DNA of 59,305 nt, the filler included, from Fonticula-like sp. SCN 57-25 (taxonomy: Eukaryota): assembly GCA_001724245.1 (NCBI GenBank). It is 8 parts of 8 records of this genome, joined end to end, with 100 filler letters (N's around TTAATTAATTAA, not from the genome) between each part and the next. Parts side by side here need not be neighbours in the genome. Positions count along the whole stretch, not along the records: positions 7,075 to 16,801 come from MEDX01000406.1; 7 more parts are not named here. One strand, given 5' to 3'. Each line of letters opens with the position of its first letter. Positions within the stretch are counted from its first letter, which is position 1. The position numbers were made by a program, and so were the translations under genes. Under the pieces are notes generated by a model. That model was not told where the DNA came from, searched no databases, and saw only the letters and a list, made by a program, of their open reading frames with translations. Of the stretch, positions 1 through 59,305 are shown piece after piece.

Positions 1-75
1 ATTACATATTAATGCATATTTATTAGTTTAGTGTGCATGACATAAACATAAAATTGATAGTAATACAAAACTGTC

Positions 76-3000
76 TTACGTAAACGGCAGAATCCTTATC
101 CTCTTTGGCGTCGGCGGCGCACTTCCCTCGACATCGACGACACTCCCCGGCGTCCCCACCGAGATCGGCGAGCTCGCCTCTTCCGCCTCTGCCTGCTGCT
201 TCTTCCTCTTCCCCTTTGGCGACGCGGCTGCCGTTTCCTTTGTTTTCGCCTCGCCATTGACCGCCCTCTGCCTCTTTTTCTTTGCCACCGGCACTTCATC
301 CTTGCTTTCCTCGCCCTTGCGCTTGTCCGCCGCCGCCTGCTCGCTCCTCTTCACCATCTTTTCCTCGAGCTCCTTATCGTCCAATAGCAGCGACACAATC
401 TCTCTCCCTGACCTGAAATCCTCCATTCGAAACTGCCCGCCCTGAATGACCACCTTTTGAATCTCATTCTTTTGCTTGGCGCGCATTACAATCCGCTCCT
501 CAATCGACCCCTTTGTGATGAGCCGGTAAATAGTCACCTGCTTCTTTTGGCCGAGGCGGTGCACGCGGTCCATCGCCTGCTGGTCAACGGTCGGGTTCCA
601 GTCGCTCTCGAAAAAGACGACAGTGTCGGCGGCGGTCAAATTGATGCCGACGCCGCCAGCGCGCGTGCTCAGCAGGAACACAAAAATGTCATTGCGGTTC
701 TGAAAGTCGTTCACCATGTCGCGGCGGTCCTCAATCTTGGAAGAGCCGTCCAGGCGAAGGTAGCGGTAATTGCGGTAGCGCATATAGTCTTCAAGAATGT
801 CAATGATGCGCGTCATCTGGCAGTAGATCAGCACGCGATGGCCCTCATTCATGAGCTTGGGAAGAAGGCGGTCAAGGGTGAACAGCTTGCCGCTGTCATT
901 GATAAGGTCCTCTGGGTCGGGCACGGCCACAAACGAAAGTCCGCGCGGGAAAAGATTCGACTCGAAACCGCCATTGGAAACGACATCGGCGCCTTCAACG
1001 AGCCACTCGCCGCGCGCGTCCAGCGGCACAGAACGCACCGCAGCGCCCTCTGAAACCGCTCCTGAAGCATCATCATTTGAATCATTTACTGCTTTTCTGG
1101 CGGTCAATTCGATGCGGCCGTCGCGCAGGACCGACGCGAGCGGGTCGAGCGACGCCCGCAGCATGTCATTGGCGGCGGCGCGGTCGTGGCAGCGCACCTG
1201 CGGCAGCGACGCGATGGCCGCCGGCCGCACAAACGACAGGAACCGCTCGGCAAAGCAGCGCTCCTCGTCAAAGGCGCGCGCGCCGACGCGGCACAGCTCG
1301 GCGAGCGCGCCAGTGCGCTCAAAAGTAGCATTGTGACGCGCGTCCTGCCACGTCGGAACGACACACAAACGCGCGTGAGGGCGGTCATATTCGCCGCCGC
1401 TCTCGGCGGAATAGCGCGCGCGCGCCTGCGTCTTTGCCTCTGTCGCCAGATAAATCGCCCACTTTTCGAGCAGCGACGCCGCCGTTGCAATCGAAGCAGC
1501 CTCGGCGGGCGACATGTCGCACAGTCGCAGCACGGCCGGCACATTCTCCACATCCCACAAGTCGGCAACTTTCCTCGCGTCGCGCTCCCCCACAGCGAGC
1601 ATCTCGCGGTAGACGAGCTTTGGCAGGTCAAACCCGACCGGCGCGTCCGGCAAAGGCCTTATTGCCGCGTCGTCTGTCCGCAGCGCCGACGGAATGTAGC
1701 GCGACATTGGCAGCAATCTCATTGGCTCCTCTGCCTCCTTGCGCTCAAACAGCTCGGGGTGGTTGCACACCTTGCGGAACTGCATCACGAGGTTCATGAG
1801 GTGCTTTACGTTCTCGTCCGACATCAGAGACGATTTCTGGAGCAGCTCAGAGACGGAAATCTTGGCGCGCACGCCCTGGTACATGCGCCGCTGGCGGGCC
1901 GACATGACGCACGGCACGTCAATCTCAATCTTTTCGCCGAGCTCGTTCTCGACGTCCTTTTTCACGCGCCGAAGCATGAACGGCTTGAGGATCATGTGCA
2001 GGCGGCTGAGCTGGTGCTGGTCGAGCTTCTCGCCTTCGCCGGTCACGTGGCTCTCAATGTCCTTGGAGAACCACTCGCCAAACTCTTCGTGCGAGTCAAA
2101 CAGCGTCGGCATGATAAAGTGAAGCAGCGCCCACAGCTCCTGCATCGAGTTTTGAATAGGCGTGCCGGTAAGCAAAAGACGATTGCGGCAGTTGAATTTC
2201 AATAGAATGTTCCACCGCTGCGACTGCGAGCTCTTGAGCGCCTGCGCCTCATCAAGAATCATGTACTGCCAGCGGATGCGGTTAAAGTACTTTTCATCCG
2301 ACACGACCAGCTGGTAGCTCGTGATGAGCACGTGAAAGGCAGCGTCGCGGCCATACAAGTGCTTGGCATTCCAAAACTTGCGCAGCACCTTGCGGTCCTT
2401 TTGGCTGCCCCAATAAGGAACCACCTTGAAATCGGGCGTGAACTTGGTCAGTTCCTGCTGCCAGTTGTGCAGCGTCGAGACGGGCGCGACAACCAAAAAG
2501 GGGCCCCAAATGCCCTGCGTTTCGGCAATGTGCGCAAGCAAAGAAATCGACTGAACAGTCTTGCCGAGACCCATCTCGTCGGCGAGAATGCCATTGATGC
2601 CTTGCTCGTACAGATTGTTGAGCCACGAAAGGCCTTTGAGCTGGTAGTTTTTGAGGTCGCAATGCAAAAGTTTCGGCTGAGTCAGCATTGACTCTTCGCT
2701 GAGGCCGGAAGGGGCGGAAAAGTCAAGGCCGCTGTTGTCAAACTGGTCCTGGTTGAGCTTTTTGTTGCGGACGCCAGAGGCGTGGTGGCTGGAAGCTGCG
2801 GCCTCATCAAAGTTGCGGACGCGAGCGTGGTTTGCAGCGGCAGCTGAAGAGGGAAATGTCAGATCAAGAGGAACAGTGAAGGATTTCAGTCATCAATACC
2901 ACTCAACATCACTCAATACCACTCAACACCATTCAATACCACTCATTCAATACCACAAATAATCATCATCAATACCACTCTTTCAATAATACTCCAATTA

Positions 3001-4485
3001 ACGCACCGGCCTCGGCATTCTTTTGCGCCTCTGCGCGAATGGTCGCCTCGTCCATCTTGTCAAAGTCGAGCTGATTTGCCGACATTCCACCGGCGGACGA
3101 CAGCTGCGCAGCCGGCGCCAACTTGCGCTGAATAAAGTGACCATAAAGCTCCGTCTGCGTGATGAGGAAATTGAGCTTTTTCTGCTGCCGACGCGCCTCA
3201 CGAAGCTCCTCCTCTTGCTTGCGCCTCTCAAGCTCCTCCTTTTCTGCCTTCTTCCTCAAGTCACGCTCGTCGCGCTCGTTCTTCTTCCAGAACGAAAGCA
3301 TTTCGCGCATGATCTTCTTGGCCTTGAATGGCAGTTCCTTGTTCTTGCGCGCCGCGATTGTCGGGTACTTTCTCGCCTCGCGCGCGCAGTGCTGCGCAAT
3401 CTTTTTGAGGTTTCCGACCTTGTTTTGCGAGTTGACTTGCATCGCCTTTGCCGCGCGCATCACATCACGCTTGACAAAGTTGACCCACGTCTTCTTTTGC
3501 AGCTTCTCGCTCATCGTGGCGGGCACTTCGAGGCGCACCTTGAGCGACACCTGCGCGCCGCGGTTGCTGTCCTCCATGCGAGCGGCATACGCAGCGCGCT
3601 CATGCTCGCGAAGCTTTGCCCACGTGCCGCTGTACTTTACCATGCGGCGCTCGACTTGGCTCGCGTGGCGCGCATTGTCGGTTTCAAGCACTTCGACCTG
3701 CCGCCGCCACCGCTGCTTGACATAGTCAAACAGGTCGGACGGCGAGTACGGCGCAATTGGGTCGCGGTTCGTGGCGACTGTCGGCTCGCCAGTGAACAGG
3801 TCAGGCTCAACAAAGTCCTGCCAGAGGTGCTCGCGGTAGCCGACGGGCCAGTACGTGTACATGTGGGGCTCGTGGCGGCCGCCTTCGGCTGCACGCTCGG
3901 CGTCGACTTCGCGCTTGATCTCGCGGTACCAGTCGATCGGCTGCCGCCGCAAAAAGAGAACGTCGGGCTCGCCGTCTGCCGCCGACGCTGACGGCACGTC
4001 CTTTTCATTCGCCTCTGCCGCGACGCCGCCGTTCGCCATGAGGACGGGCGTCGGGTCGATCGCGGCATCGTCCTGCGATGCGCCGTGCTCCTTTTCGCGC
4101 TCGCGCTCACGTTCACGTTCGCGCTCGCGTTTCCTGCGCTTGCTCTTCTCCTGCGCAATCATGTCGTCAAGTTCGAGCTCGTGCGCCACCTGGTGATCGT
4201 CAAAGAGGCGCGATTGGGCCAGCGCGTCCGTTTGGAAAAAGTGCTCGAGCCGCGCATGGTAGTTGGGGCTGCCGGGCAAAGGGTAGCGCTCGCGGAGCCG
4301 CGCGCGCTTCTGCGCCTCAGCCGCGGCAACTTCATTGTGCTTTTGGCGCTGCTGGACCTGCTCGAGCCGACGCGATCGCCGGCCATGGAGACCGCCACTA
4401 CAGAGGGGAAGCGATTAACTTTAGCCAAACCGAGGCCAAACCAAAAGGGGAAATCGTACATGTCATCGTCCGCGAAGCCGCCCAT
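76..4485 (-). CDS. INO80: INO80 chromatin-remodelling ATPase (SNF2 family, DBINO domain), 3 exons
   Basis: DBINO motif (EELREARRQQKKLNFLITQTELYGHFI) in 2969-4279. SNF2 motifs GILADEMGLGKT, DEAQ, TGTPIQN and QAMDRVHRLGQ with a split helicase in 76-2688. GT-AG introns at ~4399-4459 and 2844-3006 join the ORFs in frame; ATG at 4485 (MGGFADDD). Confidence 0.95.
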
Positions 4486-5013
4486 GCCGCGCTATTCAAC
4501 AAAAAAAAACAAGGCGCGTTAGCCCGCCTGCAGTCAGCGAGATCGCCCACACGCACCTCTACGAGCGTCGACTGCTGCATTGGCCTCCCGTCCATATAGG
4601 ATTATATTGTATATGCACCCCGCCTCCGAGGTAGCTCCAGTGGCCTAGGCCGCCACGCCGATCAACCGCGGACGACGGGATAACCCGCTTGGGTGCAAAT
4701 GTGCGGAAGGAAAAAAGATCGAGGTCGCGCGTCAGCACCCAACAAACCCTCTCGTCGGCGACACTAAACGACGCCCTTTTCCTTTTTCCCTTTTTCCGCT
4801 TCCCACCCAAAGAGCAACGTTGGTCGGCGGCAAACTTGCCAGTTTGCACGTACAGTCATCAATTTCCATTTTTGGTAATTGGGACCGGCAAAACGCGCCA
4901 GTTTGCACGCACAGTCATCAATTGCCTTTTTCAGCTACGTGACGTCATACACAAGGCCAGAGTCCGGGGCGGATTCCGCTGTTCGCCAACTGCACCTACG
5001 ATAGAACGTCGGC

Positions 5014-5798
5014 ATGTCGGGGACAATGCCTGCGAGCCTCCGGGCCTCGCTTGATACGGGAGACGAGGACAGCCGCATGGCGCTCAACCTCAAGGTCATG
5101 CGGAGACAGCACTCTACTATCGAGCGGATCGTAGAGACGTTTTCGCACGCGACGCTGTACAAGCTCGATGAGACGCAGGGCAAGTGGGTGCGCGGCTTCA
5201 GGCAGGCTTGCCTTTCAGTCGTTAAGACGCTTGGTATAGGAAGGACCCGTGGGCAGCGGCCCTTTTTTCATTTTCAAGAGCACTCAGGCTCCGCATTTTG
5301 GCATCTTTCTGTTGAACAGCAAGGGATCTGACAATTTGTGCGAGTACATTTACGACGACATGGACATTCAGTTTGCGGACCCGTACGTGATGATGCGGCA
5401 AGCGTCGGGCGAGATCATCGGCATTTGGTTCTCGGACTCTAAGGAGGGCTCTCGCCTCGCGGCGCACCTCACCAACCTGGCGACGCCCGCGGGCCGCGAG
5501 GCCGCCCTCAAGGAGTTTGCAGCGGCCCCCGCCCCTCAGCAGTACGTCCCCCAACCTCTCGCCCTTGCCCTTTGTCTCACTATGTGTCCAGACCCGCTCC
5601 CGCCGTGAACGGCTTTTCTGTTGGCAGCGGCGCCCTTGGCGCGCTCTTCACCGCCGCCATCTCCTCGCCCGTCACTTCCCCGCCGATGCCCGCCGCCGCC
5701 GAGCCGGCCGCCGAGCCCACCCCCAAGCCCGCCGCCGAGGCCGCCCCGAAGCCCGCCAAGGCGTCGCCCAAGCAGGCCGGCGCGTCCATCATTGCCGC

Positions 5799-5843
<45 letters not shown>

Positions 5844-6252
5844 GAAGCCGGCCGCCAAGGCGCCCAAGTCCGAGTCAAAGCCCGCTGCTACTTCTACTGT
5901 TACTCCTGCCGCTGCTGTGCCTGCTGCGCGTGCTGCTGTTGCTTCACCTGCTGCTGTTGCTGCACCTGCTACTGCCCCTGCCTCTGCTACTTCTCCTTCT
6001 GCCACTTCGCCCGCTTCGCCGTCCAAGGCCGCTGCTTCCTCTGTCGCCGGCGCCTTCCCCGTGTCGGACGTTGCCGGCCGCGTCGCCAAGCAGCTCGCTC
6101 TGTCGGACGCGTCGGCGGGGCCGCGCGGGCCACGTGGTGCGCCGCTGCTGAACAGGCAGGACTTTCGCGCTGCGCTCGTTCAGCTGCTCGAGTCGGACGG
6201 GTCGTTCTTGGATGGGCTCTACGCGTCGTACATGAACGAGGCGCTCTCGTAG
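5014..6252 (+). CDS. DCP1: mRNA decapping factor DCP1 (EVH1 domain, low-complexity linker, C-terminal trimerisation domain)
   Basis: ALNLKVMRRQH...HATLYKLDETQGKW and GPFFIF...GIFLLN...IIGIWF match the Dcp1 EVH1 domain. C-terminal LLNRQDFRAALVQLLESDGSFLDGLYASY resembles the DCP1 trimerisation domain. Introns at ~5188-5239 and ~5543-5591. Confidence 0.88.
5800..5841 (+). repeat. Perfect (CAG)14 microsatellite encoding polyglutamine in DCP1
   Basis: 42 nt of uninterrupted CAG, in frame with the DCP1 linker. Confidence 0.95.
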
Positions 6253-6442
6253 AAGTGAAAATTAACGCATATTTGTTCATTGTTTGCAATTGATGATGGG
6301 AATACATACCAAAATGATGACAATTCGGCTGTATTAATATCCATAAGGCATGTCAAAGTATCACAGTATGAGAATGTCTATTGAAATGTTGAAGGGAGAA
6401 ACGTAATTATATAACAATTGACTAACATAATAAGGAATTTTC

Positions 6443-6974
6443 TCACCGCTGCGTCTGCGTGCGCTCAACCACTTGGCCGTTCACCTCGACTGTCCTTGTC
6501 TCGATGCCATTGGCGTCGCGCTCCGTCGTGATGGTCGTTTTTTCGCCGTTGCGAATCGTCGTCCTGGTCGAGCGGGACACTCCCTGAAAGCCGCCGCCCT
6601 GACCCATGTCGTCAGTCGGCATCATGCCGCCAAACATGCCGCCGCCCAGCATCGGCCCGAACCCGCCAAAGAGGGTTGGCGGCATCTGATCCTGGCCCCA
6701 CGGCGACATTGGCTGCCCGTCCTGCGGCGAGCCCCACGGCGGCTGCGGCGCTCCCCACAGCGGCGACGTGTCAAAGAACTGCTGCACCATTGCCGCGAGG
6801 GGATCCTGCGCGGCATGATGGTGCGGCGTGTTCATGCCCTGAGAGTGGAAAAAATTGTCGAAGGCGGGGCCGAATTCGCGGCGGAACACAAAGTACGGGT
6901 CGTGGAACATTGGGCTCGGCGGGTGCCGCGAAAATGAGCCGTAAAAGCCCTGCTGCGGCGGCGGAACGCCGTCA
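6443..6974 (-). CDS. DNAJB6/B8-like J-protein, C-terminal part (5' end cut by contig edge)
   Basis: FHDPYFVFRREFG resembles the F.DP..VF.EFFG motif that follows the J-domain. G/F/M-rich linker, then SRSTRTTIRNGEKTTITTERDANGIETRTVEVNG resembling the DNAJB6 beta-sheet CTD. Confidence 0.65.
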
Positions 6975-7074
6975 NNNNNNNNNNNNNNNNNNNNNNNNNN
7001 NNNNNNNNNNNNNNNNNNTTAATTAATTAANNNNNNNNNNNNNNNNNNNNNNNNNNNNNNNNNNNNNNNNNNNN
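6975..7074. other. Artificial contig-joining spacer (N44-TTAATTAATTAA-N44)
   Basis: Identical 100-nt spacer with stops in all six frames; recurs seven times in the window. Confidence 0.98.
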
Positions 7075-9121
7075 AATGTACCGTAGCCGTGAGTGCCGCC
7101 GTCATAGTAAGCGGGGTTTTGGTCAAAGCGGGCGCGCGTCGTCACCGAATAGTGCTAAAAATACCATATTAGAGACAATATTTATATCAAAAAATAAGCA
7201 ATTTTATATCAAATTCGTACCTGATCGGCGACGAGGATGAGCGGCGTAATGCGATGATGATTACGGTAATGATACCTTTCCAAAACAAGTTCACTTTCCG
7301 ACGCGTTTTCCTTCTTGTAAATGTCGTAATTGACCGCATTGGCGCTCAGATTCGCATAGACCGCATCAAGCGCTATCAAACCATATCAGAAAATACTGCA
7401 ATTTGATTGGTCAAGCAAAGGTCGTACCGCCCTCGTTGGGGATGATGGCCGTCACCGGCGACCAATCAACGATCGTCACAGTGCTCATATCGATGACGTC
7501 ATCAAGGAAGATCATGTGCGATTGGGTCGTCTGCGTCATGCCGTGATCGCCCGTGATGATGATGTCAACCTTGCTGGTGCGGCCAAGTGTCTCAATGCCG
7601 TCAACAAGGCGCTTGATTGCGTCATCAACTTCCTTCATCGCATTATCAACCTGGCCACGTGGTTAGAACAAAGGCAAGAAATAGAATGAGAAAGAGCAAA
7701 AACATTGATTTTCATTGGCTAAAGAGGGCTTTTCATTGGCTGGGAATTGCAAACTGAACGATTCCCATAGGCTATTCAACACATCCCATTGGCCATTTAA
7801 CGCTTTTCATTGGCCATTTCTTTCCTTTCCCTTTCAATTTCACTTTCACTTTCACTTTCAGTTTCCCTTTTCCTTTCCCGCGCACCTCAACCGAGTCTGG
7901 CCCATACGAGTGCCCCGCCGTGTCAACACCCTCAAAATAGAGCGTGATAAACTGCGGCCGCTCTCCACTATTGAAACCGAGCCACGTGAGCACTTGGTCC
8001 ACGCGGGCAGTGGCCGCCATAGAAGAGTCATATGGCATAAAGTAGGAGGGGCGGATGCCTTGGATGGGCGCCTCGGAGCCGGGCCAGAACATGCAGGCGG
8101 TCTTGAGGGAGTTGAATTCCATCGTGTTCCAGAACTAAATATTACGGTAAGATTACGGTAAAGTTACGAGGGAGTCACGTGTATAATACACAATAATGAC
8201 CATGTGGATATATATGGGTTACAACACACATAAAGCATAATATGTAAGATGAGGCCATATGGACCATTGTAAGACGGCAATCAAAATATGAAACATGACA
8301 GACATGAACATCACATGTAAATCAACCACGTGGCCATGTATCATGCAACAAAACCACCAATTTCCACGTGGACAGTCTCAAAAAGCCTCTCATTCCACTA
8401 CACGCGACACTCGACAACCCACGTGTAAAACGTACCGGTTCGCCGCCCCACCAGCTGGCATCGGTGATCGCCTCCTGGTTGCTCAGCGAAAAGTGCTCGT
8501 CGGTGATTGGGTCATACATGGTGTTGGAGACGATGCCGTGGGACTCGGGGTAGAGGCCTGTGACTATGGTGTAGTGATTCGGGAAGGTCTTGGAGGGGAA
8601 GGACGGATGCATCATGGTCGTCGAGACGCCACCAGCCGCTACGAAGAATGAGTAAAGAGGTAAAAGGCAATTGAAGCGTAAGCATAATAAAGGTAAAAAT
8701 TGCTTATAGAACACAAACTGGAATGAAATGACTGCCAGATCGACATCGGGACTCGACATCGGAACTCGCGGGATCCCTTCCGACCGACCCGATGCGTACC
8801 GATGCTGCTGATCGTCGGCGTGATGTTGCGGTAGAGGTAATCGTGCCTGAACCCGTCCAAAGAGATCAGAATGAGAGTCGTGTCCATCTTGCGACGCGAG
8901 GCACCCACGATCAGGACCACAACAACCACGACGATGACAAGGAAGAAGATTACAATCGAGATGCCCTTGCTCTTACGGTACCATGGCGTCTTCTAAACAA
9001 TGAAATATAGACGCGTTAACGGGATCTGTGTGGATATCAAGCAAGGTACCTTGGTATTCGACAGGAGGTCGTCAGATTCGTCGAGCAGCCCGTCGTTCGA
9101 GATCGCCTCCGACGGCATCAT
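7075..9121 (-). CDS. Ectonucleotide pyrophosphatase/phosphodiesterase (ENPP, type I phosphodiesterase), type II membrane anchor, 3' end truncated
   Basis: Motifs ILISLDGFRHDYL, PSFPSKTFPNHYTIVTGLYPESHGIVSN, WWGGEP, FWPGSE, LYFEGVDTAGHSYGP and IITGDHGM lie in successive exons. A hydrophobic helix precedes the catalytic domain. Confidence 0.92.
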
Positions 9122-9282
9122 GTCGTCTCGAGCCACAACAGACTCGTCACGTGACGTGTACAACTCGATTCCCAGAATCTGCCCTAAACCAACTTAAATC
9201 CACCCCTGATTCTGCCCCAAACAAGTTCCTGTCATCAAACGTCTCTCCCCCTGGCGGCGGCGCCGACCGAGGCCTGCCTCCG

Positions 9283-12200
9283 ATGGGAATCCCAAAGTTT
9301 TACCGCTGGCTCTGTGAGCGCTACCCGCTTGCTTCTCTCCCCGTGAGCGAGCACGACGCGCCGCCCTTTGACTCACTCTACATTGACCTGAACGGCATCC
9401 TGCACCCGGCCGCGCATCCGGATGATGACGCAATCGCCGTGGGACCGCATCGGCCGGAACACTTGATTTACGTGGCAGTATTCAACCACATCGACCATAT
9501 CGTACGTCACTATAGCCATGTGTGAATGTTGTAAGTGAAAAAGGGATGTTTTACCAAACGACCGGCCATCATCGTGTGCCTCTACCTCCTATGAACATTC
9601 GTATTTGGAGGTCGCCCTTTGCCTTAACCACCCTCTAAACACTCCTCTCTGTGTATTCACTCTCTATTTGATATTTAGTTTCGTCTAATTCGGCCGCGAC
9701 GCCTTGTCTTTATTGCCGCGGACGGCGTCGCACCCCGCGCCAAGACCAACCAACAGCGCGCTCGCCGCTACGCCGCCGCCTCTGCCGCCTCTTCCTCTGC
9801 CTTTGACTCGAATGCCATCACGCCCGGTACCGCCTTTATGGACCGCCTCGGCGCTCACATGGCGTACTACATCAAGGCGCGGCTGCATGTCGACCCAGCG
9901 TGGCGCGGCGTCACGGCGGTGTACAGCGGGTGCGACGTGGCAGGCGAGGGCGAGCACAAGATCATGGAACACTTGAGGGGAAGGGTTGGTGAGGCAGCAA
10001 ATGAGGGCATTTGTATATACGGGGCGGATGCGGTACGTGGCGCGGGGTGATTGATGGGAATATGTGTCTTTTCTGACACACTCGTAGGACCTAATTCATC
10101 TTATGCTTGCTTCGCATCTTCCCCGCATCGCCGTCCTCCGCGAAGATGTCCGCCGTGGCCGCTCCGAGTCCCTCTTTCCCTACTGCCGCTACCAACTCAT
10201 CACCGCATCTGTCCTGCGCGACTATATCGAAAAGGAGTTTCTTTCCCACGTGGCCACATCATCCAACCTTGAGCAAGTCATTGACGATCTTGTTTTGCTG
10301 AGCTGCTTGGCGGGAAATGACTTTTTGCCCACGTGTGCAAGTCTCTACATTGCCGATGGCGGGATGGATGTACTGTTTGAGGCGTATAAGCGCCACATGT
10401 CGGGTGGGGGAGGGCCGCTGAATAGGGCGGGTGTCGTGGACACGTGGGCGTTGGGGATGCTTTGTGGGGGGCTGGCGATGCAGGAGAAAGAGTTTGTTGA
10501 GGGGCGGGAGGCGAACATTCACGCTTTTAGAAAGGAAAAGGTACGTTGTGTAGCATGGAACGCAATGTGTCGTTGATTTCTTGTTTGCATCATTATGTCC
10601 ATTGTTGTGCAATATCATAACTAAATGCCCATTTTCTGATAGGAAATGAGAGGCGAATCGACTGAAATCGCGGTCGAAATTGCCGAATTGGCCTTTGATA
10701 TTTCCTATTCTCGCCCCTGTAAGCAAAAACTGCTTACCATTGACGACAAGCAGTACATTTTGACTCCTTCCCGCCTTTTTTTGCTCTGCGCTCTCCACGA
10801 ATATCTTCGCAGTTCATCCCCTTTTCTCCACATTCACCCCGCCATGCTGCCACAGCCCGGTGACGCCGACTTTGTATGCGCCATGGCAGAAGAAGCCGGC
10901 CTTGATGTTGAGCACTGCGACGGCGGTGCACTGCGCATTGACCGTGGTGAAATGGACGTTCAGTTTGCGGGGCTTACTTTGCGATCTTTTTGGGACATTA
11001 TTGGTGCAGAGCAAGAGAGTATTGTGGTCAATGCGGCCGCCGATGACTATTTGCTAAAGAGGGCGGTGTATTATATGCAGCGGTTTGATAATGTTCATCC
11101 GAAAAATGCACACAGTGTCGCACAAGACTACTTTAAAGGTGCGAATATTGCGCTTGTTTTTGTTGCTAAATACGATTGTAGGTCTTCAGTGGGTTATGCA
11201 CTACTATTATGGCGGTGTGCCATCGTGGGAGTGGTACTACCCGCACCACTATGCCCCGCTGCTCGTCGACATGCACCATGCAGCAGCGGCGATGCGAACT
11301 AGCAATCAATTTGCGTCATCATTTAATATGGGAGCGCCTCTGCCACCGCTCGTGCAGTTGCTCGCCGTCCTTCCGCCTTTATCTGCTCAGTACGATAATT
11401 GGCTTATACTCGTATATTGCTGACACATCACAAGTTTGCTACCAGCGCCACTTCAGGCGCTCATGACGGCGTCTGATTCGCCGTTACAGCGCTTTTACCC
11501 CGCGTCGTTCCGCGCCGACCAGAACGGCAAGATCGCCGACTATGAGGCAACCATTCTGCTTCCCTTTGTGGACATCAATGCGCTGCTTGACGCTGCGATG
11601 CCAATTATAAGCACACTGTCTGCGACTGCACAAGGCAGTACAATGACGTACATGTACAGCAAGGGTGCGGCAGTGGCGAATGAGGCGCCGCACGCGTGCT
11701 ATGAAAAGGTGTCACCGGTAAGTGTGAATGTGCGGCCGTGTTTTGTGAGCAGTGGCGGGAAGCGGTTTGGCGGGCTGCCGCGCAACGCAAAGGTGCGCTT
11801 TTACTTCAAGTTGTTTTTGCTGATGATGTGCAGGTGGAGTGGCCGTGGCGCGATAGGTTTCCCACAATACGACATGTGAGTGCGACTGCGACGCTGAAAT
11901 GCATCGGCGCAAAGATCTTTAACCGCGAGAGCAGGAACGAAAGGCGCGTCATTATTGATATTTTTTTCCTTGCTGACATATGTGATACAGTTTGGCGCTG
12001 ACGATACAATGGGACGCTGCTGCCAATGAATCAATCGATGCCAGTGTGTCGCTCCTCGGCCGCTATGTTTGGGTTGGCTTTCCCCGTTTTCTTGTCGGCC
12101 GCGTGTCGTACATTTTGCGAGCGGAGGGCCGCTTTGTTCCATCCTTCTCCAATGACACGTCATCAGTATATGATGTGGAATGGCACACGCCCGAGAGCCG

Positions 12201-14057
12201 CGCCGACTACAACAAGACATGCGCGACAATATCAACTATGTTTGCAAAGGTGTTTGGCCTCTTGATAGGCCGCGTGACGACGCTGATTGCCGTTGAATGC
12301 CCTGACTTTGTCTCTGCACCATCGTGGATGAAGCATGATGTCACCAAGGAGCATTCAATAGTACTCGTGCCAGCGGGGCTCGCGTTCAAGGATGACTCGT
12401 TGACCGACGCGGACCTTTCTACGTGGCCCGAGCATGACCAGCCAATGGTGGGCGTCAAGGGCGGGCGCTGCTATGCCAAGTCAGCGTGGCTGTCACAGCC
12501 AGTCGAGGCGCGCATATTTGCCGTCATGCAGCGCTACAGTTCGTACATTGTCGAGATGAAGCAAGGCGGCGTTCTTGAGCGGGTATGTTGTTTGTATTGT
12601 GATGTTTGGCTTATCTTTGGTGATTATAGGTGCCCGCGGCAGATGTTTTTTTGGCGGAGGAAGATGACGATGAAGATGGTGGCGGAAGGAGTGTGGGCGC
12701 GTCGTCTGGTGTATTGGACTATGAACAGGCACTACAGATGCTACCGGTGAGCGAGCGTCAGTGGACAATCAGTGGCGCAGCGGATATGATTGTTGATCCC
12801 GATGGCCGCGTGATGAGTCTTGTACCGATCGACGAACGCCACGGGATTTTTCGCTGCCCATTGGACGATGCGCATCAAGGAGGGACGCGCGTGCAGCTCA
12901 TTGAGCACTTGAATGATCATCACAGGCATGAACGGATTGCGCCCGGTCGACGCGCGGACACACGCCGAGCCGACCACCGTGACGTCGAAATGCCTGAAAT
13001 TGGTGCATTTGTACCAGCATCTGCAGAGTCTGATGCGATGATTGATGCTTCAGCATCAGCGAGTGTTGCTTTAGAATCAACTATCAATGCTCCTGAACCA
13101 GTGATGTGGAATCGATCAGAAGGGTCAGAGTGGTCCCGTGGCGTGCAAGTACAGCAAGCAAGCAGGCGACGTGCCCCTTGGAGCAGGTCGCTGGACGACT
13201 ACATGAAGACGGACATGGCGGCATTGCTTGCCTCGCCGCCAGAGACGATTCGGCTCAAGCGAAACGCTGACGGCGTCATCATCTGCCCGTTTGCCCCAAA
13301 GCACCTTGTACGTCTCTTGAACACTTTTCCGCGCATTCTCACTGTGACGTCATAGATTCCGGTGGCATCATTTCGCAAGCACTTTAGCCAAAAGCACTTT
13401 ATTCTGCTCGATCGATACGTCTTTGATGAAGCGGCCGTTACGCTGTGGGCATTTGACGATGCCGACGCGCCCTTTATGGCAAAGCAAGAAGAGGAATCAC
13501 GTGGTGCAACGGCTGATGTAGCGTATGATCGATCGGAGGAGGAGGAAGACGAGCTGGCGCAAGCACAGGACGACCCGCTTGACTATGTGCAAGGCTGGCA
13601 GGAACCGCAGCATTTTGATCACGTGACTACTGTAGCGAGTGACGCGCATTCTTTCCATGGGTCTGCTGGGCGCGGGCGCGGGAGAGGCCGCGGGAGAGGA
13701 CGAGGAAGTGTCGTTTTTGCCGCGCAGCCGCCGCATCACGCGGTACGACAAGTCTATTTTTTGCCTGTTTCTGACATGATGACGTAGCCAATCAGCGCTC
13801 CTGTGTACTACCCCCCTGCATCAGCGCACACTCAGCCATTGATGCATCAACCTCCTGCAACGGCCTATCTGCCGCCATTAGCTGCTTGGGTCGAGCAGTG
13901 CCAGCTGCCGGCGCAGTGCTTTGAACTGCTGTGGGTTAATGGGTTTGACAATGTGGAGCTGTTGGCGCAGCTTACCGACGCAGAGATGAGCGAGTTGTAC
14001 TCATTGGCTGCCGCGAGCTTGCCGCTCAACTCGCTGCGAGTAAACAATGTGTACTAG
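9283..14057 (+). CDS. XRN-family 5'-3' exoribonuclease (XRN1-like) with extended atypical C-terminus, multi-exon
   Basis: [95 protein letters not shown]. Intron 12583-12629 joins the body to the downstream ORFs in frame. Confidence 0.88.
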
Positions 14058-14289
14058 TGATGGATTTTGTTGTATTTTTATTGAAAGACTATTGACAAAC
14101 TATCGCGCATACTGTTTCAAATATAGTGTGCAAATAATGAAACCGAGAAGAAAAGAAAAGAAATAAATGAAAGAGGTAATGGCAGATGGCTTAGCGAAAT
14201 GGAAATGATCAAAAAGTTTCAAAGTATACACCGGCGATAAGCCTGTGCGGGGTTGCAGATCTACCAAACGGCCTGTAAGCGTACACCTT

Positions 14290-16505
14290 TTAGGCCTTGG
14301 CCTTGGAGCGCTTCGGTGGCGCACGCTGGGCAGTGGCTTGCGGAGCTTGCCGCGGCTCCTGCTGCCTGCTCCACTGCATCTGCGTAGTCACTTGAGCGAC
14401 GCCCGACCACTTTGTGGCCCACTCGTCATCAATCGTTTCGATTTCGTCGTCGGCTTGTCTCTTGTTGTTAATCATTGTCATGAACTTCGTTGCCTGCAGG
14501 AGACTCAGTTGTTTGTTGCTTGCGTTGACGATGCGCGTCGGCGAGAGCGAGCAAAGAGCTGCGCCGTCCCAGCCAGCAGACTCGAGTTGCTCGTACGGCG
14601 CGCCAAGCCGCTTGATCCAGTTGACCGTGTCCTCGACCGTCCACGAGAGAAGGAAACCGTCCGGCGGGTTGAACGACGGTCCGTAATCCATCTTGGAATG
14701 CGCAATAAAGCTGCAAAGGAGCAGCTTGGAAGCGTCCTTGAATGAAACGCCCATTCCAATGATATCGTCCATGTGGAGCATCGTCAAGACTTCGCCGTTG
14801 ACGCCCTGCAGAACGTTCGTCAAGTGTCCCAGACCAATGTCGCACAACCACTCCTTGAAGTTCTCCCCTCTGAGGTCGGACAGGCCGCTGGTGACGAGGC
14901 AGTCGGTCAGGCTGTCCATGGTGTTGGAGCACGATGCAAGCGTCAGGCTAAGCTCCTGCTTCTTCTCGGAGAACTCGATCAAATCGCGCGACTTTGCCAG
15001 ATACTCGGTCGACCGAAGGGTGGCCAGCGCCTGTCGCTCGTGCGCCACTGAACCAACGCAATAGAAAGTTAGGAACGGAAAGTACCAAAGCTCGACGCTC
15101 GTACGCTTTGTCTCAAGGTCGGAAATGGACTTGGTCAGGTCGCGCTCGCGGGCCATCTGCTGGCGAAGCTCCTTTTCGGTGACCTTGAAGGCCGAGTCAA
15201 CGGACTCGAGGCTGTTCCAGGTATCGGATAACAGCTGACGAACGCACACATGCGGAAACTTGTAGGGCGTTGTCGTCCAGATTTCAATCGATCCAGTGTC
15301 GGTGCCAAGAGCGACCTTGCCGGAAACGACGTCAAACGACATCGAACGAGGCTGCGATAATACCGACTTGTTAGATATATGTGTACAATTTCCGCGGTGC
15401 GCACCGTGTTTGTCGTGGCGACACTCTTTTGGGCGCTGCCGCCGGAAATCTGCCACGTACGAAGCGTCTTATCATGAGAGACAGTTATGACGTGATTTCC
15501 GTCGCCTAGGAAAGCGCCGGTCTGCACAAGGGCAGTGTGCCCAACCAACTCAGCGTGAGGAGTCGATGACCAGTCGGACCACGTGGTTCCAACCTTCCAG
15601 ACCGATGCCTTGGTGTCGGCGCTCGTCAACAGCAGATAGTCGCCAGTCCGGCTGAATGTAATGCTTGTCAGCTATCATAGTCGAATGTTGCCGTTAGCAA
15701 AGGGAGTAGCAATGACAGAGAACGTACGGCGCCCTGGTGATATCTGCTGGTCGAAATCTGCAGCCACTCGGTACGGGCAAACGCATAGATGATGAGGGCG
15801 CCGTTCGCGCAACCGACAGCAAGCAGGCTGCCGTTCGGAGAAAATTCCACGCGTTGCGGCTAAGCAAATGAATTAATATGCTGTTGCTGGGACAAGGCAC
15901 ATGGCATACCACAGCAGCAGTCACTTTCCACTCGAATAGGACCTTATCAAAGGAATCGTGGATAACAACGCCAATATTAGGACCACATAGAGCAACCATA
16001 TTCTTCTTGGCGTTGAATGCGCAACCGTGTAGCTAAAAAACAGAGCATTAGCGTTGGAAACTGCGGATTGCGTCGGAAGGAGGCGATCTTACAGCACCAG
16101 TCCCTTTGAAAATGGTTTTGTGTGTGCCTTTCTGCACGAGCACAGCAACGCCACCCTGCGTGACACCCAAGACACGATCGCCATCCTCGGACTGCGCAAT
16201 AAAGCTAACCTGCACACGGTGTGTTAGAGTAGCAGTCGGGAACAGCAGGCGAAGCGCACCGCAGAGCCGCATGCTGCCGTGTAGCTGATCGTTCCCGTCG
16301 ACAGGTCACTGATGTGGATGTTGCCGTCATTGGTGCACGATGCCAGAGAAGATCCGTCCTTGGAGATCAAGCAGCCGTCCACCTACACATACAGTGTAAG
16401 CATGAGACCAGAGGGGACCGCTCAACGCAACGCCGCGGCGTGGTGACATACCGGGCTGCTGTGATGCTTGAACGCCTTGTTCGAGTTTGAGAACGCGCTA
16501 GCCAT
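14290..16505 (-). CDS. WD40-repeat / coiled-coil / tandem SAM-like protein (paralog A)
   Basis: Exons give MASAFSNSNKAFKHHSSP|VDGCLISKDGSSLASCTNDG, EFSPNGSLLAVGCANG and LVGHTALVQTGAFLGDGNHVITVSHDKTLRTW. Heptad region, then FKEWLCDIGL...VNGEVLTMLHMDDIIGMGV and LLSWTVEDTVNWIKRLG...GWDGAALCSL. Confidence 0.75.
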
Positions 16506-16801
16506 CTCGTCTTACAACTCGCTGCGGAAATGTTAAACTGGCATGCAAGTAAAACCCTTGGGGGCTTATATAGCGTTCCCCCAATACATGTTGTTGGCAC
16601 ATTTTCTCTTGTTAGCAAGCGCAACCTCTCCGCCGTCCATGCAAGCTGTGTCATGGTGTTGGCAGAATCCGCAAACTGCAAACTTCCTCGATCGCGATCC
16701 TAGCTGGATTGATGTACAACGTCGTGTTTTGCATCCGTTTCGCGCCGAAAGCGGCGGTCATCCGTCATCGACGACCGCGGCGCGCCGTTGTGTGGAGCGA
16801 C

Positions 16802-16901
16802 NNNNNNNNNNNNNNNNNNNNNNNNNNNNNNNNNNNNNNNNNNNNTTAATTAATTAANNNNNNNNNNNNNNNNNNNNNNNNNNNNNNNNNNNNNNNNNNN
16901 N
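16802..16901. other. Artificial contig-joining spacer
   Basis: N44-TTAATTAATTAA-N44. Confidence 0.98.
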
Positions 16902-18041
16902 TCTTCCTCGCCGTATACGGCTGGAAGTACATCAGCGCCATCGACGCATCCAGGTCAAAGGTGCGAAGCAGATCGGGCGTGATGACGTCATCAATGATAT
17001 CTCAATTGGGCTTGATGCTGATGCCGATCCGCCGCAGAGTATCGGGCTGCCGTCGGGGAGCTCGCTCATCCACTTTAAGGTGTTTTACGTGGTTGCCATG
17101 CTCGTGTTCAGCTTTAGGTTCATATTCGATTTCGTGGCGATCAGCTTTAGCTACGAAGGCGATGGCGGCGACGAACCCTTTGGCATCGTACGTACAAATG
17201 GGGGAGAAGAAGGAAGGGGAAATATGTATATATGCTTTGAATATGAAATATGGGATATTTGTGCATGTAAATTGGCCATTTTTGTGTGTAGATAAAAAAT
17301 GGACATATATTGTATTTTGCGCACATTTATCGTATGTCTTGATTCTGACCATGTTTGCATTTCAATAGGACAACAAGTGCCTTCCGGATGTCTTTAGCTT
17401 CTTTTCGCTGGTCATTTGGGAAATGGTCCCTGTCGCCATTCTCCTCTACATGTTCCGAAAGATATCCGCTCATAACTGTAATATCTATTTATATTGATTC
17501 GTATATGATACATGTTCATATGGCATGCCGTGCTCATGTGTGTCCTGATTGGTTACTTGTGATATTTATCATGTTCCTATTGGCTATTTAAACGTTTCCT
17601 TGACTCTTTTTTCGTACATTCCCGCCACGACGCCTCGCTTCGCCTACATCTTTGGCGGCGCCGCCGAGCCGCTCAACGGCAGCTACATGCCCGCACCCGG
17701 TACGCCCTTTCTTCCTTTCCCGCCACTTGTCACCCCCCGATCTCACCCCCGACTCTGCCCCTGACATAATTTCTCACATTTGCGCACTTTTTGCTTCACT
17801 TTTGCTTCACTTTTCAGGGTCAAAGTACGCGCTCGGCGGCAGCCCGTACGACGAGGCCGACAGCGGGTACGGCCCGAACGCGGTCCACCCGAGCAGGTCG
17901 CACGACGGCACGCTGGACAATAGCCTGTCGCTCGGCGCGGAGGGCGGCGGCGTCGGGGGTAGGCTGCTGAGCTATGGGTCGTCGCCGGCGTCGCCGCTGG
18001 GGGCGGGTGAGGGGGGGAGTGCAAAGAGGAGATATGAGTAG
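16902..18041 (+). CDS. Multi-pass (7TM-like) membrane protein, GPR137/THH1-TOM1-like, C-terminal part
   Basis: Spliced reading FLAVYGWKY...|...FKVFYVVAMLVFSFRFIFDFVAI...|...FSFFSLVIWEMVPVAILLYMFRKI, followed by a Ser/Gly-rich tail. The last helix resembles the E..P...L..FR pattern of this family. Confidence 0.5.
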
Positions 18042-18326
18042 GGGGGAAAGTGTATCATTAAGGAGAGGTGTATAATGTTTTGGTGCTCTTTTATATCTAT
18101 TTGCAATGTATTTACAAGCAATTCAAGGGTAATGAAAACAAGGTGAGCAAATTGACAGGTTGTCTTCAGATAGAATGAATGCAGTCTGGTCCACAAAACT
18201 GCCATTTTTGAGTCGACTTCTACTATATCTACTGTTCATGTTGTGAATGTATCTTTCTCCTTCTCTATTCAAAAACACCAAACAAAACGACTATGTACAA
18301 GCCAAATATGTTACTTCCCGGATACC

Positions 18327-18672
18327 TCACCGCGATCTGGCGGCCGGGATGGCGGATGCCGCACCCGGCGCCGGCTCGTGCACCAGCTTGGCGCCGCGCT
18401 CCACAAAGTCGGACCACGCAAGCAGCATGGACGTGTGCGCGTCGAGCGACGCGACAAGCGCATTGGCGCTCTCCACATTCTTGGTCACCGTCGAGTGAAG
18501 CACCGTCAGGTCTGACGCAAGCTAATGCCGTGAAATGAAAAACAAATCAGGAAAACAACATTCAAAAAGACAAGAATAGCAAAATAGCATTATTAAATTC
18601 GTGTCAGTGAATGTGAATAAGGTCAAAAATAGGCGAGGAACGCACACGCTCGAGGTCGCGCGCGTCCGCCAT
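18327..18672 (-). CDS. Small (~73 aa) two-exon coiled-coil protein, possibly a DASH/Dam1-complex subunit
   Basis: ATG at 18672, MADARDLER|GTGCGT...CATTAG|LASDLTVLHSTVTKNVESANALVASLDAHTSMLLAWSDFVERG...RSR*. GC-rich coding-like exons flank an AT-rich intron. Confidence 0.55.
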
Positions 18673-18769
18673 GCCGCCGACAATTTGCGCGCCAACAATT
18701 AAATCACGTGACGTTCGCGCGCTTTTTTCCGTTTTGTTGCGCCCTTTGCCGTCGATCGCGCGGCGGCAT

Positions 18770-19775
18770 CGGCCGGTTCCTTGCCGCTTCCCCGCGCTCT
18801 GCTTTCCCTTTTCCCTCTCTTTATGTCCCTCGCTCTGTGTGGTTCCCCTTTCCGCGCTCCCCGCGCCGGCCTAAAGATGGTCAGCTCGCGTCGTGTGCGA
18901 GGAGGGCCAGCTCTAACCCTAAGGCATATCTAATGAGGCGAGCATGGCAAAGATGATGGCAATGTTGTGGTCGGTTTCCGCCCTCTCCCCTTCTCTCCCC
19001 TTCCCCTTTCACCCGAAGGCGCGGCGGGGGCGAGTCGGGGCGGGGGCGTCTGCTTTTGTTTGGTTCCGGTTGAGGCGCCTTTCTTTGGTTTTCATGGCGG
19101 GTTCCGACAGTGCCCCGCGCACGCAAAAACAAAAACCCAAAAACCTCAAATGAAAGGCATGCCCTGCGGACGGCGCGCGGGTCTGTGCTGGCCGGGGGGA
19201 TCGCGCGGATGTGGGGGGATGGATCGAGTGTGGGATCGGGCCTGGCATGGCATGGGGATGTTGCCGCGGCAGGACACTGGCTGACGTCATCAGCATCATT
19301 TCCCTTTCGACCTATTTATGTTCAAAAACGGCGCCCACGGCCGCTTCAGCGCCCTTTTCTTTCCTTTCGGGGCTTCTCCCACGCGCCTTCCCACGCCCGG
19401 CGGGGTCTGTGAGCGCGCCGCCCTTTCCGCGCACACCGCCCCGGCGCATCGCCCCCGCGGGCCCGGCGGCCGACGCAGGGGCCTCGCGCCACGCGGCTGA
19501 AGCGGCGCGCGAGTGAGAGGCCCGGCCTCGCGCCCCTGCCCGCCGCCGGCCGAGCGGGAGGCAGCGCCGGGGGGGCGGGAAGGGCGGTGCGTATACGCGC
19601 CCGTCGGACAGGGAGGGGTAGGGAAGGATGGTGTGTGGCCACGTGGGTGCGCGGGAAGGGTCGGGGAGGGACGGCGGGCGGCTCGCGTGACGAGAAAGGC
19701 GCGCGGCCGCTGCCCGCGGTGATGGCCATGTGGCCGGTGAGCCGTCGGGCGGCGGTTGTGCGTAATTCTGATGAG
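18770..19775 (+). ncRNA. Candidate telomerase RNA (TER)
   Basis: Template CTAACCCTAA at 18913-18922 with a hairpin just 5' (18878-18909). Crossing helices and U-rich/A-rich tracts at 19051-19158. Enclosing helix 18851-18870/19187-19209. Three-way junction 19475-19539 with a GAGG-CCCGG-CCTC hairpin. No convincing ORF. Ends are estimates. Confidence 0.65.
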
Positions 19776-19860
19776 CCATATCGGATACTTGTGAGCGTAT
19801 ATGTTTCATGTGTATATTTGGCAGTAGACTGTGTCCATAGAAGGATAGGGCACTGCGTAC

Positions 19861-19968
19861 TGATAAGGATCTGATAAGGATGTGATAAGGGACCGTGATA
19901 TGGTACATGTGGACCGGTAAGGTACCACTAATATGGAAGTGTGTACTGATAAGGCACCACTGATATGG
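19861..19968. repeat. Degenerate TGATA(A/T)GG repeat cluster
   Basis: TGATAAGG at 19861, 19872, 19883 and 19947; TGATATGG at 19896 and 19961. Confidence 0.8.
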
Positions 19969-20223
19969 TATAGTGACCACATGAGGATATTTTTGATACT
20001 GTGTGGCTATGGAAAGCCAAAGGTGAGATCGATTGAAAGGCAAAGGCACAAAGAAAATTGCGTAAAGCGAAACTAAAAGTTTAAAGCATATCTCATATTG
20101 AATATTAACGTAAAGATGCACATATAAAATGATTGATACAGCCGAGCAAATACGCTCATATAGTAAAACACAAACACCCACACTGGGCAGCGCGAAAGAG
20201 CAACAAAAGTGTACAAAAAATGT

Positions 20224-21045
20224 CTATGAATTGACGGCCGCGCGCTTCTGCGGCCTGTGCAGCGACGTCGCGAGCACGGACGCCGCGGCCATGTCGGCCT
20301 CGAGCTCGTCCTGCGCGCGCTTGCGGTTCGCGAGCGTCGCCAGCAGCGCCTTCTTTGTCTCTGTCCTGCTGCTCGACTGAGCGGCGGCGGTCGGCTGCGG
20401 CGCATAAAACATGGGCTGCTGCTGCTGCACGAGGCCATAGTGCATGTGCGCGTACTGCGGCGCCACGTCGGTGTAGAGCGCCGCCATCTGCTGCTGCTGC
20501 TGTGGCGCAGCAGGGAGCAGCTGCGTGGCCGTCGGCGATGCGCGCTTGAGGTGATCGACCTGCGACTGCAGCTCGTCCTTTTGCCGCTTCAGGCACTCAA
20601 TGTACTTTAGCGCAAAGTTGAGCCGCCGCTTAACGTCCTTTTCCTCGTCAACGAGCGCGGCAGCAGCAGCAGCGCTGATCGCCGACGAGCCGCCGGCCGA
20701 CATGGCGCGGTCGCTGCCCGACGACCGCTGCTGCGATCCCAGCGAGCGGATGTGATCCACCGCCTTGCGCAGGATCTCTGCCTTGCTGTGGCACGGCTGG
20801 CACGACGGGACGACGCTCCGGAGCGACTCAAAGCCGCCATTGATGTTGGCGCGGCGCTTTTTCTCCGAAGCGAGATGCGCGGCAGAGCGCGCTTCGCTGC
20901 GCGACACGCGGTCAATCGCGGCATCATCGTCGGGAAGAGGGGAAACAGAGCGCGAATAAGAGTCGACAGATGAAGAAGAGGGAGAGAGCGTCGCGTCGTG
21001 CGCGAGCGCGCCCTCGACAACGCTCAGCAGGCCCGTAAGTGACAT
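20224..21045 (-). CDS. bHLH(-Zip) transcription factor, Mlx/Max/Mxd network-like
   Basis: AHLASEKKRRANINGGFESLRSVVPSC...SKAEILRKAVDHIRSL shows the H-x3-E-x2-RR basic region of E-box binders. A heptad segment follows. Likely ATG at 21045 (MSLTGLL). Confidence 0.88.
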   Translation of the reverse strand: MSLTGLLSVVEGALAHDATLSPSSSSVDSYSRSVSPLPDDDAAIDRVSRSEARSAAHLASEKKRRANINGGFESLRSVVPSCQPCHSKAEILRKAVDHIRSLGSQQRSSGSDRAMSAGGSSAISAAAAAALVDEEKDVKRRLNFALKYIECLKRQKDELQSQVDHLKRASPTATQLLPAAPQQQQQMAALYTDVAPQYAHMHYGLVQQQQPMFYAPQPTAAAQSSSRTETKKALLATLANRKRAQDELEADMAAASVLATSLHRPQKRAAVNS

Positions 21046-21120
21046 TCCCACAGCAATGCGCAGCCGAGACGACAGCACAATGACCCCGCAGCTCAGCTCA
21101 AAAGTGGTATTCTTGCATGC

Positions 21121-21173
21121 AGCCAATCAGACACGCGCAATGGCGTCGCCTTATGCAAGCTGGCCAATCAGAC
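21121..21173. promoter_or_regulatory. Tandem CCAAT boxes upstream of the bHLH gene
   Basis: GCCAATCAGAC occurs twice (~21122 and ~21163), about 80-125 nt upstream of the ATG. Confidence 0.55.
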
Positions 21174-21791
21174 GCGAGTGATGCTATTTGAAGGCATCGG
21201 GCACGAGCTGCTGATTCTTCCTAAAAAGGAAATTGGGCGTGATGGTAAATACGCGCAAACTGCAAACTGACCCGATCGACGAGCGCTGACAAACAGAAGT
21301 CAATGGCGAGACTTTTGGTAAAGGAAGAGCAAGTCAACGACTATCGAAAAAAGAACAAAAGTGGAAAGTGGATCATTAAAAGGACTACATAAAGGACGAA
21401 TAAAGGGAATTAAATATTCATATATACGTCCACAATTGAACGAATTTTGTAATATTTATACTGGAACGTCCATTTGAACCCTCATTTTCTCAATGACCAT
21501 TGCTTCAGTCCCCCTCAATTTCAACAATCCAAACTGCCAATATGTGTTCGTATCGTGCAACATAGTATATCTATTTAAAATTCGCGGTAAACAACTACAG
21601 GGAAAGAATCCCGTGGCTACAAAAACAGTGACATGGATGGAAAGTGGTATGCAAATTTGCCCCCCTGCTCTCTACAAGCGGGCGACGCCAAAAGTAACAC
21701 AAGGCAAAACAACAACGCAAAAGCGAAAACAGCAGCTTATGATGAGCCATATGGAGAAGAGAACTGGAGAAGAGTTTGCACGTCGGCCAGA

Positions 21792-22643
21792 TCACTTCTT
21801 GGGCGGTGCTACCCCGTGGTGACCCGGGTACGCCTGCGCGTACGACGGCATGTTTGAGCTGTACTGCGACGGCACTATAAACAATTGTCAGCAACACACG
21901 ATAATAAAAAAGAAAAAGTGGCGTGTGCCAAGCGCACCTCCCATGTAGGCCGGGGGGATCCCGGTCATCGGGTTCTGGTAGTTGCCGTACTGCGGCTGGT
22001 AGGGCAGGCTGCCCCCCATCGAGTACGAGTTGGGCATGTGAACCTGGTCGTGGTGGCCGCCCATGACGGGGAGCATCTGCTGCGCCGGGTTCGGCGGCAT
22101 CGGCTCGGCCTGCGATTCGTACATGCGCGTGGGCTGCTGCATCGCCGGCGCGTCGGACGAGTTGAGGCATGCCTGGATCAGGTTCTTGCCCTCGGGCTTG
22201 GTGATGAGCGGCTGCAGCTTGGGCGTCGCGAACGTGTAGACGTGGCCGGTCTCGGAGGCGACGAGCAAAAGGACCTGCGTGCCGGTGAGCGTGCTGAGCT
22301 CGTACGCCTTCTTCATGATGCCGGCCTTGCGCTTGCTGAACGTGATGTGGCGGCGGCTCTTGTCCTCAATAAACTCAATGTTGATCTTGCGGCGGCCGCT
22401 CTTCTTCTCGCCCTTGACGGCGGGGTCGGCCGTCTCGCTCTCATCGTCGTCGTCATCGTCGCTGCTGTCGCCCTTTGCACGGCGCTTGGATCCCGTGCTG
22501 GGCGCTGACTGGGCAGCCGCGCTCGAGGCAGCGCCGCCGCGCGAGGCAACAGCGCCGCCGCTCACAACGGCGCCCTCACCGAGACCGGCGGCATCACCAC
22601 CGACATTGTCCATAACACCTTCCTTGCTATCCTTCTGCTCCAT
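21792..22643 (-). CDS. SRF: SRF/Mcm1-type MADS-box transcription factor, 2 exons
   Basis: GRRKINIEFIEDKSRRHITFSKRKAGIMKKAYELSTLTGTQVLLLVASETGHVYTFATPKLQP. Intron ~21875-21937; final exon ends APPKK*. Confidence 0.95.
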
Positions 22644-23117
22644 GACGCGTATCCCAAATGACCGTTGGGACAAAAAACAAACCTAGCGGGCGAGGCGAGA
22701 TGAGGAAACGAGGCCGAAAAAAAAGTCGACGACAAAGGCTATGCATGGTTCATGATGGTGAGACACACACACCCAATGCCCGGCGGCATGTTGCACTGGT
22801 ACGCACCTATACCGGATACGGATCGCACTCCCCCTCAAATAGGCCTCTTGCTTATTCGGGCGGCGGGTCTGAGCCGAGAAAGGAGGGCGGAATCCCTTTT
22901 TCGGGCGAACACGGTGGTCGGGGGGACAAATATGCAGCCCCCCGTTGAATTTGGTATTCGCCGATCGAGAACCGGGGGAGGTCACGCAAGGCTACCCTTA
23001 ATCGTACCAACCGTTTTTGGATAGGATTATCGCATGCGACATTTCCTATTACCTTTTCGGGAATGCGGCAGAGGGAAATTTGGCGCCAAGCTCGGCATTG
23101 CGGCGCGCCACTGGGCG

Positions 23118-23843
23118 ATGGCAACGTTTGATGGGCGGATCCGCGAGTACCCGGGGATCGCCGTGGACAATATGGGCGGCGACGCGCAGCTGCTCTATCT
23201 TTTGTCGCACGTGCACGCGGATCACATCAGGGGCCTGAGCGGGTTTGCCGGCAGCAGGATCTACTGCTCGGCTGCGACCCGCACCCTGCTGCTCGGGACG
23301 CGCGTCGATGGCAAGCGCGTGTGGGCTCATCTTGAAGGCGTTCTCACCGCTTTGGCCGAGGACGTTCCTCACCTCCTCCCCGTCGGCACCGAGACCGTTT
23401 CCGTGACGCTACTTCCCGCCGCGCACTGCCTCGGCAGCGTCATGTTTCTGATCCGCGGCAGCCGTGGCACGGTGCTTCACACGGGCGACATGCGCGCCGA
23501 GGCGTGGTTCTGCCGCGGGATCGGCAACACTGTCCTCTCCACCCTGCGCGACATCGACACTGTCTACCTCGACACGACATTTTGCAGCGCGCGCGCTCGG
23601 CATCTCCCCACCCGCAAGGACGCGATCGCCGACCTCGTCGCGCATCTCGCCATCACCCACGCCGACAAGGAAAAGCAAAAATGCACGCCGGTTTACATTG
23701 CAACGGGCGGAACTGTCAACTATGAAGACATTTTCAGAGCGCTTTGCCTCCATTTCAAACAGCGCGTCCATGTGGACAGCGTGAAGCGGTACGCCGGCGT
23801 CCTCTTTGACGACGGCGAGCCAGTCGCCGACTACATCACAGAC
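23118..23843 (+). CDS. DCLRE1C: Artemis/SNM1-family metallo-beta-lactamase/beta-CASP nuclease, 5' part
   Basis: MATFDGRIREYPGIAVD (Artemis-type N-terminus), LSHVHADHIRGL, AAHCLGSVMF, LHTGDMR, VYLDTTF. Truncated at the spacer. Confidence 0.88.
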
Positions 23844-23943
23844 NNNNNNNNNNNNNNNNNNNNNNNNNNNNNNNNNNNNNNNNNNNNTTAATTAATTAAN
23901 NNNNNNNNNNNNNNNNNNNNNNNNNNNNNNNNNNNNNNNNNNN
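23844..23943. other. Artificial contig-joining spacer
   Basis: N44-TTAATTAATTAA-N44. Confidence 0.98.
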
Positions 23944-25940
23944 AAGCGTGTCACGCAGCCTCTTCACCGGAAACCGCTGGTAGAGACTCCACGCCGCCGC
24001 GACCATATCCTCAACCTCGTCGTCCCGCGGCAGCTCAGTCAGAAACACAAATACTTCGGCAAAGTCGGGCTGCAGCGCCACGAGGTCGTCCGCGCGGCCC
24101 GCGACGAGCGCCGCGGCGTAGTAGACGGGCATGTAGACGGGGTCGGTGGAGAGGAAAAAGTCAATGAGGCGGGAAGTGGCGTCGGCGCTGGTGTAGACGC
24201 GCGTGAACCAGGTGAGGAGCCAGCTCACGGCAAAGGAAGGTTCAACATGGGATCTGGGGCCACGTGGTAAGACAAGGGGTGGAATTAAGGGGGAAGAAAA
24301 GGGAATATAAAGGAATAGACGGCTGGAATAGAAGGGAAAAGACGCCAAAAGAGCGCTTTTTGCATTCCCGCCAATTCCGGCGAGACACAGAAAAGAAATT
24401 ATTTGGCGGGAAAACGCAAGAACATTCAAATGGATAGCCAACTGGACAACCATATTCATCCACGTGGGTAACATAGCCTCCTCTTTCTCTCTATATTCTC
24501 AAATCCCTTTCCCTTTCCTTCCCCTTTCACTTCTCACGTACTGGTCAAGAAATTCGCGACTTGACTTGCTGACCAAATCGAGCAGCTCATAGAGCATCTT
24601 TAGCTTTTCCTGCACCTTGTCAAACGAACTCCTTAACGTGTCACTAAAAAGGCATAATTGAATATGAAATTTAAATAAAAAAGTGATTTAAAACGCACTG
24701 CAGGCAAAGATTCGCGACGGTTTCGACGACTGGAAGTGCCTTTTCTTCACCGAATATCAAGAGGAAAAACGCGCAAATGTCGCCAAAGCCCTGGTAGTAG
24801 TAAAGGCGGGGATTGCGTGCCATGCAGGCGTGCAGGAGGTCTTCCAGCTGGCGGCAGAGGCGGGGGCGAGCGCGGCTGCTCTGCCGTGTGAGCGAGCGGG
24901 GGACGTCGAGGGTCACTTGGTGCCAGTCGCGGTGCATTCCAACAAAATCTGAGAAAAAAGTCAATAGGAGAAGTGCGGAAATGATACGAAAAGTGGACAA
25001 AAAGGGCATTAAAACCGCAATTTTACACGAAAAACACCACAAAAAGTGTAAAAATTGACTCAAATTTGGTCACATTAGACCGCGTTCAATTCAAGCAAGC
25101 TCGCAAATAGTCCACTTTCCTACTGCCACTTTCCATATATTTTTCCTACTTTCCCATTTCTTTCCGCGTACCGCTGCTGTGCATTCTTGTGAGCGGCAAT
25201 GGCAGCCCGAGCAGCTGCGGGTACGCGAGCACTCTATTCGCGTTCGAAAGGAAGCCGCCGTGCAGCCCAAAGCACCTGAGCTTTTCCCTGTCCGTCTGCG
25301 TCGGCTGCGTCACCTCGAGCTGCCTCCGCATCACAATCTTTCTCTGCGCGGCGTCGAGCCCCGACACGACGCGGTGCCGCAGCTGCACCTCGGCGATCGG
25401 CATCGGCGAGCACAGCGGGCTGGTGGGGGCGATCCCGCTGCCGCTCGGCGTCCGCTCGGGGGTGGTCAGGCGGCCTTGCAGCGCATCGCCATAGTCTGAC
25501 ACACAGACCAGCGGGGGTGAGTGCGGCGGGGAGAGCGTCGGGCTGTCCAGCGCGATGCTGTTGTACAGCACTTCCGTGCTCGATGCCATCATGGCCGATG
25601 GGGGCGATCCCGGGGCGGTCTTAAAGGATGGCTTGGCGCGCGGCGGTGTCGACGGCGCGTTAGAGTCGAGCGAGCCAAGAGGTCGGCGGCGCGCGCGCTC
25701 CGGCTCACAGGCGGCCGGCGGGGGGCGGCCAGTTAATGACACGGTCGAGCTAAAGGGGTTCAGGGTGTCCGTCGAGGCATCATTAAATAGGCTGCGGCGC
25801 GATCGGTTCAAAACAGTGTTCCCCGAAGAGGAGGAGGTTAAGGAAAAGCGGCCAGAGCGGTCAGTCAACGCGGCGGGCTTTGACGAATTGGCATTAAAGA
25901 GCCAGGAAAAGGCCGTCCACGCATCAGATACCTCCCCCAT
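23944..25940 (-). CDS. TBC-domain Rab GAP, TBC1D20/Gyp8-like, 3' truncated
   Basis: GGFLSNANRVLAYPQLLG, QVTLDVPRS (Arg finger), LYYYQGFGDI (Gln finger), FAVSWLLTWF, RLIDFFL...MPVYYAAALV across exons. Confidence 0.85.
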
Positions 25941-26389
25941 GACGCATGCACGCTGACGCCCAGCGCCGTTGTCACGTTTGAATTTGCAATTCTTGAACGG
26001 ACCAATCAAAACTAAGAATGGCCGCCGTGGACCAATCATTGCATTGACGGTTACTTTCTGGACCCACTTGCACTCTGGCCAATCAAATCGAAATGCTGAC
26101 ATCACAAACAGGCCATTGCCGCAATGCAACCAGATCATCGCAGCAGCAACGCAGGAAATCATACAAGAGAGTTGTCGCCGCAACCCGCCCTGCCAACATA
26201 TCGTCATATTAACTTGTTGTTAAGGGCTCAACCACATTCTTTTGTCTATACTCACTTTCTCTGATGCATCTTACCTCCATCCCACAAGGTTCTGCATTGC
26301 GTTTCTAGAATTTATTGCCGACTCTAACGCCGACGAGAAAAGAAAAAACTGGCCGTGCGACCCGCAAACAAAGTGACAAAACAAACATT

Positions 26390-27447
26390 CTAAAAGATGA
26401 GGTCGGCGTCCTGCTGCTCGGTAAAGATCTCCTTCACCTCGGTATTCTCCTTGACCAGATCGACACCGGCGGCATCGGCTAGATGAGGATGTGTGAGTGA
26501 CCGCCGCAAACTGCAAACTGATTGCGTACCGCGCTCCTGCTGCACAATCGCATCCCTTTGCTTGTCGCGCTTCTTTTTGTCCTGCACCTTCTTCAGTCTG
26601 AAAAACTCTTCACGATCCTGCTCGTCGAGCTCCGACACGATGTAGTCGACCGTGTTCTCAATGCGGGGAATAATGACGTGCTCGATGGCGTTGACACGGC
26701 GGTTCGTCATTTTAATCACTTCGTCGAGCACGAGGAACGACGTCTGAAGCGAGGCGAGCTCGACAAGGAGCTCGGTCGCCTTCTTGAACGTCTTCTTGCA
26801 CTGCTGGATCTGCTGACCACCGCGGCCGAGACCAGTCAATTCAAACGCTGGAAGCAACAAAGTCAGTACCAAAGGAAAGAAAACCAAAAAAATAATAATA
26901 GAAAGCGATGCTCAAGCCGCAAGTGCACGACATCAACACAGAGTGGCAGCATCAGATCATGACGTACTGTCGGCGCCCTCCTTGTAGCAATCGAATTGAG
27001 GCAGCTGCACACCGGCAACGTTATCGAGACGCGCCTTTGTCTTGAGCTGCGCCTGACCGGCGTTCTCACGCACGACCGATCTGCAATCCCTCTCGTTAGC
27101 ACCGACGTCACCCACTGCATGGAGCATCATCATCATGCGCACCCGACATCGCCGGCGACGTAAAAGACCTGAGCGTAGGAAAAGTGAGCCTCCTGCAGGA
27201 CAGAGCCCATAAGGCGCTTGTTATCCATGATCTTCTTGGTGACCATGCGGAACTTGACCGTGAGGGCATCGCTCTTCTTCTTGAGCAGGCTGTAGCCCGT
27301 CTTGGCGCCCTTGAGGCGGAGCTTCACCGTCGTCAGCGCCCTAAACCGCGCAAAACAAATATCAGAACGAGGCCACGCAAATAAGCAAAAGAGGGCAGCG
27401 GGTACGCACATGCGCGTCGGGAAAATGTTCAAACGTGCGCCAGACAT
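26390..27447 (-). CDS. ATP6V1D: V-type ATPase subunit D
   Basis: [94 protein letters not shown]. Confidence 0.96.
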
Positions 27448-27724
27448 TTTCTTCGACCTCCCTGCCTGACGGATCGATCCCTTTCACGGCAGAAAAAGCA
27501 AAAGGAAAGCAGGTTCGACTAGATGCGCACACGCATGTGCACAACACATCTACAGTATTGTCACAATATTTCCTGCTACACGATTGTGGCAGCCATGCCA
27601 CAAGCCTGTCGGCATTGCACGTGATACTTTTTCACGTGTGTTTGGCCTTCGTTTTGCTTCTTCGGGTCGAGCATTGCGCGAGATCCGACCTTTTTGCGCC
27701 GATCTCTCCCCTCGACCGTCCGCA

Positions 27725-29094
27725 ATGGCCACTCGCCGCGCTGTCTACATTGTCGCTGCCAAGCGCACGCCGTTTGGCGCCTTTGGCGGAGCCCTGAAGG
27801 ACGCCACCGCGACCGATCTCGCTACCCACTCTGCCAAGGCCGCCCTCGCTGCCGGCAAGGTCAACCCCGAGATCGTCGACTCGGTGATCTATGGCAACGT
27901 CGCCCAGACGTCCACTGATGCCGCCTACCTCGCCCGCCACGTCGGTCTCCGCGCCGGTGCCCCCATCAAGTCGGCCGCGCTCACCTTGAACCGCCTCTGC
28001 GGCTCTGGTACGGCGATTCTTGTTTGTCCCTCGGTTCTCTGACCCCGCATGTCCCTAGGCTTCCAGGCCGTCGTCAGCGGCGCCCAGGAGATCATCCTCA
28101 ACGAGTCCGAGGTCGTGCTCACCGGTGGTACCGAGAGCATGAGCCAGGCGCCGTTCACCGCCCGCAACATCCGCTTCGGCGTCAACTTTGGCACCAGCCC
28201 CGCCCTCGAGGACACCCTCTGGGCCGCCCTCACCGACCAGCACATCAAGGTACTGCTTTGTCTATTTATAGCTTTGAGCGTGTTTTTTTTCAGTTTTAGA
28301 TCCCTTTTTGTTGTTCTTTTGTGCACTTCAATCTCTCTTTTTCCATCGTGATTGTCGCATGCTGACATCTGTTTCAGACGCCGATGGGCATCACCGCCGA
28401 GAACCTCGCCGTCCAGCACAACATTTCGCGCGAGGAGGTCGACACCTTTGCTCTCGCCTCGCAGACGCGCTGGGCCGCCGCCCAGGCCTCGGGCAAGTTT
28501 GCCTCTGAGCTCGCCCCGATCGAGTACAAGTCCAAGAAGGGCCCCGCCACGCTCTCGCAGGACGAGCACCCCCGCCCCCAGACGACGCTCGAGACGCTCG
28601 CCAAGCTCAAGCCCGTCTTCAAGAAGGACGGCGTTGTGACCGCCGGCAACGCGTCTGGCATCAGCGACGGCGCCGCCTCGCTCGTCGTCGCCAGCGAGGA
28701 GGCCATCAAGAAGCACGGCCTCACCCCCCTCGCGCGCGTCGTGAGCTGGGCGTCGGTCGGCGTCGAGCCGTCCATCATGGGCATTGGCCCCGTCCCCGCC
28801 GTCCAGCAGGCGCTCAAGCTCGCCGGCAAGTCCATCAACGACATTGACATCTTTGACATCAACGAGGCCTTTGGCGCGCAGTTCCTCGCCGTCCAGAAGG
28901 TGCTCGAGCTCGACCCCACCAAGGTCAACCAGTGCGGCGGCGCCATCGCCCTCGGCCACCCGCTCGGTGCGTCGGGCGCGCGCATCCTCGCCCACCTCGC
29001 CCACCAGCTCCAGGAGCAGAAGAAGACGTACGCCGTCGGCGCCGCCTGCATCGGTGGTGGCCAGGGTATCGCCGTCGTCCTCGAGCGCGCTTAA
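27725..29094 (+). CDS. ACAA2: 3-ketoacyl-CoA thiolase, mitochondrial (ACAA2-type), 3 exons
   Basis: VYIVAAKRTPFGAFGG, NRLCGSG|FQA (catalytic Cys), GGTESMSQAP, NEAF, GHPLGASGARI, CIGGGQG. Confidence 0.93.
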
Positions 29095-29751
29095 GCATGT
29101 GGCATTTTGCACAAATAAATAGTATGATAACTGTATGACATTGATGGTTGCATGGCCACGAAGCACAAAAAGACACAACTTAAATTGGAAGTTTACAAGG
29201 ACAATTATTGCACTTGGCATAGGTAAATTGCTCTATTGGATGCTTTGCATTGGCCATGAAGCATGAAAAAGTGTAGTTTTAGTGCCCTTTTGCCATGCAT
29301 TTCGTAGCCAATTTACGTCGACAATGACAGTCAGTTTTAGTTTTCCTTTTGAATTACTTTTACTTGCATCTTCTATGGTTCAAGCCGCTGTCCCCGCACG
29401 GATGCGGTGGGGATTGGGGGATCAGACGGGAACGGCGCCAATGCGTAACAAGTATGGCTGACGCCTTTCCACCATGGAGGCGGATATAACCCATTCATCA
29501 TGTCTTCTGAACCAGAAGGATCTAAAGAAGCCCGGCCGAAAGTGGCGATTTTCGATGCCATTCAAGATTCGTCAGCATGAAATTGTGGGATGCGTTTGCA
29601 TTGGGGATTTGTCAGAAAGGTCTGGACCCCCTTGATTTTTGTTGAAAATTTGCACTGTTTTGGTCAGTTTTAGTTGTGATTACGCACTACTCGAAAGGCA
29701 CCCCGTGATCGTTTCCGTTGCGAATCGGCAACTTCATCTTACGCTTTCGTC

Positions 29752-30852
29752 ATGTTTCCCCGCGTGCTTCGCTCCACTGGTACGCCGTCTCTTACCCCTT
29801 CCCTCATGCCCCCTTCATATGATCTCTTACGATTACCCCATTTGTCAGCCCCGGTGCTTCGCCTGAGCGCGACCCGCGTTGCAACTCCCTCGATCCTTCG
29901 TGCGGCCTCCTCGACGGCCGCCCCGCCCTCGCGCAGCGGCCCCGGCATGGGCACCGTCCTTCTTGCCGGCGCGCTCGTCGGCGGTGGCTACGTCGCGTAC
30001 GTCCAGCGCGACTCCCTCCCTGATCTCCTGAGCGGCCTCACCGGCCCCCGCCGCACCAACTGGGATGCCGTGCGCAGCGAGATCGCCGACGTGCTCGACA
30101 ACAACGACTATGAGGACGGCTCGTACGGCCCCGTTGTCGTCCGCCTCGCGTGGCACTCGTCCGGCACCTACGACAAGAACACCAAGACTGGCGGATCGAA
30201 CGGCGCTCGCATGCGCTTCGCCAAGGAGGGCGGCTGGGGCGCCAACGCCGGCCTCAAGATCGCGCGCGACGTGCTCGAGCCTATCAAGGCGCGCCACCCC
30301 GAGGTCTCGTACTCTGATCTGTGGACGCTCGCCGGCGCCGTCGCGATCGAGGAGCTCGGCGGCCCTGTGATCCCGTGGCGCCCCGGCCGCAAGGACGCCG
30401 TCGACGGCAAGGAAACCGTGCCTGACGGCCGCCTGCCCGACGCCGCTCAGGGCGCTCGCCACGTGCGCGACATTTTTTACCGCATGGGCTTTGACGACCG
30501 CGAGATCACCGCGCTCATTGGCGCGCACTCGCTCGGCAAGACGCACAGGAATCGCAGCGGGTTCGAGGGCCCGTGGACGCGCACGCCCACCCAATTTTCA
30601 AACGATTTTTACAAAGAGCTGCTCGGCAACACGTGGACCATCAAAAAGTGGGACGGCCCCGAGCAGTTTGAGGACAAGACCGGCGAGCTGATGATGCTGC
30701 CGGCCGACATGGCCTTCCTTTTTGACCCCGAGTTCAAGCAGTACGTCGAGATGTACGCCAACGACCAGGACATGTTTTTCAAGGATTTTGCCGCCGCATA
30801 CAGCAAGCTGCTCGAGCTTGGCGTCGATTTTGGAGATGACTCAAAGAACTAG
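29752..30852 (+). CDS. CCP1: Cytochrome c peroxidase (class I heme peroxidase) with mitochondrial presequence and TM segment
   Basis: [56 protein letters not shown]. Arg/Ser-rich N-terminus plus a hydrophobic anchor. Confidence 0.92.
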
Positions 30853-30876
30853 ACAATAACAATAGTAGTAGCTTAA

Positions 30877-30976
30877 NNNNNNNNNNNNNNNNNNNNNNNN
30901 NNNNNNNNNNNNNNNNNNNNTTAATTAATTAANNNNNNNNNNNNNNNNNNNNNNNNNNNNNNNNNNNNNNNNNNNN
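30877..30976. other. Artificial contig-joining spacer
   Basis: N44-TTAATTAATTAA-N44. Confidence 0.98.
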
Positions 30977-31101
30977 CAGTCGGCTCACGCTCGTCGCCGG
31001 CGACAATACCAGCAATATATCAATATCAGAAAAAGGAAACCAAAAACAACGCAAAAGCGTTTCACAATTTAAACTATGTCAAGATCACTGCGTCTCCACG
31101 C

Positions 31102-32717
31102 TCAATTTGCGGCGACGCCGTCGGCGATGGCCGCCACCCACTTGTCCTTCTCCTCGGCAGAGTCCGCCGCAAAGAGGTACTCCCTCGCGCCGTCCCTCGC
31201 AATCTTGAACGCGTTCTTCTTGAACCCGCCGGCAATCGTCTCCACTGTGTAACCCGCCAGCGGGATCACGCCGCACGCCTCATTGTCCTCGCGCTTCTTG
31301 TAGTAATAGAGCCGCCCGCCGTCGCAAACGACCCAGCGCTTCTTCCAGAGAGCCGACGTAATGGCGCCGGGGCCCGGCTTGGACAGCCAGCCGCGCATCG
31401 CGGGGTTGGCGAACGATCCCGCGGGGACCGCAAGCGATGCGCTCGAGGAAGATGACGACACTGTCGGCGAAAGCGGCGACTCGGGCGCGCTGCCGTCCGC
31501 CTCGAGGGACGGCTTGTGGGTCAGAGGCGTCGGCGGAAGCGCCACGGTCGAGCGCGGCTTGGCCGGACGCGGCGGCGGCGTCTCGTCGTCCAAATCATTC
31601 TCGACGCGCGGCGGTTGCTCGGTTTCGTCCTCAGGCTTTGATGATTGGTCCGCTTCAGGAGCCGGCTGCGCTGATTGATCTACCTCAGGCGCGCGGTAGG
31701 GCTGCGGCTTGGGCGGGGCCACCGACGTGGATGGCGACAGCGGCAGCGCGCCGCCATACACGCGCTGGCCGTGCTGCGCCGCAAGACGGTCAATGACGCC
31801 AAGGTCGATCTGAAGGTGCTCCGCGGGCGCAACAAAGGCGGTCGCGCGGCCTTCAATGGACTTTAGGAGCCACTCCTCACCGGTGGTCTCGGTCGCGGGC
31901 GTGATGCCGCAGACAAGGTAGGTGCCGCCAATGCGCACGTAGCCGGTGTCAGAGGACCACTCGGAGATGCCGATGCAGGTCAAGAGGTTCACGCCATCGG
32001 GGGCCTGCAGCAGATCATGAGCAAAAGTCAACGTCGTCAACAGGCATTCAATCAAAGACGAATCACAAAAAAAAACATAAAAATAAGAAAAAGCACAAGA
32101 AAAGCCCAATAGAGAGCGTTTACACGGTCAACCAGACCAGTGGAACAGACAATGGAAATTTCGTGTCCGTACCTTAAGGGGGCGCTCGGTGACAAACTCT
32201 GGGGTAAGCGGACGCGCGACGGGCTCGCCGCTCTCCTCGGAAGCGTCCGCCGCCGGCACGAAGACCGCCTCGCTGACGGGCGCCTCGGCCTCGGCGATCG
32301 GCGCGGCATTCGCGGGCACCGCCTCGGTGATGGGGGCCTCGGCAACGGCCTCTGGGAAGGGTTCCGCAACCAATACAGGTTCATTGTGGGACGTCTCAAC
32401 CGGCGGAGAATCGCGAAGCATGTTGAGGCGCGCGCGGCTCGGGCGCGGCGGGCGCGGCGGGATGGGCTCATCGCTGGGGACCGCGTCAGGGGAGGTGGCG
32501 TCGGCGGCAAAGGAATCAGTGCCGGCGGCGGCATCTGCCTCGGCCGAAAAAGATGACGCGTTGGAGGCGTCAGCAATGTGCTCGGCTAATAAATAATAAA
32601 CTCGAGCGTGAGCATCGGCGAAACAATCCTTTTGAAGGACGCTTCGCGCGCACCATCAGCCGCATTACTGGAGTGATCGTGAACGGCGTCAGCCTCCACG
32701 CTCATGTGGGAGGTCAT
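31102..32717 (-). CDS. PH-domain adaptor with Pro-rich motifs and a possible degenerate SH3-like domain, 3 exons
   Basis: C-terminal MRGWLSKPG...WKKRWVVCDGGRLYYYK...GVIPL...EYLFAADSAEEKDKWVAAI is a canonical PH domain. PPRPPRP and PPPRPAKP motifs upstream. Confidence 0.8.
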
Positions 32718-32917
32718 GGCCGCAACTTCAGCAACTAGATAATAAAGATACACAAAAAAGCGTGAGAATACTGTCGAAAAAAACGCAGGAAATCTGCGTT
32801 CAGCCCTCCCACACGCACCCTCCGACATTGTGGTTGCAGGAAGAGAAAAAAGCGCCATCACATCACATCACGTGACCATCAACAAACGCATTCTCGACGG
32901 CACGGGGACGAGCGGAG

Positions 32918-34533
32918 ATGGAGATTCCACTAGAGCCGCTGCGGGATGGCCGCCGTATTCCGGCGCCGGAACCGCATAGCCATGATGACAGTGAGCCTGC
33001 CGTTGTAGAGATGGATATGAGTGAAGGGGCGAGCATGAGCGAGGTTCAGGTTGATGGCAGTCTTGATGTCGATGATGATGGCCGGCCATTGACCCCCGAA
33101 GAGCAGCGGGAAAAGATGCAGTTTTACGCCGAGCAGGTCGTCGCGCTCATGCTGCCCATCCTGGCCACGTTTGTGCTGACGGTGTGGTGGGTGGACGTCA
33201 TCTACGGCGGGCGCAACGTCATCTATTCGTACGTCATGCCTCTTGTTTGTTGCGGATGATTCTGATGCTGTGAATAGGGGCGTGCTGCTGTACCAGGAGA
33301 GCACAGACGACTCGTTTTGGCAAGTCTTGCGCGGCTCTATCACGAACGCGCTTATTATTTTGGGAGCAGTACTGATCAGCACGTGTGTCTTTATCGCTCT
33401 CTTTTACTACAACTGCATGAAGGTGCGAAAAGTGACCGTTGTTGGCGTATCGAGAGGGAAAAACGTGTAATTATTTATGTATCTTATTTTGCCACTGTTT
33501 TTCAACTTTTCTTTTCATTAACCCTTTTTTGTCTTCTTCTTCTCTTTATTCCCAGATTATTTATGGCTGGATCGGCACATCAACGATCATGATCCTCGGC
33601 GGCATCGGCGGCATCGTCTTTTACCAGCTCCTCGCCGAGTACGATGTTGCCTTTGACTGGCCCACCCTCGTCTTTCTCCTCCTCAACTTTGCCGCCGTCG
33701 GCGTCACGACCATCTTTTGGCACGGCCCTCTTCTCCTCACGCAGTGCTACCTCGTCGTGCTGAGCGGCCTCATGGCGACCAACCTCGTCGCTCTTCCCGA
33801 ATGGACCGCCTGGGCGCTCCTTGCCGTCATCTCAATTTACGACCTTTTTGCTGTGCTTTGTCCACGTGGTCCGCTCAAGGTGCTTGTCAACACTGCGCAG
33901 GAGCGCAACCAAAGCATCCCCGGGCTCTTGTACAGCGCCGGCATGGCGCAGCGCGCGCGGTACACCCCGGCCGGCGTCTACGTCACCGTCGAAACCGACG
34001 ACGATGATCACGTGCCTGACCACATGGACGACGGTAACGTGGGCCTTCTCGAGAGTGCCGCTGCCGCTGCCGCCGCCGACGAGCAGGAAGATCTTGCCAC
34101 GATGGCGGCGGCGGCGTCCAAGCGGCGCGCGCAGGGGGGGGTCGAGCTGGCCGAGGCGGGCCCGGCGGGCGCGGCGGCGCTTCAGCAGCAGCAAGAGGAG
34201 GAGGACGACGGGGACCACCCGGTGCAGCTCGGTCTTGGCGACTTTATTTTCTACTCGGTGCTTGTCGGGCGCGCGGCGCTCACCGACTGGGTGACGGTCG
34301 TGACGTGCTCATTGGCGACCATGGTGGTACGTGCATGTGATTGGCGAGAAAACGATTGCTGACCAATGACGTTGTAGGGGCTGTGTATTACGCTGTTTTT
34401 GCTGGCGCTGCAGAGGAAACCGCTGCCGGCGCTGCCGATCAGTATCGCGTTGGGGATCGTGTTTTACTTTGCGACGAGCGCGTGTGTGAGTCCGTTTGTG
34501 GCGGCGCTCACAGTAAAGGGTGTGCATATTTGA
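32918..34533 (+). CDS. PSEN: Presenilin (gamma-secretase catalytic subunit)
   Basis: [23 protein letters not shown] (YD), [10 protein letters not shown] (GxGD) and last-exon LPALPISI (PALP). Stop TGA at 34531-34533. Confidence 0.96.
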
Positions 34534-34919
34534 TAGGAGGGTGGAGCAGAGAGCATGTAATAGTGTAAATATATTCATTTGCCTTTGAAAAGCGGTTGAA
34601 AAGACTGAAAGCTGGAAGAGTTGTTCAGGCATGAATGGACAATCAACAAAGTGTCAAATTTGATGATTTTGCCGCCAAAATAAACCGTTTTCCCGCGTTT
34701 TTTTCGCTTTTTTGATATCATTTTTCAAATTAAAGCCTCAATTGCAATGCTCGTTTCACTGCCTTTTCAGATATTACTTGTACTGACAGAAAAAACTACA
34801 TTATTGTTGCAATGAGATACAAAGTCTTGCGCTCCCGACGCGCGACACTAGATGGCCGCCGCCTCTCTCCCCCCTCGCGTTTGACTTTTCTCTCTCTCCA
34901 TACTTATCTGCGCGCCTTC

Positions 34920-35614
34920 CTAGTGGAGGAGGGTGCCCTCGCCGCCACGGCGGAACGAGACCTCGACCGTCATGCAGACGCACTTCATGTCGTCCTCCTC
35001 GGCACCGCGGCGGTCGACACCGAACTGGATAACATCACCAGTCTTGATCTTGAAAGGCTTGCTCTCATCGCCGGGCATGCTGAGGCGCATGGCGTTGAGG
35101 AAGGTGCCCGACTGGGACTTGGTGTCGCGAATGTAAAACTCGCCGTTCGACACCCAGATCTCGGCATGGCGGCGCGAGACGACCTTGCTGCGGAAGACAA
35201 CAAAGTCAATGTCGTGCTCGCTCTCGGCATCACCCTATGAAACACACTGTTAGGACGATTGAAAAGGGGCAGCAAAGGTGGGATGGCGCACGCGGCCAAA
35301 CTTGACGGTGCGGAGGACATCGACATCGACGGGCGCGTGGTACTCGGCGCTCGGGATCATGGTCAGGTGCGGCACAATGGCGGCAGCGCTCTATTCACCA
35401 CAGCAGCATCAGCAAACGGTCAATCGCATTCCGTCAACGAGAGTGAAAAACGCACGCGAGCATTCATCATGCCGCTCATGCCCTGGCCCTCAATGCCGAC
35501 GAGCGTGGCGTTGGGGTCAAAGTAGCCGGGCTGGCCGATGAGCGTGGCATTGGGGTCAAAGTACGCGCCGGAGCCGTTGTTGGCGGCGAACAGAGTGGCG
35601 TTCGGGTCAGACAT
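34920..35614 (-). CDS. Stand-alone FHA-domain protein (Dma1/Vps64/SLMAP-type FHA) with N-terminal DPNATL repeats
   Basis: VKFGR|...FRSKVVSRRHAEIW...FYIRDTKSQSGTFLN..RLS...IKTGDVIQFGVD. No RING or coiled coil follows. Confidence 0.82.
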
Positions 35615-35853
35615 GATGCTGCAGAGGGGAGATCGGTCGGTGATACCGCGAAAAACAGCAAAACAAACGTGGACAACAAAGCGAAAAAAAAAAGTCAAAA
35701 AGGGAAAGAGATTTGACAATGATCAGCAATTGACATGATGAGCATCAGTTGATGTTCATGTAATATGGTCATGGTCATCAATGGTCACCATTGTCTGCTG
35801 CGACCGTGTCTGCCTTTCCAGCAGCTGCAAAGTACCCCAGCACGCAGTGAAGC

Positions 35854-37901
35854 ATGGGGGGACAGGCTCCGGCTCAGCCGGCTGCGGCGCCCACTGGAAA
35901 TGGAGGAAAGCGCGTGTACCCGTACCAGGGCAGCTTTGTGATGCTTCCGAACCACCGCCTCTTTGAGAGTATGTTTGCAAGTGATGCTGTCGTTGGCTAA
36001 TGTTGGCAATTGTCCCTTGCAGTGGTGCGGGCGAACCTTGGCGAGCATCCTGCCGATGCGTACCTTATCAACGTCGGGCCGGGCATTGAGAACAGCGGCC
36101 GCGTGTACGACATGATGGTCGAGATTGAGCCCCAGATTGCGCACGCCGCGGCGGACGTGGCCCTCGCTGTTGGCGGGAACGCCCCCTATGGCAGCGTTCA
36201 CAGCGCCAATCTCCGCCAGCCGAATGATCTGAACGGCATCCTGGTCATTTTTGGCGTTGCTCCCGGCTACCGCCTCGATCACACGCGCGCGCAGAATCTC
36301 CTTCGCGACCTCATTCAAGAAGCGCTTTTGCAGGCCTCCCAAAAGAACTGCGAGTCGCTCTCGATGCCCGTCATCTCTGCCGATCTTTCAGGCTTCCCCT
36401 TTAACGTTGCCTTTAACATCATTGCGCACGAGGTTCTCACCTTTCTCCGCGACAACCCGCATCTCTCTCTTCGCCGCGTGAGCATCGTGGCGATCAACCC
36501 CGACAAGATCCGCGCGATGGATGCCCTCCTGCCCGATCTCTGCCGCGACTTTAACACGATCTCTGTCCGCAACATGCGCCCGAGCGACTACTTTGACGCG
36601 CTCCGCACCGCCACAACCTCTCTCATGGCGCGCGGCATCACATCTCTCGACGGCCCTTCGATCGCCGTCCTCCTCTTGAACCGCGGCCTCAACGTCAACC
36701 TGAACCGCATGATGAGCGGCAACGCGCTCTACGAGGCGTCTCTCAAGGACGTTGCCCAGACTCTCAACCTCCCCATGGACATTGCCTCGTACATTCTCTT
36801 CCAAGTCTACGTCCTCGAGCGCATCCGCCAGCTCCCGCAGGCCACCATGACGCGCACCGAGGCCGCCCGCAGCCACTTTTCCAACCAGTTCATGGGCCTG
36901 CTCGGCTGGGAGGCGAACCAGGCCGAAAAGTGGCTCAACGAGAGGCGCTGGAAGACGCGCTCACGCGAGATTTACCAGATGCTGGCGGGATCGCGCGGCA
37001 CGCTGCTCGCGTCAGTGACCGTCGACGATCTTGTCAACAACAATGTGCAGAGGGCAATGGCGCAGACGTTTGTGACAGAAGTCGCGGCCGAGACGGCGGC
37101 CACGCTCAGGGCGAGCGGCGTCGCCGACGTCATGCCGGGCTGCGAAAGGTGGTCCGCGGCGGTCACGCTGAGGGCAATGACGGCGCCGCCCAATCAGGAC
37201 CAGGTCAATCAGCAGAATCAGCAGAATCAAGGCCAGGCGACGCAGCAGAATCAGGGCCAGGCGACGCAGCAGAAGCAGGGTCAGGCTGTCAAGGTGGAAC
37301 AGAATCAGGCCAAGCAGGCCAATCAGCCTCAGGCCAATCAGCGTCAGCCGAATCAGCGTCAGGCCAACCAGCGTCAGCCGAACCAGCCTCAAGCCAACCA
37401 GCCTCAGACTCACAATAAGGGAAATCAGGAGAAATCAGACACTCCTTTCACCGCCGCGCGCGTCAAGCAAGAGCCGCTCTCGAATTCGTCGCCGCTCCCG
37501 GCGGACCCCCCCAAGCCGCGCGCCACCCGCGACACTCCCCACGTGGCGCCCTCGCAGCTCCGCCGGCAGCCCTCTGAGGCCAATGAAATGCTGCCGTCGT
37601 ATGATGACGCAATGGAAGGTGGAGTGGAGGCGCCGCCAATGCCCGACGGCAGCGGTCATGATGGCAGCGGTTATGGCGGCAGCGGTTATGATGGTCATGA
37701 CAACAGTTTCAACGGCGGTTATGGCGGCGTTGAAAAGAGGGAGTCGCACAACTTGATTGATCGGACGACGACGGCGACGGAAAAGAATGCGGCTGCGGAA
37801 AAGAATGCGGCGATGATGGCGTCGACGTCGACGACGGTGGCGCCGGCGGCCCAGCGTGCGATCAAGATGGAGCATGACGTCAAGATGGAGGTGGAGGATG
37901 A
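35854..37901 (+). CDS. Macrodomain + tandem SAM-like + Q/N-rich protein, 3' truncated
   Basis: VIFGVAPGY...LLRDLIQEALLQASQKNCESLSMPVISADLSGFP is a macrodomain C-terminal motif. LLGWEANQAEKWL...RGTLLASVTVDDL is SAM-like. Q/N repeats follow. ATG 35854 inferred through an intron ending at ~36022. Confidence 0.65.
37189..37410 (+). repeat. Coding tandem repeats (QNQGQATQ; QANQRQPNQ)
   Basis: Repeated cagaatca(a/g)ggccaggcgacgcagcag and aa(t/c)cagcgtcag units. Confidence 0.85.
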
Positions 37902-38001
37902 NNNNNNNNNNNNNNNNNNNNNNNNNNNNNNNNNNNNNNNNNNNNTTAATTAATTAANNNNNNNNNNNNNNNNNNNNNNNNNNNNNNNNNNNNNNNNNNN
38001 N
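37902..38001. other. Artificial contig-joining spacer
   Basis: N44-TTAATTAATTAA-N44. Confidence 0.98.
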
Positions 38002-38969
38002 CGGCGGGGCGGCGAGCGGAGGAGGCGGGCGCAGAGGGGGCAAAGTCGGCGTCGTCAAGGTCGGGGATGGCGGCGGCGGCGGCGGGGGAAGCAGCAGCAG
38101 CAGAGGTGGGCTCCTGGTTCATAAAGTCGTCGTCGTCAGAGTCGTTGTCGGCAGCGTCGTCGTCGGCGGTGGAAAAGACAAGGACGTTCGCGCCGGGGCG
38201 CCTGAAAAGAGGTCAGAAACGTGGCAAAAGCGGTGGAAAATGGGGGAAAAAGAGGAGAGACAGTGGCAAAAGTGGTACAAAATGAACCAAAAAAGGCCAA
38301 AAAAAGCCATAAATGTCCCAAAATATCTCAAAATATCTCCAAAAGTAACAAAAATAATCACAAAATGTCCATATTCTCCCAAATAACCCACACTCTTTTC
38401 ATAGAGCACTCCCTCTTTCCTATTACGCACTTTTCGCTCTCCTCGGCCGCCTTCTGCTGCAGCTTGACCTTGTACTGCTGCGCGGCCTTGCTCGTGTACT
38501 TGGCCGTCGCGTCCTTGAGAGGCCGCCGTGCTGCTTGAAAAAGCTCAGTGCAGCGCCGTTGCCGCCAACGCGCATCGTGCGCAGCTGGTCAAAGGTCCAG
38601 CTGTCGAGCTGCGTCGAGCTGGAAAACGCAAAAAAAAGAGCGGAAAATGAAGAAAAAAGAGGTGAAAATGGTTAGAAAAGCGGCTTTTTGGTGCAATTAA
38701 AGCGTACCGAACGAATGAATTGTGGACGCCGAGATTGCGGTGCACCGACGAGCAGTCCATGCAAATGTAGATGCCGTACGTGACGCTGGCCCATGTCGGG
38801 TTCTTGGCATTGCAGTCAAAGCACGCCTGGCCGCATATTCAGTACACAAAACATACAAGACAATACTATGCGAAAGAAGAGCAAGAGAAAGGGGACGAAC
38901 CTTGTTCTCGAGACGTCCGCGCGTCCGCTTGAAAAAGTCTTGAATCTGGGTCTTGGTCGGCTCCGTCAT
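38002..38969 (-). CDS. ArfGAP, ARFGAP2/3 (Glo3)-like, 5' part
   Basis: [15 protein letters not shown]...[50 protein letters not shown]...MRVGGN (C4 zinc finger plus Arg finger). Confidence 0.92.
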
Positions 38970-39286
38970 GGCCGGCAATCAGACAAGAATGCAAAACAAC
39001 AAAAAACTACGAAAGGAAGGGCGGTCCGTAACCGTTTAACAAAGCGCCTCTGCCTTCTTCTCTCTCACGTTAACGATACTCAAACGCGCTGTCTCTCAAG
39101 TGGCGCGATCAACTGCGGCGATCGTTGCTTTCTCCTGCAGCGCTGCCGTGCGTCACCCCAACTCGGTTGATTCACTAATTAGCTGATGACCATCAACAAA
39201 ACAAACAGGTTAATCGCTCTGTCTACAGCACTGTCACAGCATTGTCATTCAGGTGTGGCGGGCAACGCGGCAGCGGCACGGTCATC

Positions 39287-40011
39287 ATGGTGCTGTACTT
39301 TACGAGCAACAGTGCGTCTTTCGCCTATTTATTGGTCAAATAAGGCTCACCAAACTCCTCAGCGATCTCTCCTCCGGCCAAAATCTACATGGGCCGTGAC
39401 AAGGAAGAGAGTATGTATCACATTCTTCCATTCCCGTGACTCACCCCGTTCCTTCTTTAGACGAGGATCTGATTCGCTGGGGCTGGGAGGAAGATGTCTG
39501 GTTCCACGTCGACAAGCTCTCCTCTGCTCACGTCTACCTCCGCCTCCCCACCGGCATGAGCTGGGACGCGATCCCCGAGGACCTCCTCACTGATCTCGCG
39601 CAGCTCGTCAAGGCCAACTCGATCGAGGGCCACAAGCTCAACAACCTGCAGATAGTCTACACGCCGTGGTCCAACCTGAAGAAGACGGGCGACATGGCCA
39701 CCGGGCAGGTCGGCTTCCACAGCCCACGGCTCGTAAAGTACATCCGCGTCGAGACGCGCATCAACGAGATCGTCAACCGGCTCAACAAGACCAAGACCGA
39801 GTCGTTCCCGGATCTGTGCGCCGAGCGCCAGGAGCATCAGCAGGAGCTCAACAATGCGAAAAAGGCAGTGCTCAGGGAGGCTGCCAAGAGGGAGAAGGAG
39901 ATCGAGGCGGAGAGGAAAAGGCAGGCGGAGGCGAGATCGTACGACAGGATCTACACGGCGGCAAAGATGACGAGCAACAAGGACGCGGGCGACGACGACG
40001 ACTTTATGTAG
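39287..40011 (+). CDS. CCDC25: CCDC25/Jlp2 (NFACT-R domain) protein
   Basis: MVLYFTS...IYMGRDKEE|NEDLIRWGWEEDVWFHVDKLSSAHVYLR...QLVKANSIEG...YTPWSNLKKT...DDFM. Confidence 0.93.
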
Positions 40012-40253
40012 GGAAAGAATAGGAGAACGAAAGGGAAAACTGAAAAGAACGCAAAAATGCGCCAAATTCAAGACAAATTCAAGACTGAAACAAGCGAAAA
40101 TCCCTTTCAATGTTATGTGTACCATCAAAATCATAATACAATACCTCAAAGTCAAAATAGCAAATTTATTGTTAAAATCAAACCACACCTCAGTGTCAAA
40201 ATACTAATGATACTCTAACATGAGCAGCCTGCAAATCACAAGCCACCCTTCCT

Positions 40254-41598
40254 TCACTCATAGTTCTTCCTATCGAGCCCGAGCAGGTCAAACGCATTCT
40301 GGCAAAGCACCTTATCCTTGACGTCGTCCGGCAGGTCTGCCCCCTTGACGAGGTCTCCCGGCTTGTGCTCGCCCAGAATGAACGGGTAGTCGCTGCCCAT
40401 GATGACGCGGTCGGCGCCAAACCTGTCGATGCAAAACTTGAGCGCGGCCTCGTCGTGCGTGAGCGAGTCGATCCAGATGCGGCGGAGGTACTCGGTCGGC
40501 GAGCGCGAGTTGGACACGGCGCAGAGGTCGGGCCGCGTCTCAAAGCCGTGCGCGATGCGGCCGAGCGTGAAGGGGAAGCTGCCGCCGCCGTGGGCGAGGC
40601 ACACCTTGAGCTTGGGGTGGCGCTCGAGGACGCCGCCAAAGATGAGCGCGCAGGCGGCCACGGTCGTCTCGCTGGGCATGCCAATGAGCCAGGGGAACCA
40701 GTACTTGGACATGCGGCCGTCAGAGGGCATGTTCCAGGGGTGGATGAACACGGCGGCATCAAGCTCCTCGCAGGCCTGGAAAAGTGTCAGCAAAGTTGAT
40801 GGAATAGTGGAAACAAGGACAATTTCAACACATGAATGACCAATTAATGGCCACAAATTAATGTGTGAAAGATAACGTTCATGTATGCATATTATACATA
40901 AATGACCATCAATAAACATTCAATAACATTCACAAATGCTATTCATGGTCATTGACACCATGAAACATCTCGCACATCTCACACACGAAACATCACACGC
41001 CAACACCTCAACAACATACAATATTATACTTCCCACGCTTCTAAACCACACTACAAGCACGTACCGTCCAGATGGGCTCGAGCTCAGGGGCATCGAGGTT
41101 CCAGTCGTTGACCGACGTGCCGATCTGGATGCCAGCGAGACCGAGGTCGCTGATGCACCGGCGCAGCTCCTTCACGGCGAGCTCGGGCGCCTGCATCGGG
41201 AGCGTGCCGAGGCCGACAAAGCGCTTCGGGTTCTCCGCGACGACCTGCGCGATGTGGTCGTTGAGGTAGCGGCTCAGGTCGAGGCAGTCATCGGGCTTGG
41301 CCCAGTACGAAAACATGACAGGCACCGTCGACAGCACCTGCACGGCAACGCCCGTGTTGTCCATGTCCTTGATACGGTGCTCGGGCGACCACGTGGTGCT
41401 CTGCACGTCGCGAAAGTTCTTTCCGTCGAGCATCATCTTGGCAGTGCCGCACAGGGCCGTCCCGCCATACGACGTGTAGGGCGCGTCGGGCGCGACATGC
41501 GACATGGACACCCAGCCATTGTAGCCGTACTTCTTGGCAAGATCGGGCCAGTGGTGCGGCAGGATATGCGTGTGAAAGTCAACGCGGCAGTCGCACAT
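40254..41598 (-). CDS. ACMSD: 2-amino-3-carboxymuconate-6-semialdehyde decarboxylase
   Basis: [69 protein letters not shown]. One intron at ~40777-41065. Confidence 0.95.
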
Positions 41599-41767
41599 TC
41601 TCGAGCAAGGGGTGATGCGCAGGCAGAGTTGAAGGCGACAGGCGGGCAAAGGCAACAATGAAGCAAGGGCGCGTCCCGCGCGTTCTTCACCAACAGATCG
41701 GAAACGTGATCAGTTTGCAGTTTGCGTGTGATAGTACGGTAACGGTGTGTCATCGTTACGGCGATCG

Positions 41768-43700
41768 ATGATGTGGCTGCGCACGGCAGGGGCGCGTTTG
41801 GCGTCGGCATCGGCGGCCGCGGCGAGGCAGAACGCGCGCGCTGCACCCATTGCCTTTTTCAGTAGCTCAAGCAGTGCTTCTTCGGCGACTGCGGTTGGTT
41901 CGACGACCACGCCGAAAGTGAACATTACGAATGTCGTCACGCCCAAGCGCCATCGCACCGCGGTGACTAATCTGATTTGGCAGAAGCGCGGCGAGCTTGG
42001 CTCGCAGAGCAGCGCCTCGGACAGCCTCGCCGTCCCCCACAGCCTTCTCCCCAGTGCGTCATTTTCTCTTTTCCATCTCTTTTCTAACATTTTTCCCTCA
42101 GAGACGATGCATGATTCGTACATGGTGACGATGCTCCCCTTCCGCGAGGACGAATCCCTCCGCGATGATTACGTAAACGTCTCTGGCAATCTCCGCGTCG
42201 GCAAGCTGCTCGAAGACCTCGACGCCTTTGCCGGCTCCGTCGCGTACCTCCACTGCGACGATCTCAACGACGCATCGCGCCCGCTGACGATCGTGACCGC
42301 GTCGGTCGATCACATTTTCCTGCTAAAGACGCTGCGCGCCGACAGGAACGTGCGCATGCGCGGACACGTGACCTGGGTAGGTCGCAGCTCGATGGAGGTG
42401 ACAATTGCGGTGGAGGCGGAGGGCGAGGGCGAGGGCGCGTGGGACAAGCTCATGTACGCGACATTTGTCATGGTCGCGAGGGACGCAAAGACAAACAAGT
42501 ACGCGCGGAATACGGGAAGAAGAAAGGAAAAAAGTGAATATAGGGAAGAGATAAATGAGTATGTGAGTGAATATGTGAGTGAATATGAGCATGTGGATGT
42601 ATGTATGAGGATGGGGAATATGGGGAATATAATGAATATGACTGTGAATATGGCTGTGAATATGGCTGTGAATATGACTGCTCGTTATAAATCATGCTAC
42701 ATCATGCTACTATACTATCTCTTACTGTTCTACTGACATTTTCCCGCAGGTCTCATCTTGTGAACCCCCTTCAGCTGTCTGGCGACCCCGCCGAGAAGCA
42801 AATCTTTGACGCCTCTGACGCGCGCATGGGCAGCAAAAAGGCAGAGCAGCAGCGCTCGCTCCAGATTGAGGCGCCAACGCCGGAAGAGTCGCGCATGATG
42901 CACAAGCTGTACCTCGCGTGCGTAAATTGTAACCAATGTGGTATTTGATATTTGGTTTATTCGTGTATTGTCATGTATGTATGTATCTATCATGATAACA
43001 TCTACCATGATAACATGTATGAATATCATGTCATGTATGAGTATCATATCATGTATGAGTACATGTATCATGCCATGTATGAGTATGTTCATCATGCGAT
43101 GTCATGTATCAAATATCATCATGACTATCATGATATTTCCTGTCTCTTTCCCCTTTCCTTTACTCATTCCTCTCCTTCAGCGGCCTGAATGACAAGCGCC
43201 CCTGCGTCTCCATGAGCGACACCTCCCTCTCCACCACGCACCTCTGCTTCCCCCAAGAGCGCAACATCCACGGCAAGCTATTCGGCGGCTACCTCATGCG
43301 CTCCGCCTTTGAGCTCGCCTTTTGCAACGCCGCCATCTTTTCCGGCGCGACGCCGCTCTTTGTCGCGCAGGACGACATTGCATTCCGCAAGCCAGTCGAG
43401 ATCGGCAGCGTGCTGCTCTTTTCGTCGCGCATTGTGTTGTGTGAGGGCGCGCCGCACAGCACCATGCAGGTGCAGGTGTCGGCGGACGTGGTTGACCCGG
43501 CGACGGGCGCGCGCGACACGACAAACGTGTTTCACTTTACGTTCAGGTCGGGCAAGGAGCTGCGGCCGGTGATCCCGAGGACGTACGAGGAGTGCGTGAC
43601 GTACATTGCGGGGCTCAGGAGGAGGCAGGCGTCGATGAAGCTCAAGAGGAGCAAGCACGTGCCCATACTGCCGGTGCCGGGGAGGCTCGTGTGGCTGTAG
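41768..43700 (+). CDS. Double hotdog acyl-CoA thioesterase, ACOT9-like, mitochondrial
   Basis: GNLRVGKLLEDLDAFAG, IVTASVDHI, GHVTWVGRSSMEV, PQERNIHGKLFGGYLMR, FRKPVEIGS. Presequence-like N-terminus. Confidence 0.9.
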
Positions 43701-43825
43701 GCAGGGGGGTTTATTGGTAAATAAAGATATAGGTCAATGAGGAGGCAGACAAAGCGATACAGTCCAGGGAATGAACAGGAAATGTCACAGTAAAAACAGT
43801 ATTCAGCTGGAGAAAAATGTCGCTG

Positions 43826-45325
43826 TCAGCCCATGTAGCGAAACATGCTGTCGCTGTCGTCGCTGCTGCCGCTATCCGCCGTCTGGGACGCGCGGCCGCG
43901 AAGCGTCGAAAGGTTTGTCTTTTGTTGCTGGCGCTGATGATGGTGATGATGGCGGTCGGGCGCCTTGGGGGGTGCGCGCGCCGGGTGGGCGACGCGCGGC
44001 GCCGGCGGCATCATGGCGGCAGTGTTGCGCACAAAAAGGAGCTTTGCCATCTCGCTGCGTAGCGCGCAGACATGCTCGCGAAGTCCCTCCAGTTCGGCCG
44101 AGCGCGCCTGTATGGCCGCAGCGCGCGCCGACTGCTCCTCGCGGCGGCGCTCGGCGGCTTGCACAGTGTCGCGGATCGTCGCGCCGGCCTCGGAAAGCTC
44201 GGAAAAGCGACGCAGGAGGTCGGCGATTGGGCGCTCGACGGCGGTAACCGCGAGCATCGACGGCGTCCGCGGGTCCGATAGCGCCATGAGTGCATTGACG
44301 TGAGGCTCGAGGCGAGCAGCGACATCAACAGGAGGCGACAAAGAGGGCAAACATGGCAAAGAGACGCCACTGAATGCAGTCCCGACATTGACAATCAAAC
44401 CAGTGATCTGGGCGATGCAGTCGTGCGCACGCGCGCGCAGTTCGGTACGCTCGGCTTGCCATGCGGCTGCTACGCTGGCGTGGCGCGCCTCTCGGTCGGC
44501 AGCGGCGGTCGGCAGCGCGTCGAGGACGGCGGCAAGGCGGGCGTCCACCATGCGCAGCAGGGCGGTGGCGCACACATGTCGGCGGCGCGCATCCGTCCGA
44601 GCGACAACGGCGGTCTTTTTCAGAGCGTCAAGGTCGGCCAGTCGCTTCTCAAGCGCGTCGGCAAAGCTGCTCTCACGCAGTTCGCTCGCCCGTCGCGCGT
44701 CGGCAAAGGCGGCTTCGACGTCGGCCAGTGTCGCGTCCAGCTGTCGCAGCGCGTCGGCGCCGGCCTTGTCAGCCGCCCCAGCGTCGCAATCGGACACGAG
44801 CGTAGAGACCTTAATGGCAATGTCGCGCAGCGCGCCCTGCCATTGAGCCTGCACGGACGCGAGGCGGTCAGCGGCAAGCTTGGCTGCGGCGTCGCGCTCC
44901 TCCTCACTGCGCTCTCGAGCGCGCCTGTGCTTGTCTGCGACGGCGCGGACCGATTCGCGCGGAGCTTGGGCAACCGCTGCAATGGCCTCGCTGAGCGACG
45001 CTGCCCGCGTCGCGTACGCGTTCGACTCGTCCTGCCGGGTGCGCTGCAGCGCCTGCACGCGAGCGCGCAGCGTCGTCTCCGTGCGGCAGAGCTGCTCCAT
45101 TACGTGTGCGGGGACGTGCTCGGGCTCGGCGCGCGACAACATGCGGTGAAGCTCGGCGGTCATGTCGTCGCACGCGGCGGCCGTGTCGACCACTTCCGCG
45201 TGGCCGCGTTCGACGCGCACGGCCAGCGGCTCCAACTGGCGCAGCATGGCATACAAAGACTCATTCGCTACGGCGAGTGACGCGACGGAAGGCGCATCCC
45301 GGCGCCGCATCACTCACTGTCGCCG
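43826..45325 (-). CDS. Long alpha-helical/coiled-coil protein of unknown function, 5' truncated
   Basis: Open frame of ~495 aa to the contig edge, rich in Ala/Arg/Glu/Leu heptads. No recognised motif. Confidence 0.6.
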
Positions 45326-45425
45326 NNNNNNNNNNNNNNNNNNNNNNNNNNNNNNNNNNNNNNNNNNNNTTAATTAATTAANNNNNNNNNNNNNNNNNNN
45401 NNNNNNNNNNNNNNNNNNNNNNNNN
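45326..45425. other. Artificial contig-joining spacer
   Basis: N44-TTAATTAATTAA-N44. Confidence 0.98.
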
Positions 45426-46160
45426 CAGGACTTATCTGAGGAAAGGATACAAAGACAATTGGCGGGAAAGCAGGATAGTGTTCCAATAGGGAAGAGTGGA
45501 TAGGTAAGGGGTGTCATCCTTACACGTCCCCTTTCTGCGCCTTCATTCATTTTACGTTGTGGACTTTTTTGCATATCGCTGTCGCGAAGGGGAGGGAAGT
45601 CTAAATAGCCAGCGTCGTAGTCAGCTGCGACTCCGAGAATGTGATGGCGAGATTTGCTGCTAAAGTTGACATTACCTGTTTGACGGGAGGCGGTACTACG
45701 GAGTGGTTCGAATGAGCTCCCTTCTGCAGGACGGACTATTTCGGTGGCGGAACGGCCGCGTCTCTCTCCTTTGTCCGTCTGCGGCAAAGGGAAGTAAAAC
45801 AGACTAGTGCGAAAGAGAGAAGGAGTACGTGCCGGCAGTGTCGTATTCGCAGGGTCAATGACAATCCGTATCATGCGCCCCCCGTGCCGCCTTCTGAAAT
45901 GAATGAAAAAAAGTCATGCGGTAGATCAGTAGTAGTAAGAACTGTCCAGGTTTCATGGTCTCGGGTGCTCATTAACGTCGCTATTTTTCATTGAACGTGG
46001 ACCGGACCGATTTATCTGCTATGCGGTGGGTGACATTCTCCACTCAAACGATTGGCGGGCAGACTCGTGTCATGCATGAACCACATCTACCACACCTACA
46101 CATGCCCCGACCTCCGCTACCACGCACACTCTTTCTCCAGTGGCATCAGTCGACTTGTCT

Positions 46161-46379
46161 CGTCACGAGCCCCAAACGCACATTAAATCATCGCTCTACG
46201 ACCCGTACCCACCGAGATACGAGTGTCAGGAACCACCTCCACCACCCCTACACGTGCCGCGCGCCCTTCAACACCACATGTATTACCCCCTCGAGTGGTA
46301 TTATTCGACTCGCCTCGTCACGAGCTCTCGAACGCACCTTGAATCATCGCTCTACGACGAATATTCGCAGAGATACGAG
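46161..46379. repeat. Diverged ~63-nt direct repeat (two copies)
   Basis: cgtcacgagc...aacgcac.tt.aatcatcgctctacgac...gagatacgag at ~46161-46223 and ~46316-46379. Confidence 0.8.
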
Positions 46380-47616
46380 CACCCGCTATTTGCGATCATC
46401 AGGAATCACCGTCCGCTTCCTTCACGGTCGACCATCGTCCCAGACGACGCCCCTCGATTGAGTCGACACCATTGGTGACCCGGCACGCGCGTCCAGGACG
46501 TTCGCACGCTGGCGCACAACAGCTGACTATCAGGACGCCCACGCCAACAGGACATCGTACACGCCTCGCAGCTTATCTCCACCAGCCCGGGTACACAGTC
46601 ACACACGGAAGGCAAAACAGAACGGAAAGTGCGTCTAATGAACGGACATTCCCGAACGCCCGAATGCGACGTTGCCTGACTCAACGACAGTGCCAATGAA
46701 GCGATCTAAACAGCATGATAGCACGATCCACTTGTTTCTCTCAATGCTTGATTGATAATACTAAGCGAGCGACGTTCAAGCAGCAATGCAACGCAGTTGC
46801 ACTGCTAACAATAGCCGTTGTCCATAATTCGTAAAGCTGTAGCAATTGCAGACCGTTTGTGCTGCGAAAACATCGCATTCTTCTAAATGCACCATTTGTC
46901 AACAAACAGGCGAACTTCATTATAGCGGTGCGAATGAACGACAGCATTCCGTTGCGTCAAAGCCATGGCCACTATTATTCGTCGATAGCAACGAAGCCTA
47001 CAGAAACACTATCGTATCCATATGATTGCCATGCAACATCGATTGAAGCAACTGTTTTTTACACTAGTAACAATCACTATCAAGCTGTTAGTCAGTGCCA
47101 GGCAACAGGCTCCATCTGGCTGCGCAACTCTGCTCATTGGCCATAACCAGCCAAACACAGAGAAAACGAATCGCTCTCAAATGAGTGTGCCTCTGTTTGT
47201 ACCGTTTAAGGATACGATATGATATTATATCATTTATTTCTATCTCGAACGGTAGTCAGTTTATCCATCTGTCTGTAGCAGATGTCACTGAAGGTCTATT
47301 CACACACTGTCCAATGCTGCATCATGCAGTGGAAAGCAAGCGAGAACTTAATGATGCAAGTTCATGCGCATTTGAAACGTCTACATTGCCCCATTGCCCG
47401 AAGCAATGTACAATTATTACGTCCGCTCTGAATACACTTTCAGCCAAAGGCATAGTCTGCAATGATCTGTGCATGCGTTGCTGCACTACCAACTGTCTCT
47501 CCCACAAGAACGACACTGCCAAGGGAGGTCTCCAGAGGTTTCGACAGTCCCACCTGACTAGAATTGATCGATCGATCATCACTCAATCACGTGGCCGCTG
47601 CTTCTACCCCAGAAAG

Positions 47617-49279
47617 ATGGAGAGCGAGAGCTCACAAAGGCTGATGCCTTCGGCTAGCGCCGAGTATGCCATCCCGTCATTCAAGCTATACAAGCGGCGC
47701 TGGCTTATGCTTGCGCTGTTTTGTCTTATGAACCTTGTCAACAGTGCGTAGTCTGACGTTTTGTTCATCGATGCTGATCAAACAACACAGACTTTCTAAT
47801 GTTTGGGTTTGCGCCGATCGCCAGCAGCGGCCAGCAATACTTTAAGGACGTCGAATTCGTCACCATCGAGTGCGTGGGACTCTTATTGTTTTTATTGGCC
47901 GCGGTTTGTTAACCGTTCATCAGTGCGATTAACATGTTGAGCGCTATCCCGCTCATCATCGCGGTTCCGCTATTCCTCTTTGGCCCTCTCCTCCTGACTC
48001 GCATCTCGCTGTACAATGCGGTTCGTTTCAAGCCCCACATCTCCGCTTTGTATTGTTTAACTCACATTATGCCTAGGTCCTTTTGCTTTGCGTGTCGGAC
48101 GTCGCTGGCGCTCTCATCCGCTATCCCGGTTGCCAGCCCACAGGAATGGGCTACCTTCTTCTGCTCATCGGCCAGGCGGTGCTTTCGGTCGGCCAGATCA
48201 CCTGCTGGGCGACGCCGACCAAGGTATTTATATCTTTGCTTTTGTTTCCTCTGGCTTAATGTGAATGTCCAGCTGTCGGGCACGTGGTTTGATGAGAGCG
48301 AGCGCGCTGTTGCGACTTCGTTGACGTCCATGTCGAACCTGCTCGGCATTGCGGTATCCTACTTTGTATCTCCCGCCGTCATGGCCGATCCCTCTCAGCG
48401 TACGTACCCGCGTCTTTTCTTTACCGCGCACATGCTGACATCCCGCTCAGTTCAATATCTCATGATGGTCCACTTTTGGGTGTGCCTTTGCTCGGCCGGG
48501 TTGACCGTGTGTCTGTTCCGGTCAGCGCCCCCTACGCCGCCGTCGCGCTCGTCGCTCGACCTCAAAGCTGCCATCGTGGGCGACATCCCGCGCGACCAGC
48601 CGTACTGGCAGTCCATCAAGACCATCCTGAAGAACAAGGTGTATCTTCTCTGCGGCTTTGCGTTCGCGCTGGGCTACGGCTTCTTCAACGGTCTCTTCAC
48701 CGTGATGAACCAGATGATGGTCGAGCAGGGGTACACGGAGTTTGACGTCTCTGTCTTTGGCAACGTTCTTATTTGGTCGGGTCTCGTCGGCGCATGTACG
48801 CGAGGTCACACATTGCCTGACCGCCTTGCTAACTGCGCTTGCTCTGTGCAGTCGTCGCCGGCAAGATCGTTGATCGCACAAAGCGGTATCGCGAGGTCGT
48901 CATTGGCGCTCTGTTCTTTGCAGTGCTTTCCCAGCTGTGGTTCACGCTCGCAGTGAAGCCCGACAACATGGTGTCGCTCAGCTTCTCGCTAGCGTCGCTG
49001 GGGTTCTTTGCCCTTGGCCTCGTTCCCGTTGCGCTCGAGCTCACCGTCGAGTACACATTCCCCATTGCAGAGCTTATTAGCAGCGCACTGCTTCTTACCA
49101 TTTGCTCCCTCGTCGCGTTTGTTTTCATTTTTATGATGAGCGCCTTGCTGCAGACAGAGAATTCGCAAAATGCAAACTGGTTCTGCCTCGGAGCGCTCGG
49201 GTTCGGTCTCTTTGCGTCGTTCTTCCTCACCACCGACTACAAGCGGCTGCAGTATGACTCGGACCACAGCACCAATTAG
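47617..49279 (+). CDS. MFS transporter, FLVCR/SLC49-like, multi-exon
   Basis: FKLYKRRWLMLALF, FAPIA, LSGTWFDESERAVATS, PPTPPS, GKIVDRTKRYR, ELTVEYTFPI, DYKRL. Confidence 0.9.
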
Positions 49280-49699
49280 ATTCTATACCCTTCTGTACTA
49301 TCACGTTGGGGTTGTACATGTTGCATTAATAGATTTCTGCTGTTGTACCTGGTAGCCTCCATTGTCACGATCGATCACAGGGAGTCATCGGAGTATTTTT
49401 TGGATGGCATATGGCATATAATTGGTAAACGGCAGCGGCAACAATGGAAGCCATGATATCAGAAAGACGTCAGCAATATTCATTGTCGTTTGAATATCGT
49501 ATTATATGCAGGTATGATGATGGAATACCAAGTAAAATAGGCCAGGCCTCGCTCAATATGCGTGGTCGCATCCAATATATCCACGTGGCCGGACGATCAA
49601 TTTCCCACAATCAGCAATCAATAACACACAAGCCTCACATGATCACCCCTAACAGTCAAACTTTGAACATCATCGCCGAGGTCCTTGTATAGTACAGTA

Positions 49700-51863
49700 A
49701 TGCCGGGCGACATCGTGCAAAGGACGTCACTGGAGCTTCACAGCCAGGAGGTGCGACATGCATATTTTGCTGCAGCCTCTGAACGTTTGGCAGGTGGAGG
49801 GATGTGCGCTGTCTCCCGATGGAACCCTCCTCGCAACCAGTGGTCAGGACGGGGTTCTGTGCGTCACCGACATCGCAAGCCAGTCAGTGGTGTACAGTGC
49901 CGAATTCAACGTCGTACGTTTTGCCCTTTGTGCACGTTCATTTGTGCTTAAAGAGCTGCATTGAAAGATATGGGGCGTTGCGTGGTCTCGTGATGGGTCG
50001 CGACTCGCCGCAGTGACCAACAACGGCAGCATCATGGAGGTTTTGAACTTGACATCCCTTTCAATTGTTCACGAAAGGCCAGCAGCCGTACGTTCTCCGT
50101 CATACACATAGTTGGAATTTTGACACAGTAAACAGCTCTACGGGTGCGCGTTTAGTCCGGACGGCCTGCTCGCAGTGTGTGGCGGCGATCGGTCAGTGAC
50201 ACTCCTTGATTCCGCCAACAACTATTCTGTCCGCCAGCATATCTCCGACCTTCCCGCTCTAGTGCGCCCCATTGTCCCGCGGCATTCATGCTCATTATAA
50301 CCCGACCAATAGGTATTTCGCGTGGCTTTCTCCCCTGACAGCCGCCTGCTCGTCGCAGGATGCGAAGGCGGGCACATTTGCATATTTGAGCAGGCAGGTG
50401 GCCGCTGGGCCAAAGTGGCATCGCGCCAACCCCCCTCGAGCGAGGTAAGTACTTTTTGTTTTATTTGCTTTTAGTTTATATTGGTGCATTATGCGTTGTT
50501 TTTGATTTCTTTTAAACTATTTCGAGCTGTGCATGATTCCTTCCTCTTACCCTCTGCATCAGGTCTCGTGTGTTGCGTTTAGTCCATCAGGAAAGCTGCT
50601 GCTCTCGTGCGGTGGCAAGTCTGCGTCGCTCTGGTCGGTTCCCTCGCACGGCCGCGAGTGGCCCTCATCGCCGTACACCGTGCTGCGTGGCCATCTTATG
50701 CATGTGATCGGAGGCGCGTTCCTCAGTGACGAAGAGCGCATCGTGACCGCCTCGGTCGACAGAGCGCTGCACGTGTGGCGCGTGTCGGATGGGTCGCAGC
50801 AGACAAGTGTCGAGTGCGGCTCGGTGCGCACAATATTCTTTTCATTTTGTTGCCGCTTACACCGCGTGCGCAGGCGCTGTCGCTGGCCTTGCACTCTGCC
50901 TCCGGCACTCTGGCGCTCGGCCTCGAAGACGGTGCCGTCGAGCTATGGGCCTTGAACGGCGGCGTGGCCGCGGAGAAACAAGGCGGCTGCTTGCGCGAGC
51001 TGCGTGCCACGACAGAGACGGAGCTGCACAACGCAGAGACGCAGCTTGGGCGCCTTTCTGACGCGTTGCGTGAGCCAATGTCCCGTGAGCAGGAACTGAC
51101 AAGCTCGATTGCCGCTCTTGAGGCCAACCGTACGAACCACATGTCTTTTATAGTTTTTTTTAACGTGTTTATTCTGCGTGCAGTGGAACGTGAAAAAGCC
51201 GAGCTTGTTGCCTTGCAGACGGCGTCGTTCCTAGCGAGCAAGTCCGAGCTCAGCGTGCTGACGGATCGGCGCGACGTGCTGCTTTCGCGCTTGATAGAGT
51301 GCGACCGGACGCTCGCGCGCCTCAGCGAGAGTGTGTCGCAGCACGGAATGGACGGGCTGCGCGGCGACCTCTTTGCCGAGTGGCTGTGCGACATTGGGCT
51401 GCGCAAGCTGCAAGCGGATCTCAGAGACATTGACGGCGAGTCGCTTGCCATGTTGGACATTGCGAGCACCCTCGACATGGGCCTCTCGTTTAACGATGCT
51501 GCTCACCTGCAGCTGCGCGGATTCGTGGCGCACTGCGGCCTCGGCGAAGCTCCTACATACGAACCGCCTCTCGGCTCGATGCTCGCGTGGACCGAAGAGC
51601 AAACAGCAAGCTGGCTGGCATCGTTGGGCGAGCCGTTTTCATCGCTCTCGTCCGCGGGCTGGCACGGGGCCGCCTTGTGCTCCCTGACGCCGTCGCGCGT
51701 AGCAGAGGCGAGCAAGGGGACGATCCGCACCGCCGGGGCGGTTCAGTTTATCAACCTCGTCAGGGAGAAGCGAAGGGAGGTTGACGGGACAAGATCCGCA
51801 TGGGTGGCAGAGCGGTCGGGGGCGACATGCGCGCGGCAGCAGACCCACCTAGTAGACAAGTGA
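49700..51863 (+). CDS. WD40-repeat / coiled-coil / tandem SAM-like protein (paralog B)
   Basis: MPGDIVQRTSLELHSQE|VEGCALSPDGTLLATSGQDG, VAFSPSGKLLLSCG, LRGHLMHVIGGAFLSDEERIVTASVDRALHVW. Heptads, then FAEWLCDIGL...IDGESLAML and MLAWTEEQTASWLASLG...GWHGAALCSL. Confidence 0.78.
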
Positions 51864-52316
51864 TTTAACGTTGTGCCACGCGAAAGCGAGGACATTTTTC
51901 TAGAGTTGACTAGACTATTGGTCGCGATGGTATCGGGCCACCTTTGTGCATTACTACGAATAGAGTTGAAGTTCCAAAAGAACCTATGAGATAGAACCAA
52001 ATTGACGATTGCACCAAAGAATACGCGGAATGGCAAAACTAAACTCGATTTTTCGCTGCAATTGGCCATTGAGTTTGACCGTGACTCGGCTCAGCAGAGT
52101 GCATGCTTTTATGCCACTCGCGTCACCCCCGATTGATCCTCTCATCGCGAGTTCAAATATCGTCTCAGATCGGAAACGTCTCACAGATTCTTTTGACGGC
52201 GGCGGCGTTTTGGCAGGCACTCAAGCCAAAAGTGTTGATAGGAAAATCCAAATCTGAGACGTACCGAAACCGACTTTTTTGATGATCCTGGATCCCGCGG
52301 CGGCTGGCCTGCGAGA

Positions 52317-52416
52317 NNNNNNNNNNNNNNNNNNNNNNNNNNNNNNNNNNNNNNNNNNNNTTAATTAATTAANNNNNNNNNNNNNNNNNNNNNNNNNNNN
52401 NNNNNNNNNNNNNNNN
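52317..52416. other. Artificial contig-joining spacer
   Basis: N44-TTAATTAATTAA-N44. Confidence 0.98.
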
Positions 52417-55400
52417 TTGGCGTCCGGGTCCATCTCGTCGCCAATGTCGTCCTCGTTCGGCAGCGCCGGCCGCAGCAGACGAATAAGGGCAAGCTCCTGC
52501 TCATACTTTTCAAGCAGCAGAACCGTTTCAAGCCTAATAACTGCTTCAGTATACTAAAAATAGGCAAGAAAGGCGCACGCTTCTAATTGGACCTCGTAGG
52601 CCGAGATGACGCGCTGGGCAAACTCGTGGCGGTCGCTCACCATAAACTTGCGCGGTGATTGGTGCTGAACAGAGATGCGGAAGCGCCACGCGAGGTTTTT
52701 GCGAAGCGCGCTCGCCTCGGCATCAACATCACGCTCAAGCAATGACACGTCATCAGTGATTCTGTGAAAGTAAAGAGGAAAGGAAAAAGAATGGGCGGGA
52801 AAGTGAGCAATACAACCCAATTATGCATCAATAAATACGCACGGCGTTGACGGCTCTTGTTGTCTAAATAGAAACTCTGCGTCACGCAAATGCACCTTTA
52901 AGAGAATCTCCTTTTCGACGTTGACCACAACCGACTCACCCACGTCAAACTCGAGCGTCAACTTGACGAGCGCCCCCACGAGCGCGCCCTCTTCCGTCAG
53001 CCTCATAAGCAGCCTCGACGCGTGCGCGCTCGCCGGCCAATCAACGGCCACCGTCAACAAATTCCGCGACGTGACGCACTCGATTTTTTCTGCCTCAAAC
53101 ACGAGCATGTCGAGCCGGTTCGACTCGTCGTGCTGCTGCTGCTGGCCGCTGTCAGTCGTGCCGGCGGCGGCGTCGACGAGCCGCAGTGGGCCGAGCACGA
53201 GGCCGAGGCACTGCTTTGGCACGATGCGCGCGGACGCGGCGGCGGCGGCGGACCGCGGCGCCTTGGCGTCGTCGTCAGCGTCAAAGGTGAGCGACTTGCC
53301 CGGCGCGATCTGGAGCACGAGTCGGCGCTCCTGGCCGTGGCGGAGGTGGTGCACTTTTTGGATGGCGTCGGAGCGCGTCGAGTAGTCGACGGCGGTCGGC
53401 GACCACGCGCCGTCATAGGAGAGCTCGCAGACGTCGGATTGGACGGTAAAGTCAAACTGGACGGACGACTTGAGGGCGGACGATGAGGCGTCAGAGGAGG
53501 ACGAGGGGAGTGCGGGTGACTCGACAAAGACTTCAAAGGCGAGGCTGTCGATCGAGCAGCGTGCCAGGAAGGCTTCGGTCACGGCGCTCTCGGCAAACAC
53601 ACTGTGCAATGGTGAGTATCAGAAAAGCAACTATTGAGATAATGACAATGACATGAAGATATTGGAGACAATAGACAAGACAATAGACAAGAAAGTCATG
53701 CCAACAGGAACAAAATGTCCAATAACTAATACAATAACCCATTCAAAAATAACGTACCAATCGTGCGAGAGGGTTGCGCTTCCTGAAATGACTTCAATGC
53801 GCTCGGTCGATTGTGTTGTCTGGTCCAGCCAGACGTACCGCACAAACACGCTGCTTCCCTGCGCGACACTCTCGTCCATGCCATTAAGCGACGCAAGCCG
53901 CATGCGGTACGCGAGCGGCTGGTCGAGCAGCTGCGCTGCTCCGTCGGCGACAATACTTGACTCGGTCAGCTCGCTGCCGTCGGCCGCGCACGGCGAAAAA
54001 GTGACCGACAAGTGGCATTGAACGGCGCCGGCAGAGTCAAAGACGGGTACGCTGCGCGAGAATGGCGCGCGGAAACGCACAAATTGGAGGTACACGTGGG
54101 CGACGCCGAGCACGCGCGCGCTGCCGCCCTCATCGGCATTCGAAAAGGGGTCCTCGCCGCCGTCGGGCGACATCACAACTTGCCCCGCCGCACCGCTGAA
54201 ATGACAAAAAGTACAAGAAAACGACCAAAAAGTGAGCTAAATAGGCAGAAATGAGTCAAATTCGGACCTTCCTTCTTGTTCCATGTGCGTGAGCCACATG
54301 TCGCGCATGACACCGAGCCGCTCGAGAAACTTGCTTCTCGTCCAAATACGGGACTTCTGGCTGCCCAAGTGCGTGACGCGCACCGATGGCTCCCCTCCCC
54401 TCACCGACAGCGCCCCCGACGCGTCAAACGCGCGCAGCGGCACCTCGGTCGACAGCGAAATCTCAAACACCGTGTTGCGGTGCAGCGCCTGACTAATTGC
54501 ATTAGCTTCATTGGTCGACTTGAACAGCTTTACGAGCTGCGCCTTGAGGTCCTCCTGCGGCACTGCCGCGCGGTCGCCGACGCTCCCGAGCAGCTCCGAC
54601 ACATTTGACTGCGCCTCGGCAAACTCGCGCTGCGCAAATGTCCAGTCGGCGCCCGCGGCGGCGCTGCTGCTCTCGGCGGCCTCGAGCGGGTTGCTGAAGC
54701 GGAACATGTGGTTTGTGCCGAGCAGCACGCGGTCGCCGTTCGCGAGCACCGTCGCCGACGTCAGCTGGTGGCCGTTGCGGTACACGGCAGCATCGCCGAC
54801 GGGCGTCAGCGTGACCTTGCCGTCGGCGCTGTCGAGCACGCAGTGGCGGTCCTGGATGTTGAGGCCGCTCAGCTGGATGACGGGGGCGGAGGCGTCGGCG
54901 TCGGGGGCGTCGGCGGAGCGGCCGACGTGCGTCTCGCCGTCGGCAAGGTAGTAGACAAGGCACTCGGACATCATTGGGTCCTCGTTGAGGTTGACGAGGT
55001 AGGGCTTGCGGCGGTCGAGCTTGACGGCGACGCCAGTGGTCTCGAGCATGTGCGTGCGGTCGCGGAGAAGCTGCTCGGATCGGCGAAGTTTTTCATTCCA
55101 GTCTAGAAAAGTAAGGAAAATGGGGTGAGAATGGGTGAGAAAGGAGTGAAAATGGGTAAAAAGGAAGCAAACCCAATCAAAAAAGTACAAAAAGAGTGTC
55201 AATAAATATAATACAAAAGTGCGCACCCTCGCTCATGTCTGCAAAGATGCGCTCCGACTGGGCCAACTGGTCGCGCAGCGAGATGATCTCACGCTGATCG
55301 TCGTCGTTCCTGATAAGCGGCGAGTCTGGCCCGCTCGCCCCCCCACTCACCATCGCCTTCAACCTCTCGATCTCTGCGCGCAGCTCTCTCACAAGCTTTG

Positions 55401-56797
55401 TCTGCGGGTCCTCGTTGACCACTGCGCGGTTGACGATGAGCTTTGCCCTATCGGCGTACCGCAGCGTCGAGAGCGTCTCTTCAAAGTTGTCCGCCGACGG
55501 GCTGATCGCCGCGAGCATGATTGTCTTTGCGTTGCCGCCGAGCGACTGCGTCAGCAGCCACGTGAGGACACTGTCGCGGTATGGAATAAAAACATTCTTC
55601 TTGGACGACGCGAGCGCGAGCGCCGAGATGACGCGGCCGAGCGCCGACAGCGACACGTTAATGCTCGCGCCTTCCTTGAGTCGCTCGTCCGTCGCGCCCG
55701 TCTTGGAAACGCGCTCGCTGCCGGCAAGGTCGACCAGGTTGATCACAGACACTTTTTCGCTGCCCTTGCCAGAGTCGGGGTGCTTGACCATTTGGGAAAA
55801 GGACAGCGTAAAGATGGCGTGACTGCGCGAAGAAACGTCGTTCATGTTGGTCGCGGCGACAGTACGCGCCTTGTTGCCAAGGTCAATGAGCTGCTTGACG
55901 CTGTCGAAATTGCTCGCGGCAAACATGGAAAGGTTCTCGACATACGGGCCGGTGACGGGGTGTGAACGGATCTTGAGGCCTTCCGACGACTGCGTCAAAC
56001 CAAAAAGGGGTTAAAAAGACGCAAAAAAGAATGGAAAGCGAACCTTGTTCTTGCCGGGGTCCAAAAGGTCGCGGATCCGCTCGTTATAGATCTCCATGTA
56101 CGACACCTGAAGGAGGTAGCTGTGGTTCGGATCCTTGTCGGCTTCCATCGTCTCAAAGAGACCAGCGCAGATGCGCGGAATAAGACCTTCGTCGTCGGGC
56201 AGACCCATCATGCTGCGGTACAGTGAGCGGCCATGCGCGATTGCCGCGGCGAAGCGCGTACCTGAACGACTTGCCGGCGCCGGTCTGGCCGTACGCAAAG
56301 ATCGAACAGTTGAATCCTGTGCGCCAATGAGTCAAAAAGAGCAAAAAGATGGACATGCGTACCCTGCCTCGCATTGTTCAGGCAGTCACGCCCGATATCT
56401 TCAAAAATGTCTCCGTTCGTTACAAAATCGGGATCGTTCTTGTCAAAACTACGCGGTCGCCGAGCGTCAACGGTCATGCGGAATCGATGCGGGAACCGCG
56501 CGTACCTCCAGTAACTATGGTCAAAATGAAACGTATGCTCCTTCTGCTTACCTTTGTCCTGTGCTTCCTGCGGGGCTACTATCGTTGTGGACTCTGTAAC
56601 GGCGTCAGTACCGGCGATTACGTATGACCAGTATGCACGTACTGCCACCATGCATGGAAATCGCGCATTCGCTTCCCAAATCTATTTCACTTTTGGATTT
56701 CGGTGTAAGCATATCAAATGTTTTTCTGTCGAACACTGGCATACCGCTGCGTGAATGGCCGCACGCGCACCACCACCTTGACGTTGGACGCGGCCAT
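52417..56797 (-). CDS. Kinesin-3 motor (KIF13/KIF1-like; motor, FHA, C2-like and DUF3694-like regions), 3' truncated
   Basis: [87 protein letters not shown] precedes the FHA, which ends GTNHMFRF. Confidence 0.93.
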
Positions 56798-56944
56798 GGC
56801 GGGCTGGGGCGGGTCCCGCGATCACGAAACGATGACAGAGCAAACAACAAAAATCGCATGCGTAAACGCACCATCAAGGTCTTATCTAATCGACCAATCA
56901 GAGACGAGCGGTGAGCATTGTGGTCTTGTTTTCCCTGCAGCGAC

Positions 56945-58508
56945 ATGGACGTCCCAGCAGGTGCGTAAGATGGACCTCGGCATCCCTGCCTCTCTCCCTC
57001 CTGTCTCTGTCACTCGGCGTTCGGAATGCATTGATACTTACCTACCGATAATGCTAGGCTACTTTGACCCTGTTGGTCATGTGGAGTCGACGCTCGTCCT
57101 CACCTCGACCAACGGGACTTTTTCGACCAAGATGGTCGCCGTCCCGGAAGGCCAGCTCGTCTCTATTGGCCGCCTCACCGACCCCACCGACTCTGACATT
57201 GTGCCCAAGTTTGTCAGCGCCGTCGTGTCGCGCAAGCACGCCGCCTTTACGCAGCAGTCTGGAAAGGTGCGATTGCTTTGCGACCCGCGTGGTTTTGCTA
57301 ACGTTTGCCGCGACGGCATTAGTTTTACGTCAAGGATCTCGGGTCCGCGTCGGGCACGTTCGTCTCTGACGGCAAGACCGACCTGCAGCGCCTGAGCGAG
57401 CAGGTACGCGCTACCCTTTTGTGACCATTTCGCCTAATGATTCTCGCGCAGACGAAGGAGAGCGGCCTCGTGGAGCTGTTTGACGGCTCCATCATCCGCC
57501 TCGGCAATGACTATGAGAACGGCGGCAGTGCGTCACTTTGCCGCTCTTTTCCTTTACTTATTTGCTGTTTCAATAGCGCTCCACCGCTGCATCCAGATCA
57601 AGGTTGGCCTTCCTTCCATGTTTGCGGCCGCCGCCCTCGAGCCCGACTCGGCCCCCGCCGAGGCCCCCGCGCCCGCCCCCGTCGCCGCCGCGCCCACGCC
57701 CGCCGCGTCCGTCCCGATTCCTATCCCCGCGGCGGCCGAGCCTGTAGAAGCGACGCCCGCGCCGGTCAAGGCGTCGTCGCTGCCGCCGCCGCCCGTCGCC
57801 ATGTCGGCCGCGAGCAGCGCGCCAAAGTTTGTCGGGTCCGTCCCGCTCCCCCCGCCGCCGCTTGCGCTCTCAAAGTCGGACGCCGCGGTGTCGTCGCCGC
57901 TGCTGACGGCCGCGTCGCTCCCGCCGGCGCCCATCGGTGCCGCCTCGCCTGCGCGCGCTAGCCAAGTTTCTCCTGCCGTTCGCGTGACGACGCAGGTCAA
58001 GGCTGCCCCCGCTGCCGTTTCGCCGGCTTCGGCACCGTCGCGCGCCACTTCGGCGCCGATTGCCATTGTAGACAAGAACAAGAGCGCCTCCGCTGCCGTC
58101 GCAGGCGACGCACCCGAGGCGACGGTCGGCAGCTTTGTCGACTACACGACGGAGCCGTCGGTCAAGGAGAACGTCGAAAAGGAGCTCAACAGCGTGTGGA
58201 CGTCGGTGACGTCATCGCCCGGCGCCGCGTCCAAGCTGCGCCCCTCGAGCGGGTCGCCGACGGCGGGCTCGCCCGTGGCGCAGCGCGCGGCCAAGCCCGG
58301 CGAAAAGGCCGCGCCCGAGCCGCACGCAGAGTGCGTCGCGTTCGTGCGCAGCGTGCCGTGGGAGACGGACCTCGTCGGGCACCGCATCTTGCATATGGCG
58401 CAGTCGGGCGAGCCAATGGTGCTCGAGTTTTATGAGCAGCTCAGGTACTTTCCCTCTGCGTTCAAGGACGTCATCATCAAGGAATTCAAAAAGACGGGAC
58501 ACGCGTAG
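56945..58508 (+). CDS. FHA-domain protein with Pro/Ala/Ser-rich linker and small C-terminal domain
   Basis: MDVPA|GYFDP...VSIGR...FVSAVVSRKHA...|FYVKDLGSASGTFV...DGSIIRLGND...HRCIQIKV (Dma1/Vps64-type FHA). Confidence 0.8.
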
Positions 58509-58813
58509 ATGGGCGGGCAGGACCAATCGCCGACGCCAACGTCGCATTCTGCTTTCCTTTGGCTTTAAACCACTTTTCTCGTTTTGCTTTTCACTTTGTA
58601 CTACACTCATTGGAACTTTACTCATTTAGCAAGCAGCTCCTTCATATTTAATAGAAATATGTGATACATGACGACTGACCAATAAGTAAGACGCCACGCT
58701 ACCGAGCAGGAACAGAAAAGACAACAAAAACCATACAACATACAGGAAATGACACTATAAAACACATAAATATATACACGAATCGCTTTTGTACATTGTT
58801 GCAGCGCCGCTCT

Positions 58814-59305
58814 CTAGCCGCGCCCCACAATCTGGGGCGGCCCCGCGTGCGCCGCCGCATCCTTTGCCGTCATTTCCGTGACGATGCGGCTCGGCATTGT
58901 GAGCCCAGCAATGGCCGCCTTGTAATCCGGATTGGGCGTCGCCTCAAAGCCCTCGTAGATGCTCTGCGTCGGGCTCGAGTAAATATCCGACGCAAAGACG
59001 GACCGCAGCAGCCGCGGCAGCCTGTCCGAGCGAGCGATGAGCTGCCTCAAGTCTTCCGGCACCGGCGGCCTCACTCTGCTCGTGGCGGCGTTCTTGCCCT
59101 TTTTCTTTCCGCCGCGCGGCTGCACCTGCTTCTGCCGCTTGACGTAGCCCGCCTCGATCTGCCTGTGCAGCTCGCCGAGCACCTCCTCGTACTCTTGGTA
59201 CCCGAGCTGCGCCTTGACGCGCGTGTACAGCCGCGCCCGCCGCGCATTGTTGAGCGAGATCTGCTGACGAAGCAGCTGCTGCAGCGTGCGCAGCTGCGTG
59301 CAAAT
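58814..59305 (-). CDS. SAGA subunit Ada3/Ngg1 (TADA3), C-terminal part
   Basis: ICTQLRTLQQLLRQQISLNNARRARLYTRVKAQLGYQEYEEVLGELHRQIEAGYVKR matches the Ada3 C-terminal pattern (N.ARK.RL...QM.YQEY...L..LD.Q....Y.KR). Confidence 0.8.
   Translation of the reverse strand: MCTQLRTLQQLLRQQISLNNARRARLYTRVKAQLGYQEYEEVLGELHRQIEAGYVKRQKQVQPRGGKKKGKNAATSRVRPPVPEDLRQLIARSDRLPRLLRSVFASDIYSSPTQSIYEGFEATPNPDYKAAIAGLTMPSRIVTEMTAKDAAAHAGPPQIVGRG

Follow-up and report, generated by a model that had tools for sequence, protein, structure and literature searches.

A U-box-less WD40, helical-stalk and tandem-SAM family in Fonticula-like sp. SCN 57-25 that resembles WDSUB1-type ligases

WDSUB1 combines seven N-terminal WD40 repeats with one SAM domain and a U-box. 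According to PMC10238197, it is an E3 recruited via a scaffold protein, and Marin 2010 (PMC3087547) confines bona fide WDSUB1 to animals while describing a choanoflagellate WDSUB1-like gene with two SAM domains and a U-box. Two consecutive SAM domains with a short linker are found in liprin-alpha/beta, next to a third SAM and N-terminal coiled coils, in SARM1, together with ARM and TIR, and in CASKIN, with ankyrin/SH3 partners. Fungal NWD/HET STAND proteins join WD40 to an assembly module, and PRP19 contains a U-box, a helical stalk through which it oligomerises and a WD40 propeller.

We analysed a window of 59,305 nt from Fonticula-like sp. SCN 57-25, meaning the whole stretch of DNA considered here, which is made up of eight contigs linked by N/TTAATTAATTAA. 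It contains two predicted genes on unlinked contigs: contig 2 (7075-16801) carries gene A, and contig 7 (45426-52316) carries gene B. Both models were drawn by eye, following GT-AG sites and an unbroken reading frame, and comprise the following features.

14290..16505, minus strand: gene A, 8 exons, 606 aa
16505-16452, 16382-16260, 16209-16093, 16032-15910, minus strand: gene A exons 1-4
15859-15728, 15671-15405, 15351-15105, 15047-14290 (including stop), minus strand: gene A exons 5-8
15253..16505, minus strand: gene A WD40 region, aa 1 to ~305, seven blade-sized units
14890..15252, minus strand: gene A helical stalk, aa ~306-407, split by intron 7 (15104-15048)
14692..14874, minus strand: gene A SAM domain 1, tail residues ~58-118, EWLCDIG motif inside
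14440..14658, minus strand: gene A SAM domain 2, tail residues ~130-202, motifs SWT..T.NWI and GW.GAALCSL
14401..14421, minus strand: gene A W-x3-W-S-G motif, conserved, right after SAM2
14293-14400, minus strand: gene A low-complexity basic tail, after the W motif
49700..51863, plus strand: gene B, 8 exons, 581 aa
49700-49750, 49794-49913, 49968-50087, 50136-50261, plus strand: gene B exons 1-4
50313-50444, 50563-50823, 50874-51129, 51184-51863 (including stop), plus strand: gene B exons 5-8
49700..50972, plus strand: gene B WD40 region, seven units, exon layout as in A
51357..51791, plus strand: gene B tandem SAM module (SAM1 ~51357-51539, SAM2 ~51573-51791)
51801-51821, plus strand: gene B W-x3-R-S-G motif

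Like WDSUB1, the predicted A and B proteins start with a WD40 region, divided by eye into seven putative units, followed by SAM, and distant members of their family end in a U-box. Unlike WDSUB1, A and B lack the U-box, have two SAMs, carry a helical stalk of ~100 residues between WD40 and SAM1, and end early after a conserved W-x3-W motif; animal WDSUB1 gave no sequence-level match to the tail by phmmer, and structural look-alike scores to WDSUB1 were low. The consecutive SAMs with their short linker recall liprins, SARM1 and CASKIN, from which A and B differ in the relative orientation of the two domains and in the accompanying domains. With the fungal NWD/HET proteins they share a WD40 region joined to an assembly module and a possible family expansion, but they have neither NACHT/NB-ARC nor an effector domain. 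PRP19 is similar in its propeller, stalk and U-box, the last being found only in relatives of A and B, but has the reversed domain order and no SAM.

A comparison of the two proteins by BLASTP gave 190/566 identical residues (34%, E 1e-110), a similarity that is, at the sequence level, far above chance. Identity was highest in SAM1 (46%) and SAM2 (44%), followed by the WD40 region (32%) and the stalk (26%). The C-terminal peptides quoted in an earlier note on this DNA were present in both genes and could be aligned. That note had also described an intron shared before V[D/E]GC, which proved real in both genes (A 16451-16383, B 49751-49793), and the agreement went further than claimed: in the protein alignment, all seven GT-AG introns of A and B fell at the same columns (17, 58, 98, 141, 185, 274 and 359), and their phases agree as well (0,0,0,0,0,0,1). 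Introns 1-7 measure 69, 50, 60, 50, 56, 53 and 57 nt in gene A and 43, 54, 48, 51, 118, 50 and 54 nt, all GT-AG, in gene B. The stop-free introns of 3n length lay exactly where they had been placed (A 15048-15104, 57 nt; B 51130-51183, 54 nt). Such an intron is unremarkable in itself, its chance being estimated at ~1/3 x 0.4 per intron, and the remaining 3n introns of both genes carry in-frame stops. ORFs of relatives mostly begin downstream of this intron 7, and those that span it necessarily read through. A and B are best explained as old paralogs within a eukaryotic gene family that is restricted to certain lineages.

The WD40 regions were delimited by eye and from exon structure. In gene A, exons 2-5 encode one blade unit apiece, a further two come from exon 6 and the last from the beginning of exon 7, and in both genes just 17-18 residues precede the first unit. 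Pfam WD40 matched exon 6 of gene A at 33.7 bits (cutoff 27) and the gene B ORF 50506-50955 at 43 bits; weaker WD40/beta-propeller matches were obtained on exons 2 and 5 of gene A, and nothing on exons 3 and 4. Exon 6 of gene A matched WD40 proteins generically in the PDB, and similarity to PRP19 was likewise weak and generic, the Prp19 WD40 Pfam match lying far under cutoff.

The architecture had been proposed as WD40-coiled-coil-SAM-SAM, and its WD40, helical and SAM-SAM parts were recovered. AlphaFold2 modelled a long helix here; in the last exon of gene A, helices fall at residues 2-10 and 13-52. In a crude heptad scan, however, no window in A or B rose above the 95th percentile of shuffles, and we therefore describe the stalk as helical, not as a proven coiled coil.

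Failure of the tail to fold as SAM domains had been named as one refuting outcome; in both paralogs the tail was modelled as two SAMs. AlphaFold2 gave tail models with pLDDT 92.1 for A and 96.1 for B (pTM 0.86). The PDB matches ranked best by E-value in Foldseek were SAM structures, mostly tandems (liprin-beta 3tad, SARM1 6qwv/6o0s, CASKIN2 and Ph/Scm), with the liprin-beta and SARM1 tandems at the top for the gene B tail; the E-values themselves were weak (best 0.024, none <=1e-3). Single SAM structures matched the A and B tails with TM 0.67-0.79 and rmsd 2-3 Å, as illustrated by SAM2 of gene A against 1pk1_C (TM 0.79, rmsd 2.0 over 66 columns), but both SAMs together superposed on known tandems only at rmsd ~9-12 Å. 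At the profile level, the best match of the family was liprin-beta-1 (3tad_C, E 1e-5), and the SAM1 and SAM2 profiles matched each other in hhalign with E 2e-4 and a probability of 45%. Pfam SAM_1 reached 22.6 bits in gene A, just under the cutoff of 23; the Pfam scan of gene B returned no SAM match, and of 29 relatives scanned P0029 alone passed (25.5 bits). The structure models thus confirm, at the level of prediction, a five-helix SAM fold that occurs twice in tandem in each tail. A scan of the 203 window ORFs that reach 110 aa or more gave no further SAM at E <=1e-4, and the ORF 13788-14054, considered as a neighbouring SAM protein, was set aside with a SAM_1 match of only E 0.16.

The position at which the proteins end is also conserved. 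W209 of the W motif is nearly invariant in 35 aligned sequences, a motif of the same kind is present in 73/75 proteins compared, and 49/73 ORFs terminate inside a 3-residue window after it. Pfam detected no U-box in any exon of A or B or in the ORFs downstream of either stop, and no ARM, TIR or NACHT/NB-ARC NTPase in either gene, bearing out the reported absence of U-box, NACHT and TIR from the two genes. The 203 window ORFs contained no U-box, TIR or NACHT at E <=1e-4, and an effector domain (TIR, NACHT, nuclease or pore-former) was found neither in them nor in A or B.

We then considered the relatives of this tail. Of 1.84 billion cluster representatives searched with phmmer, 34 matched it; these are unnamed ORF fragments throughout, with no protein longer than 422 aa and no full-length annotated protein among them. 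A single-sequence word search for longer proteins yielded one match only, a 448-aa ORF fragment, and a profile search among proteins of 785-2240 aa yielded none. In GTDB bacterial and archaeal genomes, 16 pattern matches to alignment A2 were obtained and none was confirmed; in the protein atlas, the A tail had no match >=0.9 (best 0.76). The literature searched contained no description of a WD40-helix-SAM-SAM family. The family, which had been proposed as undescribed, has neither a name nor a Pfam family of its own.

Two distant relatives, P0028 and P0031, carry a C-terminal Pfam U-box (32.5 and 37.8 bits; cutoff 21.4), which directly follows the same SAM-SAM-W motif and is backed by PDB matches. 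Of the 12 ORF fragments that extend 130 residues or more upstream of SAM1, 11 show a WD40-blade-like segment (6 recognised by regex and 5 more read by eye). The absence of a U-box is less certain in the other relatives than in A and B, because introns can cut the ORF fragments; the tree of relatives is unrooted, and loss and gain of the U-box fit it alike. Structural rows of the atlas comparing P0031 with WDSUB1 clusters reached TM values of only 0.23-0.32 and serve as a lead only. Since two distant members have a C-terminal U-box, the family is better read as a relative, without the U-box, of WD40-SAM-U-box-type (WDSUB1-like) ligases than as a wholly new kind of protein, whereas the earlier note had taken WDSUB1 as an analogy only.

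Over their ~600 residues, A and B present only protein-protein interaction signals. In the mechanism that we propose, the WD40 face would bind a target, while the stalk and the tandem SAM would hold the protein in homo-oligomers or in hetero-oligomers with other family members. Because the U-box is absent, A and B would not be ligases themselves; they would serve a WDSUB1-like U-box ligase system as non-catalytic adaptors, regulators or decoys. We regard this reading, in which A and B are old WD40-stalk-SAM-SAM paralogs serving as U-box-less adaptors beside WD40-SAM-U-box-type ligases, as being about as probable as all others taken together.

A less probable, though still plausible, explanation is that A and B are ordinary conserved scaffolds (cytoskeletal, trafficking or RNA-related, for example) from a lineage without annotated genomes, which arose by plain old duplication and have no link to ubiquitin. 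The age of the paralogs, their intact ORFs and their conserved introns would all be expected of such genes, and nearly all database relatives indeed come from unannotated contigs. The surroundings are compatible as well: genes near A and B look like housekeeping genes (XRN1-like, MFS transporter and INO80-like). However, a housekeeping factor conserved widely would hardly be expected to have a tail found in so few representatives, the relatives with a U-box speak against it, and the ~40 close copies described below are unusual for a housekeeping gene. As to layout, the XRN1-like gene is convergent and ~230 nt from the gene A stop, and an Rfam scan of the window returned no RNA family.

The question of copy number bears on a third explanation. 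Beyond A and B, ~40 further distinct tails, mutually 53-93% identical, were recovered by a search that scored the best 8000 candidates by shared words; they are known from the tail part, and may belong to one genome or to several. Among the candidates scored, the A type was represented twice and the B type not at all. One tail, P0041, looks like a mosaic of a P0037-like N-part and a P0042-like C-part (permutation p 2e-4), a PHI-type test on the tails gave 0/5000 permutations as low as observed, and their tree is star-like. The tail P0013 looks frameshifted. Inside the window, tblastn and the tail HMM, the latter having been suggested for counting copies, returned A and B alone among 1127 six-frame ORFs (next best E 0.54). 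The window itself demonstrates two copies, and the apparently recombining relatives lend indirect support to the large expansion put forward earlier.

Such data could be taken to indicate an expanded sensor family, in which a variable WD40 part detects non-self and the tandem SAM polymerises to form a signalling assembly, in an innate-immune-like or allorecognition role. We consider this improbable. The diversity of the tails, the mosaic triplets, the star-like tree and the apparent frameshift of P0013 would fit it, as would the better conservation of the SAM part than of WD40 between A and B and the presence of the SARM1 tandem SAMs among the best structural matches. Yet the mosaicism could come from chimeric assembly, the ~40 relatives are seen as tails alone, without their WD40 parts, and the missing effector domains argue against it. 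Variable propellers like those of NWD/HET receptors had been invoked, but the blades of gene A are old and divergent, with a mean blade-to-blade identity of 21% (maximum 32%), and have no meaningful tandem DNA repeats (Tandem Repeats Finder gave two trivial rows only). Nothing points to immunity, and the immune role that had been raised as a possibility is left unsupported. In a broader form, a STAND-less, SAM-based protist sensor/adaptor system, formed by a large recombining lineage-specific family that possibly feeds U-box relatives in defence or self/non-self recognition, is similarly improbable; there, variable WD40 propellers would do the recognising, and higher-order assembly would be driven by the stalk together with the tandem SAM.

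It is still less likely that two organisms are mixed in one assembly or bin and that A and B, as orthologs or relatives, come from one each. Their contigs are unlinked and the amino-acid make-up of the tails is unlike (GARP 0.17 versus 0.31), but GC3 is similar (0.71 and 0.73, other window ORFs spanning 0.56-0.81), the introns of A and B agree in size and in their GTRYGN donors, and both genes are about equally far (44-50%) from the large relative group. It is very improbable that the gene models are artefactual or represent pseudogenes (chance ORFs): they lean on GT-AG sites chosen by eye, but two independent loci share one 8-exon structure whose frames are open, a 92% identical tail exists elsewhere (P0002), and both tails were modelled with pLDDT >92.

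If the U-box-less adaptor reading is true, WD40-SAM-U-box-type ligases reach beyond animals and their closest relatives, and in at least one other eukaryotic lineage they gave rise to an offshoot without the U-box, apparently multicopy, whose tandem-SAM tail is new. It would provide a testable case of an E3 ligase scaffold turning into a non-catalytic adaptor or decoy family. The tails also offer a new, confidently modelled tandem-SAM arrangement, as predicted, for comparison with liprin and SARM1 assemblies. Should the recombining multicopy subfamily sit in one genome, it would be a candidate for a diversifying recognition system without the usual NTPase core.

Genes A and B, which lie on two of the eight contigs (~7-10 kb each, joined by N/TTAATTAATTAA linkers), were modelled from the raw sequence, three-frame translations and GT-AG sites, and the models are sequence-based predictions. 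The following features were recognised in the window:

16505-14290, minus strand, contig 2: gene A, 8 exons, 606 aa, predicted from GT-AG sites and translations
49700-51863, plus strand, contig 7: gene B, 8 exons, 581 aa, predicted from GT-AG sites and translations
9004-14057, plus strand: XRN1-like 5'-3' exoribonuclease gene, with XRN_N, XRN_M and XRN1_D1 matches over several exons
20227-21126, minus strand, contig 3: bHLH-domain ORF, adjoining the MADS-box ORF
21891-22682, minus strand, contig 3: SRF-type MADS-box ORF, adjoining the bHLH ORF
33436-34359: presenilin
52824-56010: kinesin-3-like gene, with FHA and DUF3694
79-4414: INO80-like gene
5240-5605: DCP1

The gene content is an ordinary eukaryotic set. 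The XRN1-like gene is convergent on gene A and carries an RG-repeat run in its C-terminal part; a SAM_1 match in its last ORF (13788-14054, E 0.16) was very weak and was not taken as evidence.

The spliced A and B proteins are paralogs sharing 34% identity (190/566, E 1e-110, BLASTP), and a global protein alignment placed their seven introns in identical columns with identical phases. Thirteen of the 14 introns measure 43-69 nt, 12 of the 14 have a GT[AG][CT]G[ACT] donor (the exceptions being GTAAGA and GTAAGT), and CTAAC-like branch sites occur within several. The remaining intron, gene B intron 5 (50445-50562), is AT-rich and, at 118 nt, about twice as long as the others. The peptides quoted from both genes in the earlier note were recovered exactly, as were the stop-free introns of 3n length at 15048-15104 (A) and 51130-51183 (B). 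The other 3n introns of A and B, read from the sequence, contain in-frame stops. Among database relatives, a minority of ORFs read through the stop-free intron and most begin 3' of it, and the residues it encodes are unconserved. It is probably not special; we regard it as a regular phase-1 intron that the family keeps at a conserved position. GC3 is 0.71 in A and 0.73 in B, similar to each other and typical of the other window ORFs (0.56-0.81), which fits an origin of both genes in one genome. Despite this similarity, the tails encoded by the last exons differ strongly in amino-acid make-up, with GARP at 0.17 in A (14293-15045, minus) versus 0.31 in B (51186-51860, plus) and FYMINK at 0.23 versus 0.11.

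Behind an N-terminus of 17-18 residues, both proteins contain seven blade-sized units, one in each of exons 2-5, two in exon 6 and the last in exon 7. Pfam WD40 scored above its cutoff in A exon 6 (33.7 bits), which also matches generic WD40 proteins in the PDB, and in the corresponding B ORF (43 bits); on the other A exons, matches were weak or absent. No tandem DNA repeats were found. The likeness to fungal NWD/HET receptors drawn in the earlier note did not hold, as A and B lack the NTPase and the A blades are divergent (mean blade-to-blade identity 21%, maximum 32%).

For both genes, the terminal exon was modelled using an alignment of relatives. In both models (A, pLDDT 92.1 and pTM 0.83; B, pLDDT 96.1 and pTM 0.86) a long helix (residues 13-52 or 13-57) precedes two five-helix bundles, and the top-ranked Foldseek matches of the models in the PDB were SAM-domain structures. 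These included the tandems of liprin-beta (SAM123, 3tad), SARM1 (SAM1-2, 6qwv and 6o0s) and CASKIN2, and the single SAMs of Ph, Scm and L3MBTL3 (TM 0.67-0.79, rmsd 2-3 Å), with weak E-values (best 0.024, none <=1e-3). The family profile matched liprin-beta-1 across both SAMs (E 1e-5), and the SAM1 and SAM2 profiles aligned to each other with E 2e-4 and a probability of 45%. Pfam SAM_1 reached 22.6 bits on A, slightly below the cutoff of 23, and gave no match on B. The models thus confirm the proposed SAM-SAM tail as a predicted tandem, by fold and not by Pfam. Superposing both domains on known tandems gave an rmsd of ~9-12 Å, indicating that the mutual SAM orientation differs, and the likeness to SARM1 is limited to the tandem SAM. 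The proposed coiled coil fared less well: the region is modelled as no more than a long helix, and in a crude heptad scan no signal exceeded that of shuffled controls. In the W-x3-W-type motif after SAM2, B carries Arg in place of the second Trp present in nearly all relatives.

The absence of U-box, NACHT and TIR domains reported previously extends to the A and B exons, the ORFs 3' of either stop and all 203 ORFs of the window with 110 aa or more. About 230 nt separate the A stop from the 3' end of the XRN1-like gene, leaving no room for an additional exon, and the 453 nt between the B stop and the contig end hold no U-box-like ORF.

The tail is rare. An exhaustive phmmer search with the A last exon (251 aa) against 1.84 billion cluster representatives returned 34 proteins at E <=1e-3, 26 at 1e-10 and 11 at 1e-30; all are ORF fragments (79-422 aa) of the type made by a prokaryotic gene caller on intron-containing DNA. 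A profile search (90% clustering) yielded 46 proteins (42 from ENA only, 2 from ENA and Logan, 1 from Logan and 1 from JGI), the sole name among them being 'hypothetical protein', and no tail relative was found among 185,579 genomes of bacteria and archaea. Twelve fragments extend 130 residues or more upstream of SAM1, and 11 of them contain a WD40-blade-like segment (6 by regex, 5 by eye); the twelfth, P0069, begins within the helical stalk. A WD40 partner is thus characteristic of the family. The relative P0072 (350 aa) matches the A read-through ORF (14293-15342, minus) except at a single position near the C-terminus (His for Gln), and P0002 is 92% identical to A, so gene A is present in two or more closely related strains or species.

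Of the 75 stored proteins, 73 have the W-x3-W-type motif after SAM2, and 49 of these 73 ORFs end within a three-residue window past it. This conserved stop position argues that the C-terminus lacking a U-box is genuine and conserved. Two distant members run on into a Pfam U-box (32.5 bits in P0028 and 37.8 bits in P0031, against a cutoff of 21.4), confirmed for P0031 against the plant PUB12 and CHIP U-boxes (PDB); read by eye, the end of another relative, P0033, appears to resemble the start of these U-boxes. P0013 has an apparent frameshift midway through SAM2, and P0001, without the conserved stop, runs for ~100 residues through T-rich sequence downstream; either could be a family pseudogene or reflect a sequencing error.

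WDSUB1 is among the closest known systems. In Marin 2010 (PMC3087547) it is defined as seven WD40 repeats, SAM and U-box, bona fide members are placed in animals only, and a choanoflagellate relative has two SAMs and a U-box without WD40; PMC10238197 describes WDSUB1 as an E3 recruited via the scaffold whirlin. WD40-then-SAM order is common to WDSUB1 and the A/B family, and the U-box to the family's distant members, whereas A and B lack the U-box and carry two SAMs in place of one. In addition, phmmer against the 1.84 billion representatives gave no sequence-level link of the tail to animal WDSUB1, and Atlas structural rows linking to WDSUB1 clusters had a TM of only 0.23-0.32. We therefore do not class A and B as WDSUB1 members. 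We found no description of a WD40-helix-SAM-SAM architecture in the literature, and describe A and B as a new U-box-less form of the WD40-SAM(-U-box) architecture.

A maximum-likelihood tree of 69 tails (unrooted, bootstrap not fully settled; the short or frameshifted P0013, P0018, P0025, P0029, P0034 and P0035 left out) divided them into a near group (53 tails) and a far set (16 tails, both U-box proteins among them), with support 97/94. In the near group, A and P0002 pair on a long branch, B stands apart, and a core of 42 rows forms a poorly resolved, star-like bush. Bush tails share 53-93% mutual identity (median 73%) and ~44-50% with each of A and B. The bush comprises P0036-P0075 and P0001, about 40 distinct tails. 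Had these been orthologs drawn from 40 species, A-type and B-type orthologs would be expected in large numbers too; the 46 profile-search proteins include 40 bush members, two of A type (P0072, P0002) and none of B type. From this shortage we infer that the bush consists of multiple copies within a single genome or a small number of genomes, perhaps including the source genome of the window. Recombination signals fit the multicopy reading: there are clean mosaic triplets, in one of which P0041 is P0037-like in its first part and P0042-like in the remainder (permutation p 2e-4), the maximum chi-square was at least 18 in 130 of 27,417 triplets (some false positives expected), and in a significant PHI-type test the compatibility of neighbouring sites was matched by none of 5000 column permutations. 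These tests rest on protein alignments, and chimeric metagenome assembly could mimic mosaicism; together they suggest a multicopy family undergoing recombination, or else chimeric assemblies.

The observation of the earlier note is confirmed, and its interpretation is partly supported. The analysis shows the architecture, the paralogy of A and B, the rarity of the family, its U-box-bearing relatives and its conserved early stop; binding, oligomerisation and a link to ubiquitin are proposals. In the likeliest mechanism, the WD40 propeller would bind a target, and the stalk and tandem SAM would mediate homo- or hetero-association with family members, U-box-bearing ones included. A and B may then have a non-catalytic part in a system linked to ubiquitin ligases, as its adaptors, regulators or decoys. 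The weight of the finding would grow if the multicopy recombining subfamily belonged to one genome with variable WD40 surfaces.

Follow-up and report, generated by a model that had tools for sequence, protein, structure and literature searches.

The stretch of DNA analysed here (59,305 nt of the Fonticula-like sp. SCN 57-25 assembly GCA_001724245.1, filler included, called "the window" throughout) contains seven pairs of 44-N runs recurring approximately every 7 kb (616 N; 6975-7074, 16802-16901, 23844-23943, etc.), which have the look of masking rather than of assembly gaps, and the locus of interest lies on its plus strand, between two neighbouring genes. On the left, the nearest plus strand coding sequence ends near 18041 by our own reading of the sequence, and there is an apparent small two-exon gene on the minus strand (18327-18673; ATG near 18673, second exon at approximately 18327-18521) that has no Pfam match; the start of this gene near 18673 is divergent from the candidate RNA described below, and a CACGTG sits at approximately 18699-18704 in the upstream region that the two share. 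On the right, a bHLH gene (20224-21045) turns its 3′ end towards the candidate RNA. Ten reading frames that overlap the locus or flank it (17604-20223) were all without a Pfam match, and one of the two frames further upstream (16850-17368) gave a sub-threshold match. As no plus strand gene adjoins it upstream, the candidate RNA seems to be a unit of its own, situated between the minus strand gene and the bHLH 3′ end. A tRNA scan of the window returned none. Just downstream of the locus, four of the seven TGATAAGG motifs of the window (GATA-factor-like; approximately 0.8 expected window-wide) are crowded within 94 nt (19861-19954), a stretch that is also among the most variable ones in the related strain X2.

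The most conspicuous element of the locus is a long arm (19301-19671, plus strand), a 371-nt predicted rod of 74% GC with 26 helices that together hold 141 predicted base pairs (18 G-U). Among these are, from the base towards the tip, 19301-12/19659-71 (with three G-U pairs and one bulge), 19331-39/19642-50, 19413-30/19575-92, 19439-47/19564-72 and 19460-70/19542-51. The arm had been pointed out in a sequence-only reading, which proposed nested helices leading to a CR4/5-like junction; every pairing that it listed is indeed present at its coordinates, the minimum-energy fold reproduces all of them, and the comparison with dinucleotide shuffles that it had suggested comes out in favour of the arm as well. 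The plus strand folds at -240 kcal/mol, compared with an average of -205 (sd 6.1) over 100 dinucleotide shuffles (z -5.69, with 0/100 shuffles being as stable), whereas the minus strand reaches -213 kcal/mol (z -2.99) and is, thus, 27 kcal/mol less stable. A genomic control, in which 553 windows of 371 nt were folded on both strands (1106 folds) and the energy was regressed on GC, placed the plus strand of the arm as the most extreme of all the GC-corrected sliding folds (residual -46.6 kcal/mol, 3.6 sd), with four adjoining plus strand windows also found in the top ten; the claim of a long arm has, therefore, held up. When the 5′ side of the arm is compared with the reverse complement of its 3′ side, mismatches of the G-U type outnumber those of the A-C type by 11 to 3 (one-sided p 0.029), and a self-BLAST of 18600-20000 against the window revealed no DNA-level inverted repeat, repeat family or further copy. 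Taken together, the plus strand fold outlier, the G-U bias and the missing DNA inverted repeat indicate structure at the RNA level on the plus strand, and we hold it very likely that a structured plus strand RNA arm is real.

Upstream of the arm, on the same strand, there is a template-like motif, CTAACCCTAA (18913-18922), which amounts to 1.67 repeats complementary to TTAGGG and is the single match in the window (0.04 expected; at least one copy in 4 of 100 shuffles). It lies 132 nt upstream of an 8-bp U-rich/A-rich complement, which, in turn, precedes the arm by approximately 170 nt: UUUUGUUU (19054-61) has its exact complement in AAACAAAA (19127-34), which is located inside the loop of a hairpin (19077-92/19140-58) whose helices were taken from the minimum-energy fold. 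The former is the sole U-rich 8-mer of the window that has an exact complement 20-150 nt downstream. Such an arrangement of U-rich and A-rich strands is the layout of an H-type pseudoknot, and a pseudoknot-type element may accordingly be drawn at 19054-19158 on the plus strand, with the reservation that the pseudoknot itself is our own reading of the complementarity and not a program prediction.

The minimum-energy fold of 18757-19790 (1034 nt, judged by energy alone) additionally predicts a long-range helix, the pyrimidine-rich 5′ strand of which (18757-18868, plus strand) pairs with the G-rich 19171-19284, so that the template-like motif and the pseudoknot-type element would both be enclosed in the manner of a core-enclosing helix. 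Folded alone, 18840-19300 is not more stable than its shuffles (z +0.43). A 213-nt metatranscriptome contig aligns to 18774-18969 and spans the template-like motif, in a library that may include contaminating DNA.

Directly 3′ of the arm, a second strong hairpin with an 18-bp lower stem occupies 19699-19763 on the plus strand (z -3.65, 0/200 shuffles as stable), and it may represent either the 3′-end domain of the RNA or an alternative TERT-binding stem-loop. No Rfam family matched the window at the gathering threshold, and no telomerase family was seen in 17500-21500 at E values up to 10, where the sole permissive match (20654-76, E 6.2) was to an unrelated bacterial sRNA and was discarded. 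Rfam includes a vertebrate telomerase model, and covariance models usually miss the telomerase RNAs (TERs) of new lineages, because of which this null result is weak evidence.

The tip of the arm is where the locus becomes most difficult to judge. CR4/5 is described as a template-distal three-way junction of the helices P5, P6 and P6.1 (PMC3592445; this and the other articles cited by accession are drawn upon here in part), in which P6.1 has 4 bp and a 5-nt loop of the consensus NUNGN, with the U and the G required for activity (PMC3592445), and in which an invariant A separates P6 from P6.1 in vertebrates and fungi (PMC4993307, PMC8096264). The predicted three-way junction at the arm tip (19475-19539, plus strand) is closed by a P5-like helix, in which GCAGGGGC (19475-82) pairs with GCCCCUGC (19532-39). 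Within it, a P6-like stem-loop (19483-19513) begins with 7 bp formed by CUCGCGC (19483-89) and GCGCGAG (19507-13) and continues past a 2x2 internal loop into 3 bp capped by a 7-nt loop; a UGA linker (19514-19516) and a P6.1-like hairpin, GAGG-CCCGG-CCUC (19517-19529; 4-bp stem, 5-nt loop), follow on the same strand. The minimum-energy and centroid folds of the tip concur on the order P5, P6, P6.1, and the pair probabilities of P5, P6 and the hairpin are 0.97-1.0, both for the arm alone and in the 1034-nt context. The tip alone is more stable than shuffled sequence (z -2.6 to -2.7; for 19475-19539, z -2.59 with 3/200 shuffles as stable).

The sequence-only reading had regarded this junction geometry as specific and as supporting a telomerase RNA independently of the template, while conceding that high GC raises chance pairing. 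The descriptor used to search for junctions required a P6 stem-loop starting 0-2 nt after P5, then a 4-bp stem closing a 5-nt loop and the P5 return, each of these two set off by a spacer of 0-5 nt; in its loose form (P5 of at least 6 bp, P6 of at least 5 bp), it matched 441 of the 500 shuffles made from the region, which is 74% GC. Raised to the strength actually seen (P5 of at least 8 bp, P6 of at least 7 bp), it matched 74 of 1000 shuffles, and in 39 of 1000 if a G at loop position 4 was also demanded, and the window itself contains 17 junctions of the observed strength (10 on the plus strand and 7 on the minus strand). The specificity claim fails because both the shuffle and the whole-window controls yield junctions equal to the one observed: the geometry does not convincingly exceed chance and is marginal on its own, the junction evidence by itself is thin and does not back the telomerase RNA call independently of the template, and whatever meaning the junction has comes from its context.

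The P6.1-like hairpin is a similarly mixed case. Its loop, CCCGG, does have the G at position 4, with C in place of the consensus U at position 2, exactly as had been noted before. Loop positions 1 and 5 are predicted to pair as C-G with a probability of 0.98, so the hairpin would rather fold as 5 bp with a 3-nt loop, and the hairpin alone (19517-19529) does not exceed shuffles in stability (z -1.19). A19516, which adjoins the hairpin, occupies the position of the invariant A between P6 and P6.1 of vertebrate and fungal CR4/5; this is weak evidence, as a linker of 3 nt may well contain an A by chance. A 4-bp/5-nt hairpin with a NUNGN loop is absent throughout 18757-19800, where all ten hairpins of this size with a G at position 4 lack the U, and, therefore, there is no better P6.1 candidate in that interval. 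The vertebrate-type P6.1 motif AGAGTTGGGCTCT, with up to three mismatches allowed, has four matches in the window (12.9 expected), none of them near the locus. What stands of the CR4/5-like tip is, thus, the helix order (P5, P6, linker, short hairpin) at a position 3′ of the template-like motif, and what does not stand is its specificity and its loop U. The junction order, the 4-bp/5-nt hairpin and the linker A are as in CR4/5, and the template (18913), the pseudoknot-type element (19054-19158) and the arm (19301-19671) come in the expected order within what is itself a candidate TER, whereas the loop departs from NUNGN; as it is the defining loop U that fails, the tip is called CR4/5-like here and is not classed as a member of CR4/5.

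The DNA was derived from a metagenome, and contigs of four sequencing runs were aligned to 17500-20500 to see how the locus varies. Compared with the related strain X2, contig alignment delimits a low-diversity block at 18833-19749 (plus strand), in which one difference is listed in 742 covered bases, as opposed to 30 in 1359 flanking ones (p 2e-5; p 8.5e-4 without one divergent contig, and p 0.016 by the most conservative count). The contrast is uneven, as a 341-nt flanking stretch (17961-18301) has no differences either; this stretch consists of the end of the plus strand gene and AT-rich sequence downstream of it, and the stretches neighbouring it differ from X2 by 2-4%. Of the four variants that occupy predicted paired positions inside the block or immediately 5′ of it, three keep a G partner (18812 U>C, 18831 C>U and 19750 C>U), the last of these falling in hairpin 19699-19763 with its pairing to G retained, and the fourth (18832 G>U) breaks a predicted pair in the long-range helix 18757-18868/19171-19284. 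Zero differences are listed within the arm helices in X2, the listed contigs of which omit 19212-19236 and 19529-19678; with no listed variant inside them, the arm helices are neither backed nor contradicted by variation, and X2 is silent on the 3′ half of the arm, since 19529-19678 is uncovered by the listed contigs. The sequence does recur elsewhere: an X5 contig is identical over 19479-19727, and X3 contigs have 0 and 1 difference over 19694-19995. Short pieces of 35-40 nt with 5-8 mismatches were also returned, and these were set aside as spurious GC-rich matches.

A search for a homologous locus among the metagenome contigs, anchored on the bHLH gene, gave 599 pattern matches, none of which was confirmed. 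Three loci having the template pattern (L001-L003) were considered as possible relatives and rejected as chance matches, because the sequence that they share with the window is limited to an 18-mer and their GC content is 35-52%. Covariation between such loci is the customary proof of CR4/5 helices, and the two scans yielded no homologue of the locus for it.

As regards the organism itself, the best named matches of its peroxidase are chytrids, Glomeromycota and Balamuthia (58-69% identity); INO80 is 50-54% identical to early-diverging fungi and 49-52% to animals, and none of the named matches of presenilin exceeds 51% identity. Nearer proteins come from metagenome assemblies, which encode a peroxidase of 84-93% identity (P0002, P0004) and a presenilin of 99% identity (P0241). 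A quick INO80 tree (11 fungi and 6 animals, built without an outgroup) put the query on a long branch outside the fungi with a support of 97. Apart from presenilin, the window encodes a kinesin-3-type motor tail (FHA, DUF3694), XRN1, V-ATPase subunit D and an NFACT protein, and the regions of these side genes include 33436-34359, 52824-55232 and 9004-12747. A eukaryotic gene set with weak identity to named proteins points to an unsequenced eukaryotic lineage, and, judging by these comparisons, the host would be an unplaced eukaryote from close to the base of the animal-fungal section of the tree. Telomerase RNAs diverge fast, and each new lineage has needed experimental discovery. In the literature searched, which included part of a review (PMC12133305), we came across no telomerase RNA described for chytrids, for other early-diverging fungi or for Amoebozoa, and the host lineage being one without a described telomerase RNA is what makes the candidate worth following.

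Considered as a whole, the region is best described as the template-distal arm of an approximately 1-kb non-coding RNA gene on the plus strand (about 18757-19763), which is most likely a telomerase RNA. The template, the pseudoknot-type pairing and the arm, as the distal element, follow each other on the plus strand just as they do canonically in TERs, and the three features, each of them unique in the window (the template motif, the U-rich/A-rich pairing and the arm as the top fold outlier), fall within 800 nt. The evidence that the surroundings provide for a telomerase RNA gene is fairly good, and it is from the pairings, their stability and strand bias, the element order, the low strain diversity and the RNA-library contig that we infer the nature of the RNA: the locus is likely to encode a telomerase RNA, and the arm probably belongs to it. 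The further step, namely that the arm tip is the CR4/5 equivalent of this RNA, is a tentative one, on which we lean slightly towards doubt. The locus is at present a candidate and not a demonstration.

If the tip does act as a CR4/5, its mode of action can be sketched by analogy. The rod of approximately 140 bp would keep the three-way junction distant from the template/pseudoknot core, and at its end, the P5-like helix would stack beneath the P6-like stem-loop, with the short hairpin branching off 3′ after the A-containing linker. [quoted passage not shown] The arm tip would, in other words, bind TERT, and this second RNA-protein contact would be required for catalysis or boost it. Within such a scheme, the short hairpin would be a true P6.1 homologue despite the C that replaces the consensus U.

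Several other explanations have to be weighed against this one. The closest of them accepts the locus as a telomerase RNA and takes the tip to be something other than CR4/5: the arm would serve as a spacer particular to this lineage or would hold an accessory protein, and TERT would be bound either by an eCR4/5-like stem-loop lacking P6.1 or by another hairpin, such as the one at 19699-19763, which is significantly stable in its own right (z -3.65). A loop without the conserved U, an interval (18757-19800) without any NUNGN hairpin and a junction geometry that is frequent by chance all fit this explanation, and distal elements without P6.1 are known (PMC5175330, PMC4993307). Still, the tip shows the CR4/5 order in full, junction A included, and its fold is very well defined thermodynamically, and the distal elements of known opisthokont TERs end just such arms 3′ of the pseudoknot (PMC3592445, PMC9564094). 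We regard this explanation as unlikely. It is somewhat less likely again that the RNA of the locus is structured and non-coding but has nothing to do with telomerase (a lineage-specific lncRNA or a long hairpin precursor) and that CTAACCCTAA is a chance match. Chance did produce the 10-mer in 4 of 100 shuffled windows, and neither the window nor 17500-21500 has an Rfam telomerase family match; a chance reading has to accommodate, however, three window-unique features packed into 800 nt of one strand and ordered as in a canonical TER, as well as an RNA-library contig that spans the template itself. As for a hairpin precursor, hairpin-RNA loci carry near-perfect duplexes, unlike the heavily interrupted stem of this arm with its 26 helices, bulges and 18 G-U pairs.

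One could also suppose that there is no functional RNA structure here at all, the arm being a by-product of locally extreme GC, the remnant of a DNA palindrome or untranslated sequence that belongs to a gene nearby. At 74% GC, the arm is made of sequence that pairs readily, and the tests at the level of the junction are weak, both of which suit this supposition. It is nevertheless very improbable: shuffles and the other high-GC segments of the window fold far worse, the plus strand is 27 kcal/mol more stable than the minus strand, self-BLAST detects no DNA-level inverted repeat, and diversity is below that of the flanks.

Should the preferred reading, that of a telomerase RNA with a CR4/5 equivalent at the arm tip, be right in its strongest form, the locus would be the first telomerase RNA of a deep-branching lineage, one placed outside the sampled fungal phyla and animals by the quick INO80 tree, and it would have a CR4/5 whose P6.1-type loop contains a C for the essential U. 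This conjunction we regard as rather unlikely. CR4/5 with an essential P6.1 has been argued to have arisen along the animal-fungal lineage (PMC5175330, in the part consulted); were the strongest form true, the origin of the P6.1-bearing CR4/5 would move to or before the animal-fungal base, and the "invariant" U of P6.1, which all of the described P6.1 loops carry, would prove replaceable. A validated telomerase RNA of this host, if it had a CR4/5-type junction and the altered loop, would add a data point on when the second TERT-binding domain gained P6.1, and would also bear on which of the P6.1 nucleotides are indispensable.

Set beside the known systems, the candidate resembles each of them in part. 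The eCR4/5 of echinoderms and trypanosomes is template-distal like the arm, being an activity-stimulating stem-loop remote from the template core, but, in the accounts available (PMC5175330, PMC4993307), it has no three-way junction, whereas the candidate has a well-defined predicted one; it is to eCR4/5 that the arm would correspond if the short hairpin were not a functional P6.1. The budding yeast three-way junction (TWJ), as far as it is covered in PMC8096264, shares with the candidate the junction as such and the conserved junction A, the yeast one being bound by the TRBD and the CTE, and differs in having long helices (the P6.1 of Candida has 8 bp), where the third helix of the candidate is short, and in that activity can be TWJ-independent.

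The TERs of filamentous ascomycetes and fission yeast are large Pol II-type RNAs of 1-2 kb, with a vertebrate-like P5/P6/P6.1 near the 3′ part, and are comparable to the candidate. According to the available text of PMC3592445, their P6.1 loops are NUNGN, or of 4-5 nt in fission yeast, the TWJ helices have covariation support in 74 species, and P6 together with P6.1 suffices in trans; the candidate, by contrast, is one sequence, and its loop has C2. Neither an Sm site nor a splice site was recognized by inspection as a 3′-end signal at the candidate locus. The TER of Ustilago maydis (UmTER) is comparable in size (1291 nt, compared with approximately 1 kb for the candidate) and similar in layout, having a T/PK domain followed by a distal CR4/5 (nt 1042-1141) with a subdivided P6 and with P6.1 (PMC9564094, in part). 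It is cut from the 3′ UTR of the Emi1 mRNA (PMC9564094), while the candidate has no adjoining upstream plus strand gene. The Ustilago P6.1 stem is AGAG/CUCU, and the Ustilaginales motifs CE1-3, as given in the consulted part of the same source (PMC10035886), were not seen by eye at the candidate.

With regard to vertebrates, no H-box motif was found by eye in 19672-19760, the candidate arm, at approximately 140 bp, is far longer than its vertebrate counterpart, and Rfam did not match it. The P6.1 stem of vertebrates, which we take to be AGAG/CUCU, as the sequence-only reading quotes for the human one, differs from the GAGG/CCUC of the candidate, as does the loop U from its C2. Known opisthokont TERs carry their distal element on the tip of an arm of this kind, 3′ of the pseudoknot (PMC3592445, PMC9564094, as far as consulted), and it is in this architecture that the candidate and the vertebrate CR4/5 are most alike: an arm placed 3′ of the pseudoknot, helices in the order P5-P6-P6.1, a 4-bp/5-nt hairpin, a G at loop position 4 and an A in the linker.

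Follow-up and report, generated by a model that had tools for sequence, protein, structure and literature searches.

The window analyzed here is a stretch of 59,305 bases of eukaryotic DNA that was assembled from a metagenome. Its GC content, calculated per 2 kb, is 50 to 61% throughout. Exons are GC rich, with a GC3 of 0.77 in eight open reading frames (ORFs; Pfam supports seven of them), and introns and spacers are AT rich. The genes recognized encode an INO80 ATPase, a membrane-protein-like product, and proteins of the bHLH, SRF-type MADS, and metallo-beta-lactamase-fold families; a small two-exon gene gave no significant Pfam match. An ORF lacking Pfam matches had only sub-0.9 matches in the protein atlas. 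The positions of all features, along with the folding statistics, are provided in Table 1.

Table 1. Genes, candidate RNA elements, and folding statistics in the window
Feature	Position	Strand	Basis, value, or remark
INO80 ATPase	76-4414	-	
Membrane-protein-like gene, multi-exon	ends near 18041	+	
Small two-exon gene	ATG at 18672	-	Best Pfam E 0.049 (below cutoff)
Divergent intergenic region, putative promoter	18673-18772		Sequence reading; between minus-strand ATG (18672) and start of structured RNA
bHLH gene	stop at 20224	-	AT-rich 3' flank faces block
SRF-type MADS gene		-	
Metallo-beta-lactamase-fold gene	from 23025	+	
X5 contig, 213 nt	18774-18969		Strand not given by contig; 196 nt aligned, 2 differences (transitions), depth 3.9
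5' (C/U-rich) arm of predicted core-enclosing helix	18773-18870	+	MFE, arm shuffles
Template-adjacent stem-loop, candidate P1.1-type template boundary element	18878-18909	+	3 nt 5' of template
Candidate template CUAACCCUAA	18913-18922	+	One TTAGGG repeat + 4 alignment nucleotides
C/U-rich versus G-rich hairpin, between template and U/A-rich region	18979-19050	+	MFE, centroid
U-tract/U-tract/A-tract region, predicted to be pseudoknot capable with U.A-U triples	19052-19163	+	Enumeration, folds
3' (G-rich) arm of predicted core-enclosing helix	19165-19280	+	MFE, arm shuffles
Rod-like arm, ~400 nt	19285-19692	+	MFE; fold z -5.30
Hinge AGAAAG (19693-98) and terminal hairpin, 18-bp stem 19699-716/19746-63	19693-19763	+	
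Fold	18770-19280	+	MFE -237.7 kcal/mol, z -2.30, 5/100 shuffles as good
Fold	18770-19280	-	MFE -198.7 kcal/mol, z -0.86, 22/100 shuffles as good
Fold	19281-19790	+	MFE -310.9 kcal/mol, z -5.30, 0/100 shuffles as good
Fold	19281-19790	-	MFE -268.1 kcal/mol, z -2.97, 0/100 shuffles as good
Paired arms	18770-18875 x 19165-19285	+	z -5.88, 0/200 per-arm shuffles as good
Paired arms	18770-18875 x 19165-19285	-	z -3.77, 0/120 per-arm shuffles as good
Paired arms	19300-19505 x 19506-19705	+	z -5.08, 0/200 per-arm shuffles as good
Paired arms	19300-19505 x 19506-19705	-	z -2.71, 1/120 per-arm shuffles as good

A codon-usage score, trained on the eight ORFs mentioned above, was positive over coding GC-rich sequence, but it was negative over positions 18651 to 19850 despite a GC content of 0.60 to 0.79. 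When the score was calculated for 300-nt segments (n = 563), 235 segments had a GC content of at least 0.58, and 40 of these had a coding score below 0. Eleven of the 40 GC-rich, non-coding-like segments form one block of 1,300 nt (positions 18601 to 19900), the largest of its kind in the window; the next largest measure 600 and 500 nt. None of the nine ORFs in the block matched a Pfam family at an E value of 0.1 or lower, and no further copy of the block was found elsewhere in the window. The coding score, the size of the block, the lack of Pfam matches, and the lack of a second copy thus indicate that the candidate RNA described below occupies an island of about 1 kb that is unique, non-coding, and rich in GC. 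This island is flanked by the 3' side of the bHLH gene and by the divergent intergenic region, which contains TTAAAT (18709-14), CACGTGAC, and a run of six T residues (18733-38) and which, judging from its sequence, probably acts as a promoter.

A single RNA run matched this locus, namely, the soil metatranscriptome X5 (share 0.13), which had been selected with this same stretch. Eight X5 records fall on positions 16950 to 23800. One of them is long and near identical, and the remaining seven are pieces of 32 to 69 nt, six of which are less than 90% alike. Real RNA-library cover within these 6.85 kb is thus confined to 196 nt, which contain the candidate boundary stem and template. The contig, which has 17 unaligned letters beyond position 18774, gives neither strand, ends, nor level, and DNA can occur in RNA libraries. 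The aligned part starts at 18774, next to the first predicted base pair of the enclosing helix (18773), a coincidence that is suggestive.

A telomere-like motif in the block

The original prediction held that this locus carries the template-pseudoknot core of a telomerase RNA (TR). All sequence strings on which it was based are present in the DNA where it had placed them. Among them is CTAACCCTAA (18913-18922, plus strand), the sole site in the window that contains any 8-mer or longer match to (CCCTAA)n on either strand. It agrees at 10 of 11 nt with what we take to be the human template sequence. To judge how often such a motif arises by chance, shuffled sequences were searched. Of 400 dinucleotide shuffles of the window, 44 contained one or more (CCCTAA)n 10-mers in any register and on either strand (mean, 0.15 per window), an exact 9-mer occurred in 4 of 100 shuffles, and a 12-mer with up to two mismatches occurred in 79 of 100. 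The 10-mer alone is within chance expectation and is not significant. As to its location, arithmetic from the mean of 0.15 per window indicates that a chance 10-mer would land on this ~1.1-kb stretch and on this strand about 1% of the time. The motif lies inside the first long-range helix, with U- and A-tracts 130 to 230 nt downstream. In the fold ensemble, positions 18907-16 and 18921-23 are mostly unpaired, and 18917-20 are weakly paired with 18903-06.

Predicted folding of the candidate RNA

The block was folded as two domains, on both strands, and compared with shuffled sequences (Table 1). Because whole-sequence shuffles ignore local composition, the arms of the long-range helices were also shuffled separately. 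The natural arms surpassed the per-arm shuffles, more so on the plus strand. The long-range pairing is therefore genuine, and as RNA it is stronger on that strand. Two further arguments were discarded. (i) In the arms, G.U appositions outnumber those of A.C (17:1 and 11:5), which might be read as selection at the RNA level, but shuffled arms gave 6.2:1.0 and 9.8:5.6 and thus largely reproduced the skew. The excess is compositional and stems from an A-poor, C/U-rich 5' arm. (ii) The difference in MFE between plus and minus strands was rejected as proof of the strand, since differences of 40 to 60 kcal/mol are common in the window (standard deviation, 23). When MFE values were adjusted for GC content, positions 19251 to 19750 were the top outlier, with a z score of -2.8, followed by positions 4501 to 5000 (-2.7) and the bHLH coding region (-2.65). 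Strong folding is not unique to the block within the window.

In the MFE structure as well as in the centroid, an imperfect helix of approximately 100 bp joins 18773-18868 with 19171-19280 and surrounds the template, the 70-nt hairpin, and the U/A-rich region. A helix that encloses the template-pseudoknot core is hence predicted, its arms pairing better (z = -5.9) than all 200 shuffled versions. The enclosing helix had been drawn in the original prediction from 18851-70 and 19187-209, extended by 18778-87 and 19266-74. These complementarities are genuine, but the inner register is not favored thermodynamically. The MFE structure retains only the outer register (18773-87/19266-80), and forcing the inner register together with the hairpin proposed next to the template costs 15.4 kcal/mol (-222.3 versus -237.7 kcal/mol). 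This hairpin, composed of the stems TGGTC/GGCCA (18878-82/18905-09) and CTCGCG/TGCGAG (18885-90/18896-901), had been put forward as the template boundary element. It ends 3 nt before the template and folds at -14.8 kcal/mol in isolation, but its pair probability in the full ensemble is 0.001 to 0.002. There it is outcompeted by a helix of 18880-89/18938-48 and 18893-98/18924-29, which likewise flanks the template. Farther downstream, the arms of the 70-nt hairpin align with 23 Watson-Crick pairs, 2 G.U pairs, and no A.C apposition.

The U-rich tracts (19053-19092) and A-rich tracts (19125-19143) stand in the order expected for a triple-helix pseudoknot (U-tract, U-tract, A-tract), and many alternative models exist as well. 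Two crossing helices, TTGAGG/CCTCAA and GCCTTTC/GAAAGGC, had been proposed to form the pseudoknot. Both complementarities exist, but their simultaneous formation is sterically implausible, because the helices are connected through 1 nt (19076) and 2 nt (19150-51), which tie opposite helix ends together; by this geometric reasoning, the two helices would be mutually exclusive. Their ensemble pair probabilities are about 0.99 for GCCUUUC/GAAAGGC and about 0.003 for UUGAGG/CCUCAA. The best pseudoknot of canonical order found by enumeration consists of (i) PK1, CGCC (19076-79) with GGCG (19096-99); (ii) the U-rich loop UUUCUUUGG (19080-88); (iii) PK2, UUUUCAU (19089-95) with AUGAAAG (19150-56), with a 0-nt junction; and (iv) a downstream loop of 50 nt that includes the A-tracts. 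In this model, U19080-82 could form U.A-U triples with A19153-55/U19090-92, as one register among several. A nested helix, GGC-GCCUUUC (19074-83) with GAAAGGC-AU-GCC (19152-63), competes with the pseudoknot.

The second domain is dominated in the MFE structure by the rod-like arm, the tip of which is a three-way junction formed by a P5-like helix (19475-82/19532-39), a P6-like hairpin (19483-19513), and a P6.1-like stem, GAGG-CCCGG-CCUC (19517-29; 4 to 5 bp, loop CCCGG). A search for a strict P6.1 (4-bp stem with a NUNGN loop) gave no match in 18740-20230; the near match GCCG-UCGGG-CGGC at 19741 is buried inside the terminal hairpin. That hairpin, the final element in the GC-rich block, has a 3' strand that ends in GUGCGU. 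With respect to 3'-end signals, the hinge AGAAAG fails the box H consensus ANANNA at the last position, and no box ACA follows the terminal hairpin (19699-19763). The GUGCGU sequence (19758-63) is identical to the donor of the intron of the neighboring gene but is not preceded by an Sm site. A sequence resembling an Sm site, AUAUUUUUGA (19987-96), is followed by a small stem-loop and GUGAGA (20023-28), in an AT-rich context in which such strings are cheap. There was no clear signal of an Sm site beside the end of the block.

Comparison with known telomerase RNAs

The Rfam telomerase models gave no match at the gathering score, and none of these families appeared at an E value of 10 or lower in 17500-21500 or 18740-19800. 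The families sX6 (E = 6.2), Pab91 (E = 3), and SMAD5-AS1_2 (E = 7.2) scored far below their gathering scores, and these hits were taken as chance. Relatives were sought with the pattern RGCTCTAACCCTAAGGCR. In metagenome contigs, it retrieved 20 loci, none of which shared more than 16 to 23 nt with the window, and in genome contigs, it retrieved 17 loci, all with bacterial titles.

The following comparison refers to the excerpts available of the papers cited. The core shared by fungal and vertebrate TRs comprises a template, a boundary element, core-enclosing helices, a pseudoknot, and a three-way junction (Qi et al. 2012, PMC3592445). The upstream loop of the shared pseudoknot contains 4 to 5 uridines that form triples, and the three-way junction carries a 4-bp P6.1 with a NUNGN loop (PMC3592445). 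Such a P6.1, located beside P6, characterizes opisthokont TRs with CR4/5 (vertebrates, sponges, and filamentous fungi). In TRs generally, the template exceeds one telomere repeat and is complementary to the telomeres of its own organism. H/ACA-type animal TRs have box ACA 3 nt from the 3' end, and in fungal TRs processed by the spliceosome, a 5' splice site at the mature 3' end comes shortly after an Sm site. In animal TRs, the template-adjacent stem P1.1 is the inferred ancestral boundary element, and P6.1 is older than the split between animals and fungi and was lost twice (Logeswaran et al. 2020, PMC8480181). TRs of the Pol III type are described from Diaphoretickes and certain insects, and those of the Pol II type from animals and yeasts (PMC12133305). 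The Pol III-type TRs of plants and ciliates are short and have a type-3 promoter (USE and TATA box); vertebrate TRs measure 451 nt in human and 397 nt in mouse (PMC12133305). A T-run terminator is a further mark of the Pol III type.

The elements of the candidate are arranged in the order enclosing helix, template-adjacent stem, template, U/A-rich pseudoknot region, closing strand, and distal three-way junction. This corresponds to the order described for the fungal and animal TR core (PMC3592445, PMC8480181), which was counted in favor of a TR. Three types of TR were compared in detail. (i) With the Neurospora crassa-type TR, the candidate would share a TTAGGG-type template with an adjoining boundary element, core-enclosing helices, a U-rich upstream loop along with an A-rich strand, a long RNA, and a template-distal three-way junction (PMC3592445). 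It differs in its CCCGG loop, which is not NUNGN, and in giving no Rfam telomerase match, and for a fungal-type 3' end it offers leads only, namely, the GUGCGU and Sm-like sequences described above. The N. crassa RNA is about twice as long as the ~1 kb of the candidate. (ii) The features in common with animal H/ACA TRs would be a template-adjacent boundary stem, a helix-closed template-pseudoknot domain, and a 3' half of the hairpin-hinge-hairpin type in which the first hairpin has a three-way junction at its tip (PMC8480181). However, the hinge of the candidate fails ANANNA, box ACA is absent, the P6.1-like loop has none of the conserved U residues, and the candidate exceeds vertebrate TRs two- to threefold in length. 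(iii) With the Pol III-type TRs of plants, ciliates, and other Diaphoretickes, the candidate would share a core of template, pseudoknot, and closing stem (PMC12133305), but it is about 1 kb long and contains U4 runs inside its core (19054-57 and 19089-92).

As far as the literature searched goes, the candidate comes from a lineage without described TRs, and it is plausible, as proposed originally, that the TRs of this lineage are largely uncharacterized. No paper on the TR of early-diverging fungi was found in that literature, in which the one mention found of a zygomycete TR is an unconfirmed, ciliate-like candidate from Lichtheimia (PMC4133162, in the excerpt available).

A candidate telomerase RNA and the alternatives

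We consider it probable that positions ~18773 to 19763 of the plus strand constitute the TR gene of this organism and that its RNA, about 1 kb in length, belongs to the long, flexible-arm type. A plus-strand TR of this length, as originally predicted, is the best reading of the block, its folding, the RNA contig, and the boundary-like stem, but the pseudoknot as drawn is sterically implausible, and a canonical P6.1 loop and an Rfam telomerase match are absent. The telomerase-related roles that we infer for the individual elements would be as follows. (i) The long helix between C/U-rich and G-rich arms (18773-18870 with 19165-19280) would close a core of ~300 nt. (ii) Within this core, CUAACCCUAA (18913-22) would be kept single stranded and be copied by TERT into TTAGGG repeats. 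(iii) The stem 5' of the template (18878-18909, or the competing 18880-98/18924-48) would halt copying at the template end. (iv) The U- and A-tracts of 19052-19163 may fold into a triple-helix pseudoknot beside the active site. (v) The 400-nt arm, with the three-way junction at its tip (19475-19539), may serve as a second TERT-binding element.

The weighing of a TR against a chance motif started from the prior probability that the one TR gene in a genome measuring tens of Mb would lie within a 59-kb window, which we put at approximately 0.001 to 0.003. Since a chance 10-mer is expected in 0.11 to 0.15 of such windows and would be placed in this way ~1% of the time, both readings start at rough parity. 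Beyond parity, a TR is favored because the block is unique, structured, and apparently expressed and because the motif lies in an enclosed loop beside a stem, with U/A tracts downstream. Our confidence is held back by the missing P6.1 and end signals.

The alternative that fares best, which we regard as a real but minor possibility, is another structured non-coding RNA of the plus strand, either a lncRNA or a small-RNA precursor, that carries the telomere-like 10-mer by chance. Its 10-mer would be one of those within expectation for the window (44 of 400 shuffles), and the lack of an Rfam telomerase match, of a canonical P6.1, and of H/ACA or Sm end signals, together with the many unconstrained pseudoknot models, would cause no surprise. 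Such a chance motif, however, would have come to lie on the plus strand of this very block, an event of ~1% frequency, and moreover in the enclosed loop and not in the helix arms, beside a stem and upstream of the U/A tracts. To our knowledge, very few other kinds of highly structured nuclear RNA of about 1 kb exist, which also counts against this alternative.

It is improbable that the block is non-functional GC-rich intergenic DNA, such as a decaying inverted repeat or low-complexity C/T versus G tracts, and that the X5 contig derives from background or carried-over DNA. Tracts rich in C/U and in G are promiscuous in their pairing, comparable folding for a given GC content is seen elsewhere in the window, and the Watson-Crick DNA complementarity of the first domain exceeds that of shuffled sequences modestly (3 of 300 as good), all of which fit with such DNA; yet none of the 200 per-arm shuffles equaled the pairing of either domain on the plus strand, and the pairing was weaker on the minus strand, a result that points to pairing of RNA. 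Carry-over at a depth of 3.9 should also have covered the neighboring 6.6 kb in X5, and the absence of such cover is weak evidence against this origin. A minus-strand source of the contig, which would then derive from the small gene as a long 5' leader or an upstream transcript, is highly improbable, because, although the contig has no strand information and the gene starts only ~100 nt from the covered stretch, the match stops at 18774, short of the gene, the minus strand has no GT donor at that position, and the pairing statistics favor the plus strand.

If the locus encodes a TR, its wider meaning depends on the position of the organism. TRs evolve fast, and each new lineage had to be found almost from scratch. 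Ascomycetes and animals supplied the TRs on which the inferred core of fungal and animal TRs is based (PMC3592445, PMC8480181, according to the excerpts available). A validated TR from a branch outside the sampled fungi and animals would reveal which elements are ancestral, including a P1.1-type stem, P6.1, and the mode of 3'-end formation. The candidate might be the TR of a deep-branching eukaryote near the animal-fungal split that combines an animal-like P1.1-type stem, a fungal-like kilobase scaffold, and a distal three-way junction with a P6.1-like loop devoid of the conserved uridines, its end being of neither the H/ACA nor the classical Sm/5' splice-site type. We regard this full combination as conceivable but doubtful; if true, Pol II telomerase RNAs would be built and matured in a third way.

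The organism itself is possibly a deep-branching eukaryote, perhaps one that diverged early on the fungal side of the opisthokonts. The INO80 ORF has one copy of 100% identity in a public assembly. Among the matches listed for the INO80 ORF, self aside, none exceeded 53% identity over at least half of its length, and the best non-self local identity was 53 to 66%; matches from Mucoromycota, chytrids, and vertebrates were all near 50% identity. In a FastTree tree of 27 sequences (the query and 26 chosen among the 120 matches listed), in which one partial plant sequence is the sole non-opisthokont and the query branch is long, the sampled fungi form a clade (support, 97%) that excludes the query, which nevertheless lies on the fungal rather than the animal side (support, 89). 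The peroxidase (CCP) ORF has relatives at 93% and 84% identity, and its next-best matches, at 60 to 69%, are chytrid, glomeromycete, Balamuthia, and green-algal sequences.

Among DNA runs, the best match to the window came from a bioreactor metagenome, which is flagged as its possible source. Near-identical pieces of the window DNA were found in aquatic, soil, "fungus," and fuel-cell metagenomes, and runs X3 and X4, with small shares, contained short identical pieces of the same organism. Judging from small shares in these runs, of which X2 to X5 were aligned with the window, the organism seems to be widespread in engineered and natural waters and in soils.

Candidate 3' end signals and repeats of the candidate RNA

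The terminal hairpin, the predicted last element of the candidate telomerase RNA, ends in GUGCGU (19758-19763, plus strand), a string identical to the 5' splice site at which the intron of the neighbouring gene begins. Downstream, the plus-strand segment 19987-20028 contains an Sm-like AUAUUUUUGA, then a 5-bp stem-loop, and then GUGAGA. GUGCGU and the AUAUUUUUGA/GUGAGA segment are possible fungal-style 3' end signals, but such strings readily arise by chance in AT-rich sequence. Four plus-strand copies of the GATA-factor-type site TGATAAGG (19861-68, 19872-79, 19883-90, and 19947-54; span, 19861-19954) are located in the AT-rich spacer that separates the candidate RNA from the bHLH gene, on the side of that gene's 3' end.

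Within the candidate RNA, a direct repeat of 25 nt with 88% identity, CCUUUCCGCGC...CCGGC, was observed on the plus strand; one copy (18846-18870) is located in the 5' arm of the predicted enclosing helix and the other (19421-19445) in the predicted rod.

Divergent small gene and peroxidase ORF

The features annotated are listed in the table below. The intron of the small gene has the donor GTGCGT and a branch-like CTGAT site. The exon 2 product had no significant match in Pfam, with the best E value (0.049) being below the cutoff.

Coordinates of the annotated features
Feature	Position	Strand	Remark
Small two-exon gene	18327-18672	-	Divergent from candidate RNA
Exon 1	ATG at 18672	-	Nine codons
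Exon 2	18327-18521	-	Encodes 64 residues
Cytochrome-c/ascorbate-type peroxidase ORF	29680-30852	+	Relatives in public sequences

Since the public relatives of the peroxidase ORF, the proteins P0121 and P0122, share 93% and 84% identity with it, respectively, public assemblies contain related species.

Folding outlier and N runs

Directly upstream of the INO80 ORFs, the minus strand of 4501-5000 ranked second in GC-adjusted folding-outlier strength across the window (z, -2.7), with a folding energy of -200.6 kcal/mol versus -161.3 kcal/mol for the plus strand. Runs of 44 N's occur in seven pairs, with 12 bases between pair members (6975-52416); the pairs are located at 6975, 16802, 23844, 30877, 37902, 45326, and 52317, spaced by about 7 kb except for one interval of about 9.8 kb. 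They interrupt several ORFs and seem to be products of masking or scaffolding, not biological features.
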